A stretch of 64,000 bases of DNA, from positions 1 to 64,000 of IMG/VR virus record IMGVR_UViG_3300002026_000256. One strand, given 5' to 3'. Every line of letters begins with the position of its first letter. Position 1 is the first letter of the stretch. The position numbers and the translations under genes were made by a program. The notes below the pieces were generated by a model. It saw nothing but the letters and a program-made list of their open reading frames with translations, made no database searches and was not told where the DNA came from. Below are positions 1 through 64,000 of the stretch, in pieces. The stretch comes from a virus (lineage: Duplodnaviria > Caudoviricetes).

Positions 1-124
1 AACTCGCCTTTGTTTAACTTACCGCCAACTAACCCCCATGAGCCAGAAAATCGACTTCCGTTGCGCAACAGAAATAAAAACCTCTTAGTTTTTTTACTAA
101 AGATTAGTGCACCAACATTTTGCT

Positions 125-1513
125 TTATGCTTGCAGAACGATTGTCCATGACCCTGGGGTGTATTTCCCCTCTATCGATTTTGTCCATAGTTTAGCTTCT
201 GGGTCCCATTTAAATTGTAGTCCTGATTTCATGTTAGTAACGTATTTAACGTCTGGTTGCCCAGCAGCGTTAAAAGATACTATCCAATGAGCGCCAGTAT
301 ATTCAATGATATCATACATTTTAGCAATTAAATTGCTGTTGTCTACACCTTTCCACGCAATCGCTGGATCAACGTTGCTCATTGAGCCAATATCATGCAA
401 AATTAAATATCTTGTGCCAGCTGGTACGTTGAGATATGTGGAATCAACTGGCATTGTAAACGGATCAATAATTGCATTTATTGGAGGCAGCGTGTTTGCT
501 GGTATAGTGTCAACATAAGGAGTAAACAGTAGTGTGTTTGGGTCAGTTGGATGGAAAGATACTGTCCCAACGACAACGCTTCCGTTTGATTGCTCTAGTC
601 TAACTTCAGTTAGTCCGTTTACTAATGAACCCCCGTAATTGTCAATTAGTTCTTGCCATGGATACTCAACACCTGTGATCGTAGTACCATCGTTTGTCTC
701 TATTATATTGCCGCCCTCTTGTACTAATCTTAACGTGTTCCCAAAATATACTAAACTAAAATTGAGTGGTGACAATACCTGCCGCGCCATCAGTGATGAG
801 TTTGCCAAATCTCCAGATAAATCTCCGTTGGCATCAAGCATACTAGATATAATACGTTGAATAACGCCCATTTTCTTAACTTTAACTGGCAAGCTTAACC
901 ATATAGGCAATTCAAATGTCATAGTTGCTATGTCAATTTGATTGCTAGATCCAGACGGTATTTGCCTTGACGACCAAACAGTGTTAGTTAAGTAAACTGC
1001 ACTTAGACTAGTCCAATCAACGTAGTTATCAGTACTTTGAATTTCAAATGCAGGGTTAAACAACGGAGTTATTTGCTCAATTAACTGTAATTTTTGTTCT
1101 GTGTTACTTGTCCACATGTCTGCCTTAAGGGTAAGCTTGTATGGCACCGGCATTGGACGTTCAACTGTAAACGCATCACCTTGATCGTGGCCCCAAGTGT
1201 CAGTTACATCGTCGTAAGACCGTTCACGCAAATGTAATTTGCTAACGTGGTATGGTTCTTGGACACGCGGTCTATCATAATCAAACCCTGCAATATATAC
1301 AGCAATGCATGGGACACTTGGTAGAGCGTTTTCTGAATTTCCGCTCAATATTGTGGCTACTTGACGTGACGAGTCACCATAAAACACTGGTACTTGCTGC
1401 AACGTGGTAAAACCATTGCGATCTTTGCCAAATTCTACCTGAAAGTGGCTAAAAATGCGTATAAATTGGATGATAAATCGCCGAATTTGCCCGTCGTAAA
1501 AAAATTGGTTCAC
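125..1513 (-). CDS. Tail completion / sheath terminator protein, T4 gp15-like
   Basis: 462-aa ORF starting MNQFFYDGQIRRFIIQFIRIFS with a PVPYKLTLKADMWTSNTEQKLQLIEQI..FNP segment typical of gp15-like proteins; lies next to neck genes. Confidence 0.6.
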   Translation of the reverse strand: MNQFFYDGQIRRFIIQFIRIFSHFQVEFGKDRNGFTTLQQVPVFYGDSSRQVATILSGNSENALPSVPCIAVYIAGFDYDRPRVQEPYHVSKLHLRERSYDDVTDTWGHDQGDAFTVERPMPVPYKLTLKADMWTSNTEQKLQLIEQITPLFNPAFEIQSTDNYVDWTSLSAVYLTNTVWSSRQIPSGSSNQIDIATMTFELPIWLSLPVKVKKMGVIQRIISSMLDANGDLSGDLANSSLMARQVLSPLNFSLVYFGNTLRLVQEGGNIIETNDGTTITGVEYPWQELIDNYGGSLVNGLTEVRLEQSNGSVVVGTVSFHPTDPNTLLFTPYVDTIPANTLPPINAIIDPFTMPVDSTYLNVPAGTRYLILHDIGSMSNVDPAIAWKGVDNSNLIAKMYDIIEYTGAHWIVSFNAAGQPDVKYVTNMKSGLQFKWDPEAKLWTKSIEGKYTPGSWTIVLQA

Positions 1514-1525
1514 TTGTATTACCTT

Positions 1526-2731
1526 TTAATAATCTGCTTTTGGTCTTAACGCATGTGACAACGATTGCCGCTCGTTAATAGTATCGCCGTTCTGAAGAAC
1601 ATATTGTTTTGTATTGTTTGCAAAACTGTTTCGTAATGTTTTGTTATCTGGATCGCCAGGTGTTAGATTTGACCGAACGTCATCTTCTATTTTAACCCAT
1701 CTACTACCGTTAAATCTAAACAACCTGTTTGGTAAGTAATCTAAACGCAAACAATAATCGCCCATGTACGGACTTGTAGGGAAACTTACCCCTGCTATTA
1801 CATTTAGCCCATTTGGGGCAAGCCCATCGCCGCTTAAATACCCAACTGGATTTTGTTGTTCAGCTGGTGAGTATGTTCCTTGGTCAGCAGTTAGCAAACT
1901 TGACGCAATTCTTGTCATGTTGTCTGCTGTATAATTAACTCGTTGGGTATCGCCGTTCTCATCAGTTCCAAATGAGTACAATTTACTAACATCGTACCCG
2001 CTCTTACCAACATCGGCGTCAGCTTGAATTAATACTGCCTCGTTTATCGCTATGTATTTGTCGTAAGTGCTTATTACATCTGCTAACGTTCCAGTGTCAC
2101 CAGGTGTGCCCATTGGCCCAGACGTATCAGTGCCAGTTGAAATTTGATTTAGAATATCTTTGTATTCTTGGCTGTCTACTAGCGGATTTAACTTAACGCG
2201 CCATAAATGTGGATACCAAGTTGGACTAAACCCTTCGGTTGCCCACGAACAGTCTTCTGCAACATAAAATCGTTTAAGTGCAGTAGCAGTGTCAAACACA
2301 TCGCTGTCTTTAAGGTGAAATAGCTCTATAACATCGCCGTTCATTATGCGGCGGCCTAATATTTCCTTCATCTCATTGTGATGAAAGGTCATTATAATAG
2401 TGCCAGATTGCAAAAAAATACCAAATTGCGTTAGGTCAAAATCATTATCACTGCGCTGGTAGATACCACGCATCAAATACACGTCAGTGTCATATTTTCG
2501 GTCTCTATTCTCAAGGAACAAAATATCTTGGATGTTAAATGGGCTGTCAGTAGCGTAAGTTGGTTTAGTTGCGTCACCTGTTGGGCCTTGATCCATTGGA
2601 CCTAAATATTTGTGGATACCCACGCCAGTGCCGCCCGCAACATACATTTCTGCGATTACACGGTCAATGAATTTAAAATCAGAGCCCTTGTTTTCCTTCC
2701 ACATCGATATCCTTGGCATAGTCAACCCCAT
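1526..2731 (-). CDS. Neck / head-closure protein, gp14-like
   Basis: 401-aa ORF; FDLTQFGIFL..MTFH..G.RIMNGDVIEL..HLWRVK pattern recalled from gp14-like neck proteins; next to the gp15-like gene. Confidence 0.5.
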   Translation of the reverse strand: MGLTMPRISMWKENKGSDFKFIDRVIAEMYVAGGTGVGIHKYLGPMDQGPTGDATKPTYATDSPFNIQDILFLENRDRKYDTDVYLMRGIYQRSDNDFDLTQFGIFLQSGTIIMTFHHNEMKEILGRRIMNGDVIELFHLKDSDVFDTATALKRFYVAEDCSWATEGFSPTWYPHLWRVKLNPLVDSQEYKDILNQISTGTDTSGPMGTPGDTGTLADVISTYDKYIAINEAVLIQADADVGKSGYDVSKLYSFGTDENGDTQRVNYTADNMTRIASSLLTADQGTYSPAEQQNPVGYLSGDGLAPNGLNVIAGVSFPTSPYMGDYCLRLDYLPNRLFRFNGSRWVKIEDDVRSNLTPGDPDNKTLRNSFANNTKQYVLQNGDTINERQSLSHALRPKADY

Positions 2732-2802
2732 TTATGTTGTATTTATGCAAAGATTTTAAAGAAGTTTACCTCTATTTTTAAGAAATGTAGTATAATCATT
2801 AA

Positions 2803-3048
2803 ATGGAAATAAAGACTTCGTTAGATTTTAATGATGTAGAGTACGAAATACTGCGAACATTAGTGAAAATTAGGAATCCTAGTAATCTAATGGAGGCGGC
2901 TAAACTGCTCAAAAACATTAGAGAAATGAATACGAAGTTATCACAATTAGAAGTTGAGGATCGTAGGCTACACGGCAGAAACAGGCACAATGTAGCAGAG
3001 CAAGTGTTGCTGATAAACAACGAACTTGAGAATTTACATATATTGTAA
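2803..3048 (+). CDS. Hypothetical protein
   Basis: 81-aa ORF filling the gap, divergent from the neck gene. Confidence 0.5.
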   Translation: MEIKTSLDFNDVEYEILRTLVKIRNPSNLMEAAKLLKNIREMNTKLSQLEVEDRRLHGRNRHNVAEQVLLINNELENLHIL

Positions 3049-3061
3049 CAAAGGATGTAGT

Positions 3062-4249
3062 ATGGTAACCGTTGCCGGAATCAAGATTAAAGCTAAAACT
3101 AAAAAAGAACCAACTATGAGCCGCCACGGCGCCCTTGGGGAGCCCGTGTGGGATGCTGATAGAGCAGTGTGTTTTGAAGATGCAGAATTTGATCACTATC
3201 TTCGTAAAAGTCTTAACTTTTACAACTACAACAATACACAAAAAGATTTGAAAAAGTATGTAGTGGCTTGGTTGAAAGAAAACACTAAATGGACTAAAGA
3301 GCAGCATGATGCGTATGCACTGACTACTCCGGAGCAAACACCAATGACATTGTGCAGCCTAGTTAAGGCTACGACAATGGGAATGCCAATGCGAGAAAAG
3401 CATAAGGCTAGCTTAATGGCAGAGCTTGAAAAAATTGTTGCTCCTATTGTTGAAGAACAACGTGCTGAACGTGCTAGAATCGCCGCTGCACTCAAAACAA
3501 CTAAGGGCCCGGTAGTGCATGCTCCTACTATTCAAGAGCGTCTTGCAGAGAAAACGGCAGAGGTAATTGGTGAGCTGGAAGGTCAAGTTGATAACGTATT
3601 CCATAATTTGCCAATTGAGTTTAAAATTTACGATTTTCTAACATCTCGTGGCGTAGCACAATCGCAAATTGGTAAAATTCGCGCAGTTTTTCAAAAGCAA
3701 ATTGACGAAATTACTGAGTTTGTCGCAGGCACTGACAAGCAACTTAACGAGGGATACTCCTTCCTTAAGAAAGCAGACTTGAAACGAATTGGTGACTTTT
3801 ATGTTAAGCTAATGGCTGATTTGGAAAGTTATACAGCCGTTAAGAAGGCAGTTAAGAAGGCAAAAGTTAAAAAACCAGTTGCTAAAGACAAGTTGGTAGC
3901 CAAAGTCAAATACATGAAGGAAGACAAGTCGCTTAAACTTGTTAGTATTAACCCAGTAAACATTGTTGGTGCTAAGGAACTGTGGTGTTTTGATACTAAG
4001 ACTCGCAAACTAATTCACTACGTTGCTGATCAGTATGCAATGGAATTGACAGTTAAAGGCACGACAATAATTGGATTTGATACTAGTGCAAGTGTGTGTA
4101 AAACACTGCGGAAGCCAGATGAGCAGCTCAAAGAGCTAATGAAAGCTGGTAAAGTGGCATTGCGCACATTTATGAAGGATATTAGGGCAGTAGAAGTTAG
4201 AGCGTCAGGCCGAATTAATGAGCATCAGTTGCTGCTTAAGGTAGGTTAG
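3062..4249 (+). CDS. Hypothetical phage protein (Lys-rich C-terminus)
   Basis: Long ORF; ATG at 3062 follows AAGGA, preferred to the track start at 3026. Confidence 0.7.
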   Translation: MVTVAGIKIKAKTKKEPTMSRHGALGEPVWDADRAVCFEDAEFDHYLRKSLNFYNYNNTQKDLKKYVVAWLKENTKWTKEQHDAYALTTPEQTPMTLCSLVKATTMGMPMREKHKASLMAELEKIVAPIVEEQRAERARIAAALKTTKGPVVHAPTIQERLAEKTAEVIGELEGQVDNVFHNLPIEFKIYDFLTSRGVAQSQIGKIRAVFQKQIDEITEFVAGTDKQLNEGYSFLKKADLKRIGDFYVKLMADLESYTAVKKAVKKAKVKKPVAKDKLVAKVKYMKEDKSLKLVSINPVNIVGAKELWCFDTKTRKLIHYVADQYAMELTVKGTTIIGFDTSASVCKTLRKPDEQLKELMKAGKVALRTFMKDIRAVEVRASGRINEHQLLLKVG

Positions 4250-4267
4250 CATTTGGGTGGTCTCTAG

Positions 4268-4275
4268 TATAAATA
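4268..4275 (+). promoter_or_regulatory. T4-type late promoter TATAAATA
   Basis: Exact TATAAATA upstream of the neck gene; exact copies also at 10572, 21704, 24621, 33061 and 45931. Confidence 0.65.
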
Positions 4276-4295
4276 ATAGATACTACGAGACCACT

Positions 4296-5072
4296 ATGCC
4301 AACAGTACCAGATTATCCAGAATTACCAACTCTCAGCGATCAAAAGAAAGATGTAATTGATTACATACGGTTACGTCTTGGCGATCAAATGGTTGACGTT
4401 GAACTAGACAAAGAACACTATGACATGGCAATTAAGCAAGCACTGCTCCGTTATCGGCAACGTGCTGAACGGGCAGAAGAAGAATCATATTGCTTCCTGG
4501 ACTTAGTTGCAGACACACAGGAATACATTCTACCACGTGAGATAATGTTCGTTAAAGCAATTCATCGTCGTGGGTTGGGTGGGTTAACAAGTGCAACACA
4601 ATTTGAGCCATTTAGTTCTGGGTTCCTAAACACCTACATGTTAGTTGCAGGTCGTGTGGGCGGGCTAGTTGGGTACGAATTGTTTGTTGACTATCAAAAG
4701 TTAACTATGAAAATGTTTGGTGGGTACATTACGTTTACATTTAACCCAGCGACAAAAAAATTGGTAGTTAATCGCCGCATGCCAAGCGAGCGTGAAACTG
4801 TATTGCTGCAAGTGTATAATTACAAGCCAGATCAAGTAATTTTAAACGATAGTCGCGCATTTCCGTGGATTCAAGACTATGCGTATAGTGTTGCAAAGCA
4901 CAGTTTGGGTGAAGCAAGAGAAAAATTTGCTACTATTGCTGGGCCACAAGGCGGCACTTCGTTAAACGGCGCTGCACTAAAGGCTGAGGCAAAAGAGGAA
5001 ATGGTTGCTCTTATGGAAGATTTAGGCAAATACGTTGACAGCAGCACACCGTTAACTTGGGTAGTTGGGTAA
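4296..5072 (+). CDS. Neck / head-tail adaptor protein, gp13-like
   Basis: DYIRLRLGD.MVDVELD.EHY..AI..AL..Y N-terminus and C-terminal GPQGGTSLNG..LKAEA.EE motif; ATG at 4296 follows the late promoter. Confidence 0.65.
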   Translation: MPTVPDYPELPTLSDQKKDVIDYIRLRLGDQMVDVELDKEHYDMAIKQALLRYRQRAERAEEESYCFLDLVADTQEYILPREIMFVKAIHRRGLGGLTSATQFEPFSSGFLNTYMLVAGRVGGLVGYELFVDYQKLTMKMFGGYITFTFNPATKKLVVNRRMPSERETVLLQVYNYKPDQVILNDSRAFPWIQDYAYSVAKHSLGEAREKFATIAGPQGGTSLNGAALKAEAKEEMVALMEDLGKYVDSSTPLTWVVG

Positions 5073-5118
5073 CCAAAATTATTTGGTTTTTATCGTAGCG
5101 TGTGCTACAATATGCAAT

Positions 5119-5457
5119 ATGCATATTACAAGCGTGAATCAACATACGACAAGCAATTTTGATGTTCACGTTTCTTTTGAACTTAGCGATGATGTGTCAG
5201 GATCTGCAGAAACATATTACGAAAATGTTATAGCAGAGATGTCTGAGTGGGCTAGTAAATCTTTCACTGACAGTTTTGTGTTAATTGAGTATGCATCAAA
5301 AATCATTGCTGGTGGGGCAATAGACAATGTACTAGCGTGGGAAGAAAAATGGTATGAAGATAATGGATATTCAAGTACACTAAAATATCAAATACGTGGT
5401 TCGACACACGACATTACTTTATTTTTATTAAAATACAAAAGCGAGAAAAAATTATGA
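5119..5457 (+). CDS. Hypothetical protein
   Basis: In-frame ATG at 5119; ATGA overlap with the next gene. Confidence 0.55.
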   Translation: MHITSVNQHTTSNFDVHVSFELSDDVSGSAETYYENVIAEMSEWASKSFTDSFVLIEYASKIIAGGAIDNVLAWEEKWYEDNGYSSTLKYQIRGSTHDITLFLLKYKSEKKL

Positions 5458-6089
5458 CAATAGTTTCAATAAGTGGTCTTATTGGTAGCGGTAAAGACAC
5501 TGTGTCAGATTACCTAGTGACAATGCATGGATTTAGACGAGAATCATTTGCTGGTACTCTTAAAGATGCTGTTGCAGCAGTGTTTAGTTGGGATCGTGAT
5601 ATGCTAGAGGGTAAAACTGCAGAAGCAAGAGCAGAACGAGAAAAAGTTGACCATTGGTGGGCAAAAAAATTAAACATGCCACATCTAACACCGCGTTGGG
5701 TTTTACAATATTGGGGAACTGATGTATGCAGAGCAGGATTTCATGATGATATTTGGATTGCAAGCCTTGAGCGAAAACTAGAGCAGATGCGGCAATCTGA
5801 CATTGTCATAAGTGATGTTCGGTTTGTTAACGAGTTGGATATGTTGTCTAATGCTGGGGCAATAACTGTTTGCGTAACCCGTGGGAGCAACCCAGTTTGG
5901 TGGGACATTGCACAGCAAGCACAGTATGATGCTAATGCAGTGCAAACAATGAGTTCATTGGGAGTTCATAGATCAGAGTGGGATTGGGTTGGGTGCAACT
6001 TTGATGTAGAGTTGAATAATGATGGTACTAAAGATGATTTGTATAATCTAGTAGATACTAAAATTCTTAAAAATCTGGAGATAGCGTAG
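5454..6089 (+). CDS. Deoxynucleoside monophosphate kinase (T4 gp1-like)
   Basis: GLIGSGKDT P-loop, SFA..LKD, TPRWVLQYWGTD..R and ISDVRF.NE motifs. Confidence 0.85.
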   Translation: MTIVSISGLIGSGKDTVSDYLVTMHGFRRESFAGTLKDAVAAVFSWDRDMLEGKTAEARAEREKVDHWWAKKLNMPHLTPRWVLQYWGTDVCRAGFHDDIWIASLERKLEQMRQSDIVISDVRFVNELDMLSNAGAITVCVTRGSNPVWWDIAQQAQYDANAVQTMSSLGVHRSEWDWVGCNFDVELNNDGTKDDLYNLVDTKILKNLEIA

Positions 6090-6377
6090 TGGGTGACGCA
6101 ACCCATTGTGACTTAGATTTGACTACCTCTATTGCACAATTTGCACACACAGTTTTTAAATTTAACCAATCGTTGTTCTCACTATCACCGTCAACATGAA
6201 ACACAGATGATTGCTCAAAAAACTTAAATTTAAAATTACATTTTTCACACTTGTCTTTTTTCTTATAGCCAGCCCTGATCCAACCAGCAGGGGCTGGCTT
6301 TTTCTTTTTCTTATAACATTGACTTTAATTGCAACCAATTTTACTTTACAACATGGGCATAATTTTTGCTCTAACAT
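6067..6377 (-). pseudogene. Frameshifted Zn-finger/HNH-like protein
   Basis: Frame 1 MLEQKLCPCCKVKLVAI; a second frame continues SQCYKKK..KCEKCNF..VFHVDGDSENNDWLNLKTVCANC..SPDF* (HNH-type HVDG..NN..NL..VC..C). Confidence 0.65.
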
Positions 6378-6478
6378 ACTAATATTTATAGCAAGGCTTT
6401 ATAAAGCACCCGTCAAGACGCGGTTTTTTCACTTGGATCGATAAATATCTTTAACATGTTATTAAGGAGTATCCTACT

Positions 6479-9400
6479 ATGTTAGTATCCCCAGGTCTAG
6501 AGATTACCGTATCCGACGAGTCGCAATATGTATCGACTGCCGTTGGAACAGTACCATTTGTGTTGTTGGCAACAGCACAGGATAAAATTTTTAATGGTTT
6601 AGTTGCACCATACACTACAAAAGAGTTTGCAGGCAAACTAGTTGCAGTTACAAGCCAACGTGATTTAATTACAAATTTCGGTTATCCTGATTTTAAACAA
6701 AGTGCTTCTGGTACTCCATCCCATGGCAATGAGTTGAACGAATACGGATTGATGGCTGCATACAGTGCGTTAGGTGTAGTAAACCGTATGTTTATTATCA
6801 GGGCTGACATTGACCTTGACCAATTAGCTGGAACATCAATACGCCCAATTGGTAACCCTACTGATGGAACACATTGGCTAGATTTAACAAGCTCGGCATG
6901 GGGTGTGTATGAATGGAATGCTGTAACACAAACGTTTGTGAACAAAGCTCCGCTAATTATTACGTCAACTACAAATGTTACTAATATTGCTGGAATTTTA
7001 ACACCAAACTCTAGTGTTGGTAGAATTGGTTCTTACGCAATTGTTGCAAATAGTCCAAATAATTACTTGTTCTATAAACGTTTAGATAACAACTGGGTCC
7101 AAGTAGGAAGTACTGATTGGCAAAATTCATTCCCAGCAGTTCAAGGTACTGTATCTAGTCCAACGATTACACCAGGTAGCCAAATGACAATTAACGCCGT
7201 TACTGTGTCGTTTATTGGCTCATCGACTGCATTGGCAGTGTCTAGCATTAACAGTGCTAATATCCCAGGTGTTACTGCTGGTACGTCAAATAATAAAGTA
7301 GTTTTGTTTGTAACTAACGATGCTAAGAGTGACGGTGTTACTGCTGATGGTTTGCTTAAAATTGTAGACGGACCAGGATCCCCTGCATTTGCAATGGGCA
7401 TTCAAACTACATTTACTAATTTTTCTGGAGTTGTTGAGCAATATATTACTACTTCTCCAGCATTAGAATTTGGTGGTTATGTACAAATTCCAGACTGGAG
7501 AATTACTGATGATACTCCACGTCCAAGCGGTAGCGTTTGGGTTAAGACATCTGTTCTTGGCGCAGGCGCAAATTTAAGTTTCAAAGTATTTAACGAAGCA
7601 GATGATGTTTGGACTCCGATTGCTGCCCCTATTTTTAGTGATGAGGCGGAAGCAATTTACCAACTTGATCGGTTTAACGGTGGTTTTAGTATTGAAGCAG
7701 GTTCTTTATATGTATTGCGTGATGTACTTAATAACGGCACTGTAACTTATCGTCCGTATTTCCGTGAAACGCAAGGGTCAATGTCTATTTTTGGTAATGT
7801 ACCAAATTCACCAATGGTATTTGTTACTGGTGATGCATTTAGAATTAAATCATCTTTAACTGGTCAATCATCGTTGCTTGACAATGTTATTACGTTAAGC
7901 GGACCATCGTCTGATGATTTTGTTAGTGCATTGTTAGCAGCTAACATTCCAGATATTTCTGCTACTATTGAAGCAACTGGTGCTATTACATTACATCATA
8001 GGCAAGGCGGCGTAGTTGAGTTACAAAATGTAGTAGGTACTCCGTTAACTACTGCTGGATTTACATCAGCTACTGTTGGATTACGTTACAAGCCAGGAAC
8101 TAACATTTTAATTGGTAGCAACTTTGCTCCATTAGTGTATACCTATTCATTCTCTCAACCATATACTGCACCAGAAGATGGTACAATGTGGTATTACAAC
8201 AGTCCATTAGATGTTGATATCATGATAAATGATACAACTGGATGGAAAGGATACAAAAATGTATCAAGGGATGCACGTGGTTTTAACTTAACACAAACTG
8301 ACCCTGCTGGTCCAATAATGGCACCAATAGCTCCAATTACTCAAGCAGATACGACTCCGTTGGTTGCAGGTGACTTATGGATTAATACTGGTGATTTAGA
8401 AAATTATCCTTTAATTTCACGTTGGACAGGCCACAAATGGCAGCTACTTGATAACACTGATATTATAACACAAAATGGTATTGTGTTTGCTGATGCACGT
8501 TGGGATACCAGTGGTACTGTTGACCCAGCTGCTGGTAGAGTGTCTGAAATTGCTGACATGTTAACAAGTAATTATAAAGATTTAGACTGCCCTGACCACA
8601 GATTATATCCACGTGGAACTTTATTGTTTAACACACGCCGTTCTGGCTTTAATATTAAACGGTATATGTCTAACTATTTTAATGAGCATTCATATCCAGA
8701 TCAAGCAATGATTGATCCGGTAACTGGGCATGACAACTTGCCAGTACAACGTGCTACATGGGTTACTTCAAGTGGTTTACAAAATGATGGTAGCCCATAC
8801 ATGGGACACAATTCACAGCGTATTATGGTCGTTAAAGCAATGCGCGGTGCGTTAGATGCTAACGATATCGTACGTGAAGAAAGTTTCCAGTTCAACTTAA
8901 TTGTTGCTCCTGGGTACCAAGAACTTATTAGTAACATGGTTATGTTAAACAACGACCGTAAGAATACAGCGTTTATTATTGGTGATACACCAATGGATAT
9001 GCCTGCTAAGATTATGGACTTTACTGCATGGTCTAACAATACCACTGGTAAAGGTTTGTCTACAGCAGACCCATACTTAGGTGTTTACTACCCACACGCT
9101 TTAACTAATGACTTGCAAGGTAACACTATTATGATGCCAGCAAGCCATATGATTTTACGTGCCGCTATTAAATCAGACCAAGTTTCATATCCATGGTTTG
9201 CATACGCTGGAACACGCCGCGGAACAATTGATAATGCAACTGACATTGGTTACGTTGATCGCCGCCGTGGTAGCTTTGTGCGTAACGGTGTTAACCAAGG
9301 ATTGCGTGATGCATTGTATCAGTTAAACATTAACCCATTGACGATTCTTCCAGGTGTTGGCTTAGTTAACTTTGGCAATAAGACACGTAATGGTTTTGCT

Positions 9401-9733
9401 AGCTCAATGGATCGCGTAAACGTTGCACGTTTGATTAACTACATCCGTACAATTCTTGCGCACGTTGGTGATGGATTCTTGTTCGAACCAAATGATGCTA
9501 TTACACGTAATCAGATTCGCCAAGTAATTTCTGGTGCTATCAATGACTTAATCGCAAAACGTGGTATTTACGACTACTTGGTTATTTGTGATGAGACTAA
9601 TAATACAAATGATCGTATTGCTCGTAACGAGTTGTATGTTGATATTGCAATTGAGCCAATGAAAGCTGTTGAATTTATCTACATTCCAATTCGCTTGAAG
9701 AACCCAGGTGGTATTAAGGCTAGCGGTAAGTAA
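6479..9733 (+). CDS. gp18: Tail sheath protein (gp18-like) with large central insertion
   Basis: Starts MLVSPGLEITVSDESQY; C-terminal RVNVARL..YI..FLFEPND..R..YLVICDETNNT..IARNELYVDIAIEP.KAVEFIYIPI. Confidence 0.95.
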   Translation: MLVSPGLEITVSDESQYVSTAVGTVPFVLLATAQDKIFNGLVAPYTTKEFAGKLVAVTSQRDLITNFGYPDFKQSASGTPSHGNELNEYGLMAAYSALGVVNRMFIIRADIDLDQLAGTSIRPIGNPTDGTHWLDLTSSAWGVYEWNAVTQTFVNKAPLIITSTTNVTNIAGILTPNSSVGRIGSYAIVANSPNNYLFYKRLDNNWVQVGSTDWQNSFPAVQGTVSSPTITPGSQMTINAVTVSFIGSSTALAVSSINSANIPGVTAGTSNNKVVLFVTNDAKSDGVTADGLLKIVDGPGSPAFAMGIQTTFTNFSGVVEQYITTSPALEFGGYVQIPDWRITDDTPRPSGSVWVKTSVLGAGANLSFKVFNEADDVWTPIAAPIFSDEAEAIYQLDRFNGGFSIEAGSLYVLRDVLNNGTVTYRPYFRETQGSMSIFGNVPNSPMVFVTGDAFRIKSSLTGQSSLLDNVITLSGPSSDDFVSALLAANIPDISATIEATGAITLHHRQGGVVELQNVVGTPLTTAGFTSATVGLRYKPGTNILIGSNFAPLVYTYSFSQPYTAPEDGTMWYYNSPLDVDIMINDTTGWKGYKNVSRDARGFNLTQTDPAGPIMAPIAPITQADTTPLVAGDLWINTGDLENYPLISRWTGHKWQLLDNTDIITQNGIVFADARWDTSGTVDPAAGRVSEIADMLTSNYKDLDCPDHRLYPRGTLLFNTRRSGFNIKRYMSNYFNEHSYPDQAMIDPVTGHDNLPVQRATWVTSSGLQNDGSPYMGHNSQRIMVVKAMRGALDANDIVREESFQFNLIVAPGYQELISNMVMLNNDRKNTAFIIGDTPMDMPAKIMDFTAWSNNTTGKGLSTADPYLGVYYPHALTNDLQGNTIMMPASHMILRAAIKSDQVSYPWFAYAGTRRGTIDNATDIGYVDRRRGSFVRNGVNQGLRDALYQLNINPLTILPGVGLVNFGNKTRNGFASSMDRVNVARLINYIRTILAHVGDGFLFEPNDAITRNQIRQVISGAINDLIAKRGIYDYLVICDETNNTNDRIARNELYVDIAIEPMKAVEFIYIPIRLKNPGGIKASGK

Positions 9734-9736
9734 ACA

Positions 9737-9764
9737 AATAAGAGCGTAGCGATACGCTCTTATT
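9737..9764 (+). terminator. Intrinsic terminator hairpin after sheath gene
   Basis: AATAAGAGCGTA-GCGA-TACGCTCTTATT perfect 12-bp stem followed by T residues. Confidence 0.75.
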
Positions 9765-9869
9765 TTACGAGAACATTATTAAGTGCTCATATAATTGTTT
9801 ATACTAAATAGAGTTTTTTTGCTTTATTTGAACTAAATATTAATAAGCAGCACAACAAGGAGAATTATT

Positions 9870-10496
9870 GTGTCAATAGCATCATTATTAAAACATTCGG
9901 TACCGTTACCGACAAATCAAAGTGCATCTAACCAAGGTTTGCTAATGCCAAAGTTAAAGTTTCGCTTCCGCGTTACTTTTGAAAGCTTTGGAGTTAATAC
10001 AAACAAGGTAGAGTTAACTAAACAAGTTGTGGATTTTAAACGTCCAAATCCAACGTGGGAACCAATTGAACTTCCAGTGTATAACAGTAAAGTTACTATC
10101 CTTGGAAAATATACTTGGGCAGATTCTACTTGCACATTGCGTGATGACGCAGTTGGCAATGTATCAAAATTAGTTGGCGAGCAAATTCAAAAGCAATTTG
10201 ACTTTATGGAACAAGCTAGTGCAGCTTCTGGTATTGATTATAAGTTTGTTACCCGTTTAGAAATATTAGACGGTGGCAATGGTAAATTTGAACCAGCAGT
10301 GCTAGAAACATGGGAAATGTATGGTTGCATGTTAACCGGAGTTGACTATGGTGATATGAACTATGGTACAAATGAAGCAGCAACAATTGCGTTAACAATA
10401 AAATACGATAACGCATTGCAGAAATCAGACGGATCTGGAGTTGGCGCAGATATTGGTCGTACACAAGGTGTACAATCAACTGGTGTTAGTGCATAA
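9870..10496 (+). CDS. gp19: Tail tube protein (gp19-like)
   Basis: Follows sheath; PKLKFRFRVTF, KRPNPTWE, W..C.L..D, ETWEMYGC.LT.VDYGDMNY..LTIKYDNA; GTG start with AAGGAG. Confidence 0.9.
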   Translation: MSIASLLKHSVPLPTNQSASNQGLLMPKLKFRFRVTFESFGVNTNKVELTKQVVDFKRPNPTWEPIELPVYNSKVTILGKYTWADSTCTLRDDAVGNVSKLVGEQIQKQFDFMEQASAASGIDYKFVTRLEILDGGNGKFEPAVLETWEMYGCMLTGVDYGDMNYGTNEAATIALTIKYDNALQKSDGSGVGADIGRTQGVQSTGVSA

Positions 10497-10517
10497 CAAA
10501 AACTTACACACATTAAG

Positions 10518-10542
10518 AAAAGGAACCATAACGGTTCCTTTT
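10518..10542 (+). terminator. Intrinsic terminator hairpin
   Basis: AAAAGGAACC-ATAAC-GGTTCCTTTT. Confidence 0.7.
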
Positions 10543-10583
10543 CGTCATTATGTAGTTAGTTAATTTTTTGATATAAATACTAT

Positions 10584-12341
10584 ATGGCAACAAATTCGCA
10601 GATTTACAATGAAGCTATGCCCCCGGCATACGCAACAGATCCACAAGACACTGGTTTTGGTGGAGAAACTTTCAATGCCGCTAAAGATTCACAGATTTAC
10701 AATGAAGCTATGCCCCCAGCATACGAAACAGATCCACAAGACACTGGGTTTGCTTCTGAAACTTTTAATGCTGCTAAAGATTCACAAATTTACAACGAGT
10801 CTCTACCACCTGCGTATGCAGTAGACCCGCAGGATACTAACTACGGAGCAGATTCATTTAGTCCGTCTAAAGATTCTCAAGCATATAATTATGATCAAGG
10901 TGCAGATACGCCGTCAGAGTTTAATGCTGCTAAAGATTCTCAGCTTTACAATTTATCAGAAGAATCAGCGTCGAATAGTTCGTATACTGTAAGGCGTGGA
11001 TCTAGCTCATCAAGTGCTCAGCCAGGTGTGTTACGTGACTATCAACATGCTGAACAATTATTTGTTGGGGACATGGGTAGAGGACAAGGAACGTATGCTT
11101 ATGCACCGAAGTTTGCGTTTATGTTTCATTTGTTTTTTGATTTCCTTGGAGGTACAGGAGATCAAACAATAGGTATGCTTGCTAAACAATGTTCGCTTCC
11201 TAAACTAACGTTTGATACTAAAACAATGAATAACTATAACAGGCCGTATATTATTCAAACAAAAGTTAGGTACGATCCAATAAATATAACCTTTCATGAT
11301 GATAATTCAGATGCAGTACGAAAATTTTTGTATGATTACTATTCGTATTACTATGCTGACCCAAGCGGATTAGATTGGGGATACCGTGGAAACACTAAAG
11401 ATGGATTTTTGTCTAGTATTAGAATTTACAGTTTAACTAAGGGAAAATTCAGTGAGTATACACTAATTAATCCAATTATTAAAAATTACGCAAATGGTGA
11501 TCATAATTCATATGAATCAGCTGGCATTATGCAACACCAAATGACTGTTGAATATGAAGGTATATTACTTAAAGGCGGCACAACCTCACAATCTACAGTT
11601 AAGGGATTTGCTAACCTGCATTACGATCGTACTACGTCTCCACATGGTATGCCAGCTCCATATCCTGGCGGTGATAATACTGGCAGCGGTAGTGGGCAAA
11701 ACGATTATGTTATGTACCGCCCAGGATTATACGACAAGATAGTAAATTCAATATATGACAATCCAGCAGGTAAGGCAGCGGCAGAGGCAGTTAACTTGTT
11801 ATCTATTTTGCAACGTGGAATTAGATCTGCTACACAAGTGATTGACTCAGCTGGCAATGCAGTAGATGCTTTTTCAAATGGCGACGTTGCTGGCGGATTA
11901 TTCAGCACTGCTGATGCAATTGCTTCTGCAGGTAGACTTGCAGCAAGTGCAGAATCTGGTTTGTCTAAGTTAGGGTCTACAAATATTGGTCAAACTTTAA
12001 CGTCCTCGACTAATGCGTTTGCACCTGTTAGTATACCTAGTGTTGGCTCGTTTATGGCTAGCGTCGGAAGTACAGCTAACTCTATAACTGGTCCATCTGA
12101 AAATGGTATAAATGTGCTTCCATTGACTGGAATAAGCCCAGCAATGCCAGTTGGCGGGCTAGGAAGATTATCAGAAGAAGTGATGTCTTATGCTACGTCA
12201 TCTGATTCTTCAGATACATTAATGTATAACAATGTATCAAACATTCAACAATCTATGCCTGATGACATGATAACAAATACTAACGCAGTGCAAGTAGATT
12301 CAGTTGATGCTACTAGAACAATTGGAACATCCTACGCATAA
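10584..12341 (+). CDS. Tail-tube-like baseplate protein (gp48/gp54-like) with N-terminal repeats
   Basis: Central APKFAFMFH..LAKQCSLPK..YNR..IQTKVRYDPINITFHDDN..F..IRIYSL..YTLINPII..H..MTVEYE tube-fold pattern. Confidence 0.65.
   Translation: MATNSQIYNEAMPPAYATDPQDTGFGGETFNAAKDSQIYNEAMPPAYETDPQDTGFASETFNAAKDSQIYNESLPPAYAVDPQDTNYGADSFSPSKDSQAYNYDQGADTPSEFNAAKDSQLYNLSEESASNSSYTVRRGSSSSSAQPGVLRDYQHAEQLFVGDMGRGQGTYAYAPKFAFMFHLFFDFLGGTGDQTIGMLAKQCSLPKLTFDTKTMNNYNRPYIIQTKVRYDPINITFHDDNSDAVRKFLYDYYSYYYADPSGLDWGYRGNTKDGFLSSIRIYSLTKGKFSEYTLINPIIKNYANGDHNSYESAGIMQHQMTVEYEGILLKGGTTSQSTVKGFANLHYDRTTSPHGMPAPYPGGDNTGSGSGQNDYVMYRPGLYDKIVNSIYDNPAGKAAAEAVNLLSILQRGIRSATQVIDSAGNAVDAFSNGDVAGGLFSTADAIASAGRLAASAESGLSKLGSTNIGQTLTSSTNAFAPVSIPSVGSFMASVGSTANSITGPSENGINVLPLTGISPAMPVGGLGRLSEEVMSYATSSDSSDTLMYNNVSNIQQSMPDDMITNTNAVQVDSVDATRTIGTSYA
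10596..10950 (+). repeat. In-frame 93-bp (31-aa) tandem repeats
   Basis: SQIYNEAMPPAYxTDPQDTGFxxETFNAAKD twice, a diverged third copy and a shortened fourth. Confidence 0.9.
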
Positions 12342-12346
12342 TTATT

Positions 12347-12709
12347 ATGACACAAATAAACAATTTAGACTCTATCAAACGTGATATAACGACTGCTTAT
12401 TTTAATAACTTGTCGAATTTAAAATACGATGTGCCGCAAGATTTAAATGATACTATTGTTGGGTACTTTGAAAAAATTACAATGACTAAAGATAGTGCAA
12501 GAGCGTTAGCGGGCGCACTTATACATACAGCTAACGCACAAAATATAGACCCTATGATAATTTTACATAAATTTATGACAATGCAAGGCACTGAGTTAAC
12601 TGCCTACCTTGCAATGTTTTTGAATCTTAACCGCATTAATACAAGTATGCTTGGGGTTAGCAATGCACCAATGGCAAACAAATACATAGCACGAACTATA
12701 ATTTCATAA
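12347..12709 (+). CDS. Hypothetical virion/baseplate protein
   Basis: 120-aa ORF tightly packed in the structural operon. Confidence 0.65.
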   Translation: MTQINNLDSIKRDITTAYFNNLSNLKYDVPQDLNDTIVGYFEKITMTKDSARALAGALIHTANAQNIDPMIILHKFMTMQGTELTAYLAMFLNLNRINTSMLGVSNAPMANKYIARTIIS

Positions 12710-12710
12710 T

Positions 12711-13148
12711 ATGACAACTAAATTTTCACAGGGGATTTTTAAACCCAAAAACCCAGAAAAGTATGTGGGTAACAGATCTCCTCGATATAGAAGCTCATGG
12801 GAATTAGCATTCTTTACATTCTGTGACAATCATCCAAGTGTAATGCAATGGGCAAGTGAAGCAGTAAGAATACCATACCGTAACCCGTTAACTGGAAAGA
12901 ATACAACGTATGTGCCTGATGTGTTTGTAGTTTACAAAGATGCAAAAGGTCAAAACCACGCTGAACTAATTGAGATTAAGCCATCAAAAGAAGTAAATAT
13001 GGATGGTGCTAAAAGCTTACGTGATCGAGCCGCAGTTGCAGTTAACATGGCAAAATGGATGCAAGCTAGGGCTTGGTGCGGTAGAAATCATATTCAGTTT
13101 CGTGTAGTGACTGAAAAAGATTTGTTTGCTGGCGGCGGCCGCAAATAA
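12711..13148 (+). CDS. Head completion nuclease (T4 gp4-like, TnsA-like PD-(D/E)XK)
   Basis: QG.FKPKNPEKY.G..YRSSWE..F..CD.HP.V.QWASE..IPY..Y.PD.F..EIKP..N.AKW.A..WC. Confidence 0.85.
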   Translation: MTTKFSQGIFKPKNPEKYVGNRSPRYRSSWELAFFTFCDNHPSVMQWASEAVRIPYRNPLTGKNTTYVPDVFVVYKDAKGQNHAELIEIKPSKEVNMDGAKSLRDRAAVAVNMAKWMQARAWCGRNHIQFRVVTEKDLFAGGGRK

Positions 13149-13163
13149 CATAGGAGAATTATT

Positions 13164-13661
13164 ATTACTCGCAAATTAGAAGAACTCTTTGGCTTGCCAC
13201 CTGCAGATGTACTTGGGCAACCAACGTCAGTTGATGACGAGGAAGCTATTGCTCAAGAACAAGCGGACATTGAAGAAACCAAAAGCAAGTTGGCTGAAGT
13301 TGATGCAGCAATTGATAAAATTGATGAAGCGTTACCAACTGTTCGCGACTTAGATGCTAGCGATAAGGAAATGGATGAGTTGGCTGATTTAGCAAAAAAC
13401 ACGTTTACAGACTTAATAGATTTAAGTATGAACGTAGAGCCAAGGTTTAGCGGTCCTATATTACAATCCGCATCTATGTTGTTGGGCCACGCCATTACAG
13501 CAAGAATGGCCAAGATGGATAAAAAATTAAAAATGGTTGACTTACAGCTTAAAAAAGCACGATTGGACCAACAAGCAGAAAAAAATAATGCTGGACAATC
13601 AACAGCAATTGAGGGGAAGGGTATGGTAGTCAAAAAACTGATAAATAACACTAAGACCTAG
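13164..13661 (+). CDS. Putative terminase small subunit-like / coiled-coil phage protein
   Basis: Frame is open from ATT at 13164 (TRKLEELFGLP) after AGGAG; helical DKKLKMVDLQLKK; the functional label is recall only. Confidence 0.45.
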   Translation: MTRKLEELFGLPPADVLGQPTSVDDEEAIAQEQADIEETKSKLAEVDAAIDKIDEALPTVRDLDASDKEMDELADLAKNTFTDLIDLSMNVEPRFSGPILQSASMLLGHAITARMAKMDKKLKMVDLQLKKARLDQQAEKNNAGQSTAIEGKGMVVKKLINNTKT

Positions 13662-13671
13662 GATTATTACT

Positions 13672-14228
13672 ATGATTAAACAGTTTACGCAGTATTTACT
13701 TGAAAGCGAAGAAAAAACTTACGATTTTAAGATTAAACTTGCAGACTTAGAAACAACAAATGAAGTGCTTGACCAAATTGAGCATGCACTTAATGCGTTT
13801 GAGGTATCAACAATTAGCAAACCTAAGCGATTGCCTATTTGCAACAAATCGCCTGAGTTTCCTAGAAATACCCATGTAACGATGCACAGGTGTTGCAGGC
13901 ATTGCTAACACACGGTAGATTGCCAGCAGGTAGAGTGAAAGTGGTTCCTAAAAATCAACCAGATGAAGAACTTGATTTGGATGACGAGAATCAAGATGAA
14001 ACAAAAAAGAAAGATGCAGTGTTAACTAAGGATTTGGAGACTGTTACAGGTGGTCAAGTCCAAGTAGGCCAGAAGCGTCTTGACAGTATGTTGAAGGAAC
14101 TTGAGACAGAACGCAAATCGTCTGATCGTGTAACTAAGTTTGAAAAAACTGAAAAAGTAGATACTAAGTCTACTAACGATCTTCCGCAAAATAATAAAAG
14201 CCCAGTGGCTAAGAAAGGTGTAAAATAA
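13672..14228 (+). pseudogene. Virion protein split by a frameshift near 13865
   Basis: Track ORFs 13672..13908 and 13890..14228 join as ..SPEFP / KYPCNDAQVLQALL..; no RBS before the GTG at 13890. Confidence 0.6.
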
Positions 14229-14229
14229 T

Positions 14230-17172
14230 ATGAAAGACATTTTAGCAAAATTAGCCGCGTTAGAAGGCCCAGCAAAAACAACTCTTACTGAAAATTCAGT
14301 TCAGGAAGCTGCCAAGTGGCGTCAAGGGTATTCTGCCTCGGGGCATCCGCCAGGATTTAAGCATAAAAATGGTGAAGTTGGCCCAGTGGGTGGAACATAT
14401 ACTAATGAACCATCTGGATATGACGGCGAGACTAAAAAAGTCCCAGTGGACAAATATCGTAGTCAAGAAGATCAATTGAATGGACGCGATTTAACTAAGT
14501 TGTCAACTGGTGGGAAACCATTGCAGCCTAAGAACGCGCAGAAAAATCTAAAAGCTGCCATTATACAATCTAAGGGTAAGCACGGCCCAGTTGGTAATTT
14601 GCCAGAGAGCGAAGAAAATAATAGACCAGCATTTGGGAAACGTGATTGGGAAGCAGAAGCAGAAGATAAACCACATGACAAATTCTTAGCATATAAAGCT
14701 AAGGGTGGCAAGTTGTCTCGGTCCCAGTGGGAAGAAGATCGTGCTAACGGTGCAGAAGAAGTTAACGAAATGTGGGGTGATTCAGATCATGCACCTGACA
14801 AAATGAGCAAAAGTGCTGAAGCAAAACATGTTGCAAAGTTAAAAGCAAGAAACATGCAAAAAAAGAAATCTGCCCCAACTAATAAAGATAATACAAATAA
14901 AAATCTTGATGAGGCTCCTAGTTTAGCTGCCATGGGCCATGCAGCAGAACGTGATTTTGCTGGATCAAATGAACGTCAACCAATACAACAATCTCCTGCG
15001 TCTCCACAATCACGTAAATGTTATATTGTGCAAAAAGGAACAAACAAAAAAATTGGGCAAGGTTACCCAGATTTTCGTGCTGCTACTATGGCAAGAGCAA
15101 AAATGCCAAATCCTGATCAATACTCGTTAGTTAAAGAAGACGGAACTCGAATTTCTGAAAAACAATTAACTGAATTGAGCAAACATACATTGGGTAGCTA
15201 TGCCAAGAAATCAAATGCTGCCCGCAGCAATGCTAGTATGGATGATGGCAAAGCAGATCGTCGTGGCACTGGTGTTATGAAGTCGTTGGATAAATTAGCT
15301 GGCAAGAAAGCTGGTACACTTAAAGGTAAAGCAGTTACCGCACGGTGGGATGCAGCACAAAAATCACCTAACGCCGCTGTTAGTAAAGCAAAATTTGACA
15401 AGAGTGTTGACAAAGCAGTTGGAGAAAGTAGAGTGCAGCGCCGTCGCTCGTTTGCTATTATTGTCGAGGGTGTAAAATTTAACGTAAGTGATTCTGGACT
15501 TGCAAAAGTATTAAAGCGTTTCCCGCATGAAGTAGCAACTTTTAAAGACGGCGGAGATATGGGCGATCATCTATATGACGCTCTCTACGATCATTACTGT
15601 AACAATGGTGAAATGCCATACGGAACTATGAAGGCTCGTGATGGCGATCCATACGAATGGGTATCACAAAAATTAGACCAAGAATTGTCATACGACACTG
15701 GTTTGTCTGAAGGAACAGATAATGTAAACCCAGAATTGCAGTCTATATTAGACAAATATCCTCATGAAGCAAAACAGTTCACTGAGTTTGGTGAGATGGA
15801 TGATGGCCCAATGTATGAGGAATTTTACGATCACTATTTAAATGCTGGTGAAATGCCGTATGGTATTGCTAAAGCCCGCACTGGTGATCCAGTTCAATGG
15901 GTGGCTGAACAATTAGAGAAAGACTTGGGGTTGTCAGATAACAGTGCGCCCGAATTTGACTCAGCAAGGGAATTATCTAGCCATGAACGGTTTACCCCAG
16001 AGGGGGTGGCTGGTGACATTATGCCAGAAGCAAGTAATTTTGATGGCGATTACAGCGATGAAGCGTTGGGAATTGGTGCAGATGACTCAGACAGTGACGA
16101 AGATTATACAGATTATTCAATGAGACAAGGTGAGATGGGTAATCCAGATCGTATGCAGTCATTGAATGATGAAAGCGTTGATCCAGACATGGACCCAAGC
16201 GATGACTTGTTAACTGAAACTGATCCTGCAGAAATTACTAGCACGTTAACTGAGTTAGGACTAGATGAAGGATTAGACTTTTTCTTTGATGGTGGAGATC
16301 TAGTAGCAATTGGAAGATCAACAGCCCGTGTAATAATGAATGCGTTAACAGCGAGCGGCACTGCCTCTTCAATTAGTAATATAGATGGTGAAGAAGTGCA
16401 CATTAAACTTGGCAACTCCCCTGACCTTGAGGAAGCATCGTTGGGTGATGACTTTATGTCAATGATTAACGGTATGAAAAACAAAGACGGATCACAAAGG
16501 TTCCCAGGTGCACGAATTGTAACTCAAGATCAAAAGCGTCAAGAAAGAGCAGAGTTAGATGCTAAACGTGCTGCTGATGCTGCCGCTCGTCCGCCTTCTA
16601 CAGGACCAGGTCCAGACTTGTATGGTAAAGATGGATGGAACAGTCAAGAGCAAGGTTATGGTTATGGACGCTATATGGGGGATAGTAAAATTAACACTAA
16701 GGCGCCTCTTAATGAAAATGTAAACATGAACATTACTGCTAGTGGTGAAGAAGATGTTCTTGGTATTATTCGCAAGCTAAGTGGATTAAGCGGAAATGCA
16801 GAGCCTGAAGCCCATAGCATTGAAGCAGAAGTAATTGCTGAGCCACAGCAAATGTCAATTCGTGACATGATGAGTATGTTGCATCAAGATGGACAAGATA
16901 TAGTAGACCCAACAGGTGGCGAAATTGGCGCTGGTCCAGAATCAGTTGAAGTTGAAGTTGAGGAAGATGAGTATGCTAACGCTCCAGATCCATCAGTGCA
17001 CACAAGTACTACTGATATGATTAACCAAGGCAATGATCTAAATCGTCCGAAAAAGCAATTTACTAGGGCTCAACCAGGAGACAATCCAATGGCAGCACAA
17101 ACGCCAATGCAAGAAACTAGAGAATTGCTAAAACAGTATGCATCTATATTAAAAGATTTGAGGACAAAATGA
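14230..17172 (+). CDS. Large acidic putative internal-head protein with internal duplication
   Basis: 980 aa; starts MKDILAKLAALE; two copies of PHE..F...G.M....Y.HY...GEMPYG..KAR.GDP..WV. Confidence 0.75.
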   Translation: MKDILAKLAALEGPAKTTLTENSVQEAAKWRQGYSASGHPPGFKHKNGEVGPVGGTYTNEPSGYDGETKKVPVDKYRSQEDQLNGRDLTKLSTGGKPLQPKNAQKNLKAAIIQSKGKHGPVGNLPESEENNRPAFGKRDWEAEAEDKPHDKFLAYKAKGGKLSRSQWEEDRANGAEEVNEMWGDSDHAPDKMSKSAEAKHVAKLKARNMQKKKSAPTNKDNTNKNLDEAPSLAAMGHAAERDFAGSNERQPIQQSPASPQSRKCYIVQKGTNKKIGQGYPDFRAATMARAKMPNPDQYSLVKEDGTRISEKQLTELSKHTLGSYAKKSNAARSNASMDDGKADRRGTGVMKSLDKLAGKKAGTLKGKAVTARWDAAQKSPNAAVSKAKFDKSVDKAVGESRVQRRRSFAIIVEGVKFNVSDSGLAKVLKRFPHEVATFKDGGDMGDHLYDALYDHYCNNGEMPYGTMKARDGDPYEWVSQKLDQELSYDTGLSEGTDNVNPELQSILDKYPHEAKQFTEFGEMDDGPMYEEFYDHYLNAGEMPYGIAKARTGDPVQWVAEQLEKDLGLSDNSAPEFDSARELSSHERFTPEGVAGDIMPEASNFDGDYSDEALGIGADDSDSDEDYTDYSMRQGEMGNPDRMQSLNDESVDPDMDPSDDLLTETDPAEITSTLTELGLDEGLDFFFDGGDLVAIGRSTARVIMNALTASGTASSISNIDGEEVHIKLGNSPDLEEASLGDDFMSMINGMKNKDGSQRFPGARIVTQDQKRQERAELDAKRAADAAARPPSTGPGPDLYGKDGWNSQEQGYGYGRYMGDSKINTKAPLNENVNMNITASGEEDVLGIIRKLSGLSGNAEPEAHSIEAEVIAEPQQMSIRDMMSMLHQDGQDIVDPTGGEIGAGPESVEVEVEEDEYANAPDPSVHTSTTDMINQGNDLNRPKKQFTRAQPGDNPMAAQTPMQETRELLKQYASILKDLRTK

Positions 17173-17570
17173 AATCATTAAAACACTTTTTACCAGAATC
17201 GTTTCTTAGGGAATTTGAAGAAGAGCCACACGATTCTATTAGTCCAGTCAATGGTGAGCAAGGAAGCGAGCAGCCAGATCCTAAAAAAATTGGGATTGAT
17301 GAAAATGCTGAGACATTAAACATCGGCGATCCGGTTATTATTGTTGGGAAGGGTATTGAATTTGAGGGCAAAACTGGGGATATATACGACTTTGGTCAAG
17401 ACAAACGGTTTGTAATAGTAAATTTATACAATCACGGAAAGCATAGTTTTCATTCTTCCGATGTTGAATACAACGACTATGATGGCGACGAAGAAAATAG
17501 CGAGTTTAACGATGATACTGCAGAAGATGATCGTGAACTTGCTAACTTGCGTAGACTTAGCGGATACTAA
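17169..17570 (+). CDS. Hypothetical virion protein (SH3/KOW-like core)
   Basis: IGDPVIIVGKG..GKTG.I; ends LRRLSGY. Confidence 0.65.
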   Translation: MKSLKHFLPESFLREFEEEPHDSISPVNGEQGSEQPDPKKIGIDENAETLNIGDPVIIVGKGIEFEGKTGDIYDFGQDKRFVIVNLYNHGKHSFHSSDVEYNDYDGDEENSEFNDDTAEDDRELANLRRLSGY

Positions 17571-17571
17571 A

Positions 17572-17661
17572 ATGACTGACCCTATACCTAATAATCCGTA
17601 TCCGGTGTATCCGGAAGATGATGGGTATGATAAACCAATTAACCCATATTCACCTGTATGA
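17572..17661 (+). CDS. 29-aa Pro/Tyr-rich peptide
   Basis: MTDPIPNNPYPVYPEDDGYDKPINPYSPV; exactly fills the gap and overlaps the next ATG (ATGA). Confidence 0.5.
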   Translation: MTDPIPNNPYPVYPEDDGYDKPINPYSPV

Positions 17662-18020
17662 GAGCTACTGAATTTATTACCGAATCAGCAGAGAGCAAAA
17701 TGCATGACTGGCATCAGCGTTGCATCGGTGGGATGCGAGCTATGCCAGACACTAACCAATTTTATGATCTATATCGATTTGGAATGGCAATGGCAAGTGC
17801 TGGTAGAGATAATTCAATAATTGGGGACGCTTATGGGCTAACTGGTGACAATCCTACCACTCTAAGCTATACAGACGGCGATGAAAAAATTGTAGATGCT
17901 GCACTAAAGAAATTGGGTAAAACATCTAAGCGTATTACTACACGAAAAAGCGAAGAGCCAACAGATACAAATCACACAAGCCCAATGCAAGCACAAGGTC
18001 CAGTAAGGAGAAAGAAATGA
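17658..18020 (+). CDS. Hypothetical virion protein
   Basis: Starts MRATEFITE, capsid-targeting-like. Confidence 0.7.
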   Translation: MRATEFITESAESKMHDWHQRCIGGMRAMPDTNQFYDLYRFGMAMASAGRDNSIIGDAYGLTGDNPTTLSYTDGDEKIVDAALKKLGKTSKRITTRKSEEPTDTNHTSPMQAQGPVRRKK

Positions 18021-18235
18021 CTAACTATAGAATAACAACAGCGGACTTCATGACTCCTGGAGACACGGGCGATGCAGATGCGATCATTGATCAATTTGAT
18101 TTAGCACAGATTAAAAAAATGGCTGGTATATCTGGCTTAATGCAATCTGCAATTACTAATGGGCCTACTCCTAAGGCAATACCATCGCCATTACGTGAAG
18201 TAAAGTTTGAATCATCTAAGAAGATGGTGATTTAA
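18017..18235 (+). CDS. Hypothetical protein
   Basis: 72 aa, coupled to both neighbours; IKKMAGI motif. Confidence 0.6.
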   Translation: MTNYRITTADFMTPGDTGDADAIIDQFDLAQIKKMAGISGLMQSAITNGPTPKAIPSPLREVKFESSKKMVI

Positions 18236-19788
18236 TGGGGTTAGAAAATGTTCTCATTAAATCCGCGAACAAACCTGAATTTTTCTCAGAGGAACATTTA
18301 GCGGCATTTATGAAATGTGCAGACCCTAACACTGGGTATGCATATTTTATGGAGAACTTTTTCTTTATACAGCATCCCACTAAGGGAAAATTGTTATACC
18401 AACCGTTCCAGTACCAGAAGGAACTTGCGTATTCGTACCACAACTATCGGTTTAGTATTAATTTACTGTCGCGGCAACTTGGCAAAACGACAACGGCCGC
18501 AGGATATTTGCTTTGGCGAGCAATGTTTATGCCAGACAGTACAATTTTAGTTGCTGCACACAAATACACAGGTTCTCAAGAAATTATGCAGCGTATTCGT
18601 TATGCATATGAGTCAGTACCAAATCACATTAGGGCTGGGGTAGTTAGCTACAACAAAGGTAGCATTGATTTTGAAAACGGTTCGCGGATTATATCTGCAA
18701 CAACAACTGAAAACACTGGACGGGGTTTATCTATCTCGTTACTGTATTGTGATGAGTTTGCGTTCGTTAGAAATACTATAGCAAAAGAGTTTTGGACTTC
18801 CATCTCACCAACTTTAGCAACTGGTGGTAAAGCAATTATTACGTCAACTCCAAATTCAGATGAAGATCAGTTCTGGGAATTATGGTTGGGTGCAAACAAA
18901 ACTATAGACGAATTTGGCAACCAAACACCGTTGGGCGCAAACGGTTTTAAAGCATACAAAGCGTTGTGGACACAGCATCCTGATCGTGATGAGCAATGGG
19001 CTAAGGACGAATTAGGAAGAATTGGCCAAGAGCGTTTTAATCGTGAACATCAATGCGAACCTATCGTGTTTGAAGAGACGTTGATTAGTGCAATGCATTT
19101 GGCGCAAATGGAAGGCATTGATCCTATAGAGAAGCAAGGGCAAGTTCGGTGGTTTAAAAAGCCAAAGAAAGGAAACACCTATCTAATTGGATTAGACCCA
19201 AGTCTTGGTACTGGTGGAGACTTTGCAGCAATGCAAATATTTGAATTGCCTACATTTGAACAAGTAGGTGAGTGGCAACATAATAAGACACCAATCCAAG
19301 CGCAAATCCGTATTATGCGTGAAATTATAAGTTACTTATATGATATTGTAGGAACAGAGAACAATATTTACTACAGCGTTGAAAACAATGGGTTAGGCGA
19401 AGCCGCGTTAATTGCTATATCTGAAATTGGAGAAGAGAACATCCGTGGAATCTTCTTATCAGAATCGAAACGACCGGGCGTTATGCGTGGACGCAAAGGT
19501 TTTACGACAACTAACACATCTAAAATAACAGTTTGTGCAAAATTTAAACAACTAGTAGAAAACAAAAAACTAAAAATACATAGCAAAAATTTAATTAGTG
19601 AGTTAAAAACATTTGTTGCAGTTGGTAACACGTTTAATGCTAGAGTGGGTGATACGGATGATTTAGTGTCAGCTGCATTGTTGGTTACTCGGATGATGCA
19701 AGGAATGCAAAACTATGATGCGGACATCGACACTCATATGCGTGACTTAGAAGAATTTGTAGCTCCGCTGCCGTTTATGATGGCATAA
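18235..19788 (+). CDS. terL: Terminase large subunit (gp17-like)
   Basis: SRQLGKTT Walker A, LLYCDEFAF Walker B, ITSTPN, GLDPSLGTGGD nuclease motif, DDLV. Confidence 0.95.
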   Translation: MGLENVLIKSANKPEFFSEEHLAAFMKCADPNTGYAYFMENFFFIQHPTKGKLLYQPFQYQKELAYSYHNYRFSINLLSRQLGKTTTAAGYLLWRAMFMPDSTILVAAHKYTGSQEIMQRIRYAYESVPNHIRAGVVSYNKGSIDFENGSRIISATTTENTGRGLSISLLYCDEFAFVRNTIAKEFWTSISPTLATGGKAIITSTPNSDEDQFWELWLGANKTIDEFGNQTPLGANGFKAYKALWTQHPDRDEQWAKDELGRIGQERFNREHQCEPIVFEETLISAMHLAQMEGIDPIEKQGQVRWFKKPKKGNTYLIGLDPSLGTGGDFAAMQIFELPTFEQVGEWQHNKTPIQAQIRIMREIISYLYDIVGTENNIYYSVENNGLGEAALIAISEIGEENIRGIFLSESKRPGVMRGRKGFTTTNTSKITVCAKFKQLVENKKLKIHSKNLISELKTFVAVGNTFNARVGDTDDLVSAALLVTRMMQGMQNYDADIDTHMRDLEEFVAPLPFMMA

Positions 19789-19814
19789 ATATAACATACC
19801 TTGGATTACATTAA

Positions 19815-21311
19815 ATGCTTGACACTAACACTATTGCAGAATCATTATTTGAAAAGATTCGTGCCCAATTTGAAAAAGTAAACGTTGGGGACAAAAAAGC
19901 AAAGGCTACTACTGTGCCATCTGAGGCACGATTCTTTAATTTTGATTTTACTGATTCCAATGGTGAAAATTTTGGTAATGTAACTATTAGTTTAATTGAT
20001 GAGCACAGCTTAAAGATTTATTTTGGTAAAAACGTAAGCGCAAACTTAGACGAACAGCAAAAAACAGAATGGTATGACTTTTTGCGAGATATGCGATTAT
20101 TTGCAAAGAGAAATTTACTCAGCTTTGATACTAGAGATATTAGCAGAAGCAATTTAAACATTAAAGATTTAAAACAATTAGCAGCATCCGAAAAACCAGC
20201 AACTACTCATGACACCAATGTCGCAGAAAGCAAACTATATGGAACAACAAAAACAAGTTACGAACCAATTGCGCATGGGACAAAATTAATAATTCGTCAT
20301 AATGGAGCAGTTGATGAAACGATACACGGGGCACGGAGCCGTAAAATTCAATCAGTGTATGTTGAAGATTCAGAAGGACAACGATTTAAAACGCCATTTA
20401 CCCATTTAGGCGGTGCAAGAGCATTGGGCCAGCATGTTGCTAACGGTGGTCAATTCAATGATGAGTTTGGGACTCATTTAACTGAATTAGTGCAAGAAAT
20501 GGGTAAGATTAAAAAATTTATTCAAGGGTCACGTAATAAGACATTTGAAGATGGGGAAGCAACGGATATGGTTTCTGCTGCTAAAGAAAGATACAGGACT
20601 ATACATCATATTTTACATAGGCTAAAGGGCCCACGTGGGTATAAGATGTATAAAGAGGAATATATGCCTGAGGCAATGGAAGTGAATGCAGTAGATTTGC
20701 CATCACTCCGCAAGAAATTTACACAAAGCAAGTTTGACGACAGGTTAGAAGATGCTTTGCCACACGTTTACAAAGCGTACAATGCAATGAAACCAAAATT
20801 AAATAACGAAACAACATCTCAAATAAATGCATTTGAAAGCTGGGCTGACGAAATTTCTGAAGGCACTTGGGCAGTGCCAGAAGAAGATTTGGAAGTTCAA
20901 AAGTTACAAGAATTAATGAGCCAGCCATTGCTTGCAGGTGTTGATGGCAATGATGCTTCAGCTGCTTTGTATGATATTTTAGGTGACGACCGGTTATTTG
21001 ATAGTATATACGATGCGTCAGTTGGTAGTCCGGACATGGATGTTCGCCCAATTGTTTACGACTGGTTAGAGAAAAATATGCCAAGTGTATCAGCAAAAAT
21101 TGATGTATCGTTGCAACAAGGTACGCAAGAGCAACCAGAACCGCAACCAGAACAATCGGCACAACCACCAGACCAAGGGGAAGAGCAAGCACCAGAACCT
21201 AAGGATCAAGCACCACCAGAAGATCCTACCCAAAAGCAACGGCCAACTGAGTCAGTAAACCAAAAAATAGATATGTTGATTGATATACGCAGATTAGCAG
21301 GATTAAAATAA
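19815..21311 (+). CDS. Conserved hypothetical protein (likely virion)
   Basis: 498 aa; TAAATA upstream; ends IRRLAGLK. Confidence 0.75.
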   Translation: MLDTNTIAESLFEKIRAQFEKVNVGDKKAKATTVPSEARFFNFDFTDSNGENFGNVTISLIDEHSLKIYFGKNVSANLDEQQKTEWYDFLRDMRLFAKRNLLSFDTRDISRSNLNIKDLKQLAASEKPATTHDTNVAESKLYGTTKTSYEPIAHGTKLIIRHNGAVDETIHGARSRKIQSVYVEDSEGQRFKTPFTHLGGARALGQHVANGGQFNDEFGTHLTELVQEMGKIKKFIQGSRNKTFEDGEATDMVSAAKERYRTIHHILHRLKGPRGYKMYKEEYMPEAMEVNAVDLPSLRKKFTQSKFDDRLEDALPHVYKAYNAMKPKLNNETTSQINAFESWADEISEGTWAVPEEDLEVQKLQELMSQPLLAGVDGNDASAALYDILGDDRLFDSIYDASVGSPDMDVRPIVYDWLEKNMPSVSAKIDVSLQQGTQEQPEPQPEQSAQPPDQGEEQAPEPKDQAPPEDPTQKQRPTESVNQKIDMLIDIRRLAGLK

Positions 21312-21318
21312 AAATATT

Positions 21319-21702
21319 ATGAAAAATTACAACATTAACCAAACACCATCTGAATTTTTTCGCAAGTATTCAGATATGATTGCTGAAGCAGAGGTAGCTC
21401 CACCGCAGCAACCCACTGGCAATCCTGCTGTTGATAAAATTCTGCAAACTCCAGAAGCTTGGACTATGAAGCAGCAAGGGTACACTGACGCAGATATAGT
21501 AAAAACTATTATGGCTAAGCAAAATGCTAACGCAAAGTTAAATGATACACCTGCGACAACTCCTGGGTTTTATGGCACAAAAGAATACTATGACCGGCAG
21601 CATGAAATGGCAATGCTTAAACAACAGCAAACTACGCAGCCACAAAATGTAACTGCTAGAGTGCCTACGACGCCTGTCTCAGCCGCAGGATTACGCAAAT
21701 AA
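21319..21702 (+). CDS. Hypothetical protein
   Basis: 127 aa; FFRKYSDMIAEAE motif. Confidence 0.6.
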   Translation: MKNYNINQTPSEFFRKYSDMIAEAEVAPPQQPTGNPAVDKILQTPEAWTMKQQGYTDADIVKTIMAKQNANAKLNDTPATTPGFYGTKEYYDRQHEMAMLKQQQTTQPQNVTARVPTTPVSAAGLRK

Positions 21703-21730
21703 TTATAAATAGATAATAAGGAATATTATT

Positions 21731-22063
21731 ATGTCATCATCAGATTTTTTTAGAAATTTTCAACCGTTGTTTGAAGCTAAAGACCCATTGGCAGCATGGA
21801 GTAAGCAAAGCAAGCAAGATGGCAAAAACGCAACCGCGTCGTTAAAGAAAAAAATTGATGATGAATATGGTAGCGATAAGAAAACAGATCCTAAGACAGC
21901 AAAAACTGACGATGGAAAAGAAGTTTACGAGTCAACATCACTTTCTGCATTGATGCGCAAGTATTCAGATTTTATTGCAGAAGCTGAATTAGCACCGCCA
22001 CCAAAAGAAGTAAAGATTCCGAAAGATTTGTCTAAGCAAGGCTACGGAAAACAAAGTAAATAA
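21731..22063 (+). CDS. Hypothetical protein
   Basis: 110 aa; TATAAATA and AAGGA upstream; LMRKYSDFIAEAE motif. Confidence 0.6.
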   Translation: MSSSDFFRNFQPLFEAKDPLAAWSKQSKQDGKNATASLKKKIDDEYGSDKKTDPKTAKTDDGKEVYESTSLSALMRKYSDFIAEAELAPPPKEVKIPKDLSKQGYGKQSK

Positions 22064-22089
22064 CAACCCTCGGGATGGGAAGGGGAAAT

Positions 22090-22113
22090 GAGCACTTCGG
22101 TGCTCTTTCTTTT
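22090..22113 (+). terminator. Intrinsic terminator
   Basis: GAGCAC-TTCG-GTGCTC followed by TTTCTTTT. Confidence 0.8.
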
Positions 22114-22259
22114 GGCTAAATTAAATGATGAAAACAGCGTGAAAACATGGTCGTTTGTGTCGCAAAAGACTAAATACTTTTGTTACAATGAATGTATGAT
22201 GCATACATTGTATCTAGGTAAAATTCTAAGACCATCTTAATTTATAAAGGAAATACATC

Positions 22260-23288
22260 ATGGCTATGACTCTCGCTCAAATCAGAGCAAAACTCCAACA
22301 AACAGAATCTAAAGGCACCGGTAACTCTGGCGCAGCATTTGGCGACGGTGCTACTTACGCACACTGGAACATCAGTGAAGGCGATATTGCACGGTTGCGT
22401 TTTCTTCCAGATGCAGACCCAACTAATAACTACTTTTGGGTAGAAAAGGCAATGATTAAATTGCCGTTTGCCGGTATTAAAGGCCAGGCAGATAGCAAGC
22501 CAGTTATTGTGCAAGTGCCTTGCATTGAAATGTGGCCAGACATGGGTATGTGCCCAATCTTGTCAGAAGTGCGTCCGTGGTTCAAAGACAAGTCTCTTGA
22601 AGATATGGGCCGTAAATATTGGAAAAAGAAATCGTATTTGTTCCAAGGTTTTGTCCGTGAAAATCCGTTGAAAGACGACAAGACACCTGCAAACCCAATC
22701 CGTCGTTTCATGATTAGCCCGCAAATTTTTGCGTTGGTTAAGGCTGCATTGATGGATCCAGAATTGGAAAACATGCCAACAGACTATGAAAATGGTCTTG
22801 ACTTTAGCGTTGTTAAAACCAGCAAAGGTGGATATGCAGATTACAGCACTAGCAAATGGGCTCGTAAAGAGTCGTCGTTAACAGTTGACGAAGTTGACGC
22901 AATTGAAAAGAACGGGTTATTTAACTTGTCTGAATTTTTGCCAAAGCGTCCAACTAAGGAAGAATTGGTAATTATGCAAGAGATGTTTGAAGCATCTGTT
23001 GACGGCCAATCGTATGATCCAGAAAAATGGGCAAAGTATTTCAAGCCAGCTGGATTCCAGTCAACTGAAGACAAAAGTGCTGCAACTGAAGATGCAGCGC
23101 CTGCCCCAGTTGCCAAAGTGACTCCTAAGCCAGTTGCTGCTGCCCCAGTTGAGGATAAGAACGCAGACTTTGACGCAGATGACGATGTTCCAGCAGCCGC
23201 GGAACCAATCAAGGCTCCAGCAGCCGCAGGATCACGTGCTGAGGACATTCTTGCAATGATCCGCAATCGCCAAAAGACATCAGCTTAA
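22260..23288 (+). CDS. gp32: Single-stranded DNA-binding protein (gp32-like)
   Basis: LRFLPD, CIEMW..CPIL..W..YWKKKSY, KTSKGGYADYSTSKW, acidic tail with EDILAMIR. Confidence 0.92.
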   Translation: MAMTLAQIRAKLQQTESKGTGNSGAAFGDGATYAHWNISEGDIARLRFLPDADPTNNYFWVEKAMIKLPFAGIKGQADSKPVIVQVPCIEMWPDMGMCPILSEVRPWFKDKSLEDMGRKYWKKKSYLFQGFVRENPLKDDKTPANPIRRFMISPQIFALVKAALMDPELENMPTDYENGLDFSVVKTSKGGYADYSTSKWARKESSLTVDEVDAIEKNGLFNLSEFLPKRPTKEELVIMQEMFEASVDGQSYDPEKWAKYFKPAGFQSTEDKSAATEDAAPAPVAKVTPKPVAAAPVEDKNADFDADDDVPAAAEPIKAPAAAGSRAEDILAMIRNRQKTSA

Positions 23289-23296
23289 TTAACAAA

Positions 23297-23322
23297 AATG
23301 CTAGGTAGAAATACCTAGCATT
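23297..23322 (+). terminator. Hairpin terminator
   Basis: AATGCTAGGTA-GAAA-TACCTAGCATT. Confidence 0.6.
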
Positions 23323-23342
23323 AACATAAGATAAGGATAGGT

Positions 23343-23549
23343 ATGGCTAAAATTAGTAAAATCAATGAGAATTTCACTCTTATTTTTAATAGTCGTGAAG
23401 ATTCTACAAACGATTCAGTAATGGATATTGAAGTTAAATTTGATAATCCTAGAGATGATTCAGTTATAATTCATCGTCTTAACACATGGTTGGTCGCAAT
23501 TGGCAAAAGTAGCATTGTTGTATCACCTGTATCACTACCAAAAGGATAA
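23343..23549 (+). CDS. Hypothetical protein
   Basis: 68 aa; RBS AAGGATAGG. Confidence 0.6.
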   Translation: MAKISKINENFTLIFNSREDSTNDSVMDIEVKFDNPRDDSVIIHRLNTWLVAIGKSSIVVSPVSLPKG

Positions 23550-23551
23550 CT

Positions 23552-24625
23552 ATGGCAAAAGCATTTGACATTTCAAAATTTCGTAAAACAATTTCAAAGT
23601 CAATTGAGGGGTTGGGCATTGGGTTTAACGATCCTACGGACTGGGTTAGCACTGGCAATTATGCACTTAACTATTTGATTAGTAGTGACTTTAAAAAAGG
23701 AATTCCCCTTGGCAAGGTAACAGTGTTTGCAGGTGAATCTGGTGCAGGTAAATCATATATTTGCTCTGGCAACATTGCAAAATATGCTCAAGACCAAGGT
23801 ATGTTCCCGATTCTAATTGATACTGAAAACGCCCTTGATGAAAAATGGCTACACGACTTGGGAGTAAATACTAGCCCCGACAAGTTACTTAAACTTAGTA
23901 TCTGCATGATTGATGATGTAGCAAAAACTATTTCTGAATTTATGAAAGAATACAAGGCAATGCCTGATGGTGAGCGGCCTAAGGTTTTGTTCATTGTTGA
24001 TAGCTTAGGTATGCTACTTACTCCAACTGATGTTGATCAGTTTGAAGCTGGCAATATGAAGGGAGATATGGGTCGTAAACCAAAAGCACTTACATCGTTA
24101 GTTCGCAATTGTGTAAACATGTTTGGTAGTTATAATGTTGGTATGGTATGTACTAACCACACTTACGCTAGCCAAGATATGTTTGATCCAGATGACAAGA
24201 TTTCTGGTGGCCAAGGTTTCATCTACGCAAGTTCTATTGTAGTAGCAATGCGCAAGTTGAAACTGAAAACAGATGCTGATGGCAACAAGACTACAACAGT
24301 TAACGGTATTCGTGCAGCATGCAAGATTATGAAAACACGCTATGCCAAACCGTTTGAGTCTGTGCAAGTTGAAATCCCATACGAAACTGGGATGAGCCCG
24401 TACTCTGGTCTTACTGACTTGTTTGAGGAACGTAAGTTGCTCACTAAAGAAGGTAATAGCTTAGTGTACACAAAAGCTGATGGAACAGTTATTAAACAAT
24501 TCCGTAAGGGTTGGGAGCGTAACGATAACGGATCGTTGGATGCTGTCATGGAAGCAGTTATGACTACTCCAGCATTGATTTCTGCAGATGCTATTGAACC
24601 TGAGCCTGTCACTGAAGCTGTATAA
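23552..24625 (+). CDS. uvsX: RecA-like recombinase UvsX
   Basis: STGNYALN, GESGAGKS Walker A, IDTENA, IVDSLG, NHTY, SGG.G.IYASS. Confidence 0.95.
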   Translation: MAKAFDISKFRKTISKSIEGLGIGFNDPTDWVSTGNYALNYLISSDFKKGIPLGKVTVFAGESGAGKSYICSGNIAKYAQDQGMFPILIDTENALDEKWLHDLGVNTSPDKLLKLSICMIDDVAKTISEFMKEYKAMPDGERPKVLFIVDSLGMLLTPTDVDQFEAGNMKGDMGRKPKALTSLVRNCVNMFGSYNVGMVCTNHTYASQDMFDPDDKISGGQGFIYASSIVVAMRKLKLKTDADGNKTTTVNGIRAACKIMKTRYAKPFESVQVEIPYETGMSPYSGLTDLFEERKLLTKEGNSLVYTKADGTVIKQFRKGWERNDNGSLDAVMEAVMTTPALISADAIEPEPVTEAV

Positions 24626-24652
24626 ATACTGCACTTACAAGGAGTACAACAT

Positions 24653-24874
24653 ATGATAGATGTTGAAGTTTTAGGTGAGGCGTATACAAGTTTAAAACAG
24701 TATATTCCTGCTAAAGATAGGCAAGAAGCAGCAGACAATTTAATGAGTATCTTAGTTGACGCATTAACTGACGAAGAACTAAAGGTGTTCGGGGCATTAG
24801 ATTCAAAATTATCCAAAGCATTGAAAGAGTATGCTATAGATGACGAAGATGATTATAACGACGAAGATGAGTAA
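24653..24874 (+). CDS. Hypothetical protein
   Basis: 73 aa; AAGGAG and TATAAATA upstream. Confidence 0.7.
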   Translation: MIDVEVLGEAYTSLKQYIPAKDRQEAADNLMSILVDALTDEELKVFGALDSKLSKALKEYAIDDEDDYNDEDE

Positions 24875-24879
24875 GTAAT

Positions 24880-25335
24880 ATGACTTGGTACGCAAAAGTA
24901 GTTTCAAATGTTGACTCGCTTCCAGAGTTTATTAGTTATTTTGAATCTGAACTTGTGAATGCTAAGAGAGATGTGATTATATCTGGCAATGTAGAGAAAA
25001 ACATAACTTCATTGCCAGGTATCACTGAACATAGATTTAACCAATTGCAAGAAATTGAAGCAGTACTTCGATATCTTGAAATTCAATTAAAGAAAGTGCG
25101 GCGTAAGCACTTTCAAAAATACATGGAAGCATACCAACGTGTACTTACGTCACGTGATGCTGAAAAATACACAGATGGCGAATCTGAGGTTGTTGACTCA
25201 GAAGCAATTATAAATGAAGTTGCGCTAATACGAAATAAATGGATGGGTGTGTTAAAGGGCATAGAGTCAAAGAATTTTATGCTTGGTCATGTAGTTCGTT
25301 TAAGATCAGCAGGGATGGAAGACGTGTCGTTGTAA
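24880..25335 (+). CDS. uvsY: Recombination mediator UvsY-like
   Basis: Y.R.LTSRDAEKY.DGE..V..KW.G..K.IESKNF.LGH.V.LR.AGMED; downstream of uvsX. Confidence 0.75.
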   Translation: MTWYAKVVSNVDSLPEFISYFESELVNAKRDVIISGNVEKNITSLPGITEHRFNQLQEIEAVLRYLEIQLKKVRRKHFQKYMEAYQRVLTSRDAEKYTDGESEVVDSEAIINEVALIRNKWMGVLKGIESKNFMLGHVVRLRSAGMEDVSL

Positions 25336-25905
25336 TAAATACTACATGCGCGACATACTTAACAAACTATACTTATTAGAGGCCACAATACCTCAATGGA
25401 CCAGTAAAGGTACTATGCCTAAAACAGAATTACCTCATGGTACTGTACTACAGGTAAAAACACCGAAAACAAATGATTTTGAGAATGATGAGTTTCATCA
25501 GTACATAGCACATGCAGATGGAAACTGGTACCAGTTAGACAAATTTGATAAAGCTATTGGTAGCATTGTTAAAGGTGCAAAAGTTCTAACTGAAGATGAT
25601 ATAGTAAACGCAAATAATGCGGGCAATGTTAGTTTAACTCACATGGGTACGGTTGGAAAAGAAATATTATCCCCTCTAGATTTAGAGGCTGCGCCAGTAG
25701 GGGCTAAAGTATCAATTAAAAATGACCATTCTGGTAATGATAGCCACATTCGCACAAAAAACTCTGAAGGTATGTGGCACTCTGATGACCCTAATAGAGG
25801 GGATTTTCATTCTTCAAGATTAAATCATGCCATAAAAAACGGCATGTTAAGCATTTATGGATAGGTCATATCACAGGATGGCAGACGTGTCGTTGTAATA
25901 AATAC
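25313..25905 (+). repeat. 30-bp direct repeats (25313-25342 and 25876-25905) flanking one gene
   Basis: GGATGG(A/C)AGACGTGTCGTTGTAATAAATAC, one mismatch. Confidence 0.9.
25346..25864 (+). CDS. Hypothetical protein, repeat-flanked module
   Basis: 172 aa; starts MRDILNKLYLLEA. Confidence 0.7.
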   Translation: MRDILNKLYLLEATIPQWTSKGTMPKTELPHGTVLQVKTPKTNDFENDEFHQYIAHADGNWYQLDKFDKAIGSIVKGAKVLTEDDIVNANNAGNVSLTHMGTVGKEILSPLDLEAAPVGAKVSIKNDHSGNDSHIRTKNSEGMWHSDDPNRGDFHSSRLNHAIKNGMLSIYG

Positions 25906-25924
25906 ATGTTTACATGGATAAACA

Positions 25925-27547
25925 ATGGATCCGCAATTTATTAGAAATTATCTAACACGACTTGATTTGATTAACGAGCAACTATTAACTGAGGTGTCTC
26001 GTGGGTTACTATACCGTTCGCCAGGTGACAGGTTCATACAAGGCGACCCAAAAAATCCAACTGCGACGATAACCTTTGTTGGAGTTGAATATTTCCCGTC
26101 AAATCCTGGCGAATATGAAGATGAAGAGTCTTTAAATGTTGCATTAGCAAAAGTTAAGATAGAATATCCAGGAATTATGTTTAGTAATTCACAGATGTCA
26201 TCTACTCGTGCATTTGCTATTATAACTCTTAATGGTCCAGGTCCAGGACAACAAACTTATGCATGTCGGTTTTTTAAGAAAATATCTGTCGACATGACAG
26301 CGGCATGGAAAAATAACGATATACCAGGTGGCTGGCAATTAGCAAAGGCAAATGCGTTAAAGTCAAGTTATGGTCTAAAACCAGCCGATCTCTTTCCGGC
26401 GAACGTTACTTTCCCTAATTCATTGGCTGTTGTGTCAGCTTTGGATAAGTTGCCCAAAATAAAAGAGTTAATGCCAGGTATGCAAATGCTGCTAGGTAAT
26501 AAATTGCCAATATTTCCTGGACAAAAAGACATGCTAGGCGCAATACAGGATGATCTGGGTGAAATTATTGCTCCAATTGCGCTATCTCAAGGCTTAATCA
26601 CAGATTCTGGAGCAGAAGCAGCAAAGCGAGATTTGCTGAACGGTGCAGGGTGGGAAGGATGCAAAATTAGTTTCCCAACTGCAAAAAATAATGGGTTAGT
26701 AGATAGTTATGTTTACGTTGGTGATGTTGAAATAGGCATTAGCAGCAAAGGTAAGCATGGAGCAAAAGCAAGTATTAAAAATGTTCAAGATGGCATTAAT
26801 TTAGCAAGAGAAGATTCAACTCCTCAGCATAAAACAGCATTGGCAAAATACGCAAAACAAATTGCAGCGGTAGAGAGAATTGGGTCTGAAACATCAAAGC
26901 AATTCCCAATTACATATGGAATTGAGTTAGGGTTAATTACTTCAGCAGCTGGTGACAAAATAAATGAGTTAATTGCGGCTGGAGCAAAATCTCTAAACCA
27001 AGTTACAATGTCTGCAGCAATACGTGAAGAAATTGAAGAATTGATAGACAGAACTAATGCGTCTACAGCAAGTTTAAATTATTGCGTGGGGTATCATGCG
27101 TTAATGGTTGTAGCACGTGATGTTGCAGCAGTAATAAATGCTGATCCAAAATTTGGTGAGGCGTGTTTGTATTTTGTGAATATTAATCCTATTATTCAAA
27201 TTTACTTAACTGCGGCGGCAGCAGGACCAGATGTTAAGGTAACTAAACTTACGTCGCTGTACCCTCCAAATTTTCAAGGAACAATTCTATTAGATGCTGG
27301 TAAAGGGTACTACTCAAGCGGCGTTGGTGGTAAAATGGCATTTTCTTATGAACCAGATAAGAACGCAGCATCAAACGTAGCAAACCAAGAAATAAAAGCA
27401 GCAAAAATTAACGCTCAAACTACTGCTAAAATTAAAAAAGTATTAGAACCACATTTAAATTTGCGACCACTTGGGTCAGAAGACGTAGGTACACATTCAG
27501 ACAGTCCAAGATTGAAAAAACCATCAGCACCGAGAGCACGTCGATAA
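25925..27547 (+). CDS. Hypothetical protein, possible PD-(D/E)XK-like core
   Basis: 540 aa; LVDSYV..EIGISSKG segment. Confidence 0.65.
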   Translation: MDPQFIRNYLTRLDLINEQLLTEVSRGLLYRSPGDRFIQGDPKNPTATITFVGVEYFPSNPGEYEDEESLNVALAKVKIEYPGIMFSNSQMSSTRAFAIITLNGPGPGQQTYACRFFKKISVDMTAAWKNNDIPGGWQLAKANALKSSYGLKPADLFPANVTFPNSLAVVSALDKLPKIKELMPGMQMLLGNKLPIFPGQKDMLGAIQDDLGEIIAPIALSQGLITDSGAEAAKRDLLNGAGWEGCKISFPTAKNNGLVDSYVYVGDVEIGISSKGKHGAKASIKNVQDGINLAREDSTPQHKTALAKYAKQIAAVERIGSETSKQFPITYGIELGLITSAAGDKINELIAAGAKSLNQVTMSAAIREEIEELIDRTNASTASLNYCVGYHALMVVARDVAAVINADPKFGEACLYFVNINPIIQIYLTAAAAGPDVKVTKLTSLYPPNFQGTILLDAGKGYYSSGVGGKMAFSYEPDKNAASNVANQEIKAAKINAQTTAKIKKVLEPHLNLRPLGSEDVGTHSDSPRLKKPSAPRARR

Positions 27548-28299
27548 TGGCTGATAATTTTGCAAACAAGTTAGATAGCCACGATCACTCTCTCCGAGTA
27601 CTTGAAATTATCGCTGGTTACGATAGTTTTATGGATAGCCTGCAAGTGGTTGCAGACATGGGATGCGGCGAAGGGTTAGATTTAGAATGGTGGGCGACCG
27701 CCGTAAGCCGTGACGACGAGCCAAGGCCATATAATTTTACTTGCTATGCAGTAGATAAAGATCTATCTAGGCTTGAAAAAGATTTACCAAAAAATGTATT
27801 TCAATTCCCAGGTAATTTTGAAGAAAAATTGTTGCCTCGATCAGTTGACCTAATGTGGTGCCATGATTCCTTTCAATACGCAATTAACCCATTGCAAACA
27901 TTGAAGGTATGGAATGAGCAAATGTCAGTAAATGGTATGCTTGTTTTAATTTTACCACAAACATCAAATTATCAATACAATAGGTTTGTAAATCGAGTAC
28001 ACGATGGTTGCTTCTTCAATTACAACGTATGCAACTTATTGTACATGCTTGCTGTAAATGGATTTGATTGCAGAGATTCGTATATGTATAAAGCAGAAAA
28101 TGACCCATGGATTCATTTGGCTGTTTACAAAAGTGATATTGCTCCAATGGACCCAACTACAACACGGTGGTATGACTTGGCTGATCTTGGGTTATTGCAT
28201 GATTCAATTATGGCATCTGTTAACAAATTTGGCCACTTAAGGCAAGAAGATATCATTTTGCCATGGCTAGACAAAGATTTTTACTTTGTGCGAGATTAA
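27547..28299 (+). CDS. Class I SAM-dependent methyltransferase-like protein
   Basis: VADMGCGEG motif I, YAVD, VDLMWCHDSFQY. Confidence 0.8.
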   Translation: MADNFANKLDSHDHSLRVLEIIAGYDSFMDSLQVVADMGCGEGLDLEWWATAVSRDDEPRPYNFTCYAVDKDLSRLEKDLPKNVFQFPGNFEEKLLPRSVDLMWCHDSFQYAINPLQTLKVWNEQMSVNGMLVLILPQTSNYQYNRFVNRVHDGCFFNYNVCNLLYMLAVNGFDCRDSYMYKAENDPWIHLAVYKSDIAPMDPTTTRWYDLADLGLLHDSIMASVNKFGHLRQEDIILPWLDKDFYFVRD

Positions 28300-28308
28300 T
28301 CAAAATAG

Positions 28309-28337
28309 TTTACATCATTGGTGGTTTGCGTTATAAT
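28309..28337 (+). promoter_or_regulatory. sigma70 promoter
   Basis: TTTACA-17-TATAAT upstream of tRNA-Leu. Confidence 0.7.
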
Positions 28338-28358
28338 TACTACATAAACAAAAATACT

Positions 28359-28448
28359 GCCTGAGTGGTGAAATTGGTAGACACACCGGACTTAAAATCC
28401 GTTGCTTCCGAAAGGGGCGTGCCGGTTCGATTCCGGCCTCAGGCACCA
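28359..28448 (+). tRNA. tRNA-Leu(TAA)
   Basis: Cloverleaf, loop CTTAAAA, long variable arm, GGTTCGATTCC, CCA. Confidence 0.95.
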
Positions 28449-28483
28449 AAATACTAAACTCTGTAAGTAAGCATAAATACCGA

Positions 28484-29185
28484 ATGCTACTTACAGAGTT
28501 TTTCACATCAGATTTAGACGAAGGGATTCACGATCCTAATATTTTTAAAGCTGTTTTCATGGCTGGCCCTCCGGGCGCTGGCAAAAATACAGTTATATCG
28601 CATCTTGGCTTAACTAGTTCAGGTCTAAAACTTCAAGACATTGATCAAGTTAAAGCGCATCTTGCAAAAATAAAGCCAAATGCTGATTATACAGATAGCT
28701 TAACTACAACGATTAGACGGCAAAATCAGTATCAAACTAGCATGCTAGGGTTAACAATTAATACAACTGGTAGAGACTCAGAAAACTTAATGCAGTTAAA
28801 CAAACAACTTAAAAACGCTGGATATGATACTTTTTTGTTGTTTGTTGATGTAAATTATGATATTGCGTTAACACGAATCAACGATCGTGAAAGAACTGCA
28901 ACGAACCCAGCAGACAAACGCAAAGTTGATATGGACTATTTTGTTGACGCTTATGACTCAAGCAAGAAAAATATGGATTTTTATGCACTTATGTTTGGTG
29001 CACAATTTTCATTAGTAACAAACAATTGGGCGACTGATGATGGTCAAAGTCAAAAGGAATATGCTCACTCAGTGCGGATGGCATATAAAAAGATCAATCG
29101 ATTTTTGCATAAACCACTAACCCCCATTGCGCAAAGAATAGTTGACAGCTCTGCTAGCGATAGAAATACTACTTATAGAAGTTAA
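28484..29185 (+). CDS. P-loop kinase (Zeta toxin / AAA_33-like)
   Basis: MAGPPGAGKN Walker A, LTINTTG, FVDVNYDIAL.RI..R lid. Confidence 0.75.
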   Translation: MLLTEFFTSDLDEGIHDPNIFKAVFMAGPPGAGKNTVISHLGLTSSGLKLQDIDQVKAHLAKIKPNADYTDSLTTTIRRQNQYQTSMLGLTINTTGRDSENLMQLNKQLKNAGYDTFLLFVDVNYDIALTRINDRERTATNPADKRKVDMDYFVDAYDSSKKNMDFYALMFGAQFSLVTNNWATDDGQSQKEYAHSVRMAYKKINRFLHKPLTPIAQRIVDSSASDRNTTYRS

Positions 29186-31049
29186 AAAATTGTTGTAGCT
29201 CAGTACCGTAAGCTTCATAGTTTACAGCGACAAATTCACCTAACACACATATTTCGTGACCAGATTTTAATGCTGAGTCTAAGTCGTCTTGTTTAAATCC
29301 CCAATTATCTATTACCATTCTAGCTTTTTCTTTGACAGACATTCCTGATTCGTCTGTTGTTGTAGGTCCTTGTTAAAACTTGAGCTAGTTAGTTTTGTCC
29401 CTGATAATGCCACAAATTCTAACCATTTAGCTGCTAACAATGAAAAGTCTTTTTTAATTTTGTTTGCTGTAAACGTCATTGAGGAAGCTGACTTATCCCA
29501 TTTGTTTATAAGTTTAATTAACTCTTTAACTTTTGCTTTAGCATCTGGATCTTTCTTGATCATTTTTGGTATTTGATCTTCGATATCACCGTACGCTGCA
29601 TACTCAATCATTTCTGTTGCATAATCATTGAACTCGTCGAATAATTCGTCTTTATCTGTCGGAATCTTAGATGATTTAATTTTGCCGTGTAATTCAGCAA
29701 TTGAATGTAGAACTATGTCATCGTGTAGTGGAGACCATGTAAACTTAAACCCATCTTTAGGAAATATTGCGTACACCCTCCCGTAGTTTGACGCTTGCCC
29801 CCTGTCAGTGGTTGTAAAGATAGAATTGGACCGCAATGCTTTAAACCCTTCAAGTTTTAAATAAGTGTCGCATAATTTCTGCGCATCTTTGCTTGAATCT
29901 TTTGGTTCTCTGTCTGCCCTTGGGTAGAAAACGTTGTGTAGATTGTAGGTGAGACAAAAATTCACCACAGTTCTTTTCAATGTACGAAAAATACTTAACT
30001 AATTTTGTATCCATGCCAGATAAGTTTTTCTTTTCTTTTTCAGCTTTTGCGTGTAGAGCTGATACTTTCTTTTGCTCTGCTTTAAGACGCGCAATTTCAG
30101 CTTCAAACGCATTTATTTTAGCAGTTAACTCTGCTGCTCGAGCCTCGGCGTCTGCTGGCGGAAGTTTTGTTTTGGCGTTAGCAGTCAATTCGTCATTTGG
30201 AACAGGCAAATCGTAATATTGACCAGGTTTTATATTTTTTATTACTTCTGGAGGTTTAAAAGTTGGATCTAACAATTTAGCAACATTTGTAAGATAAGCC
30301 ACATGCTCTGATGCTGGGTGATACGCTCCGTGCTGTCTTACTAATTCTTGAATATGTGCAAATTTATCAGAATAAGACGGTATACCTTTACTTTTTAATA
30401 TTTTAGCAATAGCAGAAAGTAAATACCGAACTTCAATGTCGTCCTCGTTAAACTCAATCCCTAACTTTTTATTTACTGGGTCTAACGTTTTGATTTTGCT
30501 GTCAAAAGAAGAGCCCTTTTTATTTAATAAGCTAACATATTCAACAATTTCTGCATATGACGGTTGTGCAGAATTTCCATTCGAAACAGAAGTAGCAAAC
30601 TTAGCTACCGCCCCTGCTGAAACAGATCCGTACTTGTCTTTCAAATATGCTTTGATGATTTTTGGATCTACTTTAATTTTTGTTTTTGCAATTGATTGTA
30701 TAGTGTTATTTTTTAATCCGTCAACTACATCAGTTTGATAGTCATCCAAATTCATGGAATAAAACGCCATTAAATTTGCTACTTGGCTATCTGTTGGTTT
30801 TTTGCCGTACAGAATAGTGGCGTATTGCACTACAGCTGATTTAGCTGGAATGTCTTCAACTTCAACACTAGGCGTTGCTTGCTGTAGCGGCATTTCTTTC
30901 TTAGTTGCTTGTTTATATGCGTCCGTCCATTTTTCAGGTGAAGAGTTAATCAAGTTCATAAACTGAGTAAGCGCACTAGCGTCTGGAGCAAACCCGTACT
31001 TATTTTTATACATCAGTTGTGCTGATTTTTTGTCTATTTTAAATGCCAT
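29169..31049 (-). pseudogene. Large protein with C-terminal ADP-ribosyltransferase-like domain, broken by two frameshifts
   Basis: MAFKIDKK..LQSTQRFL / FYPRADREPKDS..ALRSNSIFTT..YG.VYAIFP..FTWSP / GPTT..DLDSALKSGHEI..FYK*; frame changes near 29940 and 29365. Confidence 0.55.
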
Positions 31050-31222
31050 GTTGACTTTTCCTGAAAGGTGTGTATAATCAGTATTTAGCGCAAGTGATGT
31101 TACAACAAAACAACATTTCGGTGAAAAAAGTGTAGACAAATTACAGAAGTAGTGTTACACTTGGTATAAATAACTTTACGAAGCAAAATTTTTTGTTTCG
31201 GATAAATAAATTTAGTCAGTAG

Positions 31223-31251
31223 TTGACAGCAAGAATAAATAATGTTATACT
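31223..31251 (+). promoter_or_regulatory. sigma70 promoter with extended -10
   Basis: TTGACA-17-TATACT preceded by TGn. Confidence 0.85.
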
Positions 31252-31299
31252 TGATGCTTAGGTTAGTAATTTTTAAGAAAGAATTTAGAGCGTAACAAA

Positions 31300-31458
31300 A
31301 TGAAATCGTCCGTACATAGTTTAACCCATACCTTTAGTTTAGTGCCGTTGTGGCTCCAGACTACTGCGATTATGGCGGCTGGGTCGGAGATTATAACACC
31401 ACGTTGCGGTTCAAATTATGATAAATCGTTGGGGTTTGATAAAGGAAGGGTTGTTTAG
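31300..31458 (+). CDS. Putative attenuator leader peptide (52 aa)
   Basis: MKSSVHSLTHTFSLVPLWLQTTAIMAAGSEIITPRCGSNYDKSLGFDKGRVV*; lies between the promoter and a terminator; contains all 20 amino acids. Confidence 0.55.
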   Translation: MKSSVHSLTHTFSLVPLWLQTTAIMAAGSEIITPRCGSNYDKSLGFDKGRVV

Positions 31459-31485
31459 CACTTAGCAAACAACTACAAATTTAAC

Positions 31486-31521
31486 AAACCCTAGGACCAA
31501 AACCCTAGGGTTTTTTGTTTT
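31486..31521 (+). terminator. Intrinsic terminator with alternative antiterminator pairing
   Basis: AAACCCTAGG-ACCAAAAC-CCTAGGGTTT then TTTGTTTT; the 5' arm can instead pair with TTGGGGTTTG (31429-31438). Confidence 0.85.
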
Positions 31522-31550
31522 GTAAATGATAAAAATAAATTAAAAAGTAG

Positions 31551-31579
31551 TTGACAAATAGATAAATTAATGTTAAAAT
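31551..31579 (+). promoter_or_regulatory. sigma70 promoter
   Basis: TTGACA-17-TAAAAT with TGn. Confidence 0.75.
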
Positions 31580-31594
31580 AGAAAGACAGGAATT

Positions 31595-31714
31595 ATGAAA
31601 CGCAATGCAGTTGCTAAAGACTTAAGAACTCCTAAGTACCGCATGCGAGTTGTATGTGCTAAAAAGGGCAAAGGCTCTTGGAGGCGAGTTGACAAATATA
31701 GAGAAAGGATTTAA
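31595..31714 (+). CDS. arfA: ArfA-like alternative ribosome-rescue peptide (39 aa)
   Basis: MKRNAVAKDLRTPKYRMRVVCAKKGKGSWRRVDKYRERI aligns by eye to E. coli ArfA [34 protein letters not shown] AGGA. Confidence 0.65.
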   Translation: MKRNAVAKDLRTPKYRMRVVCAKKGKGSWRRVDKYRERI

Positions 31715-31768
31715 TGCGTGAGTAAACGTTGTTAAATGAGATTTTTATTAAGTGTGAAATAAGAGCTA

Positions 31769-32024
31769 TATGCCCAGGAAACGAGGTCCTGCTAGCGCAC
31801 TATAAACATGTTAGAAACGGGCGTCCTTGGGGATGAAGCATCTTGTGTGGTGTGAAAAAACCAGGAGTATTAAAGCATTTTGCTTGCTAGTAACTGAGTT
31901 GCAAACTTTGAATTTGTATCCACTAACGCAATGCAACAACTGAGTCAGCACCGGCGCTCTATGCGTCTTCGTGTTTTCCACTGTCAAAGTGCTTTAATAC
32001 ACACATTGGTTAACTCTAGTGTGT
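31769..32024 (+). ncRNA. Structured RNA ahead of the first tRNA
   Basis: ATGCCC/GGGCGT multistem; 16-bp stem 31867-31882/31985-32000 with a G.U pair; no ORF. Confidence 0.5.
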
Positions 32025-32034
32025 AACAAAATTT

Positions 32035-32110
32035 GGGCTGATAGTGATACTGGGGTACACGATGGTTTTGCAATCCATAGATAGGAGTTCGATCCTCCTT
32101 CGGTCCACCA
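32035..32110 (+). tRNA. tRNA-Ala(TGC)
   Basis: G3.U70, loop TTTGCAA, CCA. Confidence 0.85.
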
Positions 32111-32115
32111 AATTT

Positions 32116-32199
32116 GGAGATGTGGGTGAGTGGCTGAAACCGGAAGTCTGTAAAACTTCTCTTAATCGCGCGTTGGTTCGAATCCAACCGTCTCCACCA
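32116..32199 (+). tRNA. tRNA-Tyr(GTA)
   Basis: GAAGT-CTGTAAA-ACTTC, CCA. Confidence 0.93.
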
Positions 32200-32204
32200 A
32201 ATAC

Positions 32205-32398
32205 TAAGATGTTAGTGAGTAAGATAGTAGACGAAAACCGAGCCGTGCCTTCCGTGCGGTCTTCACAGTGCGTGGACACAATGAGAAACGTAAGGTGACG
32301 AACGATGAGCAAAGTCGGTCCAGTAGGGTATGAAAAGTAACATTGGCGGTGACGTTGCCGCAGGACAGAAGCTCTAGGGCGCCGCGTAATCCTGCAAG
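32205..32398 (+). ncRNA. Unidentified structured RNA in a tRNA slot (some RNase P-like words)
   Basis: About 190 nt between two tRNAs; stems GCAGGA/TCCTGC, GGCGG/TTGCC, ACCG/CGGT. Confidence 0.4.
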
Positions 32399-32403
32399 AA
32401 TTT

Positions 32404-32478
32404 GGGCTGCTAGTATAGGGGGAATTACCACTGCCTTGCACGTAGTAAATCGGAGTTCGAGTCTCCGGCGGTCCACCA
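32404..32478 (+). tRNA. tRNA-Ala(TGC), second copy
   Basis: G3.U70, ACTGC-CTTGCAC-GTAGT, CCA. Confidence 0.9.
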
Positions 32479-32485
32479 AATTAAT

Positions 32486-32560
32486 GCGGCGTGTAGTGTA
32501 ATGGCAACACACTTCTCTGTGAAAGAAGTATCGATGGTCCGATTCCATCCCGTCCGCCCA
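32486..32560 (+). tRNA. tRNA-His(GTG)
   Basis: CTTCT-CTGTGAA-AGAAG, T-loop TCCGATT, CCA. Confidence 0.85.
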
Positions 32561-32566
32561 GTTTTT

Positions 32567-32642
32567 GCGGTAGTAGCATAGCGGCTAATGCACCTCCCTG
32601 TCTAGGAGACCACCGTGGGTTCGAGTCCCATTTACCGCGCCA
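32567..32642 (+). tRNA. tRNA-Asp(GTC)
   Basis: CTCC-CTGTCTA-GGAG, G73, CCA. Confidence 0.9.
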
Positions 32643-32647
32643 GTTTT

Positions 32648-32676
32648 AGGATCAGTTCAGCAAAGTTGATCCTGTT
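32648..32676 (+). ncRNA. TTCAGCAA stem cassette 1 (minimal)
   Basis: AGGATCAG-TTCAGCAAAG-TTGATCCTGTT. Confidence 0.6.
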
Positions 32677-32683
32677 ATATTTT

Positions 32684-32766
32684 GGAGATGGAAAGCTGAT
32701 GGCTTCAGCACCGAGTCTGTAAAACTCGTCCTTCGGGGAGTGGATCGAAACCACACGTCTCCACCA
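32684..32766 (+). tRNA. tRNA-Tyr(GTA), divergent second copy
   Basis: CGAGT-CTGTAAA-ACTCG, T-loop ATCGAAA, CCA. Confidence 0.85.
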
Positions 32767-32778
32767 AATTTATTAAAT

Positions 32779-32870
32779 GCGAGCGAGACTTGGAAGTCAG
32801 AGAGGCCTTATAAACCTTTTAGCGCCAGATTAGCGTTCTTGAGAAGGTTCGATCCCTTCCGCTCGTACCA
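32779..32870 (+). tRNA. tRNA-Ile(TAT)-like with long variable region
   Basis: GCGAGCG/CGCTCGT acceptor, loop CTTATAA closed by C.A, GAAGG-TTCGATC-CCTTC, ACCA. Confidence 0.7.
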
Positions 32871-32938
32871 AATTCTGGTTACCAGTATTAAGACGGTGAC
32901 TAGCGCCAGCAGACTACCTCGTGGCTGGCATAAATTAT

Positions 32939-33016
32939 TCCGCAGAACGCAAGTATGGACATGGGCGTGGCTGTTAACCACTGTTTAACTCGGATCGTTA
33001 CCGAGGTGCGGAGCCA
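32939..33016 (+). tRNA. tRNA-Asn(GTT), atypical
   Basis: GTGG-CTGTTAA-CCAC, T-loop ATCGTTA, GCCA. Confidence 0.75.
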
Positions 33017-33025
33017 AGTTAGTAT

Positions 33026-33060
33026 AGGGATATGGTGTAATTGGGAGAACGACAGTTTTG
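33026..33060 (+). pseudogene. Orphan 5' half of a tRNA (Trp-like)
   Basis: AGGGATA-TGGTGTAATTGGGAGAAC-GACAGT then breaks off at the endonuclease late promoter. Confidence 0.55.
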
Positions 33061-33073
33061 TATAAATAAAGTT

Positions 33074-33694
33074 ATGCACTATATAATTTATAAAACCTCA
33101 AACATTTTGACTGGTCAATACTATATCGGATGCCATCAAACTTTGAATTTAACAGATGGATATTTAGGGTCTGGGAAATATTTAAAACGTGCTATAAAAA
33201 AGTACGGGGCATCAACTTTTAAATTTGAAATATTGCATGTAGCATCTTCAAAAGAAGAAATGTTTAATATAGAACGTTCGATAGTAAACGAAGAGTTAAT
33301 AACCGATCCATTGTCGTACAACCTAAAGATAGGTGGTAGTGGAGGAAATCCAGGTATTGTTGGGGCATTCAAAGGAAGACAACACTCCGCTGAAACTAAA
33401 GAAAAACAGCGCCAAGCGTCACTTCAACAAGTTACGTCAGATGAAAAACGTCGCAAATTGTCTGAAAACAACGCAATGCGCAATGATCCAGCAATTAGAA
33501 AGAAAGTTGCGCTGTCATTGACAGGCAGAGTTTGCTCAGACGAACATCGTAGTAGAGTAGCAGAAGCTAATCTAGGAAAAATACTAATTAATAACGGCAC
33601 GGTTGCAAAACGCATACCGAAAGACGAGTTAGCAAAATATGAAAATACAGAGTGGTCCAAAGGTGGACTGCCTCGAAAGATAATATCTCGATAG
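33074..33694 (+). mobile_element. Free-standing GIY-YIG homing endonuclease (Seg-like, NUMOD3)
   Basis: YIIYKTSN..QYYIG.H..YLGSG..LKRAIKKYG..F..E..YNL..GG; FKGRQHSAETKEK; stop codon lies inside tRNA-Trp. Confidence 0.9.
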
Positions 33695-33758
33695 TGTAAT
33701 GGCAACACGTTGTTCTCCAAAAGCAACATTCTAGGTTCGAGTCCTAGTCGGGATGCCA
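33685..33758 (+). tRNA. tRNA-Trp(CCA)
   Basis: TTGTT-CTCCAAA-AGCAA, GGTTCGAGTCC, GCCA. Confidence 0.9.
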
Positions 33759-33765
33759 AGTTAAT

Positions 33766-33840
33766 GCGTGTAAGATGTTAATGGTTGCATGATTGGCTTC
33801 CACCCAGTATGAGCAGGTTCGATTCCTGTTACTCGCACCA
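33766..33840 (+). tRNA. tRNA-Gly(TCC)
   Basis: ATTGG-CTTCCAC-CCAGT, CCA. Confidence 0.88.
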
Positions 33841-33880
33841 AACAAGCATGTCTTTGCAGTGGCTAGCATACTGCATAATT

Positions 33881-33954
33881 GCCCCTTTAGTTAAAAAGTA
33901 TAACACTGTGCTGATAACGCAGAGTCGGAGGAGCGTTACCTCCCGGGGGTACCA
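33881..33954 (+). tRNA. tRNA-Ile(GAT), atypical T-loop
   Basis: CTGTG-CTGATAA-CGCAG, T-loop AGCGTTA, CCA. Confidence 0.8.
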
Positions 33955-33962
33955 AGTTTTTT

Positions 33963-34021
33963 AGGTTCCGTTCAGCAAATTCTAAAAATTCAACTTTTAA
34001 TTGAAAAATAAGGAACCTGTT
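33963..34021 (+). ncRNA. TTCAGCAA stem cassette 2 carrying a Lys(UUU) anticodon stem-loop mimic
   Basis: AGGTTCC..GGAACCTGTT enclosing TTCAA-CTTTTAA-TTGAA. Confidence 0.65.
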
Positions 34022-34027
34022 ATCTAT

Positions 34028-34102
34028 ATCCCGTGACGCAGCTAGAGTGGCGACCAGGCCTTCACCCTGGTGAGAGGGGAGCGTAACCCCTACGGGATAC
34101 CA
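34028..34102 (+). tRNA. tRNA-Glu(TTC)-like, atypical (C33, T-loop AGCGTAA)
   Basis: ATCCCGT/ACGGGAT, ACCAGG-CCTTCAC-CCTGGT, ACCA. Confidence 0.65.
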
Positions 34103-34108
34103 ATTTTA

Positions 34109-34181
34109 GCCTTTGTCGTATAACTGGTGTGTACGTGTGCCTGAAGAGCACGAGGAGACGGTTCGATTCCGTACGAAGGTA
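34109..34181 (+). tRNA. tRNA-Phe(GAA), lacking encoded CCA and fused to a Ser remnant
   Basis: TGTGC-CTGAAGA-GCACG, GGTTCGATTCC, ends GAAGGTA. Confidence 0.8.
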
Positions 34182-34241
34182 GTCTTGAAAACTGTCGGTC
34201 CCGAAAGGGGCCCGTGAGTTCGAATCTCACCGTCCCCGCCA
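34181..34241 (+). pseudogene. 3' part of tRNA-Ser(TGA), 5' half missing
   Basis: AGT-CTTGAAA-ACT, long variable arm, GTGAG-TTCGAAT-CTCAC, GCCA. Confidence 0.8.
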
Positions 34242-34248
34242 ACAATAT

Positions 34249-34322
34249 CTTCTGCAAGCATTAAGGTGATGCAGTAGGCTCTTACCCTACAGAACACGGT
34301 CCAATACCGTGGCAGAGGACCA
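34249..34322 (+). tRNA. tRNA-Lys(CTT)
   Basis: GTAGG-CTCTTAC-CCTAC, T-loop TCCAATA, CCA. Confidence 0.8.
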
Positions 34323-34328
34323 AGTTTT

Positions 34329-34429
34329 TGTAGTGCAGTCGGTTAGATTGTGGTAAAGGCGATGCGAGTAGAAGTTCTACTGATAAATATCGAAGCGCAT
34401 CTTAATGATAATGTGTGCAGCCTACTACA
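34329..34429 (+). ncRNA. Unidentified structured RNA in a tRNA slot
   Basis: TGTAGT/ACTACA closing stem, GATGCG/CGCATC, AGTAG/CTACT. Confidence 0.45.
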
Positions 34430-34441
34430 GAAAAGTTTTAT

Positions 34442-34515
34442 GCTTCTAGAGCCAGTTGGATAGGCAGCGGATTGCAAACCCGTGTAACAGAGTTCGATTC
34501 TCTGTAGGAGTTCCA
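34442..34515 (+). tRNA. tRNA-Cys(GCA)
   Basis: Loop TTGCAAA, U73 discriminator, CCA. Confidence 0.85.
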
Positions 34516-34524
34516 GATAAACTA

Positions 34525-34602
34525 GCCCTTGTAGGCAAATTGGTAAAGTCGGCTGTCTCAAAAGCAGTTATTTTGTGAGTTCGAATCTCACCAAGGGCAC
34601 CA
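34525..34602 (+). tRNA. tRNA-Leu(CAA), short variable arm
   Basis: GCTGT-CTCAAAA-GCAGT, CCA. Confidence 0.88.
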
Positions 34603-34643
34603 ATTTATTTCTTGCATTGAGCGAGAACGTGTAAATAGTTATA

Positions 34644-34717
34644 CTCGGTATGGTGAAATGGTATCATTTATGCTTTGGGAGCATATGGCGTAGGTTCGAT
34701 TCCTGCTACCGAGACCA
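34644..34717 (+). tRNA. tRNA-Pro(TGG)
   Basis: TATGC-TTTGGGA-GCATA, CCA. Confidence 0.92.
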
Positions 34718-34724
34718 AGTTTTT

Positions 34725-34806
34725 AGGATAGCTTCAGCAACCCATTACAATTGGCCGTCAGTTTCGATGTTCTGACATTAAACAAAAAGTAGACAGCTAT
34801 CCTGTT
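34725..34806 (+). ncRNA. TTCAGCAA stem cassette 3
   Basis: AGGATAGC..GCTATCCTGTT enclosing GTCAG-TTTCGATGTT-CTGAC. Confidence 0.6.
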
Positions 34807-34813
34807 GCATTTT

Positions 34814-34890
34814 CAGTGTGTGGTGACAAGTGGACGTCGACCTGTTTTGGAAGCAGGAATATGCCGGTTCGAGGCCGGCCACACTGACCA
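34814..34890 (+). tRNA. tRNA-Pro(TGG), divergent second copy
   Basis: CCTGT-TTTGGAA-GCAGG, T-loop TTCGAGG, CCA. Confidence 0.85.
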
Positions 34891-34898
34891 AGTTTTAT

Positions 34899-34973
34899 TC
34901 CCTAGTAGCTCAGCGGTAGAGTAGTTGGCTGTTAACCAATTGGTCCGTGGTTCGATCCCACGCTGGGGAGCCA
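34899..34973 (+). tRNA. tRNA-Asn(GTT), canonical
   Basis: TAGCTCAGCGGTAGAG D-arm, CTGTTAA loop, GCCA. Confidence 0.95.
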
Positions 34974-35007
34974 AGTTTTAAATTAAGAAAAATAATAACA
35001 AACAAAT

Positions 35008-35082
35008 AGTGATATCGTTCAAATAGTAGGACCTGAGTCTCATAAGCTCAAGAAGAAGGGGCAGTACCTTCTATCACTACCA
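35008..35082 (+). tRNA. tRNA with CAT anticodon (Met or Ile2), atypical T-loop
   Basis: TGAGT-CTCATAA-GCTCA, T-loop GGCAGTA, CCA. Confidence 0.75.
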
Positions 35083-35089
35083 AATAAAT

Positions 35090-35165
35090 GCGTGTATAGC
35101 TCAGCTGGTAGAGCAGTTCGTTGCCAACGAACAGGTCGCAGGTTCGAACCCTGTTGCCCGCACCA
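35090..35165 (+). tRNA. tRNA-Gly(GCC)
   Basis: GTTCG-TTGCCAA-CGAAC, CCA. Confidence 0.93.
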
Positions 35166-35172
35166 AATTTTA

Positions 35173-35247
35173 GCTCTTGAAGCATTGACGGCGATGTACC
35201 GGTTTTGTAATCCGGATAGTGGAGTTCAAGTCTTCACAGGAGCACCA
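35173..35247 (+). tRNA. tRNA-Thr(TGT)
   Basis: CCGG(T)-TTTGTAA-(T)CCGG, CCA. Confidence 0.82.
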
Positions 35248-35255
35248 ACACATAT

Positions 35256-35326
35256 TGCGGGGATGAAGGTTCTCGGCCAGTCTCATAAGCTCGGTCTTCC
35301 AAGTTCGATTCTTGGCCCCGCTTCCA
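35256..35326 (+). tRNA. tRNA-Met(CAT), initiator-like, reduced D-arm
   Basis: Unpaired 1:72, GCGGGG/CCCCGC, loop CTCATAA, CCA. Confidence 0.7.
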
Positions 35327-35336
35327 AATTTCAAAT

Positions 35337-35410
35337 GGGGTTGTAATTCAATGGTAGAATATTCGGCTTTTAACCGATCAACGAGGGTCCGATTCCCTCC
35401 AGCCCTACCA
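35337..35410 (+). tRNA. tRNA-Lys(TTT)
   Basis: TTCGG-CTTTTAA-CCGAT, T-loop TCCGATT, CCA. Confidence 0.9.
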
Positions 35411-35416
35411 ACACAT

Positions 35417-35491
35417 GCTGCTATCGACTATCGGTAAGGTCGCTACCCTTTCAAGGTGGAGAGCGGGGTTCAACTCCCCGTAGCAGTACCA
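35417..35491 (+). tRNA. tRNA-Glu(TTC)
   Basis: CTACC-CTTTCAA-GGTGG, CCA. Confidence 0.92.
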
Positions 35492-35566
35492 GCTCTATTA
35501 GTATAGTGGTTACTACAACTGTTTCGTAAGCAGTGATCAGGCGTTCGATTCGTCTATGGAGCACCA
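35492..35566 (+). tRNA. tRNA-Thr(CGT)
   Basis: ACTGT-TTCGTAA-GCAGT; no spacer after the preceding CCA. Confidence 0.88.
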
Positions 35567-35580
35567 AGAATAAATACAAT

Positions 35581-36231
35581 ATGAGCAACACTATATTTGA
35601 ACGCATTGATTCAAGAACTGATTTTGTAAATACCTGGCTATTTGAAATGCCAGAGGGAATTGGTAAATTTGAACTAGTTGATGCAGTTATTTACTCAATT
35701 AAAGATAGAATTAAATCTGGTGCAACAGTCATTGATTTGCCATCTGGATTACGAAAAATTGAAGGTACGCAAGTAGTTGACTATTGGTATGAGAAAGCAG
35801 GAGATATTGTTCTTGGTGCAGAGTTTGAAAAACGTGCACAGGGATTAGTAGTTACAATGATAGGTAAAGCAAATAAAGGCAGACCGCCGTTTGCTTCCGA
35901 CTTGTATAACGCAGTGCTAGCAGATAGGAAAACTTCTGGTGGTATTGATGCAATACGAATTTTAAGTGACCAAGCACTTAGCGATGAAGGAATTAAAATA
36001 TGGGAGCGTCTGCTTAGTCAAGGCCATCATATTTCAATTTACGATGCTAGCGAGCCAGGTAAAACTTTTTCTGAGATTACGACAGTTGCGGATTTGCACA
36101 AATATTTTCAAGACGATAACAGAAATTATCGCCGTTGGCAATATGTAATTTCAGAACAAGCTTCAAATGGTGAAGTGCGCTCATTTTTTAATACTAGAAG
36201 AATGCGAGAGCTAATTCCTGGTATGTTATAA
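35581..36231 (+). CDS. Hypothetical protein embedded in the tRNA array (possible GNAT-like fold)
   Basis: ATG at 35581 after TAAATA; ILSDQALSDEGIKIWERL. Confidence 0.7.
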   Translation: MSNTIFERIDSRTDFVNTWLFEMPEGIGKFELVDAVIYSIKDRIKSGATVIDLPSGLRKIEGTQVVDYWYEKAGDIVLGAEFEKRAQGLVVTMIGKANKGRPPFASDLYNAVLADRKTSGGIDAIRILSDQALSDEGIKIWERLLSQGHHISIYDASEPGKTFSEITTVADLHKYFQDDNRNYRRWQYVISEQASNGEVRSFFNTRRMRELIPGML

Positions 36232-36240
36232 TAGTTTTAA

Positions 36241-36331
36241 GGAGAGCGGGCAGGCCGGTAATGCAGCACCCTGCTAAGGTGTAGAGTCGTGATGAGCGGC
36301 TCATAGGGTTCGATTCCCTAGCTCTCCGCCA
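36241..36331 (+). tRNA. tRNA-Ser(GCT)
   Basis: GCACC-CTGCTAA-GGTGT, long variable arm, GCCA. Confidence 0.92.
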
Positions 36332-36337
36332 ATTTAC

Positions 36338-36413
36338 TGGGGGTTTGTCATTTGGTAATGACACTACGCTTTGACCGTAGGAAAGTCGGGTCCGATTCCC
36401 ACACCCTCTGCCA
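36338..36413 (+). tRNA. tRNA-Gln(TTG)
   Basis: CTACG-CTTTGAC-CGTAG, T-loop TCCGATT, GCCA. Confidence 0.82.
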
Positions 36414-36621
36414 ATGCTAACAATTTATCGACAACGACAAAGAGCATAACCAAGTATTGTACGAGCTAGGTCTACTAGACGATGATGACGATTGGAATCT
36501 GTTTTGCAAGATGCAACGCGAGCAGATGGAAAATGATCCTGACTCTGAAACTTGGCACAAAGCAATGGGAACAGTTCCACAGGAAATACCCACTACTGGG
36601 TGGTGGATCAAAGCAAAATGA
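36414..36621 (+). pseudogene. Small ORF with apparent frameshift
   Basis: MLTIYR.. stops early; a second frame reads DKEHNQVLYELGLLDDDDDW..PTTGWWIKAK*. Confidence 0.4.
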
Positions 36622-36854
36622 ATTTAACTGAACAACTCGTTGAGTTAGCAGAGCAAATTGAAATGGGTGACCCAATTGATTGGGGCATGCTTAGTATTAA
36701 TGAACACGATGCATACAAGTTAATGGCAGCAGGCGTATTAGACAACTATTTGGGCATGGATCCAGACTGTCGTGATATGATGTTGCTTGCTACAGTAGTT
36801 AAGCTAACTGTAGAGAATTTTGCACTTAACTTAAAGTTGATGCAACAAAAATAA
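36618..36854 (+). CDS. Hypothetical protein
   Basis: MNLTEQLVELAEQIEMGDPIDWGML..; ATGA-coupled; ends immediately before tRNA-Leu. Confidence 0.7.
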   Translation: MNLTEQLVELAEQIEMGDPIDWGMLSINEHDAYKLMAAGVLDNYLGMDPDCRDMMLLATVVKLTVENFALNLKLMQQK

Positions 36855-36931
36855 GCGGATGTAGACAAATTGGTAAAGTCAGCGGTCTTAGAAGCCGTTA
36901 TCTGAGAGTTCGAGTCTCTCCTTCCGCACCA
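36855..36931 (+). tRNA. tRNA-Leu(TAG), short variable arm
   Basis: GCGGT-CTTAGAA-GCCGT, CCA. Confidence 0.9.
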
Positions 36932-36936
36932 AATTA

Positions 36937-37019
36937 GTGGAATTGGCTAAGACAAATTGGCACAGTCGCCAGATTTAAAACCTGGGCTTTTATGGGTTCG
37001 AGTCCCATATTCCACACCA
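36937..37019 (+). tRNA. tRNA-Leu(TAA)-like, atypical
   Basis: GTGGAAT/ATTCCAC, CCAG(A)-TTTAAAA-(C)CTGG, short variable arm, CCA. Confidence 0.65.
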
Positions 37020-37025
37020 AATAAA

Positions 37026-37100
37026 ATCGCCTTCGTATAGTGGATAATACACAAGCCTGCGAAGCTTGAAACACAGGTCCGATTCCTGTAGGCGGTACCA
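37026..37100 (+). tRNA. tRNA-Arg(GCG)
   Basis: CAAGC-CTGCGAA-GCTTG, CCA. Confidence 0.85.
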
Positions 37101-37107
37101 CTCACAA

Positions 37108-37181
37108 GCCTCGGTAGTTTAATGGTAGAACATTGCTCCTACAAAGCAAATGCGACGGTTCAATTCCGTAACGAGGTACCA
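37108..37181 (+). tRNA. tRNA-Val(TAC)
   Basis: TTGCT-CCTACAA-AGCAA, CCA. Confidence 0.85.
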
Positions 37182-37186
37182 ATTAT

Positions 37187-37265
37187 GCGCCGGTATGCCG
37201 CTTGTCTTCGAAACAAGAGAAAGCTAACTGGATACATGCACGTTCGAATCGTGTTCGGCGCACCA
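37187..37265 (+). tRNA. tRNA-Arg(TCG)-like, D-armless with long variable region
   Basis: GCGCCGG/TCGGCGC, 7-nt linker, CTTGT-CTTCGAA-ACAAG, T arm, ACCA. Confidence 0.65.
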
Positions 37266-37271
37266 AAATAA

Positions 37272-37345
37272 GCTCTCGTATGTAAATGGTATACTAACTC
37301 TTTGGTAAGGAGTTGTCCCAAGTTCGATTCTTGGCTAGAGCACCA
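37272..37345 (+). tRNA. tRNA-Thr(GGT)
   Basis: ACTCT-TTGGTAA-GGAGT, CCA. Confidence 0.88.
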
Positions 37346-37350
37346 CATAA

Positions 37351-37425
37351 CTCGCTATCGTATAGTGGAAAATACAGAAGTTTCCTAAACTTTAAACGGT
37401 CGTTCGATTCGACCTAGCGTGACCA
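37351..37425 (+). tRNA. tRNA-Arg(CCT)
   Basis: GAAGT-TTCCTAA-ACTTT, CCA. Confidence 0.85.
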
Positions 37426-37447
37426 AAAACAAAAATGAAAGAAAGAA

Positions 37448-37681
37448 ATGTTTAAATTATATTGGACTGATAAAGACGGAATAACAAATGGGAAGTATTC
37501 TGCTGACTTGATGACAGCATTGCAGTTGTCAGAAACGTTGCGTAAAGCAGGAAACACTTTCGTCACAATGGTCAGTGAAAACCCTAACTCAGTTGGTAAA
37601 CCTGGGGTAGACAGCATACAGGGCGGGAAGTGCCCGAGCGGAGAGATGTATGGCTGGTCTAAGCGAAGAAGTGCAGCATAA
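37448..37681 (+). CDS. Hypothetical protein
   Basis: 77 aa MFKLYWTD..FVTMVSENPNSVGKPGVDSI..YGWSKRR. Confidence 0.7.
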   Translation: MFKLYWTDKDGITNGKYSADLMTALQLSETLRKAGNTFVTMVSENPNSVGKPGVDSIQGGKCPSGEMYGWSKRRSAA

Positions 37682-37695
37682 TTCACAATTTGTTG

Positions 37696-37724
37696 TTGAC
37701 TTTTGGCAAGATCTGCGTTATAAT
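37696..37724 (+). promoter_or_regulatory. sigma70 promoter driving the hairpin-cassette array
   Basis: TTGACT-17-TATAAT. Confidence 0.8.
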
Positions 37725-37783
37725 ACTCACATAGCAGGAAACGATAGAGTTACTTGCAGCAAGTTCTTTAACATTTTATGAAA

Positions 37784-38483
37784 TCCTGAGACAATAGCGC
37801 GACGATATCAGGAAGTCATATTCAAGCATAATGCAACGGTGACCAAACCGAAAGTCCAACTAATCATACCATAGATATGTTGCGGTATGTGTGCTTGAAT
37901 ATGATTATCATAGTAAAGGGCAGTGCCTGAGACTGTCAGTGAATAGTTAGATTGGTGATATTAGGGCCTTATACGAGTGACGTATATCAGACTTGAGAGT
38001 CAACCAATAAACCTAATCATCTGCTCTTTACTATGATTATCCTGAGACAATAGCGCAACGATAGGAAACTCGAGTGAAGGGTCAACGACAATAGCAGCAC
38101 GATATCAGGAGATCATATTGAATATTTTTGTTGCAACCAATCTTCGCATATTGGGGTCGGTCAATGTTTTAGAAATATTCAATATGGTATCATCAAGTTT
38201 ATAATGTGTCATTCATGGGACTGGATATAAAAGGTCACACTGAGGCTCGGAATCTTAGGCATTATAAACACTAGCAGACAAAGGGTTTTGCAAGACCTGT
38301 GTTGGTATAGCTCTGTACTACGGAGTATCCTGTTCGATTCAGGGTTTGTTAGGATGATTATCATATTAAAATGTCTTTTAACCCGTTAGGTAGTGGAACG
38401 TGAACGAGAACCCTGATTAATCTAGATTAATCATTTCAGCCGACGAAACGAGCATCGCTACTACAAAGGCATTTTAATATGAT
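37784..38483 (+). ncRNA. Tandem array of seven hairpin-enclosed RNA cassettes
   Basis: Abutting units closed by 6-19-bp stems with G.U pairs and shared ends (ATCAT..ATGAT or TCCTGA..TCAGGA); no ORF of 60 aa or more in the track. Confidence 0.75.
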
Positions 38484-38489
38484 AAATAC

Positions 38490-38731
38490 GGGGGTATATT
38501 CTAGATACTGAGGAAGCCTCAGATGGTCTTGTGCATAATGTACATAATACATGATCATGCTTGTTGATGCGATTTCAACTGCCGCCCACCAACAAATGAT
38601 GCAGATACTTCGTCCCGAATTAATATAGGTTCCACGAAAGTTGTGAAAGTAAAACTAATGCTGCAACAGATAACTAGATCATGTTGTTATCAACTAAACA
38701 AACGGGAAGGCTGTGAAACAATCCGCCACCG
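38490..38731 (+). ncRNA. Structured RNA, possibly a degenerate or permuted tmRNA
   Basis: Starts GGGGGTA; internal ..TTTCAACTGCCGCCCACCA; later AATGCT-GCA ACA GAT AAC TAG; long-range pairing 38544-38556/38677-38690. Confidence 0.4.
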
Positions 38732-38742
38732 TTATTTAACGG

Positions 38743-38771
38743 TTGACTTTATCAAATAATTACGCTATAAT
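38743..38771 (+). promoter_or_regulatory. sigma70 promoter
   Basis: TTGACT-17-TATAAT. Confidence 0.8.
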
Positions 38772-38801
38772 AATGCATATAAACGCAACAGCAAAGGCAT
38801 T

Positions 38802-39272
38802 ATGCACTCACTATTTATGTCGGTAAAAGCGTGGTTTTCTCCTAAGAAGGATAAGAAAATTGCATTTTTGGATGGTGATCAAGCTCTCCCTCCAATGCTT
38901 GCTGCATATGATGCATACCTTAAAGGTACCGAGACGCATCTAGTTCGTGCATCAAGCTCAAAAAATGGTGAGCCAAAGATTTTGCGTAACATTGATTCTA
39001 ACATCAATAAGATTTATTTGATGGATTACACAGTTGGTAAAGAAATTACTGACAAGTTTATTGGTGCGTACATCCAAAAGGCAGTTGATGATGGGTACAC
39101 GCACATTACAGTGGTATCATGCGACTACGATTTTATTGATACTTTCAAAATGGCAGTTGTTCTAAATCCTGCTGCAACTAATGTATCGTTTCGTATGATT
39201 GTGCCTAACGCACAGGGACGATTATCTGATATGGATTCTAAAATAATGAATATTGAAGTAGTTAAGATGTAA
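38802..39272 (+). CDS. NYN/PIN-like nuclease
   Basis: Acidic motifs FLDGDQ, KEITDKFI, VVSCDYDF spaced like the NYN DxxN..K..D..SGDxDF pattern. Confidence 0.65.
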   Translation: MHSLFMSVKAWFSPKKDKKIAFLDGDQALPPMLAAYDAYLKGTETHLVRASSSKNGEPKILRNIDSNINKIYLMDYTVGKEITDKFIGAYIQKAVDDGYTHITVVSCDYDFIDTFKMAVVLNPAATNVSFRMIVPNAQGRLSDMDSKIMNIEVVKM

Positions 39273-39279
39273 TAATTAA

Positions 39280-39364
39280 AAGGCAATAGCAAGTAATGGC
39301 AAGGTGGTAGGTCATCCAAGTAATTTTGGTTTTGCAGTCGAAGGTTCGAATCCTTCTTGCCTTT
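39280..39364 (+). pseudogene. tRNA-like element, anticodon undetermined, no CCA
   Basis: AAGGCAA/TTGCCTT acceptor-like stem and GAAGG-TTCGAAT-CCTTC T arm. Confidence 0.45.
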
Positions 39365-39412
39365 GTAAATAACTATAGATTAAATAAGAGTATTCAAACA
39401 CAATAATAAATT

Positions 39413-39655
39413 ATGGAAACACAAACAATGAAACCAATTTGGGTAACAGTGCACGTTGAGGCAGAAGTTGATCCAGTTTTTGATAGCCATCAACTTGCGT
39501 GGTCTGAGCGGCAATTTACTAATGCAACGCCTTTGTATATTGAAAATCCTGCTACATTTGTAATTCGTGACATGACAGACAAAGAAATGGAAGATAATCC
39601 AGAAGCAGTAGCATTTTTTAATGCGTTAGTTAAAGAGTTGGGTGAAGATTACTAA
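39413..39655 (+). CDS. Hypothetical protein
   Basis: 80-aa ORF. Confidence 0.55.
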   Translation: METQTMKPIWVTVHVEAEVDPVFDSHQLAWSERQFTNATPLYIENPATFVIRDMTDKEMEDNPEAVAFFNALVKELGEDY

Positions 39656-40123
39656 TTTATATGAACAAACAAATTAAAGAACATTTCGGAGTTAAATGAC
39701 GAGCACTAAACTTGAAGAACGTATTAAAGAGCTTAAACTTATAGTAGCACAAAGTTTTGATCCAATTAAACATTATTCTGCAGACGAATATGAAATTGAA
39801 TTTGATCGCAGATTTGCAGAGTTGATTATTAAAGAATGTGCATTGGTTGTTTTCAAAAACACAGGACCAAAATCATCACTTCGTGTATTGGAACATTTTG
39901 GAGTTGAAGAATGAACGAGTTAATCAAAGAGTTGTTAGAAAAATCTGCGGTATATGATAATGCCAGTGGTTATTTTATTAAAACTGATCAAGAAAAGTTT
40001 GCAAAGTTAATTGTTGAAGAATGTGCTTCTCAATTGTGCTGTGAAAAATTTGTAAATTCCACGGACAAAAATAAAGTAATGGTAGGTCAAGCAGTTATTC
40101 TTAATCATTTTGGTTTTTAATAT

Positions 40124-40315
40124 ATGGATACTTTTTTAAATTTATCGGGGGTAATATGCTCTAAATGTGGGGAGCATCCTGAACATATAGAGTGGGATTA
40201 TACCTATGACTATGATGGGAATGATTGTGTTCATGAATATGGTAAATACATTTGTCAGTGTGGTAATTCTGAACAATTTTGTACTAATGATCCCTATGAG
40301 GATGAGGAAGATTAA
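40124..40315 (+). CDS. Small Zn-ribbon protein
   Basis: CSKC..CQCG. Confidence 0.55.
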   Translation: MDTFLNLSGVICSKCGEHPEHIEWDYTYDYDGNDCVHEYGKYICQCGNSEQFCTNDPYEDEED

Positions 40316-40470
40316 ATTATTATCTTGAATTGTCTTTTAATAATAGTTATATGAAAATATTTTGGATGAGTTGCGCTGAGTGTTCTATGACACAACCAAT
40401 GCAGCCTTGTGAGGCTTGTCCTAATAGAAAGGCTCAAGGATTATGAACGAACGAATTCAGGAACTTTAAT

Positions 40471-40734
40471 ATGTCTCCATATAAACAAATGCAAGTTATT
40501 AGTTATTGTAGAGGGTTAGTTGGGAGTATGTTCGCAGACTTCCATGATGATAATATGAAAGGTAGTAATTTTACATGGGAAAACTTTCCGAATATGATGG
40601 CAAGTTTAGCATCTGCTAATGTTAGTTGTGTTATTCGTACAAATAAAAATACGAAAAAAGATATTGAAACTTTTGCCACTAATACTGCTAAGGATTTTGC
40701 TACCATATTACTGAAAAATGCGAAATATATATGA
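40471..40734 (+). CDS. Hypothetical protein
   Basis: 87 aa, ATGA-coupled to the next ORF. Confidence 0.55.
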   Translation: MSPYKQMQVISYCRGLVGSMFADFHDDNMKGSNFTWENFPNMMASLASANVSCVIRTNKNTKKDIETFATNTAKDFATILLKNAKYI

Positions 40735-41615
40735 ATGACCGAATTAAAGAACTTGCTGAACAGGCAAGCACAGTAGAGGATACTTACCCAGAGGGTAATT
40801 ATGGCTACCCCACTCGCCTGTATAAGTTTAGTAAAGCAAAGTTTGCTCAGCTAATCATTGATGACTGCATTGCTATCATATTTAAAGAACAGGAATATGG
40901 TGAAAATCGTCACGATGATTACAATCTAGGATTGTATGAAGCATATCGAGAAATCAAAGAACATTTTGGAATTAAATGATGAAAAACTTTGAAGAATTAG
41001 CTTTTAAAGCAGGATTTACTGGAAAAGACCTTAGTAATACCCAATTTGGTACATCTTATAAACATGCGTTGTCGGATGATTATAAAAATATTCTGAACCA
41101 CTTTAATATTCCTCTTGATGAGGATGAAGAATTGGATGATGGTTGTCCCTGTGGACATGATGGCGGAACAAGTTGTAGTGCAGTAAATTGTGAGTATTAA
41201 TGTGATTGATAGAATCTCTGAAAATCTTTTAATAGTGTGCTTTACTATCTTGGTATACATTAGTTTAGTAATCGAATTGGTAAAGGGATGCTACTATAAA
41301 ATTTTTAGAATTCCACACAAGAAATTATTAGGAAAATTTCATCCAATCTATGTGAGAACTTATGAATGAACGAATTGTAGAACTTGCAGAACTTGCAGGA
41401 TTTGAAAAAGATAAGTATGATTTGTTTTGGGATGCCAATGCAAATTCAGAAGGTGTGGATTTGGAAAAGTTCGCAAAACTAATAATTAACGAATGCATTG
41501 GCTTTATTGCAGTAAGAAAAAGAATTGCAATAAATGAAGGTATGCGAGAAGAACTTGCAGGATTGTTAACTGTGCAAGGTGATATTGAACGTTGTTTTGA
41601 AGATGAGTACACAGA

Positions 41616-41825
41616 ATGAAACTCAAAAACGTATATGATGAACCAATGCTAGTATGCCCTGAGTGTGGCAGTGACAAAGTAACTGTTGCCCACGTACAGA
41701 AGTTTATGGCAAATACTGGTGAGCACTGGTGCCATTCTGTAAAGACCCAAGACTCTAACTCAGAGGCAGGGTGCTTAGATTGTGGTTGGAATGGAATGCG
41801 TCAAGATTTGCAGGAAGTGAGTTAG
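41616..41825 (+). CDS. Small Zn-ribbon protein
   Basis: CPECGSD..CLDCGW. Confidence 0.65.
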   Translation: MKLKNVYDEPMLVCPECGSDKVTVAHVQKFMANTGEHWCHSVKTQDSNSEAGCLDCGWNGMRQDLQEVS

Positions 41826-42189
41826 AGTAATTAGAACGTCAATGTTAGTTCCTTGTTTTCTACTTGCGATAGTATGCTTGCCACTCTTGCCACTATTGGT
41901 TGAGATTATCAAAGATATTCCGTTTTACTTTGAGATGATTTGCAAATGAATGAAACAATTACACGTTGCATTGAACAATCATCTACTACAGAATATTTTG
42001 ATGGTCGTGGTAACGTAACGTCTACTCATTTTGATAAAGAAAAGTTTGCTCAATTGGTTGCTTCAGAATGTGCTGCGATTGTCAGCTTGTATAGAAGGGA
42101 CAATATGCAAGATAAAGCAATTGCAGATACACTTGAGCACTGTTACACTGAAATTAAACTTGCGTTTGGATTGAAACTATGACATATTA

Positions 42190-42483
42190 TTGGAGTATCA
42201 AATGAGATTAATGGTAAAGAATTCGTATGACCCATCTGAGTTTGATTTTTATGTAATCAATGGGGAATGGAGTGGTAAGTTTAAAGATGGGCACCTTATA
42301 AAAGTTGCTAAAACTCAACAACATATTCCAATTCAAATAATATGCGACAATCAAGACAGGTTGCGCGGGAATTACAAAGAAGTAATTAACAATTTTAAAA
42401 ATGAGCAGTATGTTGGCCCTCCTGATGAACCAAATTTTGACAACTGGGATAATGTTGAGCGGGTATGGCATTCATTTAAATGA
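42190..42483 (+). CDS. Hypothetical protein
   Basis: 97-aa ORF. Confidence 0.55.
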   Translation: MEYQMRLMVKNSYDPSEFDFYVINGEWSGKFKDGHLIKVAKTQQHIPIQIICDNQDRLRGNYKEVINNFKNEQYVGPPDEPNFDNWDNVERVWHSFK

Positions 42484-42523
42484 TTGCGCATGTTGAGTCA
42501 GCATTTAGCAAGACTAAAATCAG

Positions 42524-42552
42524 TTGACACTTACTAACCTACGTGCTATACT
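42524..42552 (+). promoter_or_regulatory. sigma70 promoter
   Basis: TTGACA-17-TATACT. Confidence 0.75.
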
Positions 42553-42814
42553 AAAGAATAATTAACACTAAAGAAATGTTGCAAACGGGTACTAGTTAAA
42601 TTTATGCAAACTTAAATTTAATGAAAGTTAAAATAAATATAGTAAATATGGAAGAAAACAAAGAACAAGATCAAAGCGATTTAGAAAAATACATTGTGGC
42701 TAACCAACCACAAACAACAAACGATATTGATAGGTTAGAGGAAGAATACAATCAACGTCGTTTTACTGGAATGGGCAGGCACGAATACTTCCCGGTAACA
42801 CGATAAGTTTATGC

Positions 42815-42898
42815 GCGAGTGTGGAGGAACGGTAGACTCAGAAGACTTAAAAATCTTCCGCTTTATGCGTGTCGGTTCGAATCCGACCACTCGCACCA
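42815..42898 (+). tRNA. tRNA-Leu(TAA) with an 8-nt anticodon loop
   Basis: GAAGA-CTTAAAAA-TCTTC, variable arm, GGTTCGAATCC, CCA. Confidence 0.8.
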
Positions 42899-43032
42899 AA
42901 TTTGCAATTGACGTCAAGGCTACCGCTGCCACAATGACAAAGCGGAACAGTTGCAGAAACCATGGTAGTAAACTACAAGATTGAAACATCAAAGCCGTCC
43001 TGGGATAACATTTGGGGTGCATATATTATTTT

Positions 43033-43107
43033 CTGGCTGTAGCACAATGGATAGTGCAGTAGCCTTCTAAGCTATTGATCCAGGTTCGATTCCTGGCAGC
43101 CGGACCA
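43033..43107 (+). tRNA. tRNA-Arg(TCT)
   Basis: GTAGC-CTTCTAA-GCTAT, CCA. Confidence 0.93.
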
Positions 43108-43145
43108 GTTTTATCTTAGACAGATTTTTATATAGTAAATACTGT

Positions 43146-43955
43146 ATGCAAAAAATCTTAATCATGGGCTTACCAGGAGCCGGCAAAACTTATCTGGCAG
43201 CAGCACTAAAAAAATTCTTTGAATCTTATTCTGCACCTATAGAAGGGTGCATATATGATGTTACTTGGTTCAATGCTGATGAAGTTCGCAAAAAGTTTAA
43301 CGACTGGGACTTTTCACATGATGGGCGAATCCGTCAATCTATCCGTATGGCACAACTTGCAATACATGAGCCAGTTGATTATGTAATTGCTGACTTTGTT
43401 GCGCCGCTTGTTGAAATGCGGAATAATTTCAAAGCAGATTGGACTATTTGGGTTGACACAATAACTGAGGGACGGTACGCTGATACAAATAAAGCATTTA
43501 TACCACCAGAGCAGTATGATTTCCGCGTAACTGAGCAAAATGCTGATAAGTGGGCTGAGTTCATTGGGCATCACATTATTGAAAATCGTCGCCGCCCAAC
43601 GTTTAACTGGCAAAAAGAAACTGTGCAAATGTTAGGTAGGTGGCAACCTTGGCATGACGGCCATCGTGCGTTGTTTGACAGATTAATCCAAAAGACTGGG
43701 CAAGTTGTAATTCAAGTGCGCGACTGTCAAGGATGGCAAGGAAGTAATCCATTTGAAATTGCTAAAGTAACTAACTTTATACGACGTGACTTAGATCCAA
43801 TTTATCAAGGTCAGTACGAAATTCAAGTAGTTCCTAACATTACACACATTGGATATGGGCGTGGAGTAGGATACACAATTGAAGAAGAAAAGTTTGGTGA
43901 AGAAGTAACATCAATTAGCGCAACGAACATTAGGAAAGAGTTAGGAATTAATTAA
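43146..43955 (+). CDS. Adenylylsulfate kinase-like domain fused to a nucleotidyltransferase (HxGH) domain
   Basis: GLPGAGKT, NADEVR..DWDFS.DGR.RQ..RM, F.PP..YD; GRWQPWHDGH. Confidence 0.8.
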   Translation: MQKILIMGLPGAGKTYLAAALKKFFESYSAPIEGCIYDVTWFNADEVRKKFNDWDFSHDGRIRQSIRMAQLAIHEPVDYVIADFVAPLVEMRNNFKADWTIWVDTITEGRYADTNKAFIPPEQYDFRVTEQNADKWAEFIGHHIIENRRRPTFNWQKETVQMLGRWQPWHDGHRALFDRLIQKTGQVVIQVRDCQGWQGSNPFEIAKVTNFIRRDLDPIYQGQYEIQVVPNITHIGYGRGVGYTIEEEKFGEEVTSISATNIRKELGIN

Positions 43956-43957
43956 TT

Positions 43958-44335
43958 ATGGCATATTCAGATAAAGTAGTAGATCATTATGAAAATCCTC
44001 GTAACGTTGGGTCTTTTGAAAAAGACGATCCTGACGTAGGCACTGGTATGGTAGGCGCCCCTGCATGTGGCGACGTAATGAAATTGCAAATCAAAGTAGA
44101 AGATGGCGTCATCACTGATGCAAGGTTTAAAACCTATGGCTGCGGTAGCGCAATCGCATCGTCAAGTTTGGTTACTGAGTTAGTTAGGGGAATGACTCTT
44201 GACCAAGCCGTCGCTATTAAAAACAGTCAACTAGCAGAAGAACTGGCGTTGCCGCCAGTTAAAATTCATTGCTCAATACTTGCTGAAGATGCTATTAAAG
44301 CAGCAGTGGCTGATTATAGGAAAAACCACCAATGA
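43958..44335 (+). CDS. iscU: Fe-S cluster scaffold IscU
   Basis: [53 protein letters not shown]. Confidence 0.97.
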
Positions 44336-44664
44336 ACGATCAAATTAATTTTACTGACTCAGTTGTAACTAAGCTAAAAGAAATTTTAACTGAAGACAAT
44401 ACACCAGGTAATAAATTTAGGGTGTATGTCCAAGGGGGCGGTTGCTCTGGATTTTCATACGGGTTTGCATTGGATACTGAGGTAAATGATGATGACTTTA
44501 CGTTTGACAGAGACGGGGTTGCATTAGTTGTTGACTCTATGTCTATGCAATATCTTAACGGAGCTACAATTGATTTTAAAGAAGATTTATATGGTAGCTC
44601 ATTTGTAATTGACAATCCTGGCGCTACGTCAACGTGTGGATGTGGTAGTTCGTTTAGTATGTAA
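44332..44664 (+). CDS. erpA: A-type Fe-S carrier (ErpA/IscA)
   Basis: [36 protein letters not shown]. Confidence 0.9.
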
Positions 44665-44806
44665 AGATTTCTCACTGTTTTCTCGAACAGTATAATCCAC
44701 GAGCGGAGGATTGGCCTTCGTAAATAACGCTAGTCGGTTTTAGCATAAATCGTTAACATTGTTGCTCGGCACTGGTCTCTCCAACCAAAAATAATTTAAA
44801 AAACGC

Positions 44807-44835
44807 TTGACTTACCCACAGAAATTGTGTATAAT
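44807..44835 (+). promoter_or_regulatory. sigma70 promoter
   Basis: TTGACT-17-TATAAT. Confidence 0.8.
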
Positions 44836-44894
44836 TACTACATTAAACAAAGAGATGTTTAATGTTTAACTTAACGTAACTTTTGGAGATTTTT

Positions 44895-45125
44895 ATGAAG
44901 AAGCTTGTTTTGGTTGCCAGTATTTTAATTGCTGTAAGTGCATCCGCAACTCAGTCAGTTAACAATGAATCAATGGATTTTCAAATGAAGCAGGCAAGTG
45001 CTGCTATCAGCAAGATTGCTGCTGAAGGTCTTGCAAAGCAAAATGAATCAATGGATTTTCAAATGAAGCAGGCAAGTGCTGCTATCAGCAAGATTGCTGC
45101 TGAAGGTCTTGCAAAGCAAGAGTAA
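44895..45125 (+). CDS. Signal-peptide-bearing peptide with two identical 26-aa repeats
   Basis: GGAG RBS; MKKLVLVASILIAVSASA then (NESMDFQMKQASAAISKIAAEGLAKQ)x2 E. Confidence 0.75.
   Translation: MKKLVLVASILIAVSASATQSVNNESMDFQMKQASAAISKIAAEGLAKQNESMDFQMKQASAAISKIAAEGLAKQE
44964..45119 (+). repeat. Perfect 78-bp tandem duplication
   Basis: 44964-45041 is identical to 45042-45119. Confidence 0.95.
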
Positions 45126-45126
45126 A

Positions 45127-45903
45127 TCACTGATCGCGTAGTCTAGACATTATTTTTAATGTATTTGCCCAGGTTTTTGATATGGTGATAACTGCCATAT
45201 CACACCTGGGCTTCCATGCATTTAGCCTATGCATTTTGCGAGTGTCTACATAATAGACAGTATTGGTTTGAAACCATCGACGTTGGCCGCTTACTTCCCA
45301 TTCTAGTCCTGTAGTACATTCGTTTCCTAAAAATGCAATTAGCCTAATAGACTTCCTAGAAATGTGAATTGAATCTCTGTGTGGCGGAAAAAATCCTCCT
45401 GAATTTAATCTAAGCAAATAACTTCTACCAATTGGTGAGAAATAATCAAACACCTCCTTGAGAGATTCAATTTGTTTGCCTGCGTCGGTGGGATACTTCA
45501 TGTCAACTTCTTGCGGTTTATACCCATACAGTGCTTTGTATTGCGATAAACCAGCAGGAGAAGTTGACGTGTCTGTTTCAAGACCGTACAGTACAATTGA
45601 CTCTCTGTCGTTAAGTGTGTGCTCTTTTGGCTGAAAAGGACGCCATAAATCATTAAATTTTTTTTGATCAGTATCCCATTGTTGTGTGGTGATTTTAAAG
45701 TTTAGGGCCTCAAAATCCCCTAACGCAGTAAGCTGTGCTTCAGCAGCAATATCTTCAATTGAAGGAAAATCAGTAGTCACAGTGTGATCTTCGTTTACGT
45801 GCGGTATTGCAAAAACAAGAGGCTTGCCATTTTTGTCGTGTGTGTATTGTGATGCCATAATTTTTAATAGTTTTTGATATTTATAATACTTTTTCAGTAG
45901 CAA
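45127..45903 (-). CDS. 2OG-Fe(II) oxygenase (Asp/Asn beta-hydroxylase-like)
   Basis: LRLNSGGFFPPHRD..YYVDTRKMH (HxD..H). Confidence 0.7.
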   Translation of the reverse strand: MLLKKYYKYQKLLKIMASQYTHDKNGKPLVFAIPHVNEDHTVTTDFPSIEDIAAEAQLTALGDFEALNFKITTQQWDTDQKKFNDLWRPFQPKEHTLNDRESIVLYGLETDTSTSPAGLSQYKALYGYKPQEVDMKYPTDAGKQIESLKEVFDYFSPIGRSYLLRLNSGGFFPPHRDSIHISRKSIRLIAFLGNECTTGLEWEVSGQRRWFQTNTVYYVDTRKMHRLNAWKPRCDMAVITISKTWANTLKIMSRLRDQ

Positions 45904-45980
45904 ATTAATTGTCAGTGGCTGTAGTTACTTTATAAATACGTCTATAAGTTGCATCTGTATGCATTCTTACCTCACCTAAC

Positions 45981-46643
45981 ATGAATAAAAAAATATTAAT
46001 AACTGGTAATCCTACAAAAGAAATAACGGCTGCAATATTAACTCTTTCCCCTACTGCTCATACAGTGTCAAGATCTAGTTGCTCCACTTATTCATTAGAC
46101 TTAGCAAATGATAATGATATTAAAGAATTAGCAGAAATTAGCACTAATTATGACATATTTATAAATTGCTCTTTAATACCAAATTTTGGGCAAACACGTA
46201 TACTCCAACATGTATGGACGACATGGAAAATTGCCAAAAAAGCTGGCCATATCATAAATCTTGGTTCATCAGTTGACTATTTTTTCAGACCAGATAATCG
46301 ACTGTATCCAATTGAAAAGAGATCATTGCGTGATTTGAATCGATCTTTGTCGAAGCACGTTACTTGGCATGATTCAAAAATTAAGTGTACCTATTTTAGT
46401 TTTGGTGGGGTTAATACTGAAAAAACTGAATTGCAATGGGGCCATTATTCTCATTTTTCTACTATAGACATAGCTGAGTATATAATGTGGATTATAAACT
46501 CACCAGAATGCACTAATATTGACGAACTTCATATAACGCCCATCCAACCAATGACCAAAGATGAAATGAATAAAATGAGTAAAAATGTACCTGTTACATG
46601 GACGTCAGGTGACACACGGTCTTTTTTAATAACTAAGGAGTAA
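45981..46643 (+). CDS. Short-chain dehydrogenase/reductase-like protein
   Basis: KILITG, DIFIN, IINLGSS, YPIEK (YxxxK). Confidence 0.7.
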   Translation: MNKKILITGNPTKEITAAILTLSPTAHTVSRSSCSTYSLDLANDNDIKELAEISTNYDIFINCSLIPNFGQTRILQHVWTTWKIAKKAGHIINLGSSVDYFFRPDNRLYPIEKRSLRDLNRSLSKHVTWHDSKIKCTYFSFGGVNTEKTELQWGHYSHFSTIDIAEYIMWIINSPECTNIDELHITPIQPMTKDEMNKMSKNVPVTWTSGDTRSFLITKE

Positions 46644-46645
46644 AC

Positions 46646-47365
46646 ATGGAAAGTTCTACATTAATAGACATTGCTGCAATGAGATTTGATTTCCCGGTGA
46701 CTGACGATGAGATATCAGTGATGGCTGCAGAAATATCAGCAATTAGCAATGATTACTGGTATTGGTGCACATTTCGTGAATCGTACCTTACGTGCTTGTA
46801 TGGAAATGAAGATGTCAATGATAAAACGTCAATGACATGGTTACCACATTCTAAGACATGTACTAAAATTATAGAGTTATGTGAACAATTTGTATTTCCC
46901 ATGACAACTGTTCGCCCCCGTATTATTGTTATTCGCACTATCCCTGGTATGAAAATGACGTTGCATACAGATTGCTACGAAAATCAATTAAATACGTTAG
47001 AGCCAAAACTGCGACTTGTATTACAAGGTAGGGAGAAAAACATGCTATATTTTGTCAATGAGTTTGGTGAGCGTGTTTACATACCAAATACTTGGAGGGG
47101 CTATGTGATGTCTGGCGCTGCATTACATGGGATGGACAATGTGGAGACTGAAAAATTTACTCTTTGTTTTGGGGATCCATGGATCGGGGATAACTTAGAC
47201 AATGTAGTATTTGAGAAATATATTTCAGAGCAGCATGAGTTGTATAAGTCTAGTAAAATTACCATATCTAGTTTAGGTGACGTAAATCATAAATCTGGGG
47301 TTAAAGACCCAACTACTGCTAAAATGATTTCTTGGGCTGATTACAATGCAAGTAAAAAAGATTGA
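46646..47365 (+). CDS. 2OG-Fe(II) oxygenase-like protein
   Basis: PGMKMTLHTDC..ALHGMDN (HxD..H). Confidence 0.6.
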   Translation: MESSTLIDIAAMRFDFPVTDDEISVMAAEISAISNDYWYWCTFRESYLTCLYGNEDVNDKTSMTWLPHSKTCTKIIELCEQFVFPMTTVRPRIIVIRTIPGMKMTLHTDCYENQLNTLEPKLRLVLQGREKNMLYFVNEFGERVYIPNTWRGYVMSGAALHGMDNVETEKFTLCFGDPWIGDNLDNVVFEKYISEQHELYKSSKITISSLGDVNHKSGVKDPTTAKMISWADYNASKKD

Positions 47366-47975
47366 TCTGTCCTGCCCAGACTTATATAAATTTCGCAGAG
47401 AAATAATATGTGACGAACATAACGCATCTCTTGATTTTTTAAATAACATAATCCCACATTCTGCTATTTTAAACGAAGAAGTTTGGAAATTTAGCAAAAA
47501 AAAATGGGAATCTATTATGTTTGACAGCATGTTTGGTGTTTACATTGGTGATGATCTTGCTGCTATTAGCGGGGCAAAACGATACGGCAACAGCGGGGAA
47601 TTTCTAAGAGTTGGCATGATGTATTATGTTTTGCGACGTTTTCGAAATATAGCAAGGAGTACATTATGGTCAGCTAACGGATTAATTGAGTCAGCCTTAA
47701 ATTTTCATAAATTAGAATCTCCAGTGGATTATAGTTTTATATCTATTTACCCACACAATTCTAAGTTGTCTGCACTCTGTACAGTTATGTCTCAAAAAAG
47801 AAGATACGGTCAGTTAGGTAGTGGATCATCATTGCATGTAGATTTAATGAAACAGTACTCTGTTTTTGAACGGCCAATAATGTTTAACGGGGTCATGCAA
47901 CATATATTATTTAAATCTGAGAATGGTACTACACCTAACATTTATTCCTTGGTTACTTCTTTAGAAACTAAATAA
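47346..47975 (+). CDS. GNAT-like acyltransferase (tentative)
   Basis: GVYIGDDLAAISGA..LRVG..YYVL.RFR beta-strand pattern. Confidence 0.4.
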   Translation: MQVKKIDLSCPDLYKFRREIICDEHNASLDFLNNIIPHSAILNEEVWKFSKKKWESIMFDSMFGVYIGDDLAAISGAKRYGNSGEFLRVGMMYYVLRRFRNIARSTLWSANGLIESALNFHKLESPVDYSFISIYPHNSKLSALCTVMSQKRRYGQLGSGSSLHVDLMKQYSVFERPIMFNGVMQHILFKSENGTTPNIYSLVTSLETK

Positions 47976-47995
47976 TTACAACTATACTTAATACT

Positions 47996-48799
47996 ATGAC
48001 TAATTTATTCATGCCAACTCATACTAGAGTTAAAAATTTACAATGGTTATTGCACTTAGCAATTTTTCCAGCTATCTATTTTGGTACATGGCAATTGTGG
48101 CTAACTACGTTATGCATGTTTTGGGCAGTTCATGGCATTGGGTCTGGCATTGGGGCGCACAGATATTTTACTCATAAAACATTTACTACTAATAAGTTTT
48201 GGGAATTTGTGATGTCCTTCTTCTTTACAATAAGTTGCACTGGGTCAACAGTTGGGTATGTGTTAATGCATACTAAACATCATGCATTTTCAGACGGTGA
48301 AAATGATCCTCATAGCCCACACTTGCATTTTACAAAAACATGGTGGGGAATTTATGATAGGGAAAAACTACGGTTTGGCCATCGGTTATATGCTAGATTA
48401 GTTGGCAACCCAGTAATGAATTTTTTCCATACTTATTATTTTGCCATAATAGCTTGCTATGTGTTGATCCTGTTTTTGATTAACCCACTTCTTGTGATAT
48501 ATGCGTTCGCACTGCCAGCAGTGCTTCAATTTCAAGCAAACGCAGTGCTAATTGTGCTAGTTCATACTAAAAAGTGCATCAAAGTTGGTGGTACACGGGA
48601 ATTTGACACTCCTGATTGTTCACATAATATTTGGTGGTTAAAGCCATTGCTGCTTGGGGAGGAGTTGCATAATAACCATCATGCAAATCCAGCAAGCATA
48701 ACAAATAATTTTGGTAACGGAATACGTGATTTTGATCCACTGTTTTATGTAATTAAATACATCATTCGCGGGAACATAGTGGTAAGGGAAAAGCAATAA
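47996..48799 (+). CDS. Membrane acyl-CoA / fatty acid desaturase
   Basis: His boxes HRYFTH, HTKHH and HNNHH; D.DPHSP; hydrophobic spans. Confidence 0.9.
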   Translation: MTNLFMPTHTRVKNLQWLLHLAIFPAIYFGTWQLWLTTLCMFWAVHGIGSGIGAHRYFTHKTFTTNKFWEFVMSFFFTISCTGSTVGYVLMHTKHHAFSDGENDPHSPHLHFTKTWWGIYDREKLRFGHRLYARLVGNPVMNFFHTYYFAIIACYVLILFLINPLLVIYAFALPAVLQFQANAVLIVLVHTKKCIKVGGTREFDTPDCSHNIWWLKPLLLGEELHNNHHANPASITNNFGNGIRDFDPLFYVIKYIIRGNIVVREKQ

Positions 48800-48812
48800 A
48801 TCTTATTACTTG

Positions 48813-49448
48813 CTACAAGGAACCAAACCCCCATTTTCGTTCCTTGCACCACCAACAGTCGTCACAGTGGCTATACATAAATTTTTCATCGTAAGATTCA
48901 CATGATCTGGTCAATTTGAATACAGTATCTAGTATTCCCAATACCTTATATGTTGCAGCAATATCTTTTTTATTAAAATTTGTAAAAGGTTTAATCATTT
49001 TTGACTCGTAGTCTATGATTTTTCTTTTAACTAACGGATTTCGCGAAGTTTGCTGAGTGTTTAACTTTGGTGATATAAAATCATTTGCAATATCTGCAGG
49101 AGGGTTTGCTGTAGATCCAGAGTAAGCAAACAATGACTCACCAGAAAGCAAACATTTACGATGTTGATCGTACAATCGATCATTGTCTTGTACATCACTA
49201 TATTCAATTACATGAGATACATTTAAGTTTCCAGTTAAACTAACACATTTGTTAACAACATTAGATGATGAGATAGCGGCTGCACCGTAATTTAGAGATT
49301 TAGCTAATGTAAAAATATTAATTTTTGACTTATGGTGCATCATTAATATATACAGTAACAAAGAGCTATCTGCACCGCCCGAGCAGCTAATTGATATTGG
49401 GCCGTCAACAATGGGTATTTCTATATTGTTGATTGTAATGGTATACAT
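48813..49448 (-). CDS. QueC-like PP-loop ATPase
   Basis: SCSGGADSS..PF..K..TRSCE..HCDDCWWCKER. Confidence 0.75.
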   Translation of the reverse strand: MYTITINNIEIPIVDGPISISCSGGADSSLLLYILMMHHKSKINIFTLAKSLNYGAAAISSSNVVNKCVSLTGNLNVSHVIEYSDVQDNDRLYDQHRKCLLSGESLFAYSGSTANPPADIANDFISPKLNTQQTSRNPLVKRKIIDYESKMIKPFTNFNKKDIAATYKVLGILDTVFKLTRSCESYDEKFMYSHCDDCWWCKERKWGFGSL

Positions 49449-50452
49449 ATTTTTTCCTTTGGTATTTTGCTATCTGCGCTGCTTACACAGTTATTGCTTA
49501 TGCATGTTGTTGGTTTATTAAACAAAGTAAACCCTGTTTCTATATTGCCAAGTGGCTCATCTTGGCAGCTATAACTTCGCTTAACACTGCCGTCGGGTTC
49601 TCGTATTATAATACTTTGATATCCAGCATTACATTTCCATCCTTTAAAACTGTTAAAGTTAAAGGCATTAAATCTTTCTGCTTGATCTATGTACCAAATT
49701 TTACCAGCTTTATCTTTCATTTCTATTTCCAATGATTGACTATGCCCAGTGGGTGGCAACGGCACAACTGCTGGCCTGCCATTCCATTTCCGTTTAATTG
49801 AAGTATACCCTTGTTGTGGCATTCCATTATGTAATATAGATAACTGCTCGTCGGAGTAACCGTCGACAACTTTGCTAGCAGTGGGGTCACTTTGTGGTTT
49901 AAGCGTGACATTAATACCTTGGTTATGAAAAAACAAAGCATTATCCCAATCACGAGCAAACCATTCAGGGACCATTACCATGTTAATTGTAACTTGTATA
50001 TCATTTTCTTGACAAAAAATTAACTTGTCTGCAAAGTCTTGCATTTTTTCTAATGAATCTAAATGCTCAGTGTGCAAACTTGCAGTGACACTAGCACGAT
50101 GAAATGCTTTAGCTATGCCAACGTATTTTTCAAACCATGCCATATTACGTGAACAGTTAGATGTCATATGGATGCTAGTATAATTTGTGTTTGTTACATC
50201 ATCTGCCAAATATTTAAGTATGTCTAAATAACCAGGATGAAACGTTGGCTCACCGCCAGACAAACTAAAATGAAAACTATTAAACCCATTTGCTCTTGCT
50301 TGACGTTTAATTTCATCTATTGTTAACAAACATAACTCGGTGGGCCTGTGATCTTTTGTATTGCTTCGGGCATACGGCCAGCAATAACTGCACCTGTAAT
50401 TGCAGTACCTGCCAAGTAGCCAGCTTACAGTAAACAAATCGCGATGAAGCAT
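49421..50452 (-). CDS. Radical SAM enzyme with C-terminal twitch domain
   Basis: CNYRCSYC, GGEPT; WKCNAG..DGSVKRSYSC..C..C.SSAD. Confidence 0.9.
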   Translation of the reverse strand: MLHRDLFTVSWLLGRYCNYRCSYCWPYARSNTKDHRPTELCLLTIDEIKRQARANGFNSFHFSLSGGEPTFHPGYLDILKYLADDVTNTNYTSIHMTSNCSRNMAWFEKYVGIAKAFHRASVTASLHTEHLDSLEKMQDFADKLIFCQENDIQVTINMVMVPEWFARDWDNALFFHNQGINVTLKPQSDPTASKVVDGYSDEQLSILHNGMPQQGYTSIKRKWNGRPAVVPLPPTGHSQSLEIEMKDKAGKIWYIDQAERFNAFNFNSFKGWKCNAGYQSIIIREPDGSVKRSYSCQDEPLGNIETGFTLFNKPTTCISNNCVSSADSKIPKEKICIPLQSTI

Positions 50453-50459
50453 ATTTTAA

Positions 50460-51431
50460 TTAAATTGGACCTGAAGTAATAGCAAACCCGTTTAGGGCAA
50501 AAAGTTCTACATTTTTTAAATGCCATTGAATTAGATTACTCCTTACTGTATCGTCTGGCAGATTGTACAAATTTCTTAATGTGTTCTCTTTGAACAAATC
50601 AAAAAATGGGACACACGCTGCTTTTTCTATGTTACGGGGGGTTTGACTTGCTGGTATATTAAATTTACTCATACTAGAAATTTGTTCTATAATAAGATCT
50701 CTTAGGGGTTTAGAAGCAACATTAGTTAATTCGCTTACAGTATATTTACCTTGTTTGACAACATCAAACAAGAAAAAACAATGTACTAACGTGCAATTTT
50801 TGTTTATACCTATCAGTGGCAGCATAATTTTTTTAACAATATCGACAGTTGGTTTATTTTCAGCTAGACGTGATTCACAAATTCTTGCCCAATGTAACAG
50901 CCTACTTTCAGTTAGTTTTTCTGACGATAATTTAATGTACAAGCAAATCAGTGCATATACCTTTTCCTCAACTGTAGTGATTTGAATTTTAGTAGTGTTT
51001 GCTTTTGTATATACGTCTGATATTGACTCGTGTACCCTAACTAAAGCAGGGAGTTCGTGGCTATTCAAAAATTCATCTGCCTCGATGACTGATTTGTTAA
51101 TATCTTCATTGACGTGCAAATGAAAATTTTTAATATTGTTACACAATGCTAAATCAGATGATTCAGTTGGTGTTGCCATATGCAACGCATTAAAAAATGT
51201 AGGGAGACGTATGATTGTACGATTTACTTCTGAATTAAAGGTACATTTCTGAGTTGGCAATTCTCTAAACGCAGAGCAATGAGAGGATATTTGCTGCGAT
51301 AAAAATTCACCACCAGTGCCACCTGGATACATCAAAAACGCTAATTTATTTGAGTATATTAAGTTAATTATTTTGTCATTTATATTCATATTAGTTGACA
51401 GCTCTTGGTAACGAGTTAATAACAGAGTCAA
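50460..51431 (-). CDS. Hypothetical protein, sulfotransferase-like P-loop (tentative)
   Basis: N-terminal YPGGTGGEFL. Confidence 0.4.
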   Translation of the reverse strand: MTLLLTRYQELSTNMNINDKIINLIYSNKLAFLMYPGGTGGEFLSQQISSHCSAFRELPTQKCTFNSEVNRTIIRLPTFFNALHMATPTESSDLALCNNIKNFHLHVNEDINKSVIEADEFLNSHELPALVRVHESISDVYTKANTTKIQITTVEEKVYALICLYIKLSSEKLTESRLLHWARICESRLAENKPTVDIVKKIMLPLIGINKNCTLVHCFFLFDVVKQGKYTVSELTNVASKPLRDLIIEQISSMSKFNIPASQTPRNIEKAACVPFFDLFKENTLRNLYNLPDDTVRSNLIQWHLKNVELFALNGFAITSGPI

Positions 51432-52404
51432 CGTAACATTGGCACTCGGTGTTAACTAACTTTTTTATTTCACTTAGTAATTGTATATTTCGGTTAGTGT
51501 ACGTCTCAATTTCATTTTTTATAGACATTGAGTGGCTATACTGAGTATTTCTTGTAAAAAACAAATCAAAATAATCAATATAATTTACATTAATGTTGTA
51601 CTTTTTTGCTAACAATTTTTCGTTAATTAAGTTAATATAAGAGTACCCTCGTGGTGACATAATAGCCAACGACGCAAAATTAATAAAATTATCAACAGTG
51701 AATTTTAACTTTTGAGAAATAGAATGAATAATAAACAGCCAAACAATTAAATTGTTTGGGTCAGTGAGTAGTGGAGACTTAAAGTGATTAACGAGCATTT
51801 TATTTACTATGCTGCCAGTTGACGGTTGTATTATTGACACCACCTGCGAGGGGGAAATTTTGGAATTTTCTATGGCTTTTGCAAGTGAGACTAATACCTT
51901 AGACGTCTGGTGAGATTTTGAATTAAAATCTGAATAGAAATTATTTTTAATTATTTGTAGTAAATCGCAAAATCTGTCACTTTGTTCAGTTAACGTAATA
52001 TATATTACTTCGTCAATGTTAACAGTAAACACGTTGTAATATAACATAGGTAACCCATGACTCCCAAAAATGTCGTAATACCCATTTATTTTAACAGTTT
52101 CAGCCTCGACGGCAAATTGGTTGTATAGTATATCAATGTCTTCTAACGAAATTTTTGTTGTGTTTTGCTTCTTTCCAATTATACCAAAAAATTTATATTG
52201 GTACGTTGATTCAGAAATTCTAGGCATGTATTCATTGAACGTAGCATTACCCCTGCAAATTGGCGGATTATTAATTAGCTGTGGTAATAAAAAATTTCCA
52301 CCGCACCCAGGGGAAAAAATTAACAACACTTTCCCAGTGACGGAAATATGTTTAAAATCTCGCCATAATGGGTGATCTGGAAATAAAGATAATAAATCAA
52401 TCAT
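51391..52404 (-). CDS. Hypothetical protein, sulfotransferase-like P-loop (tentative)
   Basis: N-terminal SPGCGGNFL, similar to its neighbour. Confidence 0.4.
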   Translation of the reverse strand: MIDLLSLFPDHPLWRDFKHISVTGKVLLIFSPGCGGNFLLPQLINNPPICRGNATFNEYMPRISESTYQYKFFGIIGKKQNTTKISLEDIDILYNQFAVEAETVKINGYYDIFGSHGLPMLYYNVFTVNIDEVIYITLTEQSDRFCDLLQIIKNNFYSDFNSKSHQTSKVLVSLAKAIENSKISPSQVVSIIQPSTGSIVNKMLVNHFKSPLLTDPNNLIVWLFIIHSISQKLKFTVDNFINFASLAIMSPRGYSYINLINEKLLAKKYNINVNYIDYFDLFFTRNTQYSHSMSIKNEIETYTNRNIQLLSEIKKLVNTECQCYVDSVINSLPRAVN

Positions 52405-53563
52405 GCGTAAAATCTTTAAAAATAGGGGCTACCTCTATTAATGACTGTCCTCTACTAGTATCTAACTTGGCCGTGTACTTACAAAAATTGTCCCATTGGG
52501 TATCAAACCAATGCTCACTGTTCATATACGTTACTACACCGTCTATTTTTTTTATATGTGAAAATTGCTGTAACAATTTTGTTGCATGCTGTTTTAACTC
52601 TTCTGGCAACGAACGTATATTAAGATAATCAGGATGATCAAGTATATTTAAATATATATTATGGTACCCAGATAATTCAAGGTATTCTAGTAGATTGTCT
52701 AAATATAATATATTGTATGCTTGCACAGTAACGTGGATTTGTAATGCAATTAGCTTCCCTAGTTCATTGAATATTTTTAAATTTTTGTCAATAGTATTCC
52801 AGTCTGACGGAAATCGAATGTAATGATTTAAATTGCCGACTGCATCTACGCTTGCATTGACTCGTATTAGTTTAAAATGTTTCCAATATTCAATCATTTT
52901 TCGTGGAATATTTGTCAAATTAGTGTTATATTTTAACGTAATATTTTTAGCGTGACCACTAAGAATTAACTTGTCAAATAATTTGTATTGACTAATTGCT
53001 AGCGTTGGCTCTCCGCCAGTTAAGTATATTTCTTCAATGCTGTCAGACAATTTTGCTAAATTGTCCCATATTATGGGGTTGTCTATCCATTGCATTTTCT
53101 TAAGTTTACTTAACTCAGCGGTTGGTGTAGTTGGATATATTAACTGCCATTCGTCGACCCACTGACTGCTTGCGTATGGATTGCACATTCTGCATTTGAG
53201 ATTGCACAAATTTCCTAATCTTAAGTCAACATATTTAATATTCAGCGGTGGGGTGGTGGTAGTACAATCAGTAGGCCATTTTTCATTCCACGCTTGCCGT
53301 GCAGATTTAATACCAAGTGCTTCTTCACCAAAACATCTTGCACACATGGCAGGACGTTTCCCTTCAATGAATTCGTGCCGTAAGTTTACTAACGTTTCAC
53401 TGTCCCAAAAGCTAAGAACGTCGTCGTCAGTTATATTATATGGGATACTACCATTACGATATATTAGATTCTTTCCTGGTGTGCTGTTGCAGCATACACG
53501 TAAATTACCTGCTGAATTTGTTGCCATATGCATCCATGGCAACACACATGTTGTATCACTCAT
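52397..53563 (-). CDS. Radical SAM enzyme with N-terminal SPASM/twitch-like domain
   Basis: CVLPW..CC..CARC; CNLKCRMC; GGEPT. Confidence 0.92.
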   Translation of the reverse strand: MSDTTCVLPWMHMATNSAGNLRVCCNSTPGKNLIYRNGSIPYNITDDDVLSFWDSETLVNLRHEFIEGKRPAMCARCFGEEALGIKSARQAWNEKWPTDCTTTTPPLNIKYVDLRLGNLCNLKCRMCNPYASSQWVDEWQLIYPTTPTAELSKLKKMQWIDNPIIWDNLAKLSDSIEEIYLTGGEPTLAISQYKLFDKLILSGHAKNITLKYNTNLTNIPRKMIEYWKHFKLIRVNASVDAVGNLNHYIRFPSDWNTIDKNLKIFNELGKLIALQIHVTVQAYNILYLDNLLEYLELSGYHNIYLNILDHPDYLNIRSLPEELKQHATKLLQQFSHIKKIDGVVTYMNSEHWFDTQWDNFCKYTAKLDTSRGQSLIEVAPIFKDFTHD

Positions 53564-54836
53564 TGAGTTTCCTAATAATAGATTGATTTAAGTCTGGTAG
53601 TAATTGTCGCCATGATTGAGTACACCCTTGCTCATGATCAAGAGTATCACTAAACTCCACAAATTCAGGTAGTAACGCAGTCATATCACCACCATTTAAT
53701 GCATTAATTACGTCTATTGTGTATTTTTTTGCATTAGCTTTCCTGTCAGCAGTCCAATTTGGATGTATCTTAGAGTTAATTGAGTCTTTGTACGTTTCTA
53801 AAGTGTTAGTAAGCACCTTTTTAATGTCCAATGGCATTACGCGCATGTCTAAGAATTTTGGGTAGTTTACTAAATGAGATTGCACCCCTATGTCTAGTTG
53901 TTCTACAAACGCATCAAAAATTTCTGGCAAAGAAAATACGTTATACACTTGAAACGTACAACTACCCGCCATGTGTATGTTTTTGCAAGCATGTGCAGTT
54001 TTGATGTTATTTTGTAATGTTTTATAACTGCCTAGCTGTCTAACATATTCATACATCTCATTTACACCGTCAATGCTAATAATTAAGTCTATTCGTTTAA
54101 ATTTGTCCCATAGTTCCTGAATTGGTTTTCCTTTAAAATCTAACTTAGTTAAATTTGTTGAATATTTCAAATTAATTTGATCTGCCCGTGGTAGAAGTTT
54201 TTCTAAGATACGATAATGAGTTGGGTCAATGATTGGTTCTCCTCCAGCAAATTCTATTCTATCAAAATACGGAAGTAACTCGTCAAATTCATCCCAAAAT
54301 TTGTCGTTACCCTCCCAAGCATTTAAGAACGGTTTGATGTTAAGTTTCAACGAATGAACTTTAGTGTAAGTGCTTTCATTGTTGTCTTTCATTAAATGTG
54401 ATATAGCTGGCCAATCTTTTGCCCAACTAGTGCTATCCAATGGGTGGCACATCCTGCATTTTAAGTTGCATAGATTACTAAGTTTAGCTTCAATGATTGG
54501 TATACGAAAAGGCATCGAGTAATCATCGTTTAATTCATCTAACCTATTAATATAATTAGGAAGTCTTGACACATTGTATCGTTGGCGCAAACTCCTTACC
54601 CCTATGTCTTCCTGGCGCCAGCATGCCTCGCATTCAACTGGACGTTCGTCATTTAACACCTTTCGCCTGATTTCTTTATATTGATCATTATTCCATATAC
54701 TGCTCAATGGGCTGTTGTTAATATTTCCAATTGTATTACTTCGGCAGCATAATTTAACACTGCCGTCTGTTTTTGTAGCTACGTGCACAAATGGTAATAT
54801 GCACATTGTTTTACTAGATAAGTTAGCTTTGGCCAT
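53556..54836 (-). CDS. Radical SAM enzyme with N-terminal SPASM/twitch-like domain
   Basis: CILPF..CC..CEAC; CNLKCRMC; GGEPI. Confidence 0.92.
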   Translation of the reverse strand: MAKANLSSKTMCILPFVHVATKTDGSVKLCCRSNTIGNINNSPLSSIWNNDQYKEIRRKVLNDERPVECEACWRQEDIGVRSLRQRYNVSRLPNYINRLDELNDDYSMPFRIPIIEAKLSNLCNLKCRMCHPLDSTSWAKDWPAISHLMKDNNESTYTKVHSLKLNIKPFLNAWEGNDKFWDEFDELLPYFDRIEFAGGEPIIDPTHYRILEKLLPRADQINLKYSTNLTKLDFKGKPIQELWDKFKRIDLIISIDGVNEMYEYVRQLGSYKTLQNNIKTAHACKNIHMAGSCTFQVYNVFSLPEIFDAFVEQLDIGVQSHLVNYPKFLDMRVMPLDIKKVLTNTLETYKDSINSKIHPNWTADRKANAKKYTIDVINALNGGDMTALLPEFVEFSDTLDHEQGCTQSWRQLLPDLNQSIIRKLNE

Positions 54837-55191
54837 CTGTGAACTTCTTTAGATATTGTTGGGCAGATGCCTGTTTAGTTTTTGTAATATTTAAACTTGC
54901 TGCACACACGCACCAAGTTCGTATACAGGTCACGGGTTCTGATGGTAGATTAAAACCAGTGAATACATTGCCTAATTTAGTTTGTTTGCACGATGCTGCA
55001 TATACATCTCCGTTGTGGTCAATAAACAAACTTTCAATTCCAGACCAACATTGCCATCCTTGATATTGATTGTCACCACGTAATAGTATGTCATTCACGT
55101 TTTCGTGTAATTCAACAATGTCATTATCAATCTCAACAATTGAAATTACATTGTTAAACGGTGCTGTACTAGATGATTCTATTCTACGCAT
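54823..55191 (-). CDS. Stand-alone twitch/SPASM domain
   Basis: CWSG..IDHNGDVY..C..LGNV..C..WCVC. Confidence 0.7.
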   Translation of the reverse strand: MRRIESSSTAPFNNVISIVEIDNDIVELHENVNDILLRGDNQYQGWQCWSGIESLFIDHNGDVYAASCKQTKLGNVFTGFNLPSEPVTCIRTWCVCAASLNITKTKQASAQQYLKKFTDGQS

Positions 55192-55897
55192 TGTATTCCC
55201 CTAAAGCTTTCAACTCCTCATCAGTATAATATGATGTGTCGTCATGAATAGGACCACCATCGCCAAATTTTAAAGTAGAAATTCCATTAAAAAATGGTCT
55301 AGCAATTTGATCTGGTTGCCCTTTAACGTAAGCTGGTCTGATACGTCTAATCACAGTAGTAATATTATGTGATTGAAATAAATCTATTACAAGTTTTGCG
55401 TCTGCGAACATTGAAGGTAACATCATCATATGAACATGCGTGTGAATATGGTGTGGTTGGCCTTTGGCAAAAGCAAAACAATCTATTATTTTACCGGGAA
55501 GAACGTCTGCCCCGTGATATTCCATATGATAACTAACAAGAAATGTACTAAGATATGGTATTATTTTTTTGTAAAACTCTACAGTTCTGCTGCCGTTTGT
55601 AGTAATTCCTACTTTTATCCCGCAACTGTGCATGTACTTAATAATCTCTTCTATGTCAGGGTTAACGCACGGCTCACCGCCAGTTAAACTTATTCTTATA
55701 TCTTTATTTTTAGCTGATGCAATAATAGTATCAATGGTACGTTTGGCAATCTCAAATGGTAAGTGCTTGCTGTGATTATCGTGAGTAAATTCGTCGCAAT
55801 AGCTACAGTTAAAATTACATCTTTTCCCTAAGTTCCATTCTATTCTCATGGCATTTCTTGACCATTTACTAGTGTGTTCTATTGCGATTGTTTTCAT
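55184..55897 (-). CDS. Radical SAM core lacking its auxiliary-cluster domain
   Basis: CNFNCSYC, TGGEP, TTNGSR. Confidence 0.88.
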   Translation of the reverse strand: MKTIAIEHTSKWSRNAMRIEWNLGKRCNFNCSYCDEFTHDNHSKHLPFEIAKRTIDTIIASAKNKDIRISLTGGEPCVNPDIEEIIKYMHSCGIKVGITTNGSRTVEFYKKIIPYLSTFLVSYHMEYHGADVLPGKIIDCFAFAKGQPHHIHTHVHMMMLPSMFADAKLVIDLFQSHNITTVIRRIRPAYVKGQPDQIARPFFNGISTLKFGDGGPIHDDTSYYTDEELKALGEYNA

Positions 55898-57126
55898 TTA
55901 AAATATGGTATTAGTTCAGGTATGACATGGGTTACATCTGTGTCTCGTATCTTATCTAAATCCTTGGTGAAATCAATGAATGTACTCCACGAGGATTTAT
56001 CATATTCAGTAATTTCTAGGCTAGATTTAATGGTGTCAAGGTTGGAGTATGGATATTTATTAAGTTTCTCTCTTGCTAGAAACTTTAACTCAGGTGGCAT
56101 GTTTTCTATGCTTAGGTAAGATGGGTTTGTAACCATACAGTCAAATTTTTGATTCTGTGCATTACTAAGGAACCTATCAACGTTTTTACGTTTTAATGAG
56201 TTGATCCAATCCATTATATTTGTCAAATTAAAAATATTGTAAATGCTTATAGTAGTGTTAAATGAACCTTGCAGGTTTTCAAAGGAATTAAAAAAGTGTA
56301 AATTATTTTCTAATTCGTCGAGAGTAATAATATTGCCCCCGCGAATGTATTCATATACTCCATCAGTGCCGTCCATACTAACATTTAATATTATTTTTTT
56401 AAAATGTGGCCATAGTTCCTTGAGAATGTTGGGGGTTTTTGTGCCGTTAGTTGTATATGCAATATTAATATTTTTTGACAACTTTTTTTTGATTAAATAC
56501 TCAAGAAATACAAACATTTCTTCGTGCATTAACGGTTCGCCACCTTTAAAGTCTAATCTAACTAAGTTAGAGAAATATTCTGGTTTATTATCCATCAAAT
56601 TAATTAATTGGTCCACATCGTTGAAATTTGGAGTTAAGTTGCTAACACTAGCTCCTCGCTTATATGGGTCATTTGGCATTTTTTTAGATATGCTGTCTAA
56701 TAATGCTTCATCTTTAAACCAAGCTGTGCTACCCCAACTTCCGCACATTCTGCATTTAAGATTGCACTTATTAGAAAAATTAAAATCCATATGAAATAAT
56801 TTAACCTCTGGGGACGCTGATGCTAAATTGACCTCTGACATATCTGAGTTTATGTATAGTTGGTCGTACCATTTTAATCTACTTGTGCCTAGCACAGATT
56901 CCCTAGTTTCACATACTTTGCACGGATCTGGCAATTGCTGATGTGTTATCATAAATTTCCGTAACGGAACCCACGAGTCCCATGCAGTTTTGATGAAGTC
57001 ATCATCTTTAAGATGAGATTGTGGATATGACTTGCTAAGAAATACACAGCATGGTTTAACACCGCCTGTTGCAGCAACCGTCATTGCAGTCCATGGGGCA
57101 AAACATATTTTCTTAGGCAAGTCCAT
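55894..57126 (-). CDS. Radical SAM enzyme with N-terminal SPASM/twitch-like domain
   Basis: CFAPW..PCC..CKVC; CNLKCRMC; GGEPL. Confidence 0.92.
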   Translation of the reverse strand: MDLPKKICFAPWTAMTVAATGGVKPCCVFLSKSYPQSHLKDDDFIKTAWDSWVPLRKFMITHQQLPDPCKVCETRESVLGTSRLKWYDQLYINSDMSEVNLASASPEVKLFHMDFNFSNKCNLKCRMCGSWGSTAWFKDEALLDSISKKMPNDPYKRGASVSNLTPNFNDVDQLINLMDNKPEYFSNLVRLDFKGGEPLMHEEMFVFLEYLIKKKLSKNINIAYTTNGTKTPNILKELWPHFKKIILNVSMDGTDGVYEYIRGGNIITLDELENNLHFFNSFENLQGSFNTTISIYNIFNLTNIMDWINSLKRKNVDRFLSNAQNQKFDCMVTNPSYLSIENMPPELKFLAREKLNKYPYSNLDTIKSSLEITEYDKSSWSTFIDFTKDLDKIRDTDVTHVIPELIPYFK

Positions 57127-58288
57127 CTCGAGCCTTTAATAAAAAATCTTCTTTAATAATGTTTTCGTGGAACTTCCCAACGGGAAATTCTTTGGCGAAC
57201 AACACTTGATTTTCGAGAAATGCGATAAGGTAATCTATATTTGATGTGTATTGTGACCAGGATGCAAATTGCATTGGGTCTGTTCTAATGTAATGTAATT
57301 GCTCTATTCCATTTAATAATTTTTCTTCGCCTGCCATAAATGCTATCAGACTCTGTGGGCTTGATACTATCTGCGAAAAATTAATATTAATTCTTCTATT
57401 AAATTTATGAGCAACTGTGCCAATCCATTCGTATAAAATTTGCATCCGATCTACATTGTATTTTAAGATAGTGGGATTAACATGTAGCCTATGTGATGGG
57501 GACAAGTGCTCAACCCAAAATTCGAATGATTCAACGAATTTGCTAAATTCATAATCCCTGATTTTAGTGTAGTTATCATTAATGTCATCTAAACTTATAG
57601 CAATAGTAATGTTATTCAACGAATTGATATATGCTAAAATATCAGGATTGGCAACTGTGCCATTGGTGGTAACAGAGAATTTAATATTTTTATTTTTTTG
57701 TATGGCAGCACGTATAAAATATTCTAATTTTTTGTCATAAAATGGCTCACCACCTTTAAACTCAATGAATTTGGTGTGCTCTGTAATTAAGGAAATTATT
57801 TGATCAATTTGGTCATACGATAGCGACCAGTTACCAGGTATTAAACTTTGCTGATTTCTATTAGGATTTCTATACACGTACCTGCTATCTCCTAAAAATT
57901 TTGTGTCAGTTGCCACCCATCTACTAGAAAATGCAGAGTTGCACATAATACATTTCTGATTACATAAGTTGCTTAGGCTAATATCCATATGCACAATTTT
58001 GTCATTGAATATATCCCCTACTACTCCGTCAAACATGGTTCGATATTTTATCCGCCTAGATATAAAATTTGCTTGTTCTCTCTCGACACAACTATTGCAC
58101 TCTAGTGGCGGTATTCCTAAGTTACTTTGCGCAATCATTCTTTTTAAATTGTCATTTTTAATAGCTGCGTTAATGTTAGAAACGTTAGTTATACTAGCAG
58201 TGTTTTTACTGGTGCAGCAGCAAGGACTTATTCCACCTGTAGGAGTAATACACACACCTCCAGTCATTTCAACACAATCAAATATCAT
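57113..58288 (-). CDS. Radical SAM enzyme with N-terminal SPASM/twitch-like domain
   Basis: PCCC..CNSC; CNQKCIMC; GGEPF. Confidence 0.9.
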   Translation of the reverse strand: MIFDCVEMTGGVCITPTGGISPCCCTSKNTASITNVSNINAAIKNDNLKRMIAQSNLGIPPLECNSCVEREQANFISRRIKYRTMFDGVVGDIFNDKIVHMDISLSNLCNQKCIMCNSAFSSRWVATDTKFLGDSRYVYRNPNRNQQSLIPGNWSLSYDQIDQIISLITEHTKFIEFKGGEPFYDKKLEYFIRAAIQKNKNIKFSVTTNGTVANPDILAYINSLNNITIAISLDDINDNYTKIRDYEFSKFVESFEFWVEHLSPSHRLHVNPTILKYNVDRMQILYEWIGTVAHKFNRRININFSQIVSSPQSLIAFMAGEEKLLNGIEQLHYIRTDPMQFASWSQYTSNIDYLIAFLENQVLFAKEFPVGKFHENIIKEDFLLKARDGLA

Positions 58289-59685
58289 AATATGCTTTTA
58301 AGTAGAGGGAATGTCAACGGAAATTTATCAGTCCACCCACGTTGGGAATTAATTAATTGTAAATATTCCTTAGTTTCTGGCAATCTAGTAGACCAATCTT
58401 CAGAATTCATAAAATTAATTATTCCTTTAAATCGATTCATTCCGTACGGGGCAGTCATAAATGCATCTTTGGAAACATTAGCATCTTTTACCCCAGTGAA
58501 TTTCTGCCAATTTTCGTCTATCCATGGGTAAAATTCGTGCTCATACTTATCACTTATGGTTTGTTTAATATGCCCAGGTAATACCTTAACATTTAATTGA
58601 GGTGGCCAATACGCAAAGTGCATATTTATACCGCCGGCTCCAAGTGGCCACGGCGATATTTTTTTAAACCCTTGCTGGACCTTCCATTGCACAAATTCTG
58701 GGATATAGCCTATGTTCAATGCCATAATAGTTGTTGCAGTGGTAATTTCCACATTGTCAGACGTTGAATCTAATAACCAAAACACTTCTTCTTGCCGGCT
58801 CCAATTACTAGGATACCGTATATAATCATTTTGCTCACCTAGTGCATCTATACTATAATGAAATCTAACTCGTTTAAATTCTGCCCATAAATCAAATAAG
58901 TCATCACGCCATTCAACTGCATTTGAATTATATCGTAATTCAATATTTTTAGCATACCCCTTTTTAATACATTCTTCTAACAAACTATAATGTTCGTCAA
59001 TGATTAAACTTTCTCCACCTGCAAAATATAGTTGGTACAGATTTGGTATTTGCTCATTTAACTCATCCCAAAATTTTGGGTTATTTTTATGCCAATTATA
59101 ACTTGCACCATGGTCTTGACCTTTGTTATTCCACTGACTTGTATTTTTTAATTTACTATTAGTAATTTGAGGATAAATTGTGTTCCATTCTTTAATCCAG
59201 CCAGAACTGTCGTGCGGGCTGCACATAACACATGCTAATTGGCATTTAGACCCCATTCGTAAATCGATATACCGTATAACTGGTGAAACACTACCATCAG
59301 TTGCAGTATCAGCTATTAGCTGATGTAGATCATAACGGTTCCCCCAATATTCAGTTTCCCAGTTTCGTTTACTTAAATGGCCTGCCTCTTCTTCTTTGTA
59401 GCATTTAATACAGCTTGCTGGTTTTTCACCTCTAATCATTGCAGTTCTAACATTTTTCATGTAGTCACTATTCCACGCATCGGCCAAGGACGTAGTGTTA
59501 AAATTAGTAGGTATTCCCATGCTGTTTTTTATGACTCCAACTTGCCCACCGCCCACTTTGATGTCACTGTCAGGATGTTGCACAGAACTTGCATTACTTG
59601 TGCAGCATGTTCTCATAGTTCCGTCAGGCCTGCTACTAAGGTGTAACCATGGCAATGCGCAAAATGTTTTTGATATATTACTCAT
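58285..59685 (-). CDS. Radical SAM enzyme with N-terminal SPASM/twitch-like domain
   Basis: CALPW..CC..CIKC; CQLACVMC; GGESL. Confidence 0.92.
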   Translation of the reverse strand: MSNISKTFCALPWLHLSSRPDGTMRTCCTSNASSVQHPDSDIKVGGGQVGVIKNSMGIPTNFNTTSLADAWNSDYMKNVRTAMIRGEKPASCIKCYKEEEAGHLSKRNWETEYWGNRYDLHQLIADTATDGSVSPVIRYIDLRMGSKCQLACVMCSPHDSSGWIKEWNTIYPQITNSKLKNTSQWNNKGQDHGASYNWHKNNPKFWDELNEQIPNLYQLYFAGGESLIIDEHYSLLEECIKKGYAKNIELRYNSNAVEWRDDLFDLWAEFKRVRFHYSIDALGEQNDYIRYPSNWSRQEEVFWLLDSTSDNVEITTATTIMALNIGYIPEFVQWKVQQGFKKISPWPLGAGGINMHFAYWPPQLNVKVLPGHIKQTISDKYEHEFYPWIDENWQKFTGVKDANVSKDAFMTAPYGMNRFKGIINFMNSEDWSTRLPETKEYLQLINSQRGWTDKFPLTFPLLKSIL

Positions 59686-60973
59686 AATGTTTAGCCAAGC
59701 TTTGCTGTAGTTCTGGGAAAGTCATTTTCCAATTGGTTTTGTGCATTTCGTCTAATTTCGATACGTTATCAAAAAACCATTGCATATCATTTTTTCTTTC
59801 TTGATATGAATTATCTTCCAAAAGTGCTATAAGATGAATTATGGACGATGCTACTGAATTATTTTCTTTGCTCCACTGTTTATACTTTCTTAATAATTCA
59901 TCTTTAACTGATCGAGGTAATCCACGGCAGTCTAACCATGTTGGTTGATGCAATATTCTAACATGAAACTTATTAAGTTTTTTGCTAATTAAAAAATCAA
60001 TGACGTTAGTAAATGTGAAAGAATTTAAAATGTGCCATGTCACAGAAAATGATATAGTAGTGTTAGCTAAATTCCATTCCTGCAATTTGGTTATATTTTT
60101 TTGAATAGTTGTCCATGAACTTAGATATCGCACGTATTCGTTTTGTTTATCGTAGTCGTCTAGACTTATTGACAGCAACACTTTTTTAAATTTCGACCAA
60201 ATACCTTTCAATGCCGGTTTAACGGCCATTAAATTGGTATCATATTCAAGAGTAATTTGATTAGCGTAACCTGATTCTATTATCTTACTAAGAAATGTGT
60301 AATGCATGTCTAATAGAAGTGGCTCTCCACCAGTGAAATATATCTGTTTTAAAAACGGCAAGTGTTTGTCTATATTGTTCCAAAACACTTCACTTTCACT
60401 CCAGTTAAATTCTCCGTTGTCCCTATATCTACCATTCTCGTCTTTGACCAATTGAATTATTCTACCATTATCGTCAAATGTTGTGTTATCATTTAACTTT
60501 ACATAAGTTTCGTACCATTGGGTACTTGATGCAGGATAACACGAAATACATCTAAGGTTGCATAGATTACCAAATCTTAGATCTAAATACGCAATTTCAA
60601 CAGGAATAGTGCCGTCATCTAATGTAACTACTCTTGCTTTTTCTTCAGTCATTACATCTTTGAACGTTTTTAATCCAGCAAGTCTTCTACTAGCAGTGCC
60701 ATTGTTTAATTTTTCTTTTAAAGAACATGTTTGGCATTCTGGTATTTTCTCTCCATTAAGTAATGATAATCGTATTTTCTTTAAGTACTCGGAATTTATT
60801 ATATCATCAAAATTTGAAGTGCCTAAATTGTGAACGCTACTACCATCGGCAATGGCTCCGCCATTGGGGCCTACTGACGAAAGGCAGCATAATCTAGCTG
60901 ATCCAGTGGGTGTAGAATTTATGCTTATCCACGGCAATACGCAAAACGTACTAGGCTTGTTATTTGTAGTCAT
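59678..60973 (-). CDS. Radical SAM enzyme with N-terminal SPASM/twitch-like domain
   Basis: CVLPW..CC..CQTC; CNLRCISC; GGEPL. Confidence 0.92.
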   Translation of the reverse strand: MTTNNKPSTFCVLPWISINSTPTGSARLCCLSSVGPNGGAIADGSSVHNLGTSNFDDIINSEYLKKIRLSLLNGEKIPECQTCSLKEKLNNGTASRRLAGLKTFKDVMTEEKARVVTLDDGTIPVEIAYLDLRFGNLCNLRCISCYPASSTQWYETYVKLNDNTTFDDNGRIIQLVKDENGRYRDNGEFNWSESEVFWNNIDKHLPFLKQIYFTGGEPLLLDMHYTFLSKIIESGYANQITLEYDTNLMAVKPALKGIWSKFKKVLLSISLDDYDKQNEYVRYLSSWTTIQKNITKLQEWNLANTTISFSVTWHILNSFTFTNVIDFLISKKLNKFHVRILHQPTWLDCRGLPRSVKDELLRKYKQWSKENNSVASSIIHLIALLEDNSYQERKNDMQWFFDNVSKLDEMHKTNWKMTFPELQQSLAKHYE

Positions 60974-61117
60974 TGATTTAATTAACTGGTCTGCTATCTG
61001 TCTGTCGCAGCCTTAATAATTTCTCCTTGACAATATTTATGTATTTTTAGCTTGTTAAAAATAAAAATATCAAGGTTCATTATTTGGTAAATATAAAATA
61101 GGAGAACTTCACTTATT

Positions 61118-61846
61118 ATGATATTAGATTTTACATTTTTATTAAAGTCGCCTGGCGACATTGTGTTTAAGAATTCTGGTGGGCCAGACTGCGCTATTCT
61201 TATGCACTATGCAGCAAAATTTGTAAGTGAGCACAAATTAAATACAAAGTTCTATCATGTCACAGTTGACACTAGAACGAAATTTTTTTATGCCAAACAT
61301 GCTAAACTAGTAATTCAATATATTTTTGACACTTTTGGCATTGCTTGTGCAGAGCATGCAATTGCATCTGACGTAGAGGTAACTGAAATCTTCGACACTA
61401 ATGGAATGTCAGTGATATATGGATATAAAGAAGGGCAACGAAAGTTGATTAATGATTTACGTTCAAAATATCCTAATATTAAGTACGAAATATGCGGGGT
61501 GTCAAACATGCTCCCAAGTGACATCTTAGCTAACGAAAAGAAAGCTACACCTGAACTAGCTAAAATATCTAGCACTAGAGATATTCAGCGTACTGGAGCG
61601 TTAGTGCATAAAGAAATGACAAAAGAGTCTGATGCTGATTATTGGTATTATCAACCGTTAGTTAATTTAGATAAGCGTGATGTTAAACAGTTATATGATG
61701 CTGCTGGCTGCATTGACACTTTATTTCCGTTAACTAGATCATGTGAAGTATCTACAAATTGGTTATGTTACCCTCAAGTTGAATCAGCTCATTGTGGTCA
61801 GTGTTCATTTTGTTTTGAACGTAAATATGTGTTTGGTACATTGTAA
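61118..61846 (+). CDS. Second QueC-like PP-loop ATPase
   Basis: SGGPDCA..PL..DK..TRSCE..HCGQCSFCFER. Confidence 0.7.
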   Translation: MILDFTFLLKSPGDIVFKNSGGPDCAILMHYAAKFVSEHKLNTKFYHVTVDTRTKFFYAKHAKLVIQYIFDTFGIACAEHAIASDVEVTEIFDTNGMSVIYGYKEGQRKLINDLRSKYPNIKYEICGVSNMLPSDILANEKKATPELAKISSTRDIQRTGALVHKEMTKESDADYWYYQPLVNLDKRDVKQLYDAAGCIDTLFPLTRSCEVSTNWLCYPQVESAHCGQCSFCFERKYVFGTL

Positions 61847-62926
61847 TTACCGGAATTGATCATTAAATGCGTCAAACTCAGAGCCACATTTGTTAGCACA
61901 AACTGACAACTTACCGTCTTTGACACTTGCTTTGTCCCAACTTAGTTGAATGCTGCTGAGTAACGGTGAATGGTCAATTATATATTCTAACGACTTTACT
62001 TTTGCATTAATTTGCTCTATACCGCCTGCAATATGATTCCATATTTGCTCTACTTTTGGATCTGCATGCCACCATTTGTACATTCTGCCAGCAGTCCAGC
62101 AACACGGCATTAATAGTCCTTCAGCAGTAATAAAAATACTTTTATCCAACATAACTTTGCACTCTATTTTGCATGAATCGTAGTACGCAGTCATGCTACC
62201 ATATTTTTTAATTAATGCTTGCTCTTTTTCAGTCGCAGCATTAAGAAATTGTGTGCTAGGTTTTTTTAACATCCACGTCACTACACCTTTTTTGTTTACC
62301 GCTTGGTGTGCATCTTTACCAGTATGTGTATTGGTGCTAAAGAATCTTCCAGTTTTCTTTTTAGTAAATTTTTCAAAACCCCATTTTTTACTTAGTTCTT
62401 CGGCCTCATCGACTTGATGTTGATTGTGGTCAAACACAATAAAATCCCATTTTGCACGTCCACCAGCTTCGATGAAACTATGCATACTATTTTCTACTTT
62501 ATCCCAATTAACATTCTGCCTATAAATATGATTAGTATCCCGTAGCCCATCTACACTAAAAATTACAGAGCCATGTTTACCAAAAACTGTTGCCAACTCT
62601 GCCCACCACGAAGAATTTCTTGCGCCTGCATTGGTGTTCATTCCAAGGTATATTTTTGGATTATTCTTGCGAAAATAGCGGAAAACTTCTAATGTATCAG
62701 CTGCTGCTATTGGATCGCCAAGATTCCCACACATATACATAGTATCTAATTGTGCAATAAAATTCGGTGGAAATATTTTCATGCAATCTGCCAATGTTAA
62801 CTCTGCCCCAGTCATATGTTTATTGGGGGCCCCGCCATTTTCGTTACGATCGCACATTGGGCATGCAGCTTGACATGCCTGCGTTATTTCAAGATGAACT
62901 GTTTTGATTTCTGAATATTTATACAT
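61847..62926 (-). CDS. Radical SAM enzyme with C-terminal twitch domain
   Basis: CQAACPMC, GNLGDP, TNAG; MPCCW..C..KC. Confidence 0.9.
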   Translation of the reverse strand: MYKYSEIKTVHLEITQACQAACPMCDRNENGGAPNKHMTGAELTLADCMKIFPPNFIAQLDTMYMCGNLGDPIAAADTLEVFRYFRKNNPKIYLGMNTNAGARNSSWWAELATVFGKHGSVIFSVDGLRDTNHIYRQNVNWDKVENSMHSFIEAGGRAKWDFIVFDHNQHQVDEAEELSKKWGFEKFTKKKTGRFFSTNTHTGKDAHQAVNKKGVVTWMLKKPSTQFLNAATEKEQALIKKYGSMTAYYDSCKIECKVMLDKSIFITAEGLLMPCCWTAGRMYKWWHADPKVEQIWNHIAGGIEQINAKVKSLEYIIDHSPLLSSIQLSWDKASVKDGKLSVCANKCGSEFDAFNDQFR

Positions 62927-63149
62927 TAGGCATTACAAATGTTATTTCTTTACCGGGGCCAACTTTACTAGGGAGGTCACCAAACTGTTCTATGTACCAG
63001 TTAATAACTGCTTTATACCATAGGCTACTATTATGAATTGCAAGTTTATTAAATTGACTAATGTTGTTGTTCGATGCGACCATGCATGATAAGGCTCTTG
63101 CTGATTCAAGTTGAAGCTCGCGCAAGGTAAGAGTATCTAAATCGATCAT
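62919..63149 (-). CDS. Hypothetical protein
   Basis: 76 aa, overlaps both neighbours. Confidence 0.65.
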   Translation of the reverse strand: MIDLDTLTLRELQLESARALSCMVASNNNISQFNKLAIHNSSLWYKAVINWYIEQFGDLPSKVGPGKEITFVMPNV

Positions 63150-63841
63150 TTTACACCTATCCTCATAAACCGCGTAAACTTCGGCATTTCCTTTTCACCC
63201 TCATACAACACGGATGTCAAAGGCGTCTGATCTGCAAAATCTATTAGCGACGCGACACAATTAACGTGCCCGTGTATGTCAAATCCATTATTTGTTTGCA
63301 GTGCTACTAGTTTTCCCGTGGGTATTAAATCCCACCATGCTTTAAAATTTTCTATATGCTCACAGCTTGTGTTTATAATAGTATTAGGTGTTACAGTTAT
63401 GTCTACTGTAGTGCCGTTTGATCTAATGACAGTAAGAGGTTGCATTGAATAATTTATGTCGCGTATGTCCATGGTGAATGCTAAAAATTTCCATCCGTCC
63501 ATTAATAATTTTCTATGTATAATTTCAGCTGGTTTTTTACAAGAGTGGTCTATGTCAAAACTTATACATTGCGCATATGATAGGCGTTGATCAAAAAGTA
63601 AAGTTGCAAACCATCCGCCGCACAAGAATATTGTACCTAAATCTATACCTTTAAGATTGTCGGCTAACCATTGTTTACTAATTAACTGACCGTCACTTAG
63701 CGCATCTGCGAGTGGTCCTACAGACGTTGGATAACTAACTGCAATTTTAGCGATTTGCGAGCTAATGTTACTTACTGATTCTGGGTGAATCTCGGCAAGT
63801 TTAGCAAGTTGTGCTATTATTTGAATAAGGCTAGTTTGCAT
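63146..63841 (-). CDS. Class I SAM methyltransferase-like protein
   Basis: FLCGGWFA..SFDID..DI..IINTSCEH..VALQTN. Confidence 0.65.
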   Translation of the reverse strand: MQTSLIQIIAQLAKLAEIHPESVSNISSQIAKIAVSYPTSVGPLADALSDGQLISKQWLADNLKGIDLGTIFLCGGWFATLLFDQRLSYAQCISFDIDHSCKKPAEIIHRKLLMDGWKFLAFTMDIRDINYSMQPLTVIRSNGTTVDITVTPNTIINTSCEHIENFKAWWDLIPTGKLVALQTNNGFDIHGHVNCVASLIDFADQTPLTSVLYEGEKEMPKFTRFMRIGVK

Positions 63842-64000
63842 TAAATTGCTCCTTTAACCAACCAAAATTGTTAATCATTTTTAACGCATTAACATTGCCA
63901 ATGTTTTCTTGCCCGTACTTTTGACCAGCCTTGGCACCACGTAAGCAGGCATCGTTAAACGGATGATCACTTACGCAAGTAGTCCATACGTTTAGCCTAT
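63831..64000 (-). CDS. C-terminal end of a gene running off the window
   Basis: RLNVWTTCVSDHPFNDACLRGAKAGQKYG..INNFGWLKEQFNAN*. Confidence 0.6.
   Translation of the reverse strand, partial: RLNVWTTCVSDHPFNDACLRGAKAGQKYGQENIGNVNALKMINNFGWLKEQFNAN

Follow-up and report, generated by a model that had tools for sequence, protein, structure and literature searches.

A probable ribosome-mediated attenuator with a leader sampling all 20 amino acids, upstream of arfA and a tRNA island in a jumbo-phage genome

This analysis of a 64,000-nt stretch of viral DNA (positions 1 to 64,000 of the IMG/VR record IMGVR_UViG_3300002026_000256, hereafter the window) indicated that the region 31223-31521 is probably a ribosome-mediated transcription attenuator, with a leader that samples the decoding of all 20 amino acids. 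A promoter, a short leader ORF and alternative antiterminator and terminator folds precede arfA and a tRNA island, and the parts, their alternative folds, their spacing and the composition of the leaders are conserved in relatives. The source record is a 74.5-kb virus contig estimated to be 21% complete, and the window is therefore a fragment of a jumbo phage genome. The sequencing runs with matching DNA were microbial-mat metagenomes.

Results

Organization of the element and of the downstream genes

The element and the genes behind it comprise the following features, all on the + strand.

31223..31251, +: promoter P2 of the leader transcript (-35 at 31223-28, -10 at 31246-51, TG before the -10)
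31300..31458, +: leader ORF, 52 codons plus TAG, all 20 amino acids
31429..31438, +: antiterminator 5' arm, in codons 44-47 of the leader, paired with 31485-94 in minimum-energy folds
31449..31474, +: inner hairpin in the antiterminator loop, spanning the stop codon, not conserved
31485..31494, +: antiterminator 3' arm, overlapping 9 of the 10 bases of the terminator 5' arm
31486..31525, +: intrinsic terminator (arms 31486-95 and 31504-13, loop 31496-503, T-run thereafter)
31551..31579, +: promoter P3, downstream of the terminator, 11 of 12 consensus matches
31595..31714, +: arfA, encoding a 39-aa homologue of alternative ribosome-rescue factor A (Pfam and PDB alignment)
31785..31835, +: two-hairpin RNA-like block 3' of arfA (pair conservation among relatives)
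32035..37425, +: tRNA island, presumed distal target of readthrough (tRNA gene finding and Rfam)

Promoter P2 (TTGACA-17-TATACT with an upstream TG, 11 of 12 consensus matches) aligns with promoters in the related contigs L002 and L193. Two further tandem promoter-like sites lie 5' of it, at 31051-31078 and 31133-31161; the latter, separated from P2 by about 60 nt, is kept in both contigs. Close behind P2, as in leader-peptide attenuators, comes a short ORF with a putative ribosome-binding site. Its 52 codons comprise 35 distinct sense codons (hand count), and the twentieth amino-acid type is reached at residue 41, three codons before the antiterminator arm begins at codon 44. As a small control, the hand count was extended to 15 further ORFs (46-100 aa) of the same region, none of which contained all 20 amino acids. 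Codon runs, the clustered regulatory codons of leader-peptide attenuators, are absent from the window leader. An intrinsic terminator, with 10 pairs (5 of them G-C) and an 8-nt loop, separates the leader from the downstream genes, as expected of an attenuator.

Most of these parts had been named in a preliminary description of the region. P2 and the promoter at 31551 were indeed present, each with 11 of 12 matches, recounting of the ORF gave the same 52 codons, 20 amino acids and 35 codons, and the 10-bp terminator was located at 31486-31513. Folding of the whole leader and of its 3' part likewise returned the pairing of 31429-38 with 31485-94 in the minimum-energy fold. By contrast, the hairpin 31450-56/31467-73, which had been described as competing with this pairing, exists but forms within the loop of the antiterminator and is no competitor of it; its pairing is moreover absent from L002. 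The leader had also been placed at the head of the tRNA island: tRNA genes do lie downstream, but the first gene 3' of the terminator is arfA.

The arfA product scored 29.6 bits with Pfam PF03889, above the cut-off of 25.5, and aligned to residues 14-50, in the ribosome-bound core, of E. coli ArfA (PDB 5U4I chain w, E 5e-6), an alignment that takes in the K-K-G-K-G-S stretch. The phage gene has its own stop codon after 39 codons and does not yield a non-stop mRNA of the E. coli type. The RNA-like block behind it is common to the window, L002, L193, L004 and L005, and 5 of its 10 predicted pairs are retained through changes on both sides. One hairpin carries an invariant A-A-C-G-A-G loop; in the second stem 4 of 5 pairs covary, and the invariant loop contains U-A-A-A-C-A-U-G. 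The block had no Rfam match, and the small ORFs overlapping it do not keep their frame among the relatives compared. A search of viral contigs with its 17-nt motif gave 110 matches, close to chance expectation, and the nine jumbo-phage records among them were without arfA.

The tRNA island, from 32035 on, holds about 30 tRNA genes, a complete or nearly complete set for the 20 amino acids. Rfam alone detected Ile-GAT, a CAT-anticodon tRNA, Gln-TTG and a second Leu-TAA, whose anticodons were read by hand. Odd tRNA-like sequences were also seen at 37186-37262, 39280-39364 and 42815-42898: one has no clear D arm and a C-U-U-C-G-A-A loop, another an atypical anticodon arm, and the third was given a four-base anticodon by ARAGORN. 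On the other side of the element, the ORF 28484-29185 encodes a Zeta-toxin/P-loop kinase domain (Pfam PF06414, E 2e-11) and adjoins a tRNA-Leu driven by a promoter and a methyltransferase-like ORF that is syntenic in L002.

Promoter P3 sits in a 60-nt stretch that is missing from L002, where the alignment has a gap. As P3 bypasses the window terminator, transcription there has a constitutive level on which the switch can at most build, modulating expression and not gating it. Similar post-terminator promoters were found in L004, L005, L278, L360 and perhaps L194, so that in these lineages, as in the window, transcription of arfA and of the tRNA genes does not depend on readthrough. In L002, L193 and the Ralstonia phage RsoM2USA, arfA follows some 20-25 nt past the terminator, and this gap contains no promoter.

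Relatives with the same layout

Used as a query, the leader peptide retrieved one close relative (L002 among viral contigs, P0002 in the protein database). The ArfA protein was then taken as a handle for further relatives, with at least 497 matches in viral contigs and at least 507 in metagenomes. The nearest of these homologues share the organization of the window. The order promoter, leader ORF, antiterminator-terminator, arfA and tRNA genes was found in L002, L193/L195, L004, L005, L194, L278, L360 and RsoM2USA, the last of these being a cultured carrier; the L360 lineage (leader P0008) was added by a profile search. The check proposed in the preliminary description, a search of tRNA-rich phages for leader-ORF/terminator layouts that are conserved while the peptide varies and the antiterminator is maintained, thus had a positive outcome in eight further lineages. 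A purine-rich, Shine-Dalgarno-like tract, modest in each case, precedes the ATG by 3-13 nt in all ten units, the two of RsoM2USA included.

Among cultured phages, tblastn with the window ArfA matched two records. One match was labelled as a hypothetical protein; in the other record, RsoM2USA, arfA is unannotated and an ORF on the opposite strand was called instead. A DNA search of cultured phages with the region found nothing, and the neighbouring 399-aa protein, used as a query, retrieved no related loci. The AT-rich metagenome matches to ArfA (L197-L202) were set aside, arfA lying there behind a protein gene with no leader. No comparable leader was found in L281 and L329, and no comparable unit at the tRNA-Pro locus examined in Xanthomonas phage XacN1.

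Amino-acid composition of the leaders

The leaders of the closer clade are as follows.

Window leader: 31300-31455, 52 aa
L002 leader: 3001-3159, 53 aa
L193 leader: 2231-2419, 63 aa
L004 leader: 2722-2838, 39 aa
L005 leader: 2617-2715, 33 aa
L194 leader: 902-1012, 37 aa
L278 leader: 2233-2340, 36 aa
L360 leader (P0008): 34 aa

Sampling of all 20 amino acids, claimed at the outset for the window, holds for every one of these eight leaders (hand count on the translations), while RsoM2USA splits the set over two leaders. The short leaders show only 16-25% identity to that of L004, and residues present once (Cys, His, Lys, Phe, Arg) occupy differing positions, as if a loss in one spot had been made good elsewhere. 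The probability of finding all 20 amino acids by chance was bounded by P <= (1 - 0.95^(n-1))^19, which relies on the negative association of multinomial counts and on uniform frequencies, the most chance-friendly assumption. For the five short leaders (33-39 aa) this bound was 0.017, 0.021, 0.032, 0.038 and 0.054, and about 0.002 at 33 aa with realistic Trp, Cys and His frequencies; as the leaders are related, these values are not simply to be multiplied. Amino-acid counts and probabilities were calculated by hand. An alignment of seven leaders also revealed a weakly conserved motif, W-L ... G-x-x-Y, which could mean a role for the peptide itself.

Two complementary leaders in RsoM2USA

The cultured phage RsoM2USA carries two units. 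The leader of unit A (P0011) has 25 aa of 11 types; behind it come arfA and tRNAs for Pro, Cys, Glu, Tyr, Leu, Trp, Ser, His and Val. The leader contains all nine of these types, and each of its codons, two Thr codons excepted, has a cognate phage tRNA. Unit B has a homologous promoter of its own, an antiterminator and a terminator; its leader (P0010) has 37 aa of 13 types, among which Asn, Ala, Phe and Gln are abundant. Immediately behind the unit lie tRNAs for Met, Ile, Asn, Asn, Gln, Lys, Arg and Phe, with tRNAs for Ala, Val, Lys, Asp and Gly farther downstream, together with those for Pro and Thr, which leader B does not contain. Leader B thus holds 11 of the 13 downstream types, and the tRNAs for Ala, Asp and Gly were predicted from the leader before they were found. 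The two leaders share four types (Met, Val, Leu, Glu), and their union comprises all 20. Hypergeometric odds were 3e-4 for block A and 0.02 for block B, with block limits that were set post hoc.

These observations support the view that the leaders of RsoM2USA sample the amino acids whose tRNAs lie downstream. The window, with an all-20 leader before a near-complete tRNA set, fits this view; since that set is nearly complete, matching of leader and tRNAs at the codon level has no power there. A strict leader-to-tRNA matching fails in the complete phage G010, the source of L005, where an all-20 leader accompanies about 14-15 tRNA genes.

Alternative folds of the leader RNA

Nascent RNA was modelled as each unit up to the terminator 3' arm, that arm being excluded. 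In all ten units, this RNA folded into an antiterminator hairpin that pairs the end of the leader, or its stop codon, with the 5' arm of the terminator. Predicted energies ranged from -13 to -26 kcal/mol and z-scores from -2.65 to -5.5, the latter value being that of the window, with L360 apart at -1.3. Deletion of the antiterminator 5' arm turned all ten units into terminators (z -3.5 to -5.0; -20.3 kcal/mol and z -4.8 in the window). The antiterminator thus has its own 5' arm at the leader end and shares terminator 5'-arm bases in every unit. The arm sequences are unrelated between clades, while the topology is constant: in the window clade a G-G-G-U-U core lies inside the last codons, in the short clade the arms begin at or just past the UAG stop, and those of RsoM2USA differ again. 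The stop codon lies within the antiterminator 5' arm or stem in L004, L005, L194, L278 and both units of RsoM2USA; in L360 the arm starts two bases past the stop.

Counted by hand from the first base of the stop codon, the terminator stem ends at a distance of 53-63 nt in all ten units, in spite of ORF lengths of 25 to 63 codons. The overlap between antiterminator and terminator is complete in the window and amounts to 3-5 nt or more in the short clade. Intrinsic termination requires closure of the stem base adjoining the U-tract, and for this reason sequestering no more than the basal G-C pairs of this stem, as in the short clade, could suffice there. At equilibrium, the complete leader folds as the terminator and not as the antiterminator in L002, L004, L005, L194, L278 and L360, so that switching in these six units would have to be kinetic. 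Formal covariation analysis of the window clade gave one compensatory pair (U-A to C-G), which with three sequences is not significant (162 of 500 shuffles reach it). No T-box or other known Rfam leader family matched 31223-31521 at E values up to 1.

Discussion

From the layout and the folds, we infer that the leader is translated and that termination depends on the position of the ribosome. In the mechanism we propose, RNA polymerase starting at P2 would transcribe the 52-codon leader, and a ribosome moving at full speed would stand at the last codons or the stop while the terminator is being made, thereby occupying or separating the 5' arm at 31429-38. With this arm blocked, the terminator at 31486-31513 would form and the transcript would end. 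A ribosome delayed in codons 1 to about 41, or never loaded, would instead leave the arm free to pair with 31485-94; this pairing would take up the 5' arm of the terminator, and the polymerase would continue into arfA, the RNA-like block and the tRNA island. No anti-antiterminator is evident, and an untranslated leader would accordingly be expected to read through.

Because a stall anywhere in the leader would free the arm, any shortage of a charged tRNA, or a general block of translation, would raise the expression of arfA and of the tRNAs, while ample decoding capacity would lower it. On balance, we lean towards the broader reading that, in this clade of jumbo phages, the element is a universal sensor of decoding capacity, with slow decoding or a block imposed by host defences raising arfA and tRNA transcription. 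This reading covers both the single all-20 leader and the pair of RsoM2USA, which divides the 20 amino acids largely by tRNA block. The natural trigger may be uncharged tRNA or the action of anticodon nucleases; it could be provided by the codon bias of the host early in infection, by defences that cleave tRNAs or by starvation for amino acids. Such an output makes sense, a rescue factor and tRNAs being supplied when decoding falters and economy prevailing otherwise.

Other explanations were weighed against this attenuator. The region could be a free-standing early mini-gene cassette similar to the PeSL cassettes of T4-like phages, with a peptide that has its own job, a terminator that does no more than close the unit, and pairing and composition of no regulatory meaning. 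Such a cassette (early promoter, small ORF, stem-loop) fits the layout, the region is indeed a chain of strong promoters each with a short unit, five or six lineages have a promoter behind the terminator, and the weak peptide motif is in line with a function of the peptide. Amino-acid composition, spacing and alternative pairing are, however, not features of this class. It would leave unaccounted for the presence of all 20 amino acids in eight of eight leaders, down to 33-39 aa and with rare residues shifting position, the complementary leaders of RsoM2USA and their match to their tRNA blocks, and the constant distance from stop to terminator with the stop codon inside the antiterminator arm. 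The short promoter-free gap before arfA in L002, L193 and RsoM2USA also argues against a free-standing unit, and we regard this explanation as unlikely. Still more improbable is a non-coding small RNA gene, with a promoter, a transcript of about 260 nt, a terminator and an ORF that is not translated. A promoter-plus-terminator layout is typical of such genes, the fold of the whole transcript has a z-score of -2.4, and the window and L002 share two nearly identical stretches of 20-27 nt. Yet the ORF is retained in ten of ten units despite nucleotide divergence beyond recognition, and among the window, L002 and L193 its frame is kept across at least five indels with net lengths in multiples of three. 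In addition, the helices predicted within the body of the ORF are not conserved in L002, and Rfam returned no match; we therefore hold a small RNA gene to be very improbable.

A further possibility is that the attenuator is real and senses another input, either the dwell time at the stop codon (through release factor or amber suppression) or a nascent-peptide arrest. TAG, usually the rarest stop codon, ends 8 of the 10 leaders (hand count), the stop lies in the antiterminator arm or stem in six units, and the downstream gene encodes a homologue of E. coli ArfA, which works through release factor RF2. A tRNA with the CTA anticodon (amber suppressor) is moreover carried by L360 and by RsoM2USA (PMC8504454). 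For peptide arrest, the weak conservation of W-L ... G-x-x-Y can be put forward. Sensing of the stop codon, however, explains neither the all-20 composition nor the complementary leaders of RsoM2USA, most of the TAG stops derive from one homologous arm and are not independent, and no CTA-anticodon tRNA was found in the window. We regard an input of this kind as unlikely, stop-codon sensing being nonetheless a serious alternative, and sampling of amino-acid decoding remains the preferred reading.

The proposed attenuator can be compared with several known systems. Those of ilvGMEDA, ilvBN and thr also have a translated short leader, a terminator and an exclusive antiterminator between which the position of the ribosome decides, and a response to more than one amino acid. 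Their leaders, however, contain runs of codons for the two or three amino acids that are the end products, and the genes they control encode biosynthetic enzymes, whereas in the phage leader all 20 amino acids occur, most of them once or a few times, with arfA and tRNA genes downstream; furthermore, no counterpart of their anti-antiterminator (region 1) is evident in the phage element. In the trp and his attenuators (trpL, hisL; modelled in PMC1183508), a ribosome at the leader stop likewise prevents the antiterminator, and the distance from stop to terminator is of a similar order. These leaders differ in sensing a single amino acid via tandem codons and in showing super-attenuation when untranslated. 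The pheST attenuator and T-box riboswitches similarly tie components of translation to the supply of tRNA or amino acids by a choice between terminator and antiterminator, but pheST senses Phe only, and a T-box binds one uncharged tRNA directly, with no need for translation. In E. coli, the output of arfA is also linked to the state of translation, through RNase III cleavage and tmRNA tagging (PMC8012679, PMC10107115). That control is post-transcriptional and acts through a non-stop mRNA, unlike the phage arfA, which would stand behind a transcriptional switch.

To our knowledge, the timing and dosing of phage tRNA genes are largely unexplained, as is the reason why many phages carry arfA. Full-text searches of the literature, and the RsoM2USA paper, yielded no account of phage tRNA genes or arfA being controlled by a leader peptide. 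If the proposed mechanism holds, it would bring both under attenuation control, and the all-20 leader would represent a new design principle for attenuation, in which breadth takes precedence over specificity. It would also connect host defences that cleave or deplete tRNAs with ribosome rescue and the tRNA islands of phages, and would offer synthetic biology a compact natural sensor of global translation capacity. The availability of RsoM2USA in culture makes the proposal directly testable, and its leaders A and B predict distinct responses to starvation for different amino acids.

Two minor observations concern arfA in other contigs. In the viral contig L014, which is unrelated, arfA (3001-3072) is followed 1.4 kb downstream by a tmRNA gene (4526-4893), so that both ribosome-rescue routes occur in one phage. 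Behind arfA in L278 (2628-2700) and L360 (2895-3010), a consensus promoter is followed by a very short ORF, of about 12 codons in L278, and by a structured stretch, which may constitute a further small regulatory unit.

Follow-up and report, generated by a model that had tools for sequence, protein, structure and literature searches.

A 39-residue ArfA-family protein encoded ahead of a viral tRNA array

ArfA is best described in E. coli and Salmonella (YhdL, PF03889; structures 5MDV, 5MGP, 5U4I, 5H5U, and 7OJ0), and two structural studies serve here as the reference for the roles of its residues (PMC8012679, PMC5378476). The strand running from Q27 to E30, together with F25, recruits the release factor RF2; this strand, which includes R28-V29, pairs with domain 2/4 of that factor (PMC8012679). 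L19, L24, and F25 form a patch that binds Trp319 in the switch loop of RF2 and stabilizes the open form of RF2; an A18T variant recruits and binds RF2 but cannot activate it, and there is no release (PMC5378476, PMC8012679). E. coli ArfA tolerates truncation at Asn47 but not cuts after Met40 (PMC5378476). Translation of the enterobacterial gene uses an mRNA that is cut short at an internal hairpin, by which means tmRNA keeps arfA off (PMC8012679). BrfA of B. subtilis and ArfT of Francisella are also small, basic, RF-dependent rescue peptides whose tail lies in the mRNA channel, and BrfA has the KH motif and the addition of a beta-strand to RF2 in common with ArfA (PMC8012679). Bacterial ArfA has been reported only from gamma- and some betaproteobacteria, plus the BrfA group (PMC11633108).

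The domain is also on record in phages. It is annotated as g10 in Citromicrobium phage RXM (PMC8953757) and as gp30 in pelagiphage HTVC027P, where the gene is transcribed early and late in infection (PMC12753301). GenBank lists genes for an alternative ribosome-rescue factor in the Brevundimonas jumbo phages Kabachok, Papperlapapp, and Domovoi, whose products share 63% identity over residues 2-31 with the protein described below. These are likewise short, phage-borne ArfA-domain proteins with a function inferred from Pfam only, and the reports mention neither linkage to a tRNA array nor a missing minidomain nor a lack of non-stop regulation. A large survey of jumbo phages makes no mention of ArfA (PMC7824862), and in the literature we found no functional study of, or experiment on, any phage ArfA.

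The gene considered here lies in a 64,000-nucleotide stretch of viral DNA (the window) that is part of a linear IMG/VR virus record of 74,552 bp with a CheckV completeness of 21%. Among the products encoded in the record are a tail sheath of 1084 aa, a tail tube protein, a large terminase, a ssDNA-binding protein, and a UvsX-like recombinase. The terminase shares 54% identity with that of the Pseudomonas jumbo phage PA5oct and 43-50% with the enzymes of other jumbo phages. The record is therefore a fragment of an uncultured jumbo myophage, which with its PA5oct-like terminase differs from RXM, HTVC027P, and the Brevundimonas phages. Megablast of the arfA region against cultured phages found nothing. 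The features of the region, all on the plus strand, are as follows.

31223..31251, plus strand, upstream sigma-70-like promoter match (TTGACA-17-TATACT, TG)
31486..31513, plus strand, terminator-like hairpin with T-run, downstream of the leader region and ahead of arfA
31551..31579, plus strand, arfA-proximal sigma-70-like promoter match (TTGACA-17-TAAAAT, extended -10 TG, 11/12)
31588..31591, plus strand, Shine-Dalgarno-like AGGA, 3 nt upstream of the arfA start codon
31595..31714, plus strand, arfA-like gene, ATG to TAA, 39 aa, with the TAA stop at 31712-31714
31775..31888, plus strand, conserved non-coding element in the spacer that separates arfA from the tRNA array, with a CAGGA..TCCTG hairpin at its 5' end
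32035..37425, plus strand, tRNA array whose first member, tRNA-Ala, follows the arfA stop at a distance of 320 nt (ARAGORN)

The 39-codon ORF is a real gene of the ArfA family. An earlier note, made from the letters of this stretch, had read the motif N.V...L..P.YR.RV...KKGKGS(W)..K as an ArfA core and named the Pfam profile as a check. The protein scores 29.6 bits against PF03889, above the gathering cut-off of 25.5 (E 4.7e-7), with residues 4-35 matching profile positions 12-43 of 44; a six-frame search of the contig with the same profile gives 30 bits. The motif is present as read, and in a search of PDB sequences ArfA chains are the only matches, aligned without gaps (query 2-37 with E. 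coli 12-47). When the profile of the phage clade is compared with an enterobacterial ArfA profile by hhalign, the probability is 96.6% (E about 5e-10; 5.4e-10) over 38 ungapped columns, residues 2-39 pairing with 12-49 of the Salmonella-type sequence; this enterobacterial profile was built from 15 sequences, the ArfA search there having returned close relatives only. ArfA accounts for 28 of the 30 nearest clusters in the ESM Atlas. A search of NCBIfam with the protein gave no match, and PHROGs gave a single, non-significant one (E 0.13). The note's description of the gene as unannotated is only partly right: the gene lies below the cutoff of the ORF track, but the 39-aa protein of the 74,552-bp contig is already in a public protein collection, with its PF03889 match precomputed.

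Homologues begin with the same N-terminal residues as the 39-aa protein. Measured against three viral relatives, the gene has a pS of 0.66-0.84 and a pN of 0.14-0.23 (pN/pS 0.21-0.27); it is under purifying selection, with synonymous sites near saturation and the protein kept. ArfA is ordered only on the ribosome. AlphaFold2, run with 59 homologues, predicts a short helix at residues 5-10, a lower-confidence helix at 31-36, and a mostly extended remainder (mean pLDDT per ten-residue block 87, 84, 64, and 62; pTM 0.29), and the first of these predicted helices fits the start of the helix at residues 15-24 of E. coli ArfA. The prediction as a whole also agrees with a peptide that takes up an ordered shape only when ribosome-bound.

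Like the enterobacterial proteins, with which it aligns ungapped over 12-49, the phage protein is small, basic, and mostly unstructured. It keeps N14, L20, P23, F25 (Tyr here), R26, R28, V29, the stretch K33-K34-G-K-G-S-Y39 (Trp in place of Y39), and R41 of E. coli ArfA, and the K44-H45 pair is KY here and KH in the closest homologues. The kept positions are contacts with the decoding centre, the RF2 beta-strand, and the tunnel, P23 packing on A1492/A1493 (PMC8012679, PMC5378476). The RF2-docking strand is retained as Y15, R16, and M17-R18-V19-V20, equivalent to F25, R26, and Q27-R28-V29-E30 of E. coli, and the mRNA-channel tail (E. coli 31-48) as KKGKGSW, R31, and K34-Y35. At its C-terminus the protein extends to the equivalent of E. 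coli residue 49.

The N-terminus differs. About ten first residues of the E. coli minidomain (1-14) have no counterpart in the phage protein, which is without residues 1-10, and PF03889 positions 1-11 are unmatched; A18, L19, and L24 of E. coli are replaced by K8, D9, and K14. Both the absence of the minidomain and the three substitutions hold for the whole phage clade. A longer N-terminus from an upstream start can be eliminated, as an in-frame TAA at 31574-31576, inside the -10 hexamer and 21 nt upstream of the ATG, closes the frame. The C-terminal end runs past the Asn47 equivalent, but the earlier expectation that a core-only version would be constitutively active leaves out of account that some ten minidomain residues are gone and that A18/L19/L24 read K/D/K. 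The E. coli-type device for opening RF2 is absent and the tunnel and RF2-docking parts are intact, so that rescue is probable rather than certain. ArfA and RF2 pair in a species-specific manner (PMC8012679), which weighs against the rescue reading too.

The same note credited the gene with a Shine-Dalgarno sequence and its own promoter. Both elements are there, the AGGA and the 11/12 promoter match, and each needs a qualification. The AGGA stands only 3 nt from the ATG and the leader of a transcript from the proximal promoter would be 8-9 nt by its predicted start, so the Shine-Dalgarno element is weak or short-spaced: translation signals are present, not strong. Purine-rich elements of this kind also precede the gene in three viral relatives (L002, L003, and L066). 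The promoter is not shared by the closest relative, L001. There, about 400 nt of upstream sequence are 71% identical to the window (31125-31521 with L001:5576-5987), and the hexamers of the 31223..31251 promoter recur about 300 nt upstream of arfA. The terminator hairpin matching 31486-31513 sits about 20 nt before the arfA ATG of L001 (5930-6001), which lacks a segment of about 60 nt that bears the proximal promoter within 31486-31594 of the window; no proximal promoter was found at the equivalent place. L002 has a comparable 11/12 promoter match 35 nt upstream of arfA. In the L001 lineage arfA thus seems to rely on transcripts that read through from the promoter farther upstream; in the window, the match at 31223..31251 is a possible source of read-through for arfA and the tRNAs, and it and the proximal promoter may both operate.

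Downstream, no promoter match was found in 31580-32500, that is, none between arfA and tRNA-Ala, and the only terminator-like site in this interval is a weak 5-bp one at 31953-31967. The gene is, as had been claimed, the first of the tRNA island, standing before approximately 28 tRNA genes on the same strand. Occupying the corresponding place, L001 (6346-6409) and L002 (6136-6249) have sequences 75-80% identical to the element at 31775-31888, which has no match in Rfam. Compared with shuffled sequences, neither the arfA mRNA (z -0.99) nor the 320-nt spacer (z -1.71) folds significantly more stably. Within the array, four Rfam tRNA matches above the gathering score (33881-33951, 35008-35079, 36338-36410, and 36937-37016; 30.8-41.4 bits) are uncalled by ARAGORN and may be divergent tRNAs or tRNA-like RNAs.

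Besides being viral and standing ahead of tRNA genes, the gene ends differently from its enterobacterial counterpart, which typically has an RNase III/terminator hairpin and a poorly conserved hydrophobic tail. A local-fold scan recovers the hairpin of Salmonella arfA as a positive control (-26 kcal/mol, around codons 52-66); the same scan finds no regulatory hairpin in the phage gene and its 3' flank, where the best structures reach merely -10.6 to -13.5 kcal/mol. The 39-aa protein has no hydrophobic tail, and the frame closes with its own TAA, in agreement with the earlier reading of the gene as stop-terminated. Because of these three properties, the product should, to judge by its gene, escape tmRNA control and tagging. 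This stop-terminated design is the common one among the best 80 viral relatives, with strong 3' hairpins in two and overlap with a tRNA in one. The further suggestions that such a version would be constitutively active, and that it would clear ribosomes stalled on mRNA cut by host defences, are plausible, the former with the missing minidomain as a real caveat and the latter as pure inference.

Leading a tRNA array is a recurrent arrangement for these genes. An exhaustive HMMER search gave 70 cluster representatives of 36-93 aa (E <= 1e-3), and a scan of IMG/VR showed that at least 433 confirmed viral contigs encode relatives. ARAGORN was run on the best 80 of these at least 433 viral loci. 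Where at least 3 kb was available on both sides (33 viral loci), tRNAs lie within 3 kb downstream at 14, always on the same strand, and upstream at 2; grouped by protein similarity, tRNAs are found downstream in 12 of 39 clusters versus upstream in 2 of 33, counts in which related phages are non-independent samples. The three nearest viral relatives (L001-L003), all above the ArfA cut-off, are each directly upstream of a same-strand tRNA array. A cultured example is the Ralstonia jumbo phage RsoM2USA, in which an unannotated 40-aa ORF ends 10 nt before a tRNA-Pro and heads 11 tRNAs; GenBank has an opposite-strand hypothetical gene, RsoM2USA_176, at this place instead.

L082:3998-4120 (MG752970.1, about 111841-111963), complement strand, RsoM2USA ArfA-family ORF, ArfA 25.7 bits

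The distance to the tRNAs varies among the relatives: at L066 (6001-6126) the ORF ends 11 nt before a tRNA-Pro within an array, and at L078 (6001-6126) an ArfA/DUF7230-like ORF enters a tRNA-Arg (6088-6164), its stop lying inside the tRNA.

Among cultured phages, tblastn matches come from phages of Roseobacter, Ralstonia, Brevundimonas, Pelagibacter, and Microcystis. The gene is not new in kind: Pfam finds it, and several published phages already have an annotated ArfA. That phages infecting alphaproteobacteria or cyanobacteria carry relatives hints at a mode of action not tied to the details known from E. coli. Neither BrfA nor ArfT gave a sequence match here; the N-terminal parts of both are unlike that of the phage protein, and BrfA is made from a non-stop mRNA.

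In many of the viral matches the N-terminal half is nearly letter-for-letter the same and three residues (GKG) of the tunnel motif are missing, which makes them DUF7230 (PF23876). This family includes Stupor_003, a 41-aa protein of Acinetobacter T4-like phages (DUF7230 46 bits). It resembles the window protein in the AKDLRTPKY-R-M-R-V-V half, in size, and in charge, and often heads phage tRNA arrays; it differs in being without GKG, whereas the window protein has the full tunnel motif. The two phage groups align with each other at 99.5% probability (hhalign, E 4.5e-22), and DUF7230 aligns weakly with the enterobacterial ArfA profile (41.7%). The window protein gives no PF23876 match at E <= 10 (cut-off 27 bits), and its close homologues reach 15-22 bits. 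It therefore lies on the ArfA side of a continuum linking ArfA to DUF7230. Small basic ORFs of DUF7230 type also occur in chromosomal contigs of Marinobacter, SAR86, and Micavibrio (L101, L096-L098, L094) and in contigs of Bacteriovoracaceae. Because the genome of Marinobacter lipolyticus has no PF03889 match above the cut-off, the question is raised whether DUF7230 substitutes for ArfA in this species. In 201 genomes of the class to which Marinobacter belongs we found 2 ArfA matches, too few to describe N-terminal variation in bacteria. At another locus (L023), 1.4 kb downstream of a DUF7230-type gene (6001-6159), ARAGORN calls a permuted tmRNA (7526-7893) with the tag ANEESFLMAA.

We favor the reading that the gene encodes a minimal phage ArfA that acts in RF2-dependent ribosome rescue and forms a translation-maintenance module with the tRNAs, and we give it a probability of about 0.6. 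The module is suggested by the position of arfA as first cistron ahead of approximately 28 tRNA genes. From the kept residues and this arrangement we infer that the peptide would bind the ribosome, where its Y-R-M-R-V-V segment would join domain 2/4 of host RF2 as an extra beta-strand, and that host RF2 would then hydrolyse the peptidyl-tRNA. No release factor, Pth, or tmRNA genes were found on the 74.5-kb fragment, and therefore host RF2 would be required. (Matches to the tmRNA family RF00023 on the contig are tRNAs below the cut-off, and ARAGORN finds no tmRNA.) Unlike enterobacterial ArfA, the peptide would not be tagged and destroyed by tmRNA, and in timing it would be made whenever a shared arfA-tRNA transcription unit is on. 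The tRNAs would prevent stalls, and ArfA would benefit the phage by freeing the ribosomes that still end on broken mRNAs during infection. Our confidence is no higher mainly because the E. coli RF2-opening device is missing.

That same gap lends some weight to a possible, if distinctly less probable, reading in which the peptide occupies the vacant A site and mRNA channel without activating RF2, and so blocks or diverts host rescue, for instance by excluding tmRNA-SmpB, or shields idle ribosomes, or else works via RF1, an ArfB-like protein, or a phage factor. Apart from the minidomain, two of the three residues of the Trp319 patch are not kept and a Lys stands at A18 (PMC5378476), and binding without activation is a known state, that of E. 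coli ArfA A18T (PMC8012679). DUF7230, moreover, lacks GKG and has a nearly unchanged N-terminal half, so selection may act mainly there, and relatives occur in phages of hosts not known to use ArfA (PMC11633108). However, the RF2 beta-strand segment and an aromatic residue at F25 are retained, the type with the short N-terminus is also found in bacterial-looking contigs with ArfA-style tails, where the source names it ArfA, and the benefit to a phage of freeing ribosomes is obvious; nothing that we found speaks for an inhibitor role. Taking the ArfA-like and DUF7230 proteins together, we consider it a tentative idea, and a doubtful one, that they constitute a single large family of A-site/mRNA-channel peptides, carried mainly by viruses and typically encoded at the head of phage tRNA operons. 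Its mechanism, on this idea not yet described because the RF2-activating minidomain is absent, would be a different way of opening RF2, the use of another release factor, or a blockade of tmRNA-SmpB.

The signals around the gene bear on whether a true RF2-dependent rescue factor might have its output gated, by an upstream leader and terminator or by processing of an arfA-tRNA precursor, and so be made mainly when translation falters. The terminator-like hairpin at 31486-31513 lies behind the promoter at 31223-31251, in L001 the hairpin directly precedes arfA with no promoter between, and in L066, L078, and RsoM2USA the ORF abuts or enters a tRNA. In the window, however, an 11/12 extended -10 promoter match separates the terminator from the gene, whose own stop comes 320 nt before the first tRNA, and the low counts of tRNA overlap (one) and strong 3' hairpins (two) among the best 80 viral relatives also count against gating, which we regard as improbable. 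A chance or decayed frame without function might be suspected from the very short length, the weakly spaced Shine-Dalgarno element, and the low-complexity basic composition, but it is effectively refuted by a score above the curated Pfam cut-off, by hundreds of viral homologues with the same start and length class, and by a protein kept while its synonymous sites are saturated.

Phages with large tRNA sets are thought to sustain translation while host mRNAs and tRNAs are destroyed. A rescue factor beside the tRNAs would add ribosome recycling to this translation toolkit. The interest lies mainly in the family-wide pattern, not in this copy: hundreds of phages carry a stop-terminated ArfA without the minidomain, the genes preferentially lead tRNA arrays, and they grade into the uncharacterized DUF7230. 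Should the two groups prove to be one family acting by such a mechanism, this would provide a first function for DUF7230 and point to a general phage strategy for controlling ribosome rescue. A natural, putative A-site peptide of 39 residues would also lend itself as a minimal model of RF2 opening by ArfA, and cultured systems exist in Ralstonia phage RsoM2USA and pelagiphage HTVC027P, with the Acinetobacter T4-like phages for DUF7230.

Two further observations concern the window outside the array. At 42815-42898 ARAGORN reports a tRNA whose anticodon has four bases (taaa) and to which it assigns no amino acid; this tRNA scores 48 bits against the Rfam tRNA model. At 43958-44664 an IscU-like gene (NifU_N, E 4e-51) and an IscA-like gene (Fe-S_biosyn) lie beside a gene for an APS-kinase-like P-loop protein, and the phage IscU is approximately 90% identical to many metagenomic proteins.

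What the first reader, a model, noticed from the sequence alone, without database searches (positions are those of the whole stretch)
32648..34806. Three AGG-N5-TTCAGCAA..CCTGTT cassettes occupy tRNA slots; one displays a Lys(UUU) anticodon loop
Seen: copies at 32648-76, 33963-34021 and 34725-806, each right after a tRNA CCA plus T-run. TTCAGCAA and CCTGTT are invariant while the stem covaries (ATCAG/TTGAT, TTCC/GGAA, ATAGC/GCTAT). Inserts differ: none; TTCAA-CTTTTAA-TTGAA (loop identical to the tRNA-Lys at 35337); and a TTCGAT-loop hairpin. Established: PrrC cleaves tRNA-Lys(UUU) and accepts anticodon stem-loops. Inference: a scaffold RNA family that presents decoy loops to tRNA-targeting nucleases.
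Basis: partly seen in the sequence, partly recalled or inferred. Interest (0 to 1): 0.78.

Follow-up and report, generated by a model that had tools for sequence, protein, structure and literature searches.

The report
Phage handle RNAs displaying tRNA parts
Three small RNA genes in this giant phage's tRNA operon share a conserved "handle"; one displays the anticodon hairpin of lysine tRNA, and in other phages the same handle lies directly beside the gene of a Ro60-like ring protein, a pairing I found in no paper or in Rfam.

Summary
The window has exactly three copies of one RNA design: UUUU, a 7-8 bp covarying stem (AGG.../...CCU), one base, UUCAGCAA, a variable insert, an A-rich linker, then GUU. 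Each copy sits in a tRNA slot of a promoter-driven tRNA operon.

The same design occurs hundreds of times in uncultured phages and almost never closes in bacterial genomes. An unbiased model search reduces the invariant core to stem + 3 nt + CNGCAA.

The inserts of the short members are strongly enriched for anticodon-type hairpins, most often Lys-UUU and Thr-UGU. Longer members carry whole, capped or permuted tRNA bodies.

In relatives the RNA lies just upstream of, and on the same strand as, a DUF2828+DUF7788 gene whose predicted fold matches Ro60. Among five relatives of this phage, only the one with that gene has the RNAs.

This 74.5-kb record (about 21% of the genome) lacks the gene, also at the syntenic slot.

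My best reading is Y-RNA-like partner RNAs that display tRNA parts. A decoy role against anticodon nucleases is plausible but untested.

This scan has found the same system before on other DNA; I re-tested its main claims here.

The parts
32648..32676 (+). Handle RNA copy 1, handle only. Stem AGGAUCA/UGAUCCU, G, UUCAGCAA, a 3-nt linker, GUU tail, no displayed module.
   Evidence: Sequence. R1 44.4 bits, E 9e-11. Fold -9.2 kcal/mol, z -3.4. Also flagged terminator-like. No other family member this short was seen.
33963..34021 (+). Handle RNA copy 2. Stem AGGUUCC/GGAACCU, G, UUCAGCAA. Displays a 5-bp hairpin with the 7-nt loop CUUUUAA (33989-34005), the tRNA-Lys(UUU) anticodon loop. A-rich linker, GUU tail.
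   Evidence: Sequence. R1 69.5 bits. The same insert with different handle stems occurs in L008, L045, L073 and L110. Full-length sub-threshold match to Rfam RF01414: 31.7 bits, cut-off 41.5.
34725..34806 (+). Handle RNA copy 3, the smallest member of the long subclass. 8-bp stem AGGAUAGC/GCUAUCCU, UUCAGCAA, a small hairpin at 34742-54, a T-loop-like hairpin GUCAG-UUUCGAUGUU-CUGAC (34757-76), a conserved AAACAAAAAGUAGACA (34780-95), GUU tail.
   Evidence: Sequence. R1 41.6 bits. Fold -20.3 kcal/mol, z -2.4. Alignment with seven other phage copies shares the UUUCGA hairpin and the AAAAAGUAG block.
31223..31579 (+). Two strong sigma-70-type promoters (31223-51 and 31551-79; TTGACA, 17 nt, TATACT or TAAAAT, TG-extended) with a terminator between them (31486-31513). 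Likely drivers of the tRNA/handle-RNA operon.
   Evidence: No strong terminator on the + strand between 32.0 and 37.4 kb apart from copy 1 itself.
32035..37425 (+). Main tRNA array in which the three RNAs occupy slots. Includes tRNA-Asp (32567-32642), the tRNA-like element 33881-33951 and tRNA-Pro (34644-34717), which lie directly upstream of the copies, and tRNA-Lys(UUU) at 35337-35410.
   Evidence: ARAGORN, Rfam.

Best explanation
The three elements are genes for small, stable non-coding RNAs of a widespread phage family.

How they are made (inferred): they are transcribed as part of the tRNA operon. They are set free by the same cuts that release the neighbouring tRNAs, namely RNase E-type cleavage in the U-rich spacers and RNase P at the next tRNA. 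The terminal stem protects the ends.

The constant part is a handle: a 7-bp closing stem, three bases, then an unpaired CNGCAA, with an A-rich 3' linker and a G(UU) tail. In other phages this handle is encoded immediately upstream of a protein with the Ro60 fold (Pfam DUF2828 + DUF7788). The handle is therefore most likely that protein's docking site, as the conserved helix and CGAA motif of Y RNAs is for Ro60.

The variable part is a displayed module. In the family it is usually an anticodon arm or a whole, capped or permuted tRNA body. Here the three modules are nothing (copy 1), a tRNA-Lys(UUU) anticodon arm (copy 2) and a T-loop-like hairpin module (copy 3).

The likely job (inferred) is to present tRNA parts to proteins that recognise tRNAs, within or for a Ro60-like RNA-surveillance particle. 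The most attractive case is bait or decoy for host anticodon nucleases or for tRNA repair and quality control.

The protein gene is not on this 74.5-kb fragment, so here the RNAs either work with a gene in the unsequenced ~80% of the genome or are orphans.
For: Family and structure:
- A 20-mer pattern scan of viral contigs gave 149 matches. Of these, 123 were closed by a complementary ...CCU, 103 were followed by GUU, and lengths cluster at 48-70 nt. In bacterial genomes the figures were 120, 15 and 1.
- Four of the 7 stem pairs covary, with 151 double changes and a covariation score of 0.548 against 0.086 in shuffles.
- The window has exactly three model hits.

Display:
- 38 of 99 distinct short members have strict anticodon-like loops, against about 1.2 in shuffles.
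- In the relaxed anticodon-like subset (116 of 175 short members), Lys-UUU makes up 22 of 116 and Thr-UGU 19 of 116. Among the 1408 tRNA genes of the same loci they are 2.9% and 3.3%.
- Long members hold tRNA bodies with a capped acceptor stem, or with the handle in place of the acceptor stem.

Protein link, RNA to protein:
- The top neighbour cluster, in 34 loci, is DUF2828 + DUF7788, PHROG 850 'RNA-binding protein'.
- In most of these 34 loci a copy lies within about 30-500 nt upstream of the gene start, and every copy is on the gene's strand.
- The gene is in 33 of 50 RNA-bearing records and in 6 of 6 complete genomes, against 3 of 33 control records.

Protein link, protein to RNA:
- 71 of 80 loci chosen by the protein have model hits. 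All 155 hits are on the gene's strand, and many end 10-20 nt before the start codon.

Fold and published bridge:
- The AlphaFold model's top 13 PDB matches are all Ro60/TROVE, with Foldseek E-values from 7e-7 to 3e-3.
- In mycobacteriophage JoeDirt the homologous gp52 is followed by a YrlA-like match, 39.8 bits, E 2e-7.

Relatives of this phage:
- Of five large relatives, only G086 has the gene and only G086 has the RNAs: three copies, one a Lys-UUU display and one abutting the gene.
Against: - No DUF2828/DUF7788 or TROVE gene is found anywhere in this record. The syntenic slot after the tRNA array holds a kinase instead.
- Binding of the handle to the protein is inferred from linkage only.
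- The protein model is of moderate quality: pLDDT 71.7, TM-scores of about 0.35-0.5 to Ro60. A sequence profile finds no Ro60 in the PDB, and Pfam TROVE finds nothing in 50 records.
- The handle motif CNGCAA differs from the published Y-RNA motif GNCGAA/CGAA (PMC4201824, PMC12135203), and Rfam YrlA does not match the window copies.
- No expression data exist.
- Counts of displayed anticodons come from related sequences, so they are not independent events.
Confidence: 0.55

Rival explanations
1. Free-standing decoys. The RNAs act alone as competitive substrates or inhibitors for host anticodon nucleases (PrrC, RloC, PARIS-type). The handle merely gives stability and processing.
For: Anticodon-type loops are strongly enriched and biased to Lys-UUU, the classic PrrC/PARIS target. 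This record has the RNAs but no Ro60-like gene.
Against: A conserved unpaired CNGCAA next to the stem is not needed for stability. Tight, strand-specific adjacency to one protein family and joint presence or absence in relatives argue for a protein partner. Copies 1 and 3 show no anticodon loop.
Confidence: 0.15
2. In this phage they are orphans: leftovers of a lost Ro60-like module, with little or no present function.
For: The protein gene is absent from the record and from the syntenic slot. The module is patchy among relatives. Copy 1 has lost any insert, which I saw in no other member.
Against: All three keep perfect 7-8 bp stems, the exact motif, and the UUUU and GUU flanks, and they score 42-70 bits. 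About 80% of the genome is unseen.
Confidence: 0.15
3. Operon punctuation: hairpins that serve as processing signals, exonuclease barriers or weak terminators between tRNAs.
For: They always lie between U-rich spacers. Copy 1 fits a terminator-like pattern: 11 pairs followed by UUAUAUUUU.
Against: Most tRNA junctions in the same arrays need no such element. Punctuation does not explain the conserved single-stranded motif, the inserts carrying tRNA parts, or the protein linkage. The stems have only 3 G-C pairs.
Confidence: 0.07
4. DNA-level elements: recombination or homing sites that move tRNA-slot cassettes, analogous to integron attC sites.
For: Inserts are exchanged between otherwise similar handles. 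GIY-YIG and HNH homing endonuclease genes are frequent neighbours.
Against: The elements are always on the tRNA/gene strand: 155 of 155. Some stems need G-U pairs, for example AGGUUAG/CUAGCCU in L020. The design resembles expressed RNA classes.
Confidence: 0.05
5. Armless mini-tRNAs that are charged and used in translation.
For: A 7-bp terminal stem plus an anticodon arm, about 56 nt in all, recalls armless mitochondrial tRNAs.
Against: There is no CCA, although the tRNA genes in the stretch I read (32.0-37.4 kb) encode one. The first three stem pairs are the same whatever the anticodon. Copy 1 has no anticodon. A full tRNA-Lys(UUU) is present. Neither ARAGORN nor Rfam tRNA calls them.
Confidence: 0.02

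Closest known systems
Y RNAs with Ro60/Rsr, especially bacterial and phage YrlA (Rfam RF02553; Chen et al. 2014, PMC4201824) and Yrl1/Yrl2 of Thermus phage phiLo (PMC12135203)
   Same: Both are small RNAs closed by a 5'/3' terminal stem, with a short conserved motif on the 5' side. Both carry a module that mimics tRNA. Both are encoded next to a ring protein of the Ro60 fold (HEAT ring plus vWA domain), and both occur in phages. A homologue of the neighbour protein in mycobacteriophage JoeDirt sits beside a YrlA-like match.
   Different: The motif is CNGCAA, not GNCGAA/CGAA. There is no Rfam YrlA match. The protein matches Pfam DUF2828/DUF7788, not TROVE. The module is often a bare anticodon arm, which YrlA lacks. 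Many copies per genome are embedded in tRNA arrays. In this window no protein gene is nearby.
Class I RNAs of dictyostelid amoebae (Rfam RF01414; Kjellin et al. 2021, PMC7919456)
   Same: Both are about 60 nt, with a short covarying stem joining the ends and a conserved motif ending in CAGCAA directly after the 5' strand. Both have a variable A/U-rich middle and a conserved ...CUGU end. Copy 2 matches the whole Rfam model at 31.7 bits, and a relative (L105:1388-1441) at 39.6 bits.
   Different: Both scores are below the cut-off of 41.5 bits. Class I RNAs have a 6-bp stem and one more base before CAGCAA. They are eukaryotic genes with their own DUSE promoter, and their only known binder is an RRM protein. 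No link to a Ro60-like protein is known. Common descent is not shown.
Phage T4 and T5 'stable RNAs' in tRNA clusters (from my own knowledge and earlier scan notes; not examined here)
   Same: Both are small non-tRNA RNAs co-transcribed and processed with phage tRNAs, and their function is unknown.
   Different: Those RNAs are tRNA-framed and larger, and they have no CNGCAA handle. I made no sequence comparison here.
Phage tRNAs that evade or neutralise anticodon nucleases (T5 tRNA-Lys versus PARIS; T4 Pnk/Rnl1 repair of PrrC damage; from my own knowledge)
   Same: The theme is the same: phage RNA answers to cleavage of tRNA-Lys. Kinase and phosphoesterase genes are frequent neighbours of the family.
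   Different: Those are complete, decodable tRNAs or repair enzymes, not anticodon arms on a foreign handle.

Membership tests
   Stems AGGAUCA/UGAUCCU, AGGUUCC/GGAACCU and AGGAUAGC/GCUAUCCU.
   All three copies read N-UU-CAGCAA. Family variants are listed.
   (GTT follows 129 of 156 copies; TTTT precedes 123 of 156).
   Absent from the 74.5-kb record and from the syntenic slot. The record is only about 21% of the genome, so the genome-wide status is open.
Y RNA, YrlA type (Rfam RF02553) | Match to the covariance model at or above 69 bits | tested here: not met
   No YrlA match at E<=1 in 27.5-44 kb, nor at E<=10 for copy 2 alone.
Y RNA, YrlA type (Rfam RF02553) | GNCGAA / CGAA motif near the 5' end (PMC4201824, PMC12135203) | tested here: not met
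   The motif here is CAGCAA.
Y RNA, YrlA type (Rfam RF02553) | tRNA-like domain with D and T arms | tested here: not met
   Copy 1 has none, copy 2 has only an anticodon arm, and copy 3 has only a T-loop-like hairpin. Some relatives do carry D and T arms.
Y RNA, YrlA type (Rfam RF02553) | Bound by a Ro60 protein | not testable with these tools
   Only genetic linkage in relatives is available.
Dictyostelid Class I RNA (Rfam RF01414) | Match at or above 41.5 bits | tested here: not met
   31.7 bits over the full model length. Copies 1 and 3 gave no match.
Dictyostelid Class I RNA (Rfam RF01414) | Own DUSE promoter about 60 nt upstream, in a dictyostelid genome (PMC7919456) | tested here: not met
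   The window is a phage tRNA operon with sigma-70-type promoters about 1 kb upstream and myovirus genes.
tRNA | Cloverleaf recognised by ARAGORN or Rfam RF00005, with a 3' CCA as in the neighbouring genes | tested here: not met
   None of the three is called. They end in CCUGUU.
Intrinsic terminator | G+C-rich hairpin followed by a U-run | tested here: inconclusive
   Only copy 1 fits the loose pattern: 3 G-C pairs, -9.2 kcal/mol. tRNA genes continue downstream without a new strong promoter.

The most novel reading that the evidence does not exclude
The handle RNAs and the DUF2828/DUF7788 Ro60-like protein form a phage ribonucleoprotein that uses displayed anticodon arms (Lys-UUU, Thr-UGU and others) as bait. 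It would capture, sense or neutralise host tRNA-cutting defence enzymes, or channel cut tRNAs to repair. The long-unexplained Class I RNAs of dictyostelid amoebae would be eukaryotic members of the same handle-RNA kind.
Probability: 0.1. Interest if true: 0.9.

Novelty: new variant of a known kind. Interest (0 to 1): 0.72.

Why it matters
If the reading is right, many phages make a Y-RNA-type particle of a new design. These include cultivable ones such as Felix O1-like coliphages and Listeria, Staphylococcus, Vibrio and mycobacterial phages. In this design one constant handle carries interchangeable pieces of tRNA. That would matter in four ways:

- It would assign a function to a large 'domain of unknown function' protein family.
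- It would add an RNA-based layer to the conflict over tRNA cleavage between bacteria and phages.
- It would explain non-tRNA genes that clutter phage tRNA arrays and are missed by annotation.
- It would offer a testable lead on the Class I RNAs of Dictyostelium.

For this window specifically, it shows that the RNAs can occur without the protein gene nearby.

Tried and rejected
- Pfam TROVE (PF05731) found nothing in this record or in 50 RNA-bearing records. A sequence profile of the neighbour protein found no Ro60 among PDB sequences. Only the fold comparison did.
- A loose scan of the window (7-bp stem + CNGCAA, closing within 260 nt) is not specific: 57 hits against 12-30 in shuffles. One tempting hit at 31217 is a sigma-70 promoter, TTGACA...TATACT.
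- An Rfam gathering-threshold search over 13 loci was swamped by tRNAs and did not show the weaker families.
- The protein atlas returned only viral DUF2828 clusters, so it says nothing on eukaryotes.
- Sequencing runs: no RNA holder is listed. I therefore did not lay reads.
- RNA ligase families and RtcB are not found in this record. One of those searches had no positive control.
- The 980-aa protein of the window has no match in five complete RNA-bearing genomes, so those are not close kin.
- Klebsiella jumbo phage fENko-Kae01 has the protein but no model hit within 6 kb.
- The megablast search of phage records found no near relative of the region.
Full report
**What is in the window.**
The window is part of a 74.5-kb IMG/VR virus record estimated at 21% complete. 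It is a myovirus with tail sheath, tail tube, large terminase, UvsX-like recombinase and SSB genes. Its relatives have genomes of 320-354 kb.

Between 32.0 and 37.4 kb lies a dense tRNA array on the + strand. Two near-consensus sigma-70 promoters sit at 31223 and 31551.

Each reads UUUU, then a 7-8 bp stem starting AGG, one base, UUCAGCAA, an insert, an A-rich stretch, the complementary strand ending CCU, and GUU. Each follows a tRNA CCA plus a U-run.

- Copy 1 has no insert.
- Copy 2 carries UUCAA-CUUUUAA-UUGAA, whose loop equals that of tRNA-Lys(UUU) at 35337.
- Copy 3 carries GUCAG-UUUCGAUGUU-CUGAC and a conserved AAACAAAAAGUAGACA.

**Is it more than chance?**
AGG-N5-TTCAGCAA occurs three times forward and never in reverse or in the control in the whole record.

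Of 149 such sites, 123 are closed by a complementary 7-mer ending CCT, and 103 of these are followed by GTT. Most are 48-70 nt long.

The same pattern in 120 sites of bacterial and archaeal genomes closes in only 15, which is about the chance rate, at scattered distances. Only one is followed by GTT.

In an alignment of 99 distinct short copies, the four inner stem pairs covary. There are 151 double changes, and the covariation score is 0.548 against 0.086 in shuffles and at most 0.05 when the pairing is slid. A caveat: the sequences were picked for closing, so the pairing percentage is by construction.

A covariance model built from these copies (R1) finds exactly three hits in the window: 69.5, 44.4 and 41.6 bits, with the next best at 13.7. 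Copies 1 and 3 were not in the training set.

**What is really conserved.**
R1 finds 254 copies in 88 loci. The roughly 100 copies that the exact pattern had missed show that the first two letters of the 8-mer vary, as do the middle base of CNGCAA and, more rarely, the third base of the stem start. Variants include AACAGCAA, TACAGCAA, TCCAGCAA and TACCGCAA.

The core is therefore a 7-bp stem, three bases, then CNGCAA.

**What the inserts are.**
- Strict test: of 99 distinct short members, 50 fold with a 7-nt apical loop, and 38 of these have U at position 2 and a purine at position 6. Shuffled inserts give about 5 and 1.2.
- Wider scan: 116 of 175 distinct short members carry an anticodon-type hairpin, against 22.8 in shuffles.
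- The repertoire within that relaxed subset is skewed. CUUUUAA (Lys-UUU) appears 22 times, CUUGUAA (Thr-UGU) 18 times, then Arg-UCU, Asn-GUU, Tyr-GUA and others. No Glu-UUC was seen. Among the 1408 tRNA genes of the same loci, Lys-UUU and Thr-UGU each make up about 3%.
- These counts are of related sequences, not independent events.

Longer members hold whole tRNA bodies. In some the handle replaces the acceptor stem (for example L053 and L078). In others the order of arms is permuted and the acceptor stem is capped by a loop (L004, L010, L064, L069).

A third subclass, to which copy 3 belongs as the smallest member, shares a UUUCGA hairpin and an AAAAAGUAG block.

Earlier notes of this scan said that this handle goes with a Ro60-like protein. 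I treated that as a lead and tested it.

- Pfam TROVE finds nothing.
- Blind clustering of all ORFs in the fetched loci puts one ~476-aa protein first, present in 34 loci.
- It is Pfam DUF2828 + DUF7788, PHROG 850 'RNA-binding protein'.
- In most of those 34 loci a handle RNA lies within about 30-500 nt upstream of its start. Every copy in them is on the gene's strand.
- The gene is in 33 of 50 RNA-bearing records and in all 6 complete genomes. It is in 3 of 33 control records that held only an unclosed chance match.
- In the other direction, 71 of 80 loci picked by the protein have R1 hits. All 155 hits are on the gene's strand, and many end 10-20 nt before the start codon.
- An AlphaFold model (pLDDT 71.7) has as its 13 best PDB matches only Ro60/TROVE structures: Thermus phage phiLo, Deinococcus Rsr, Xenopus and human. 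Foldseek E-values run from 7e-7 to 3e-3 and TM-scores are about 0.35-0.5.
- As a bridge to published work, the homologue gp52 of mycobacteriophage JoeDirt is followed by a sub-threshold but full-length YrlA match: 39.8 bits, E 2e-7.

Other frequent neighbours are a metallophosphoesterase, a polynucleotide-kinase-like P-loop kinase and homing endonucleases.

**This phage in particular.**
No such protein is encoded in the 74.5 kb, by Pfam models or by a profile of the 24 relatives run at full sensitivity.

Of five large relatives (terminase 64-68% identical), only G086 has the gene and only G086 has the RNAs. It has three copies in its tRNA array. One is a Lys-UUU display, and one abuts the gene, which follows the array. 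Two relatives that are at least 92% complete lack both.

In the window the slot after the array holds a kinase gene instead.

So the module is accessory. Here either the gene lies in the unseen ~80% of the genome, or the RNAs are orphans. Their perfect handles argue against decay, although the empty copy 1 is unique among the members I saw.

**How it most likely works.**
Shown: the anatomy, the family, the tRNA-part displays, the genetic coupling to a Ro60-fold protein in other phages, and the operon context.

Inferred:
- The RNAs are released by tRNA-processing cuts.
- The handle docks the protein, as the Y-RNA helix and motif docks Ro60.
- The displayed module recruits or distracts proteins that read tRNA.

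A decoy or bait role against anticodon nucleases fits the Lys-UUU bias and the repair-type neighbours, but it is untested.

**Comparison with known things.**
The closest known system is the Ro60/Y-RNA pair, especially the tRNA-mimicking YrlA (PMC4201824) and the phiLo Yrl RNAs (PMC12135203). The motif, the Pfam family of the protein, the bare anticodon-arm display and the multi-copy residence in tRNA arrays all differ. Rfam YrlA does not match the window copies.

The architecture also closely resembles dictyostelid Class I RNAs (PMC7919456). Copy 2 and a relative match the whole Rfam model at 31.7 and 39.6 bits, below the cut-off of 41.5. I cannot tell descent from convergence.

I found no paper on this family. 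DUF2828 appears only in unrelated plant and tardigrade papers. Searches for phage Ro60/Y RNA and for anticodon decoys gave nothing matching.

**Verdict.**
The elements are members of an uncatalogued, widespread phage RNA family, best read as a new variant of the Y-RNA/Ro60 theme. This scan had already met the same system on other DNA many times. This window adds a case without the protein gene nearby, an empty handle, and the smallest member of the long subclass.

Noticed in passing
window 42815-42898 (+): ARAGORN calls a tRNA with an 8-nt anticodon loop and a four-base anticodon (UAAA). Rfam tRNA scores it 48.1 bits. It could be a quadruplet-reading or frameshift-suppressor tRNA.
   Followed up: no
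window 37680-38800 (+): An ORF-free stretch of about 1.1 kb behind a near-consensus promoter (37696-37724). It holds several copies of an ATCCTGAGACAATAGCGC...GATATCAGGA-like segment (near 37785, 38040 and 38085). It may be a large structured RNA. There was no Rfam match at E<=1.
   Followed up: no
window 32684-32770, 32778-32867, 33881-33951, 34025-34103, 35008-35079, 36338-36410, 36937-37016, 37186-37262, 39280-39364 (+): Many tRNA-like genes that ARAGORN does not call. Some get Rfam tRNA or weak tRNA-Sec hits. Examples: a second Tyr-GUA-like gene with an odd 5-bp/5-nt D arm (32684-32770), and elements whose T loop reads AGCGUAA or AGCGUUA instead of UUCGAAU (34025-34103, 33881-33951).
   Followed up: partly
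window 32200-32400 and 32868-33076 (+): Two G+C-richer ORF-free stretches inside the tRNA array. The second lies just before a GIY-YIG/NUMOD3 homing endonuclease gene (33077-33694). There was no intron match in Rfam.
   Followed up: no
window 39400-42200 (+): At least five small paralogous ORFs that share a motif like KFAxLIIxEC. They are tandemly arranged between tRNA genes.
   Followed up: no
window 53556-60973 (-): A run of paralogous genes with weak radical-SAM (phrog_14086) matches.
   Followed up: no
window 28484-29185 and 43146-43955 (+): Two P-loop kinase genes flank the tRNA region. One is Zeta-toxin/AAA_33-like. The other is phrog_10255 'kinase' with weak KTI12/APS-kinase likeness. 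They may act on RNA or tRNA.
   Followed up: partly
L004:1478-1588, L010:5998-6127, L064:5476-5676, L069:5327-5513, L053:2721-2819: Handle RNAs whose insert is a whole tRNA body. The order of arms is either permuted, with the acceptor stem capped by a loop or a long hairpin, or normal, with the handle replacing the acceptor stem.
   Followed up: partly
L092:9381-9527 and L092:10790-11187 (-): One handle-bearing phage contig also encodes a Polynucleobacter-1 RNA (83 bits) and a permuted tmRNA (92.5 bits).
   Followed up: no
L408:4002-4110 (Mycobacterium phage JoeDirt): A YrlA-like RNA (39.8 bits, below the cut-off of 69) lies directly after gp52. gp52 is annotated only as 'RNA-binding protein' and is a DUF2828-type homologue.
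   Followed up: partly

Follow-up and report, generated by a model that had tools for sequence, protein, structure and literature searches.

What is encoded in the DNA that lies between and beside the tRNA genes of large phages? These phages spend kilobases on tRNA arrays, and the DNA around the tRNAs usually goes unannotated. We address this question for a 0.8-kb stretch in a 64-kb window—the whole stretch of DNA analyzed here—which forms the first part of a 74.5-kb IMG/VR record. The record is estimated to be ~21% complete, implying a genome of roughly 350 kb, and the source is a jumbo phage fragment from a microbial-mat metagenome. The window encodes a T4-type large terminase (54% identical to its counterpart in the Pseudomonas jumbo phage PA5oct) and a tail sheath, together with 28 tRNA genes (by ARAGORN and by Rfam), all on the plus strand between 28.3 and 43.1 kb. 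This tRNA set is near-complete. The array of interest starts 390 nt past the final tRNA in the main block, between a 77-aa frame upstream, which is kept at the DNA level in the relative L021, and a 156-aa gene downstream.

The initial annotation described seven equivalent hairpin-enclosed RNA cassettes behind one promoter. Our analysis supports the promoter-driven, noncoding polycistron and revises its content to three kinds of small RNA: four units closed by a long shared stalk (B, C, E, and G), two loop-motif units (A and D), and one tRNA-like RNA (F; Table 1). We favor, at a probability of about 0.6, a reading in which the stalk acts both as a processing and stabilizing frame and as a recombination frame, within a noncoding operon presumably transcribed by the host polymerase. 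Direct support comes from family membership, an RNA-level strand bias, register with tRNA ends, and cassette replacement in near-identical phages; cleavage, stabilization, and any payload function are putative roles read from sequence.

A Noncoding Operon beside the tRNA Genes

The promoter claimed for the locus is sigma70-like and is kept in four other phage contigs (L021, L075, L096, and L099), where promoter and leader together form a module ahead of arrays. The window's leader is 96.7% identical to that of L021 across 30 nt and is matched in L099 too; its hairpin carries a conserved 13–14-nt loop on a stem that shows covariation in L075, L096, and L003. Behind the leader, the unit borders first proposed proved right, with adjoining units 0–2 nt apart. 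Folded as a whole, the 771 nt reach z −7.3 against shuffles. Coding potential is lacking across the ~700 nt, as had been stated: The longest plus-strand stop-to-stop frame spans 52 codons, and stops are numerous in all three plus frames.

Table 1. Features of the small-RNA operon and of the gene that follows it, in window coordinates
Feature	Positions	Strand	Description	Basis
Promoter	37696–37724	+	Sigma70-like: TTGACT, 17-nt spacer, TATAAT	Consensus scan, 11/12 match
5′ leader	37728–37757	+	CACAUAGC start, then hairpin 37734–37757	Conserved in relatives
Unit A	37784–37813	+	6-bp hairpin, single GACAAUAGC-N3-ACGAUA loop motif	Fold and motif scan
Unit B	37815–37905	+	Stalk-closed RNA	R1 40.8 bits, E 5.6e-7; fold z −5.5
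Unit C	37907–38037	+	Stalk-closed RNA	R1 32.9 bits, E 3.4e-5; fold z −5.0
Unit D	38040–38110	+	6-bp closing stem, two GACAAUAGC-N3-ACGAUA copies flanking a central segment	
Unit E	38112–38188	+	Stalk-closed RNA	R1 34.5 bits, E 1.5e-5; fold z −4.0
Unit F	38189–38358	+	6-bp closure, 5′ hairpin domain, tRNA-like cloverleaf (~38271–38352)	
Unit G	38360–38483	+	Stalk-closed RNA	R1 46.2 bits, E 3.5e-8; fold z −5.6
NYN-like protein, 156 aa	38802–39272	+	Own sigma70-like promoter, 38743–38771	

The array could not be assigned to a named family, in agreement with the earlier claim. Scanned with Rfam 15 at the gathering threshold and at E ≤ 10, it returned tRNAs and noise only, and Rfam scans of the relatives' loci gave nothing convincing beyond tRNAs. 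Near- and distant-mode BLAST searches of the array, megablast and blastn among them, against 50,697 phage records, T4 included, produced no match. We found no description of these stems in the literature; a catalogue drawn from IMG/VR, with about 8,500 candidate structured RNAs (PMC10690425), may include members.

Several known systems were considered for the array and rejected. A ToxI-like type III antitoxin or CRISPR-type array is disfavored by direct repeats that are short and present in two copies only, by unrelated interiors, and by the lack of an Rfam match. A retron noncoding RNA lacks both an Rfam match and a flanking frame of reverse-transcriptase size, the clean frames being those of 77 and 156 aa. 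The stretch just 3′ of unit G (38486–38742) was considered as tmRNA-like and discarded, with no ARAGORN tmRNA call, Rfam match, or homologue; it is noncoding and folds no better than shuffles. Contigs assembled from the source samples break within it, at 38586 and 38695, and one runs on into a tRNA-Ala of the L003 type. The sequencing runs listed as holding the array region are DNA runs only, from microbial-mat and freshwater metagenomes, with no RNA run among them.

Two features elsewhere in the window are recorded here for completeness. At 42815–42898, ARAGORN reports a tRNA whose anticodon has four letters (taaa); this gene scores 48 bits against the Rfam tRNA model. The minus strand between 49400 and 61000 holds a series of frames alike in size, and the two that were scanned are paralogous radical SAM/SPASM-domain proteins.

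A Shared Stalk on the tRNA Strand

Long closing stems are confirmed for B, C, E, and G—at 17–24 bp, a length compatible with an RNase III substrate—and not for A, D, and F, each of which is closed by 6 bp. The shared AUCAU/AUGAU ends also hold: 8 of the 30 motif matches in the window fall within these 700 nt, against 16 expected by chance per 64-kb window. To describe the stalk independently of the window, we built an alignment of 22 units drawn from ten other contigs, none of it window sequence, and derived a covariance model (R1) from it. The outer 19 pairs are paired in 95% of alignment cells, vs. 35–46% when the 3′ partner is slid, a percentage that is partly built in because the units were chosen for long stems; compensatory changes in the conserved frame are still informative, and 14 of the 19 pairs vary on both sides with pairing preserved. 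The resulting consensus is a 19–20-bp AU-rich helix with invariant pairs at positions 3–5 (CAU/AUG) and 10–11 (AA/UU) and frequent U.G pairs at 15 and 17.

Applied to the 64-kb window, R1 gave strong matches at exactly G, B, E, and C (E 3.5e-8 to 3.4e-5), unchanged with filters off, and none at A, D, or F. On the minus strand, unit B scores 25.5 bits. A weak extra match at 31868–31999 (22.3 bits, 16–18-bp stem) sits 35 nt upstream of the tRNA-Ala at 32035. Across 89 other loci, matches fall in tRNA-array contigs, and in one 166-kb and one 102-kb contig every match lies inside the tRNA array; the whole T4 genome and PA5oct gave zero. Pattern scans of IMG/VR recovered further units, and every contig concerned carries a large tRNA array, with as many as 38 tRNAs in 13 kb. 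Scans with exact patterns also produced numerous chance matches. Those set aside were the ones in L005 and L006, which fall within a structural gene; a recurrent 92-nt match that falls inside a conserved gene; and one in L055 that belongs to a separate AT-rich palindrome family.

The stalk carries a strand signature. All 20 units outside the training set, the window's four among them, score higher under R1 on the tRNA strand. Over the first 20 stalk positions of 45 units read on that strand, G.U pairs outnumber A.C pairs 62 to 15 (binomial P = 6e-8), with the wobbles clustering at positions 15 and 17; an earlier, cruder count gave 69 vs. 27. Each long stem of the window contains at least one G.U, as the initial annotation had noted, and the four stems, counted over their first 20 positions, total 7 G.U and 0 A.C. 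This excess argues for selection on RNA made from the tRNA strand—the plus strand in the window, where the earlier claim of RNA-level selection is thereby supported—and against transposon ends or DNA cruciforms.

We consider it highly improbable that the units are DNA-level elements (recombination sites, or miniature transposons bounded by terminal inverted repeats) and not RNA genes; the strand signature speaks against this. Such elements would account for conserved inverted-repeat ends, for shifts in position, for multiple copies per locus (three near-identical units in L066), and perhaps for a GIY-YIG-like homing-endonuclease gene in the L021 array. They would not account for pairing that extends past the conserved ends through unit-specific compensatory changes or for units placed in exact register with tRNA CCA ends, and no target-site duplication or transposase was seen. 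A miniature transposon in particular was rejected on the one-strand wobble excess, the absent border duplication, and the unrelated interiors.

The register with tRNA ends is precise. In other contigs, a unit that follows a tRNA overlaps it by exactly 4 nt (NCCA) in 9/9 cases, such that the stalk's first four letters are that tRNA's discriminator plus CCA. The next tRNA often begins 0–7 nt past the stalk, and the next unit, too, often lies within a few nucleotides. This exact register ties the stalk to end formation in a precursor. Units with no preceding tRNA start with UCA rather than CCA. The window's four belong to this class: They stand in a separate operon, away from the tRNAs, and do not display the NCCA register seen elsewhere in the family, which counts against the favored reading for this particular array.

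Conservation of the stalk in sequence, through its invariant pairs, and not in structure alone could also point to a bound protein. In a Y-RNA-type ribonucleoprotein scaffold, the stalk would bind a protein of phage or host origin, which the variable module would tune or tether; a conserved closing stem with a variable or tRNA-like module is, by analogy, the layout of Y RNAs. We regard this scaffold as quite improbable here. The overlap of stalk and CCA points to processing over a stand-alone ribonucleoprotein, no Y_RNA or YrlA match appeared in Rfam even at E ≤ 10, and searches of the 74.5-kb record (~21% of the genome) for the TROVE and RtcB families found neither. A Y RNA or YrlA identity, for which TROVE would be the partner, was rejected on the missing Rfam match and the absence of TROVE from that record.

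Cassette Replacement and the Constant Members

The stalk-closed units share their frame and little else. As claimed, a uniform stem surrounds unrelated interiors in B, C, E, and G. The further claim that these interiors are themselves structured is not supported: Folded alone, those of B, C, E, and G give z −0.9, −1.6, +0.4, and −0.7, the level of shuffles. A search of related loci totaling about 0.87 Mb yielded no homologue for them, and their sense and antisense matches within the window are no more frequent than in shuffles. Across the family, interiors measure about 30–130 nt; of the 65 compared, 51 are singletons. Interiors that fold at shuffle level and lack homologues may have no function of their own.

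Loci of relatives were gathered around the closest of the many homologues of the 156-aa downstream gene. L003 (80% protein identity) has the downstream genes in common with the window and a different RNA region. There, a single stalk unit keeps the ends seen in the window around a different interior and is accompanied by a D-like unit and an A-like hairpin. Synteny is seen in L021 (71% identity), where the same small frame, promoter, and leader precede ~4 kb of geneless DNA with some ten units closed by 19–23-bp stems, mostly with an AUCAU-type (or ACCAU) start, plus a D unit. More distant loci (L007–L020), found via the NYN-like gene, have no array upstream; synteny is thus confined to close relatives.

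Side features of these loci include a 193-aa frame within the L021 RNA array (3315–3896) with a faint signal for a GIY-YIG (SegE-like) homing endonuclease; segB is likewise placed inside the T4 tRNA cluster. A 17-bp stem of other conserved sequence surrounds an odd tRNA-like gene in two unrelated contigs (L021:420–605 and L057:7138–7320); ARAGORN gives this gene a two-letter "anticodon," and the L021 copy scores 36.8 bits against the Rfam tRNA model.

Comparison of near-identical phages shows the interiors being exchanged, in line with the proposal that they are interchangeable. L049 and L078 are ~100% identical for hundreds of bases, with identity switching on and off at stalk arms, and one unit keeps both arms around a wholly different interior. 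Between L103 and L100, L102, and L104, arms and flanks are likewise ~100% identical and the interiors unrelated, on both sides of F. Movement between slots is seen as well: Two interiors recur in another slot of a related phage, one of them along with the entire stalk (98% identical), the other framed by a different outer stalk. L066 carries its three near-identical copies at one locus.

The source samples contain comparable variation. Here as in the relatives, the cassette variants are read from contigs, and assembly can create chimeras. At E, contigs show a joint from 38119 to 38181 with a different cassette in between, whose loose ends read an L003-type unit; others diverge at 38367 and 38370, where other cassettes occupy the G slot. 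Unit C has 37 extra bases at 37996 in three of four source-sample runs (X2, X3, and X4); at this position the window assembly represents either a deletion variant or another strain. Breakpoints inside the conserved stalk are as expected from a double crossover between stalk arms, and recombination within the arms would give rapid turnover of cassette content.

One alternative is that the helix alone is selected, as an RNase III-type cut site or a folding insulator, and that the interiors are passively swapped, drifting filler. Shuffle-level folding, the many singletons without homologues in related loci, the broad length range with its 37-nt indel in C, and conservation confined to the stalk sequence all agree with such spacers, and we take the possibility seriously without preferring it. 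Spacers would need neither an interior of 30–130 nt nor a separate promoter-driven array away from tRNAs. Some interior families, moreover, are kept with compensatory change across differing slots (L049 12060 and L078 10666), and replacement in otherwise identical genomes suggests turnover that outpaces drift.

A further possibility, the initial annotation's reading in full, is that each interior is a decoy or antitoxin mimic directed at host defense or at a translation-targeting enzyme, with the array serving as a counterdefense library. Cassette swaps in near-identical phages fit diversifying selection, the sealed tRNA-like RNA F shares the operon, the array adjoins the tRNA set, and the array of a relative, L021, contains a weak likeness to the L11-binding region of 23S rRNA. 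We nonetheless judge this account unlikely, given that the interiors of B, C, E, and G show no likeness to an Rfam family, to a tRNA loop, to an antitoxin RNA, or to a CRISPR repeat, that their complementarity is at chance level and their structure not significant, and that no defense or toxin partner was found.

The rRNA-like stretch itself (L021:4554–4619) lies beside a stalk unit and resembles the L11-binding, GTPase-associated region, with weak Rfam LSU scores of 12.9–18 bits and a 14-mer identical to what we take to be the E. coli 23S rRNA sequence. It is absent from the window and from the other loci.

Other members of the operon are stable across relatives. With the leader, D, and F conserved and the stalk units variable, the operon mixes constant and variable members. 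The loop motif of A and D is 18 nt long and occurs three times in the window. Its paired form is found in 8 tRNA-array contigs, on the tRNA strand in every case, with a variable center of 3–10 nt. Neither 6-bp closure is significant by energy against shuffles (z −1.3 for A and −1.1 for D), and we take both units as real because the closure covaries in relatives, with the D-type closing stem doing so in five of the eight contigs. The A-like hairpin of L003 (4580–4630) sits between two tRNAs, and in L096 and L021 the D unit is flanked by two stalk units.

Unit F has homologues in L096, L025, L066, and L099–L104 (E down to 5e-15). In their consensus, a 5′ hairpin precedes a cloverleaf, and compensatory change is seen at 18 of 35 pairs. 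Within the cloverleaf are a T arm, an acceptor-like stem of 9 bp, and an "anticodon" loop of 3 nt, and CCA is lacking; the 6-bp closure is not significant by energy and covaries in relatives. F was rejected as a tRNA proper: Neither ARAGORN nor the Rfam tRNA model (RF00005) calls it, the anticodon loop has 3 nt and not 7, and CCA is missing. BLAST searches of F in near and distant modes against the 50,697 phage records gave no match. Wherever both flanks are present, F lies between two stalk units.

A Proposed Frame for Processing and Recombination

The stalk as a frame for both processing and recombination accommodates these observations in a simple sequence of steps. The host polymerase presumably transcribes the operon from the strong sigma70-like promoter, with the conserved leader hairpin opening the transcript. 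Stalks would then mark the cutting points in a long precursor; possible cutters are an RNase III-like double-strand RNase, the enzymes that mature tRNA ends, and phage nucleases, of which the NYN-like neighbor would be one. After cleavage, the stalk may clamp the ends of the freed RNA against exonucleases. At the DNA level, the stalk arms would provide the homology at which recombination swaps or moves interiors. Against this reading stand the four interiors, with their shuffle-level folding and lack of homologues, and the lack of an RNase III gene in the 74.5-kb record, which covers ~21% of the genome; the host enzyme could act in its place.

The neighboring 156-aa protein is a candidate processing nuclease for the array, as judged from sequence motifs and a predicted fold. 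Its DGD and SxDxD motifs are invariant among 29 homologues, of which 15 give weak Pfam matches to NYN_YacP and 6 to NYN. The AlphaFold model (pLDDT 90) has its best full-length fold matches to the MARF1 NYN domain (TM 0.55–0.57), amid generic Rossmann-like ones, and a profile search of the PDB returned no sequence match. In the window, as in L003, L021, and L025, the gene directly follows the array, a link confined to close relatives.

Several known systems resemble parts of this arrangement. In bacterial rRNA operons, the sequences flanking an RNA pair into long leader–trailer stalks that are RNase III substrates. These are the nearest parallel in mechanism, being also polycistronic, about two helical turns long, and beside tRNAs. 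They differ in that the phage helix sequence is shared by many units and phages, encloses a variable interior of 30–130 nt, and starts on tRNA CCA; cleavage, for the phage stalk, is presumed. Nearest in kind are T4 species 1 and 2 (rnaC and rnaD), small non-tRNA RNAs within a phage tRNA cluster that are annotated as "small, stable RNA." T4 rnaC has a T-arm-like hairpin, as does unit F; neither T4 RNA folds with a long closing stalk, and we know of no cassette variation in either.

In layout, the nearest counterparts are YrlA-type Y RNAs, which have a conserved 5′/3′ closing stem and a variable or tRNA-like module and are often found near tRNA-related genes. The phage stalk is unrelated to them in sequence and overlaps tRNA 3′ ends. 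For the exchange of inserts, the comparison is with integron attC cassettes and with the "promoter-early stem-loop" modules by which T4-type phages shuffle genes; in these as here, imperfect inverted repeats frame exchangeable inserts in a promoter-driven array. Unlike integrons, the phage array has short noncoding RNA inserts, a G.U-biased frame, no integrase, and no attC core sequence.

Replacement of interiors in otherwise identical phages is unusual for noncoding RNA and suggests an arms race or built-in shuffling. A bolder reading, clearly less probable than the favored one, is that large phages run recombination-framed, hypervariable small-RNA cassettes. The stalk would then be at once an RNA handle, by which each RNA is cut out and stabilized, and a stretch of DNA homology for exchanging interiors between co-infecting relatives. 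The interiors, along with F and the loop-motif units, would act on host factors directed against translation, as sponges or decoys, and the system would parallel integron cassettes at the RNA level.

Part of the intergenic DNA of phage tRNA arrays is thus a small-RNA family with one conserved stem, detectable by covariance model. To our knowledge, the role of the RNAs that accompany phage tRNAs has stood as a question ever since T4 "species 1 and 2" were first reported. The locus offers testable objects—a 0.8-kb array, a defined stalk, a tRNA-like RNA, an 18-nt loop motif, and a NYN-like candidate nuclease—with which the processing of phage tRNA operons and the roles of their accompanying RNAs can be studied.
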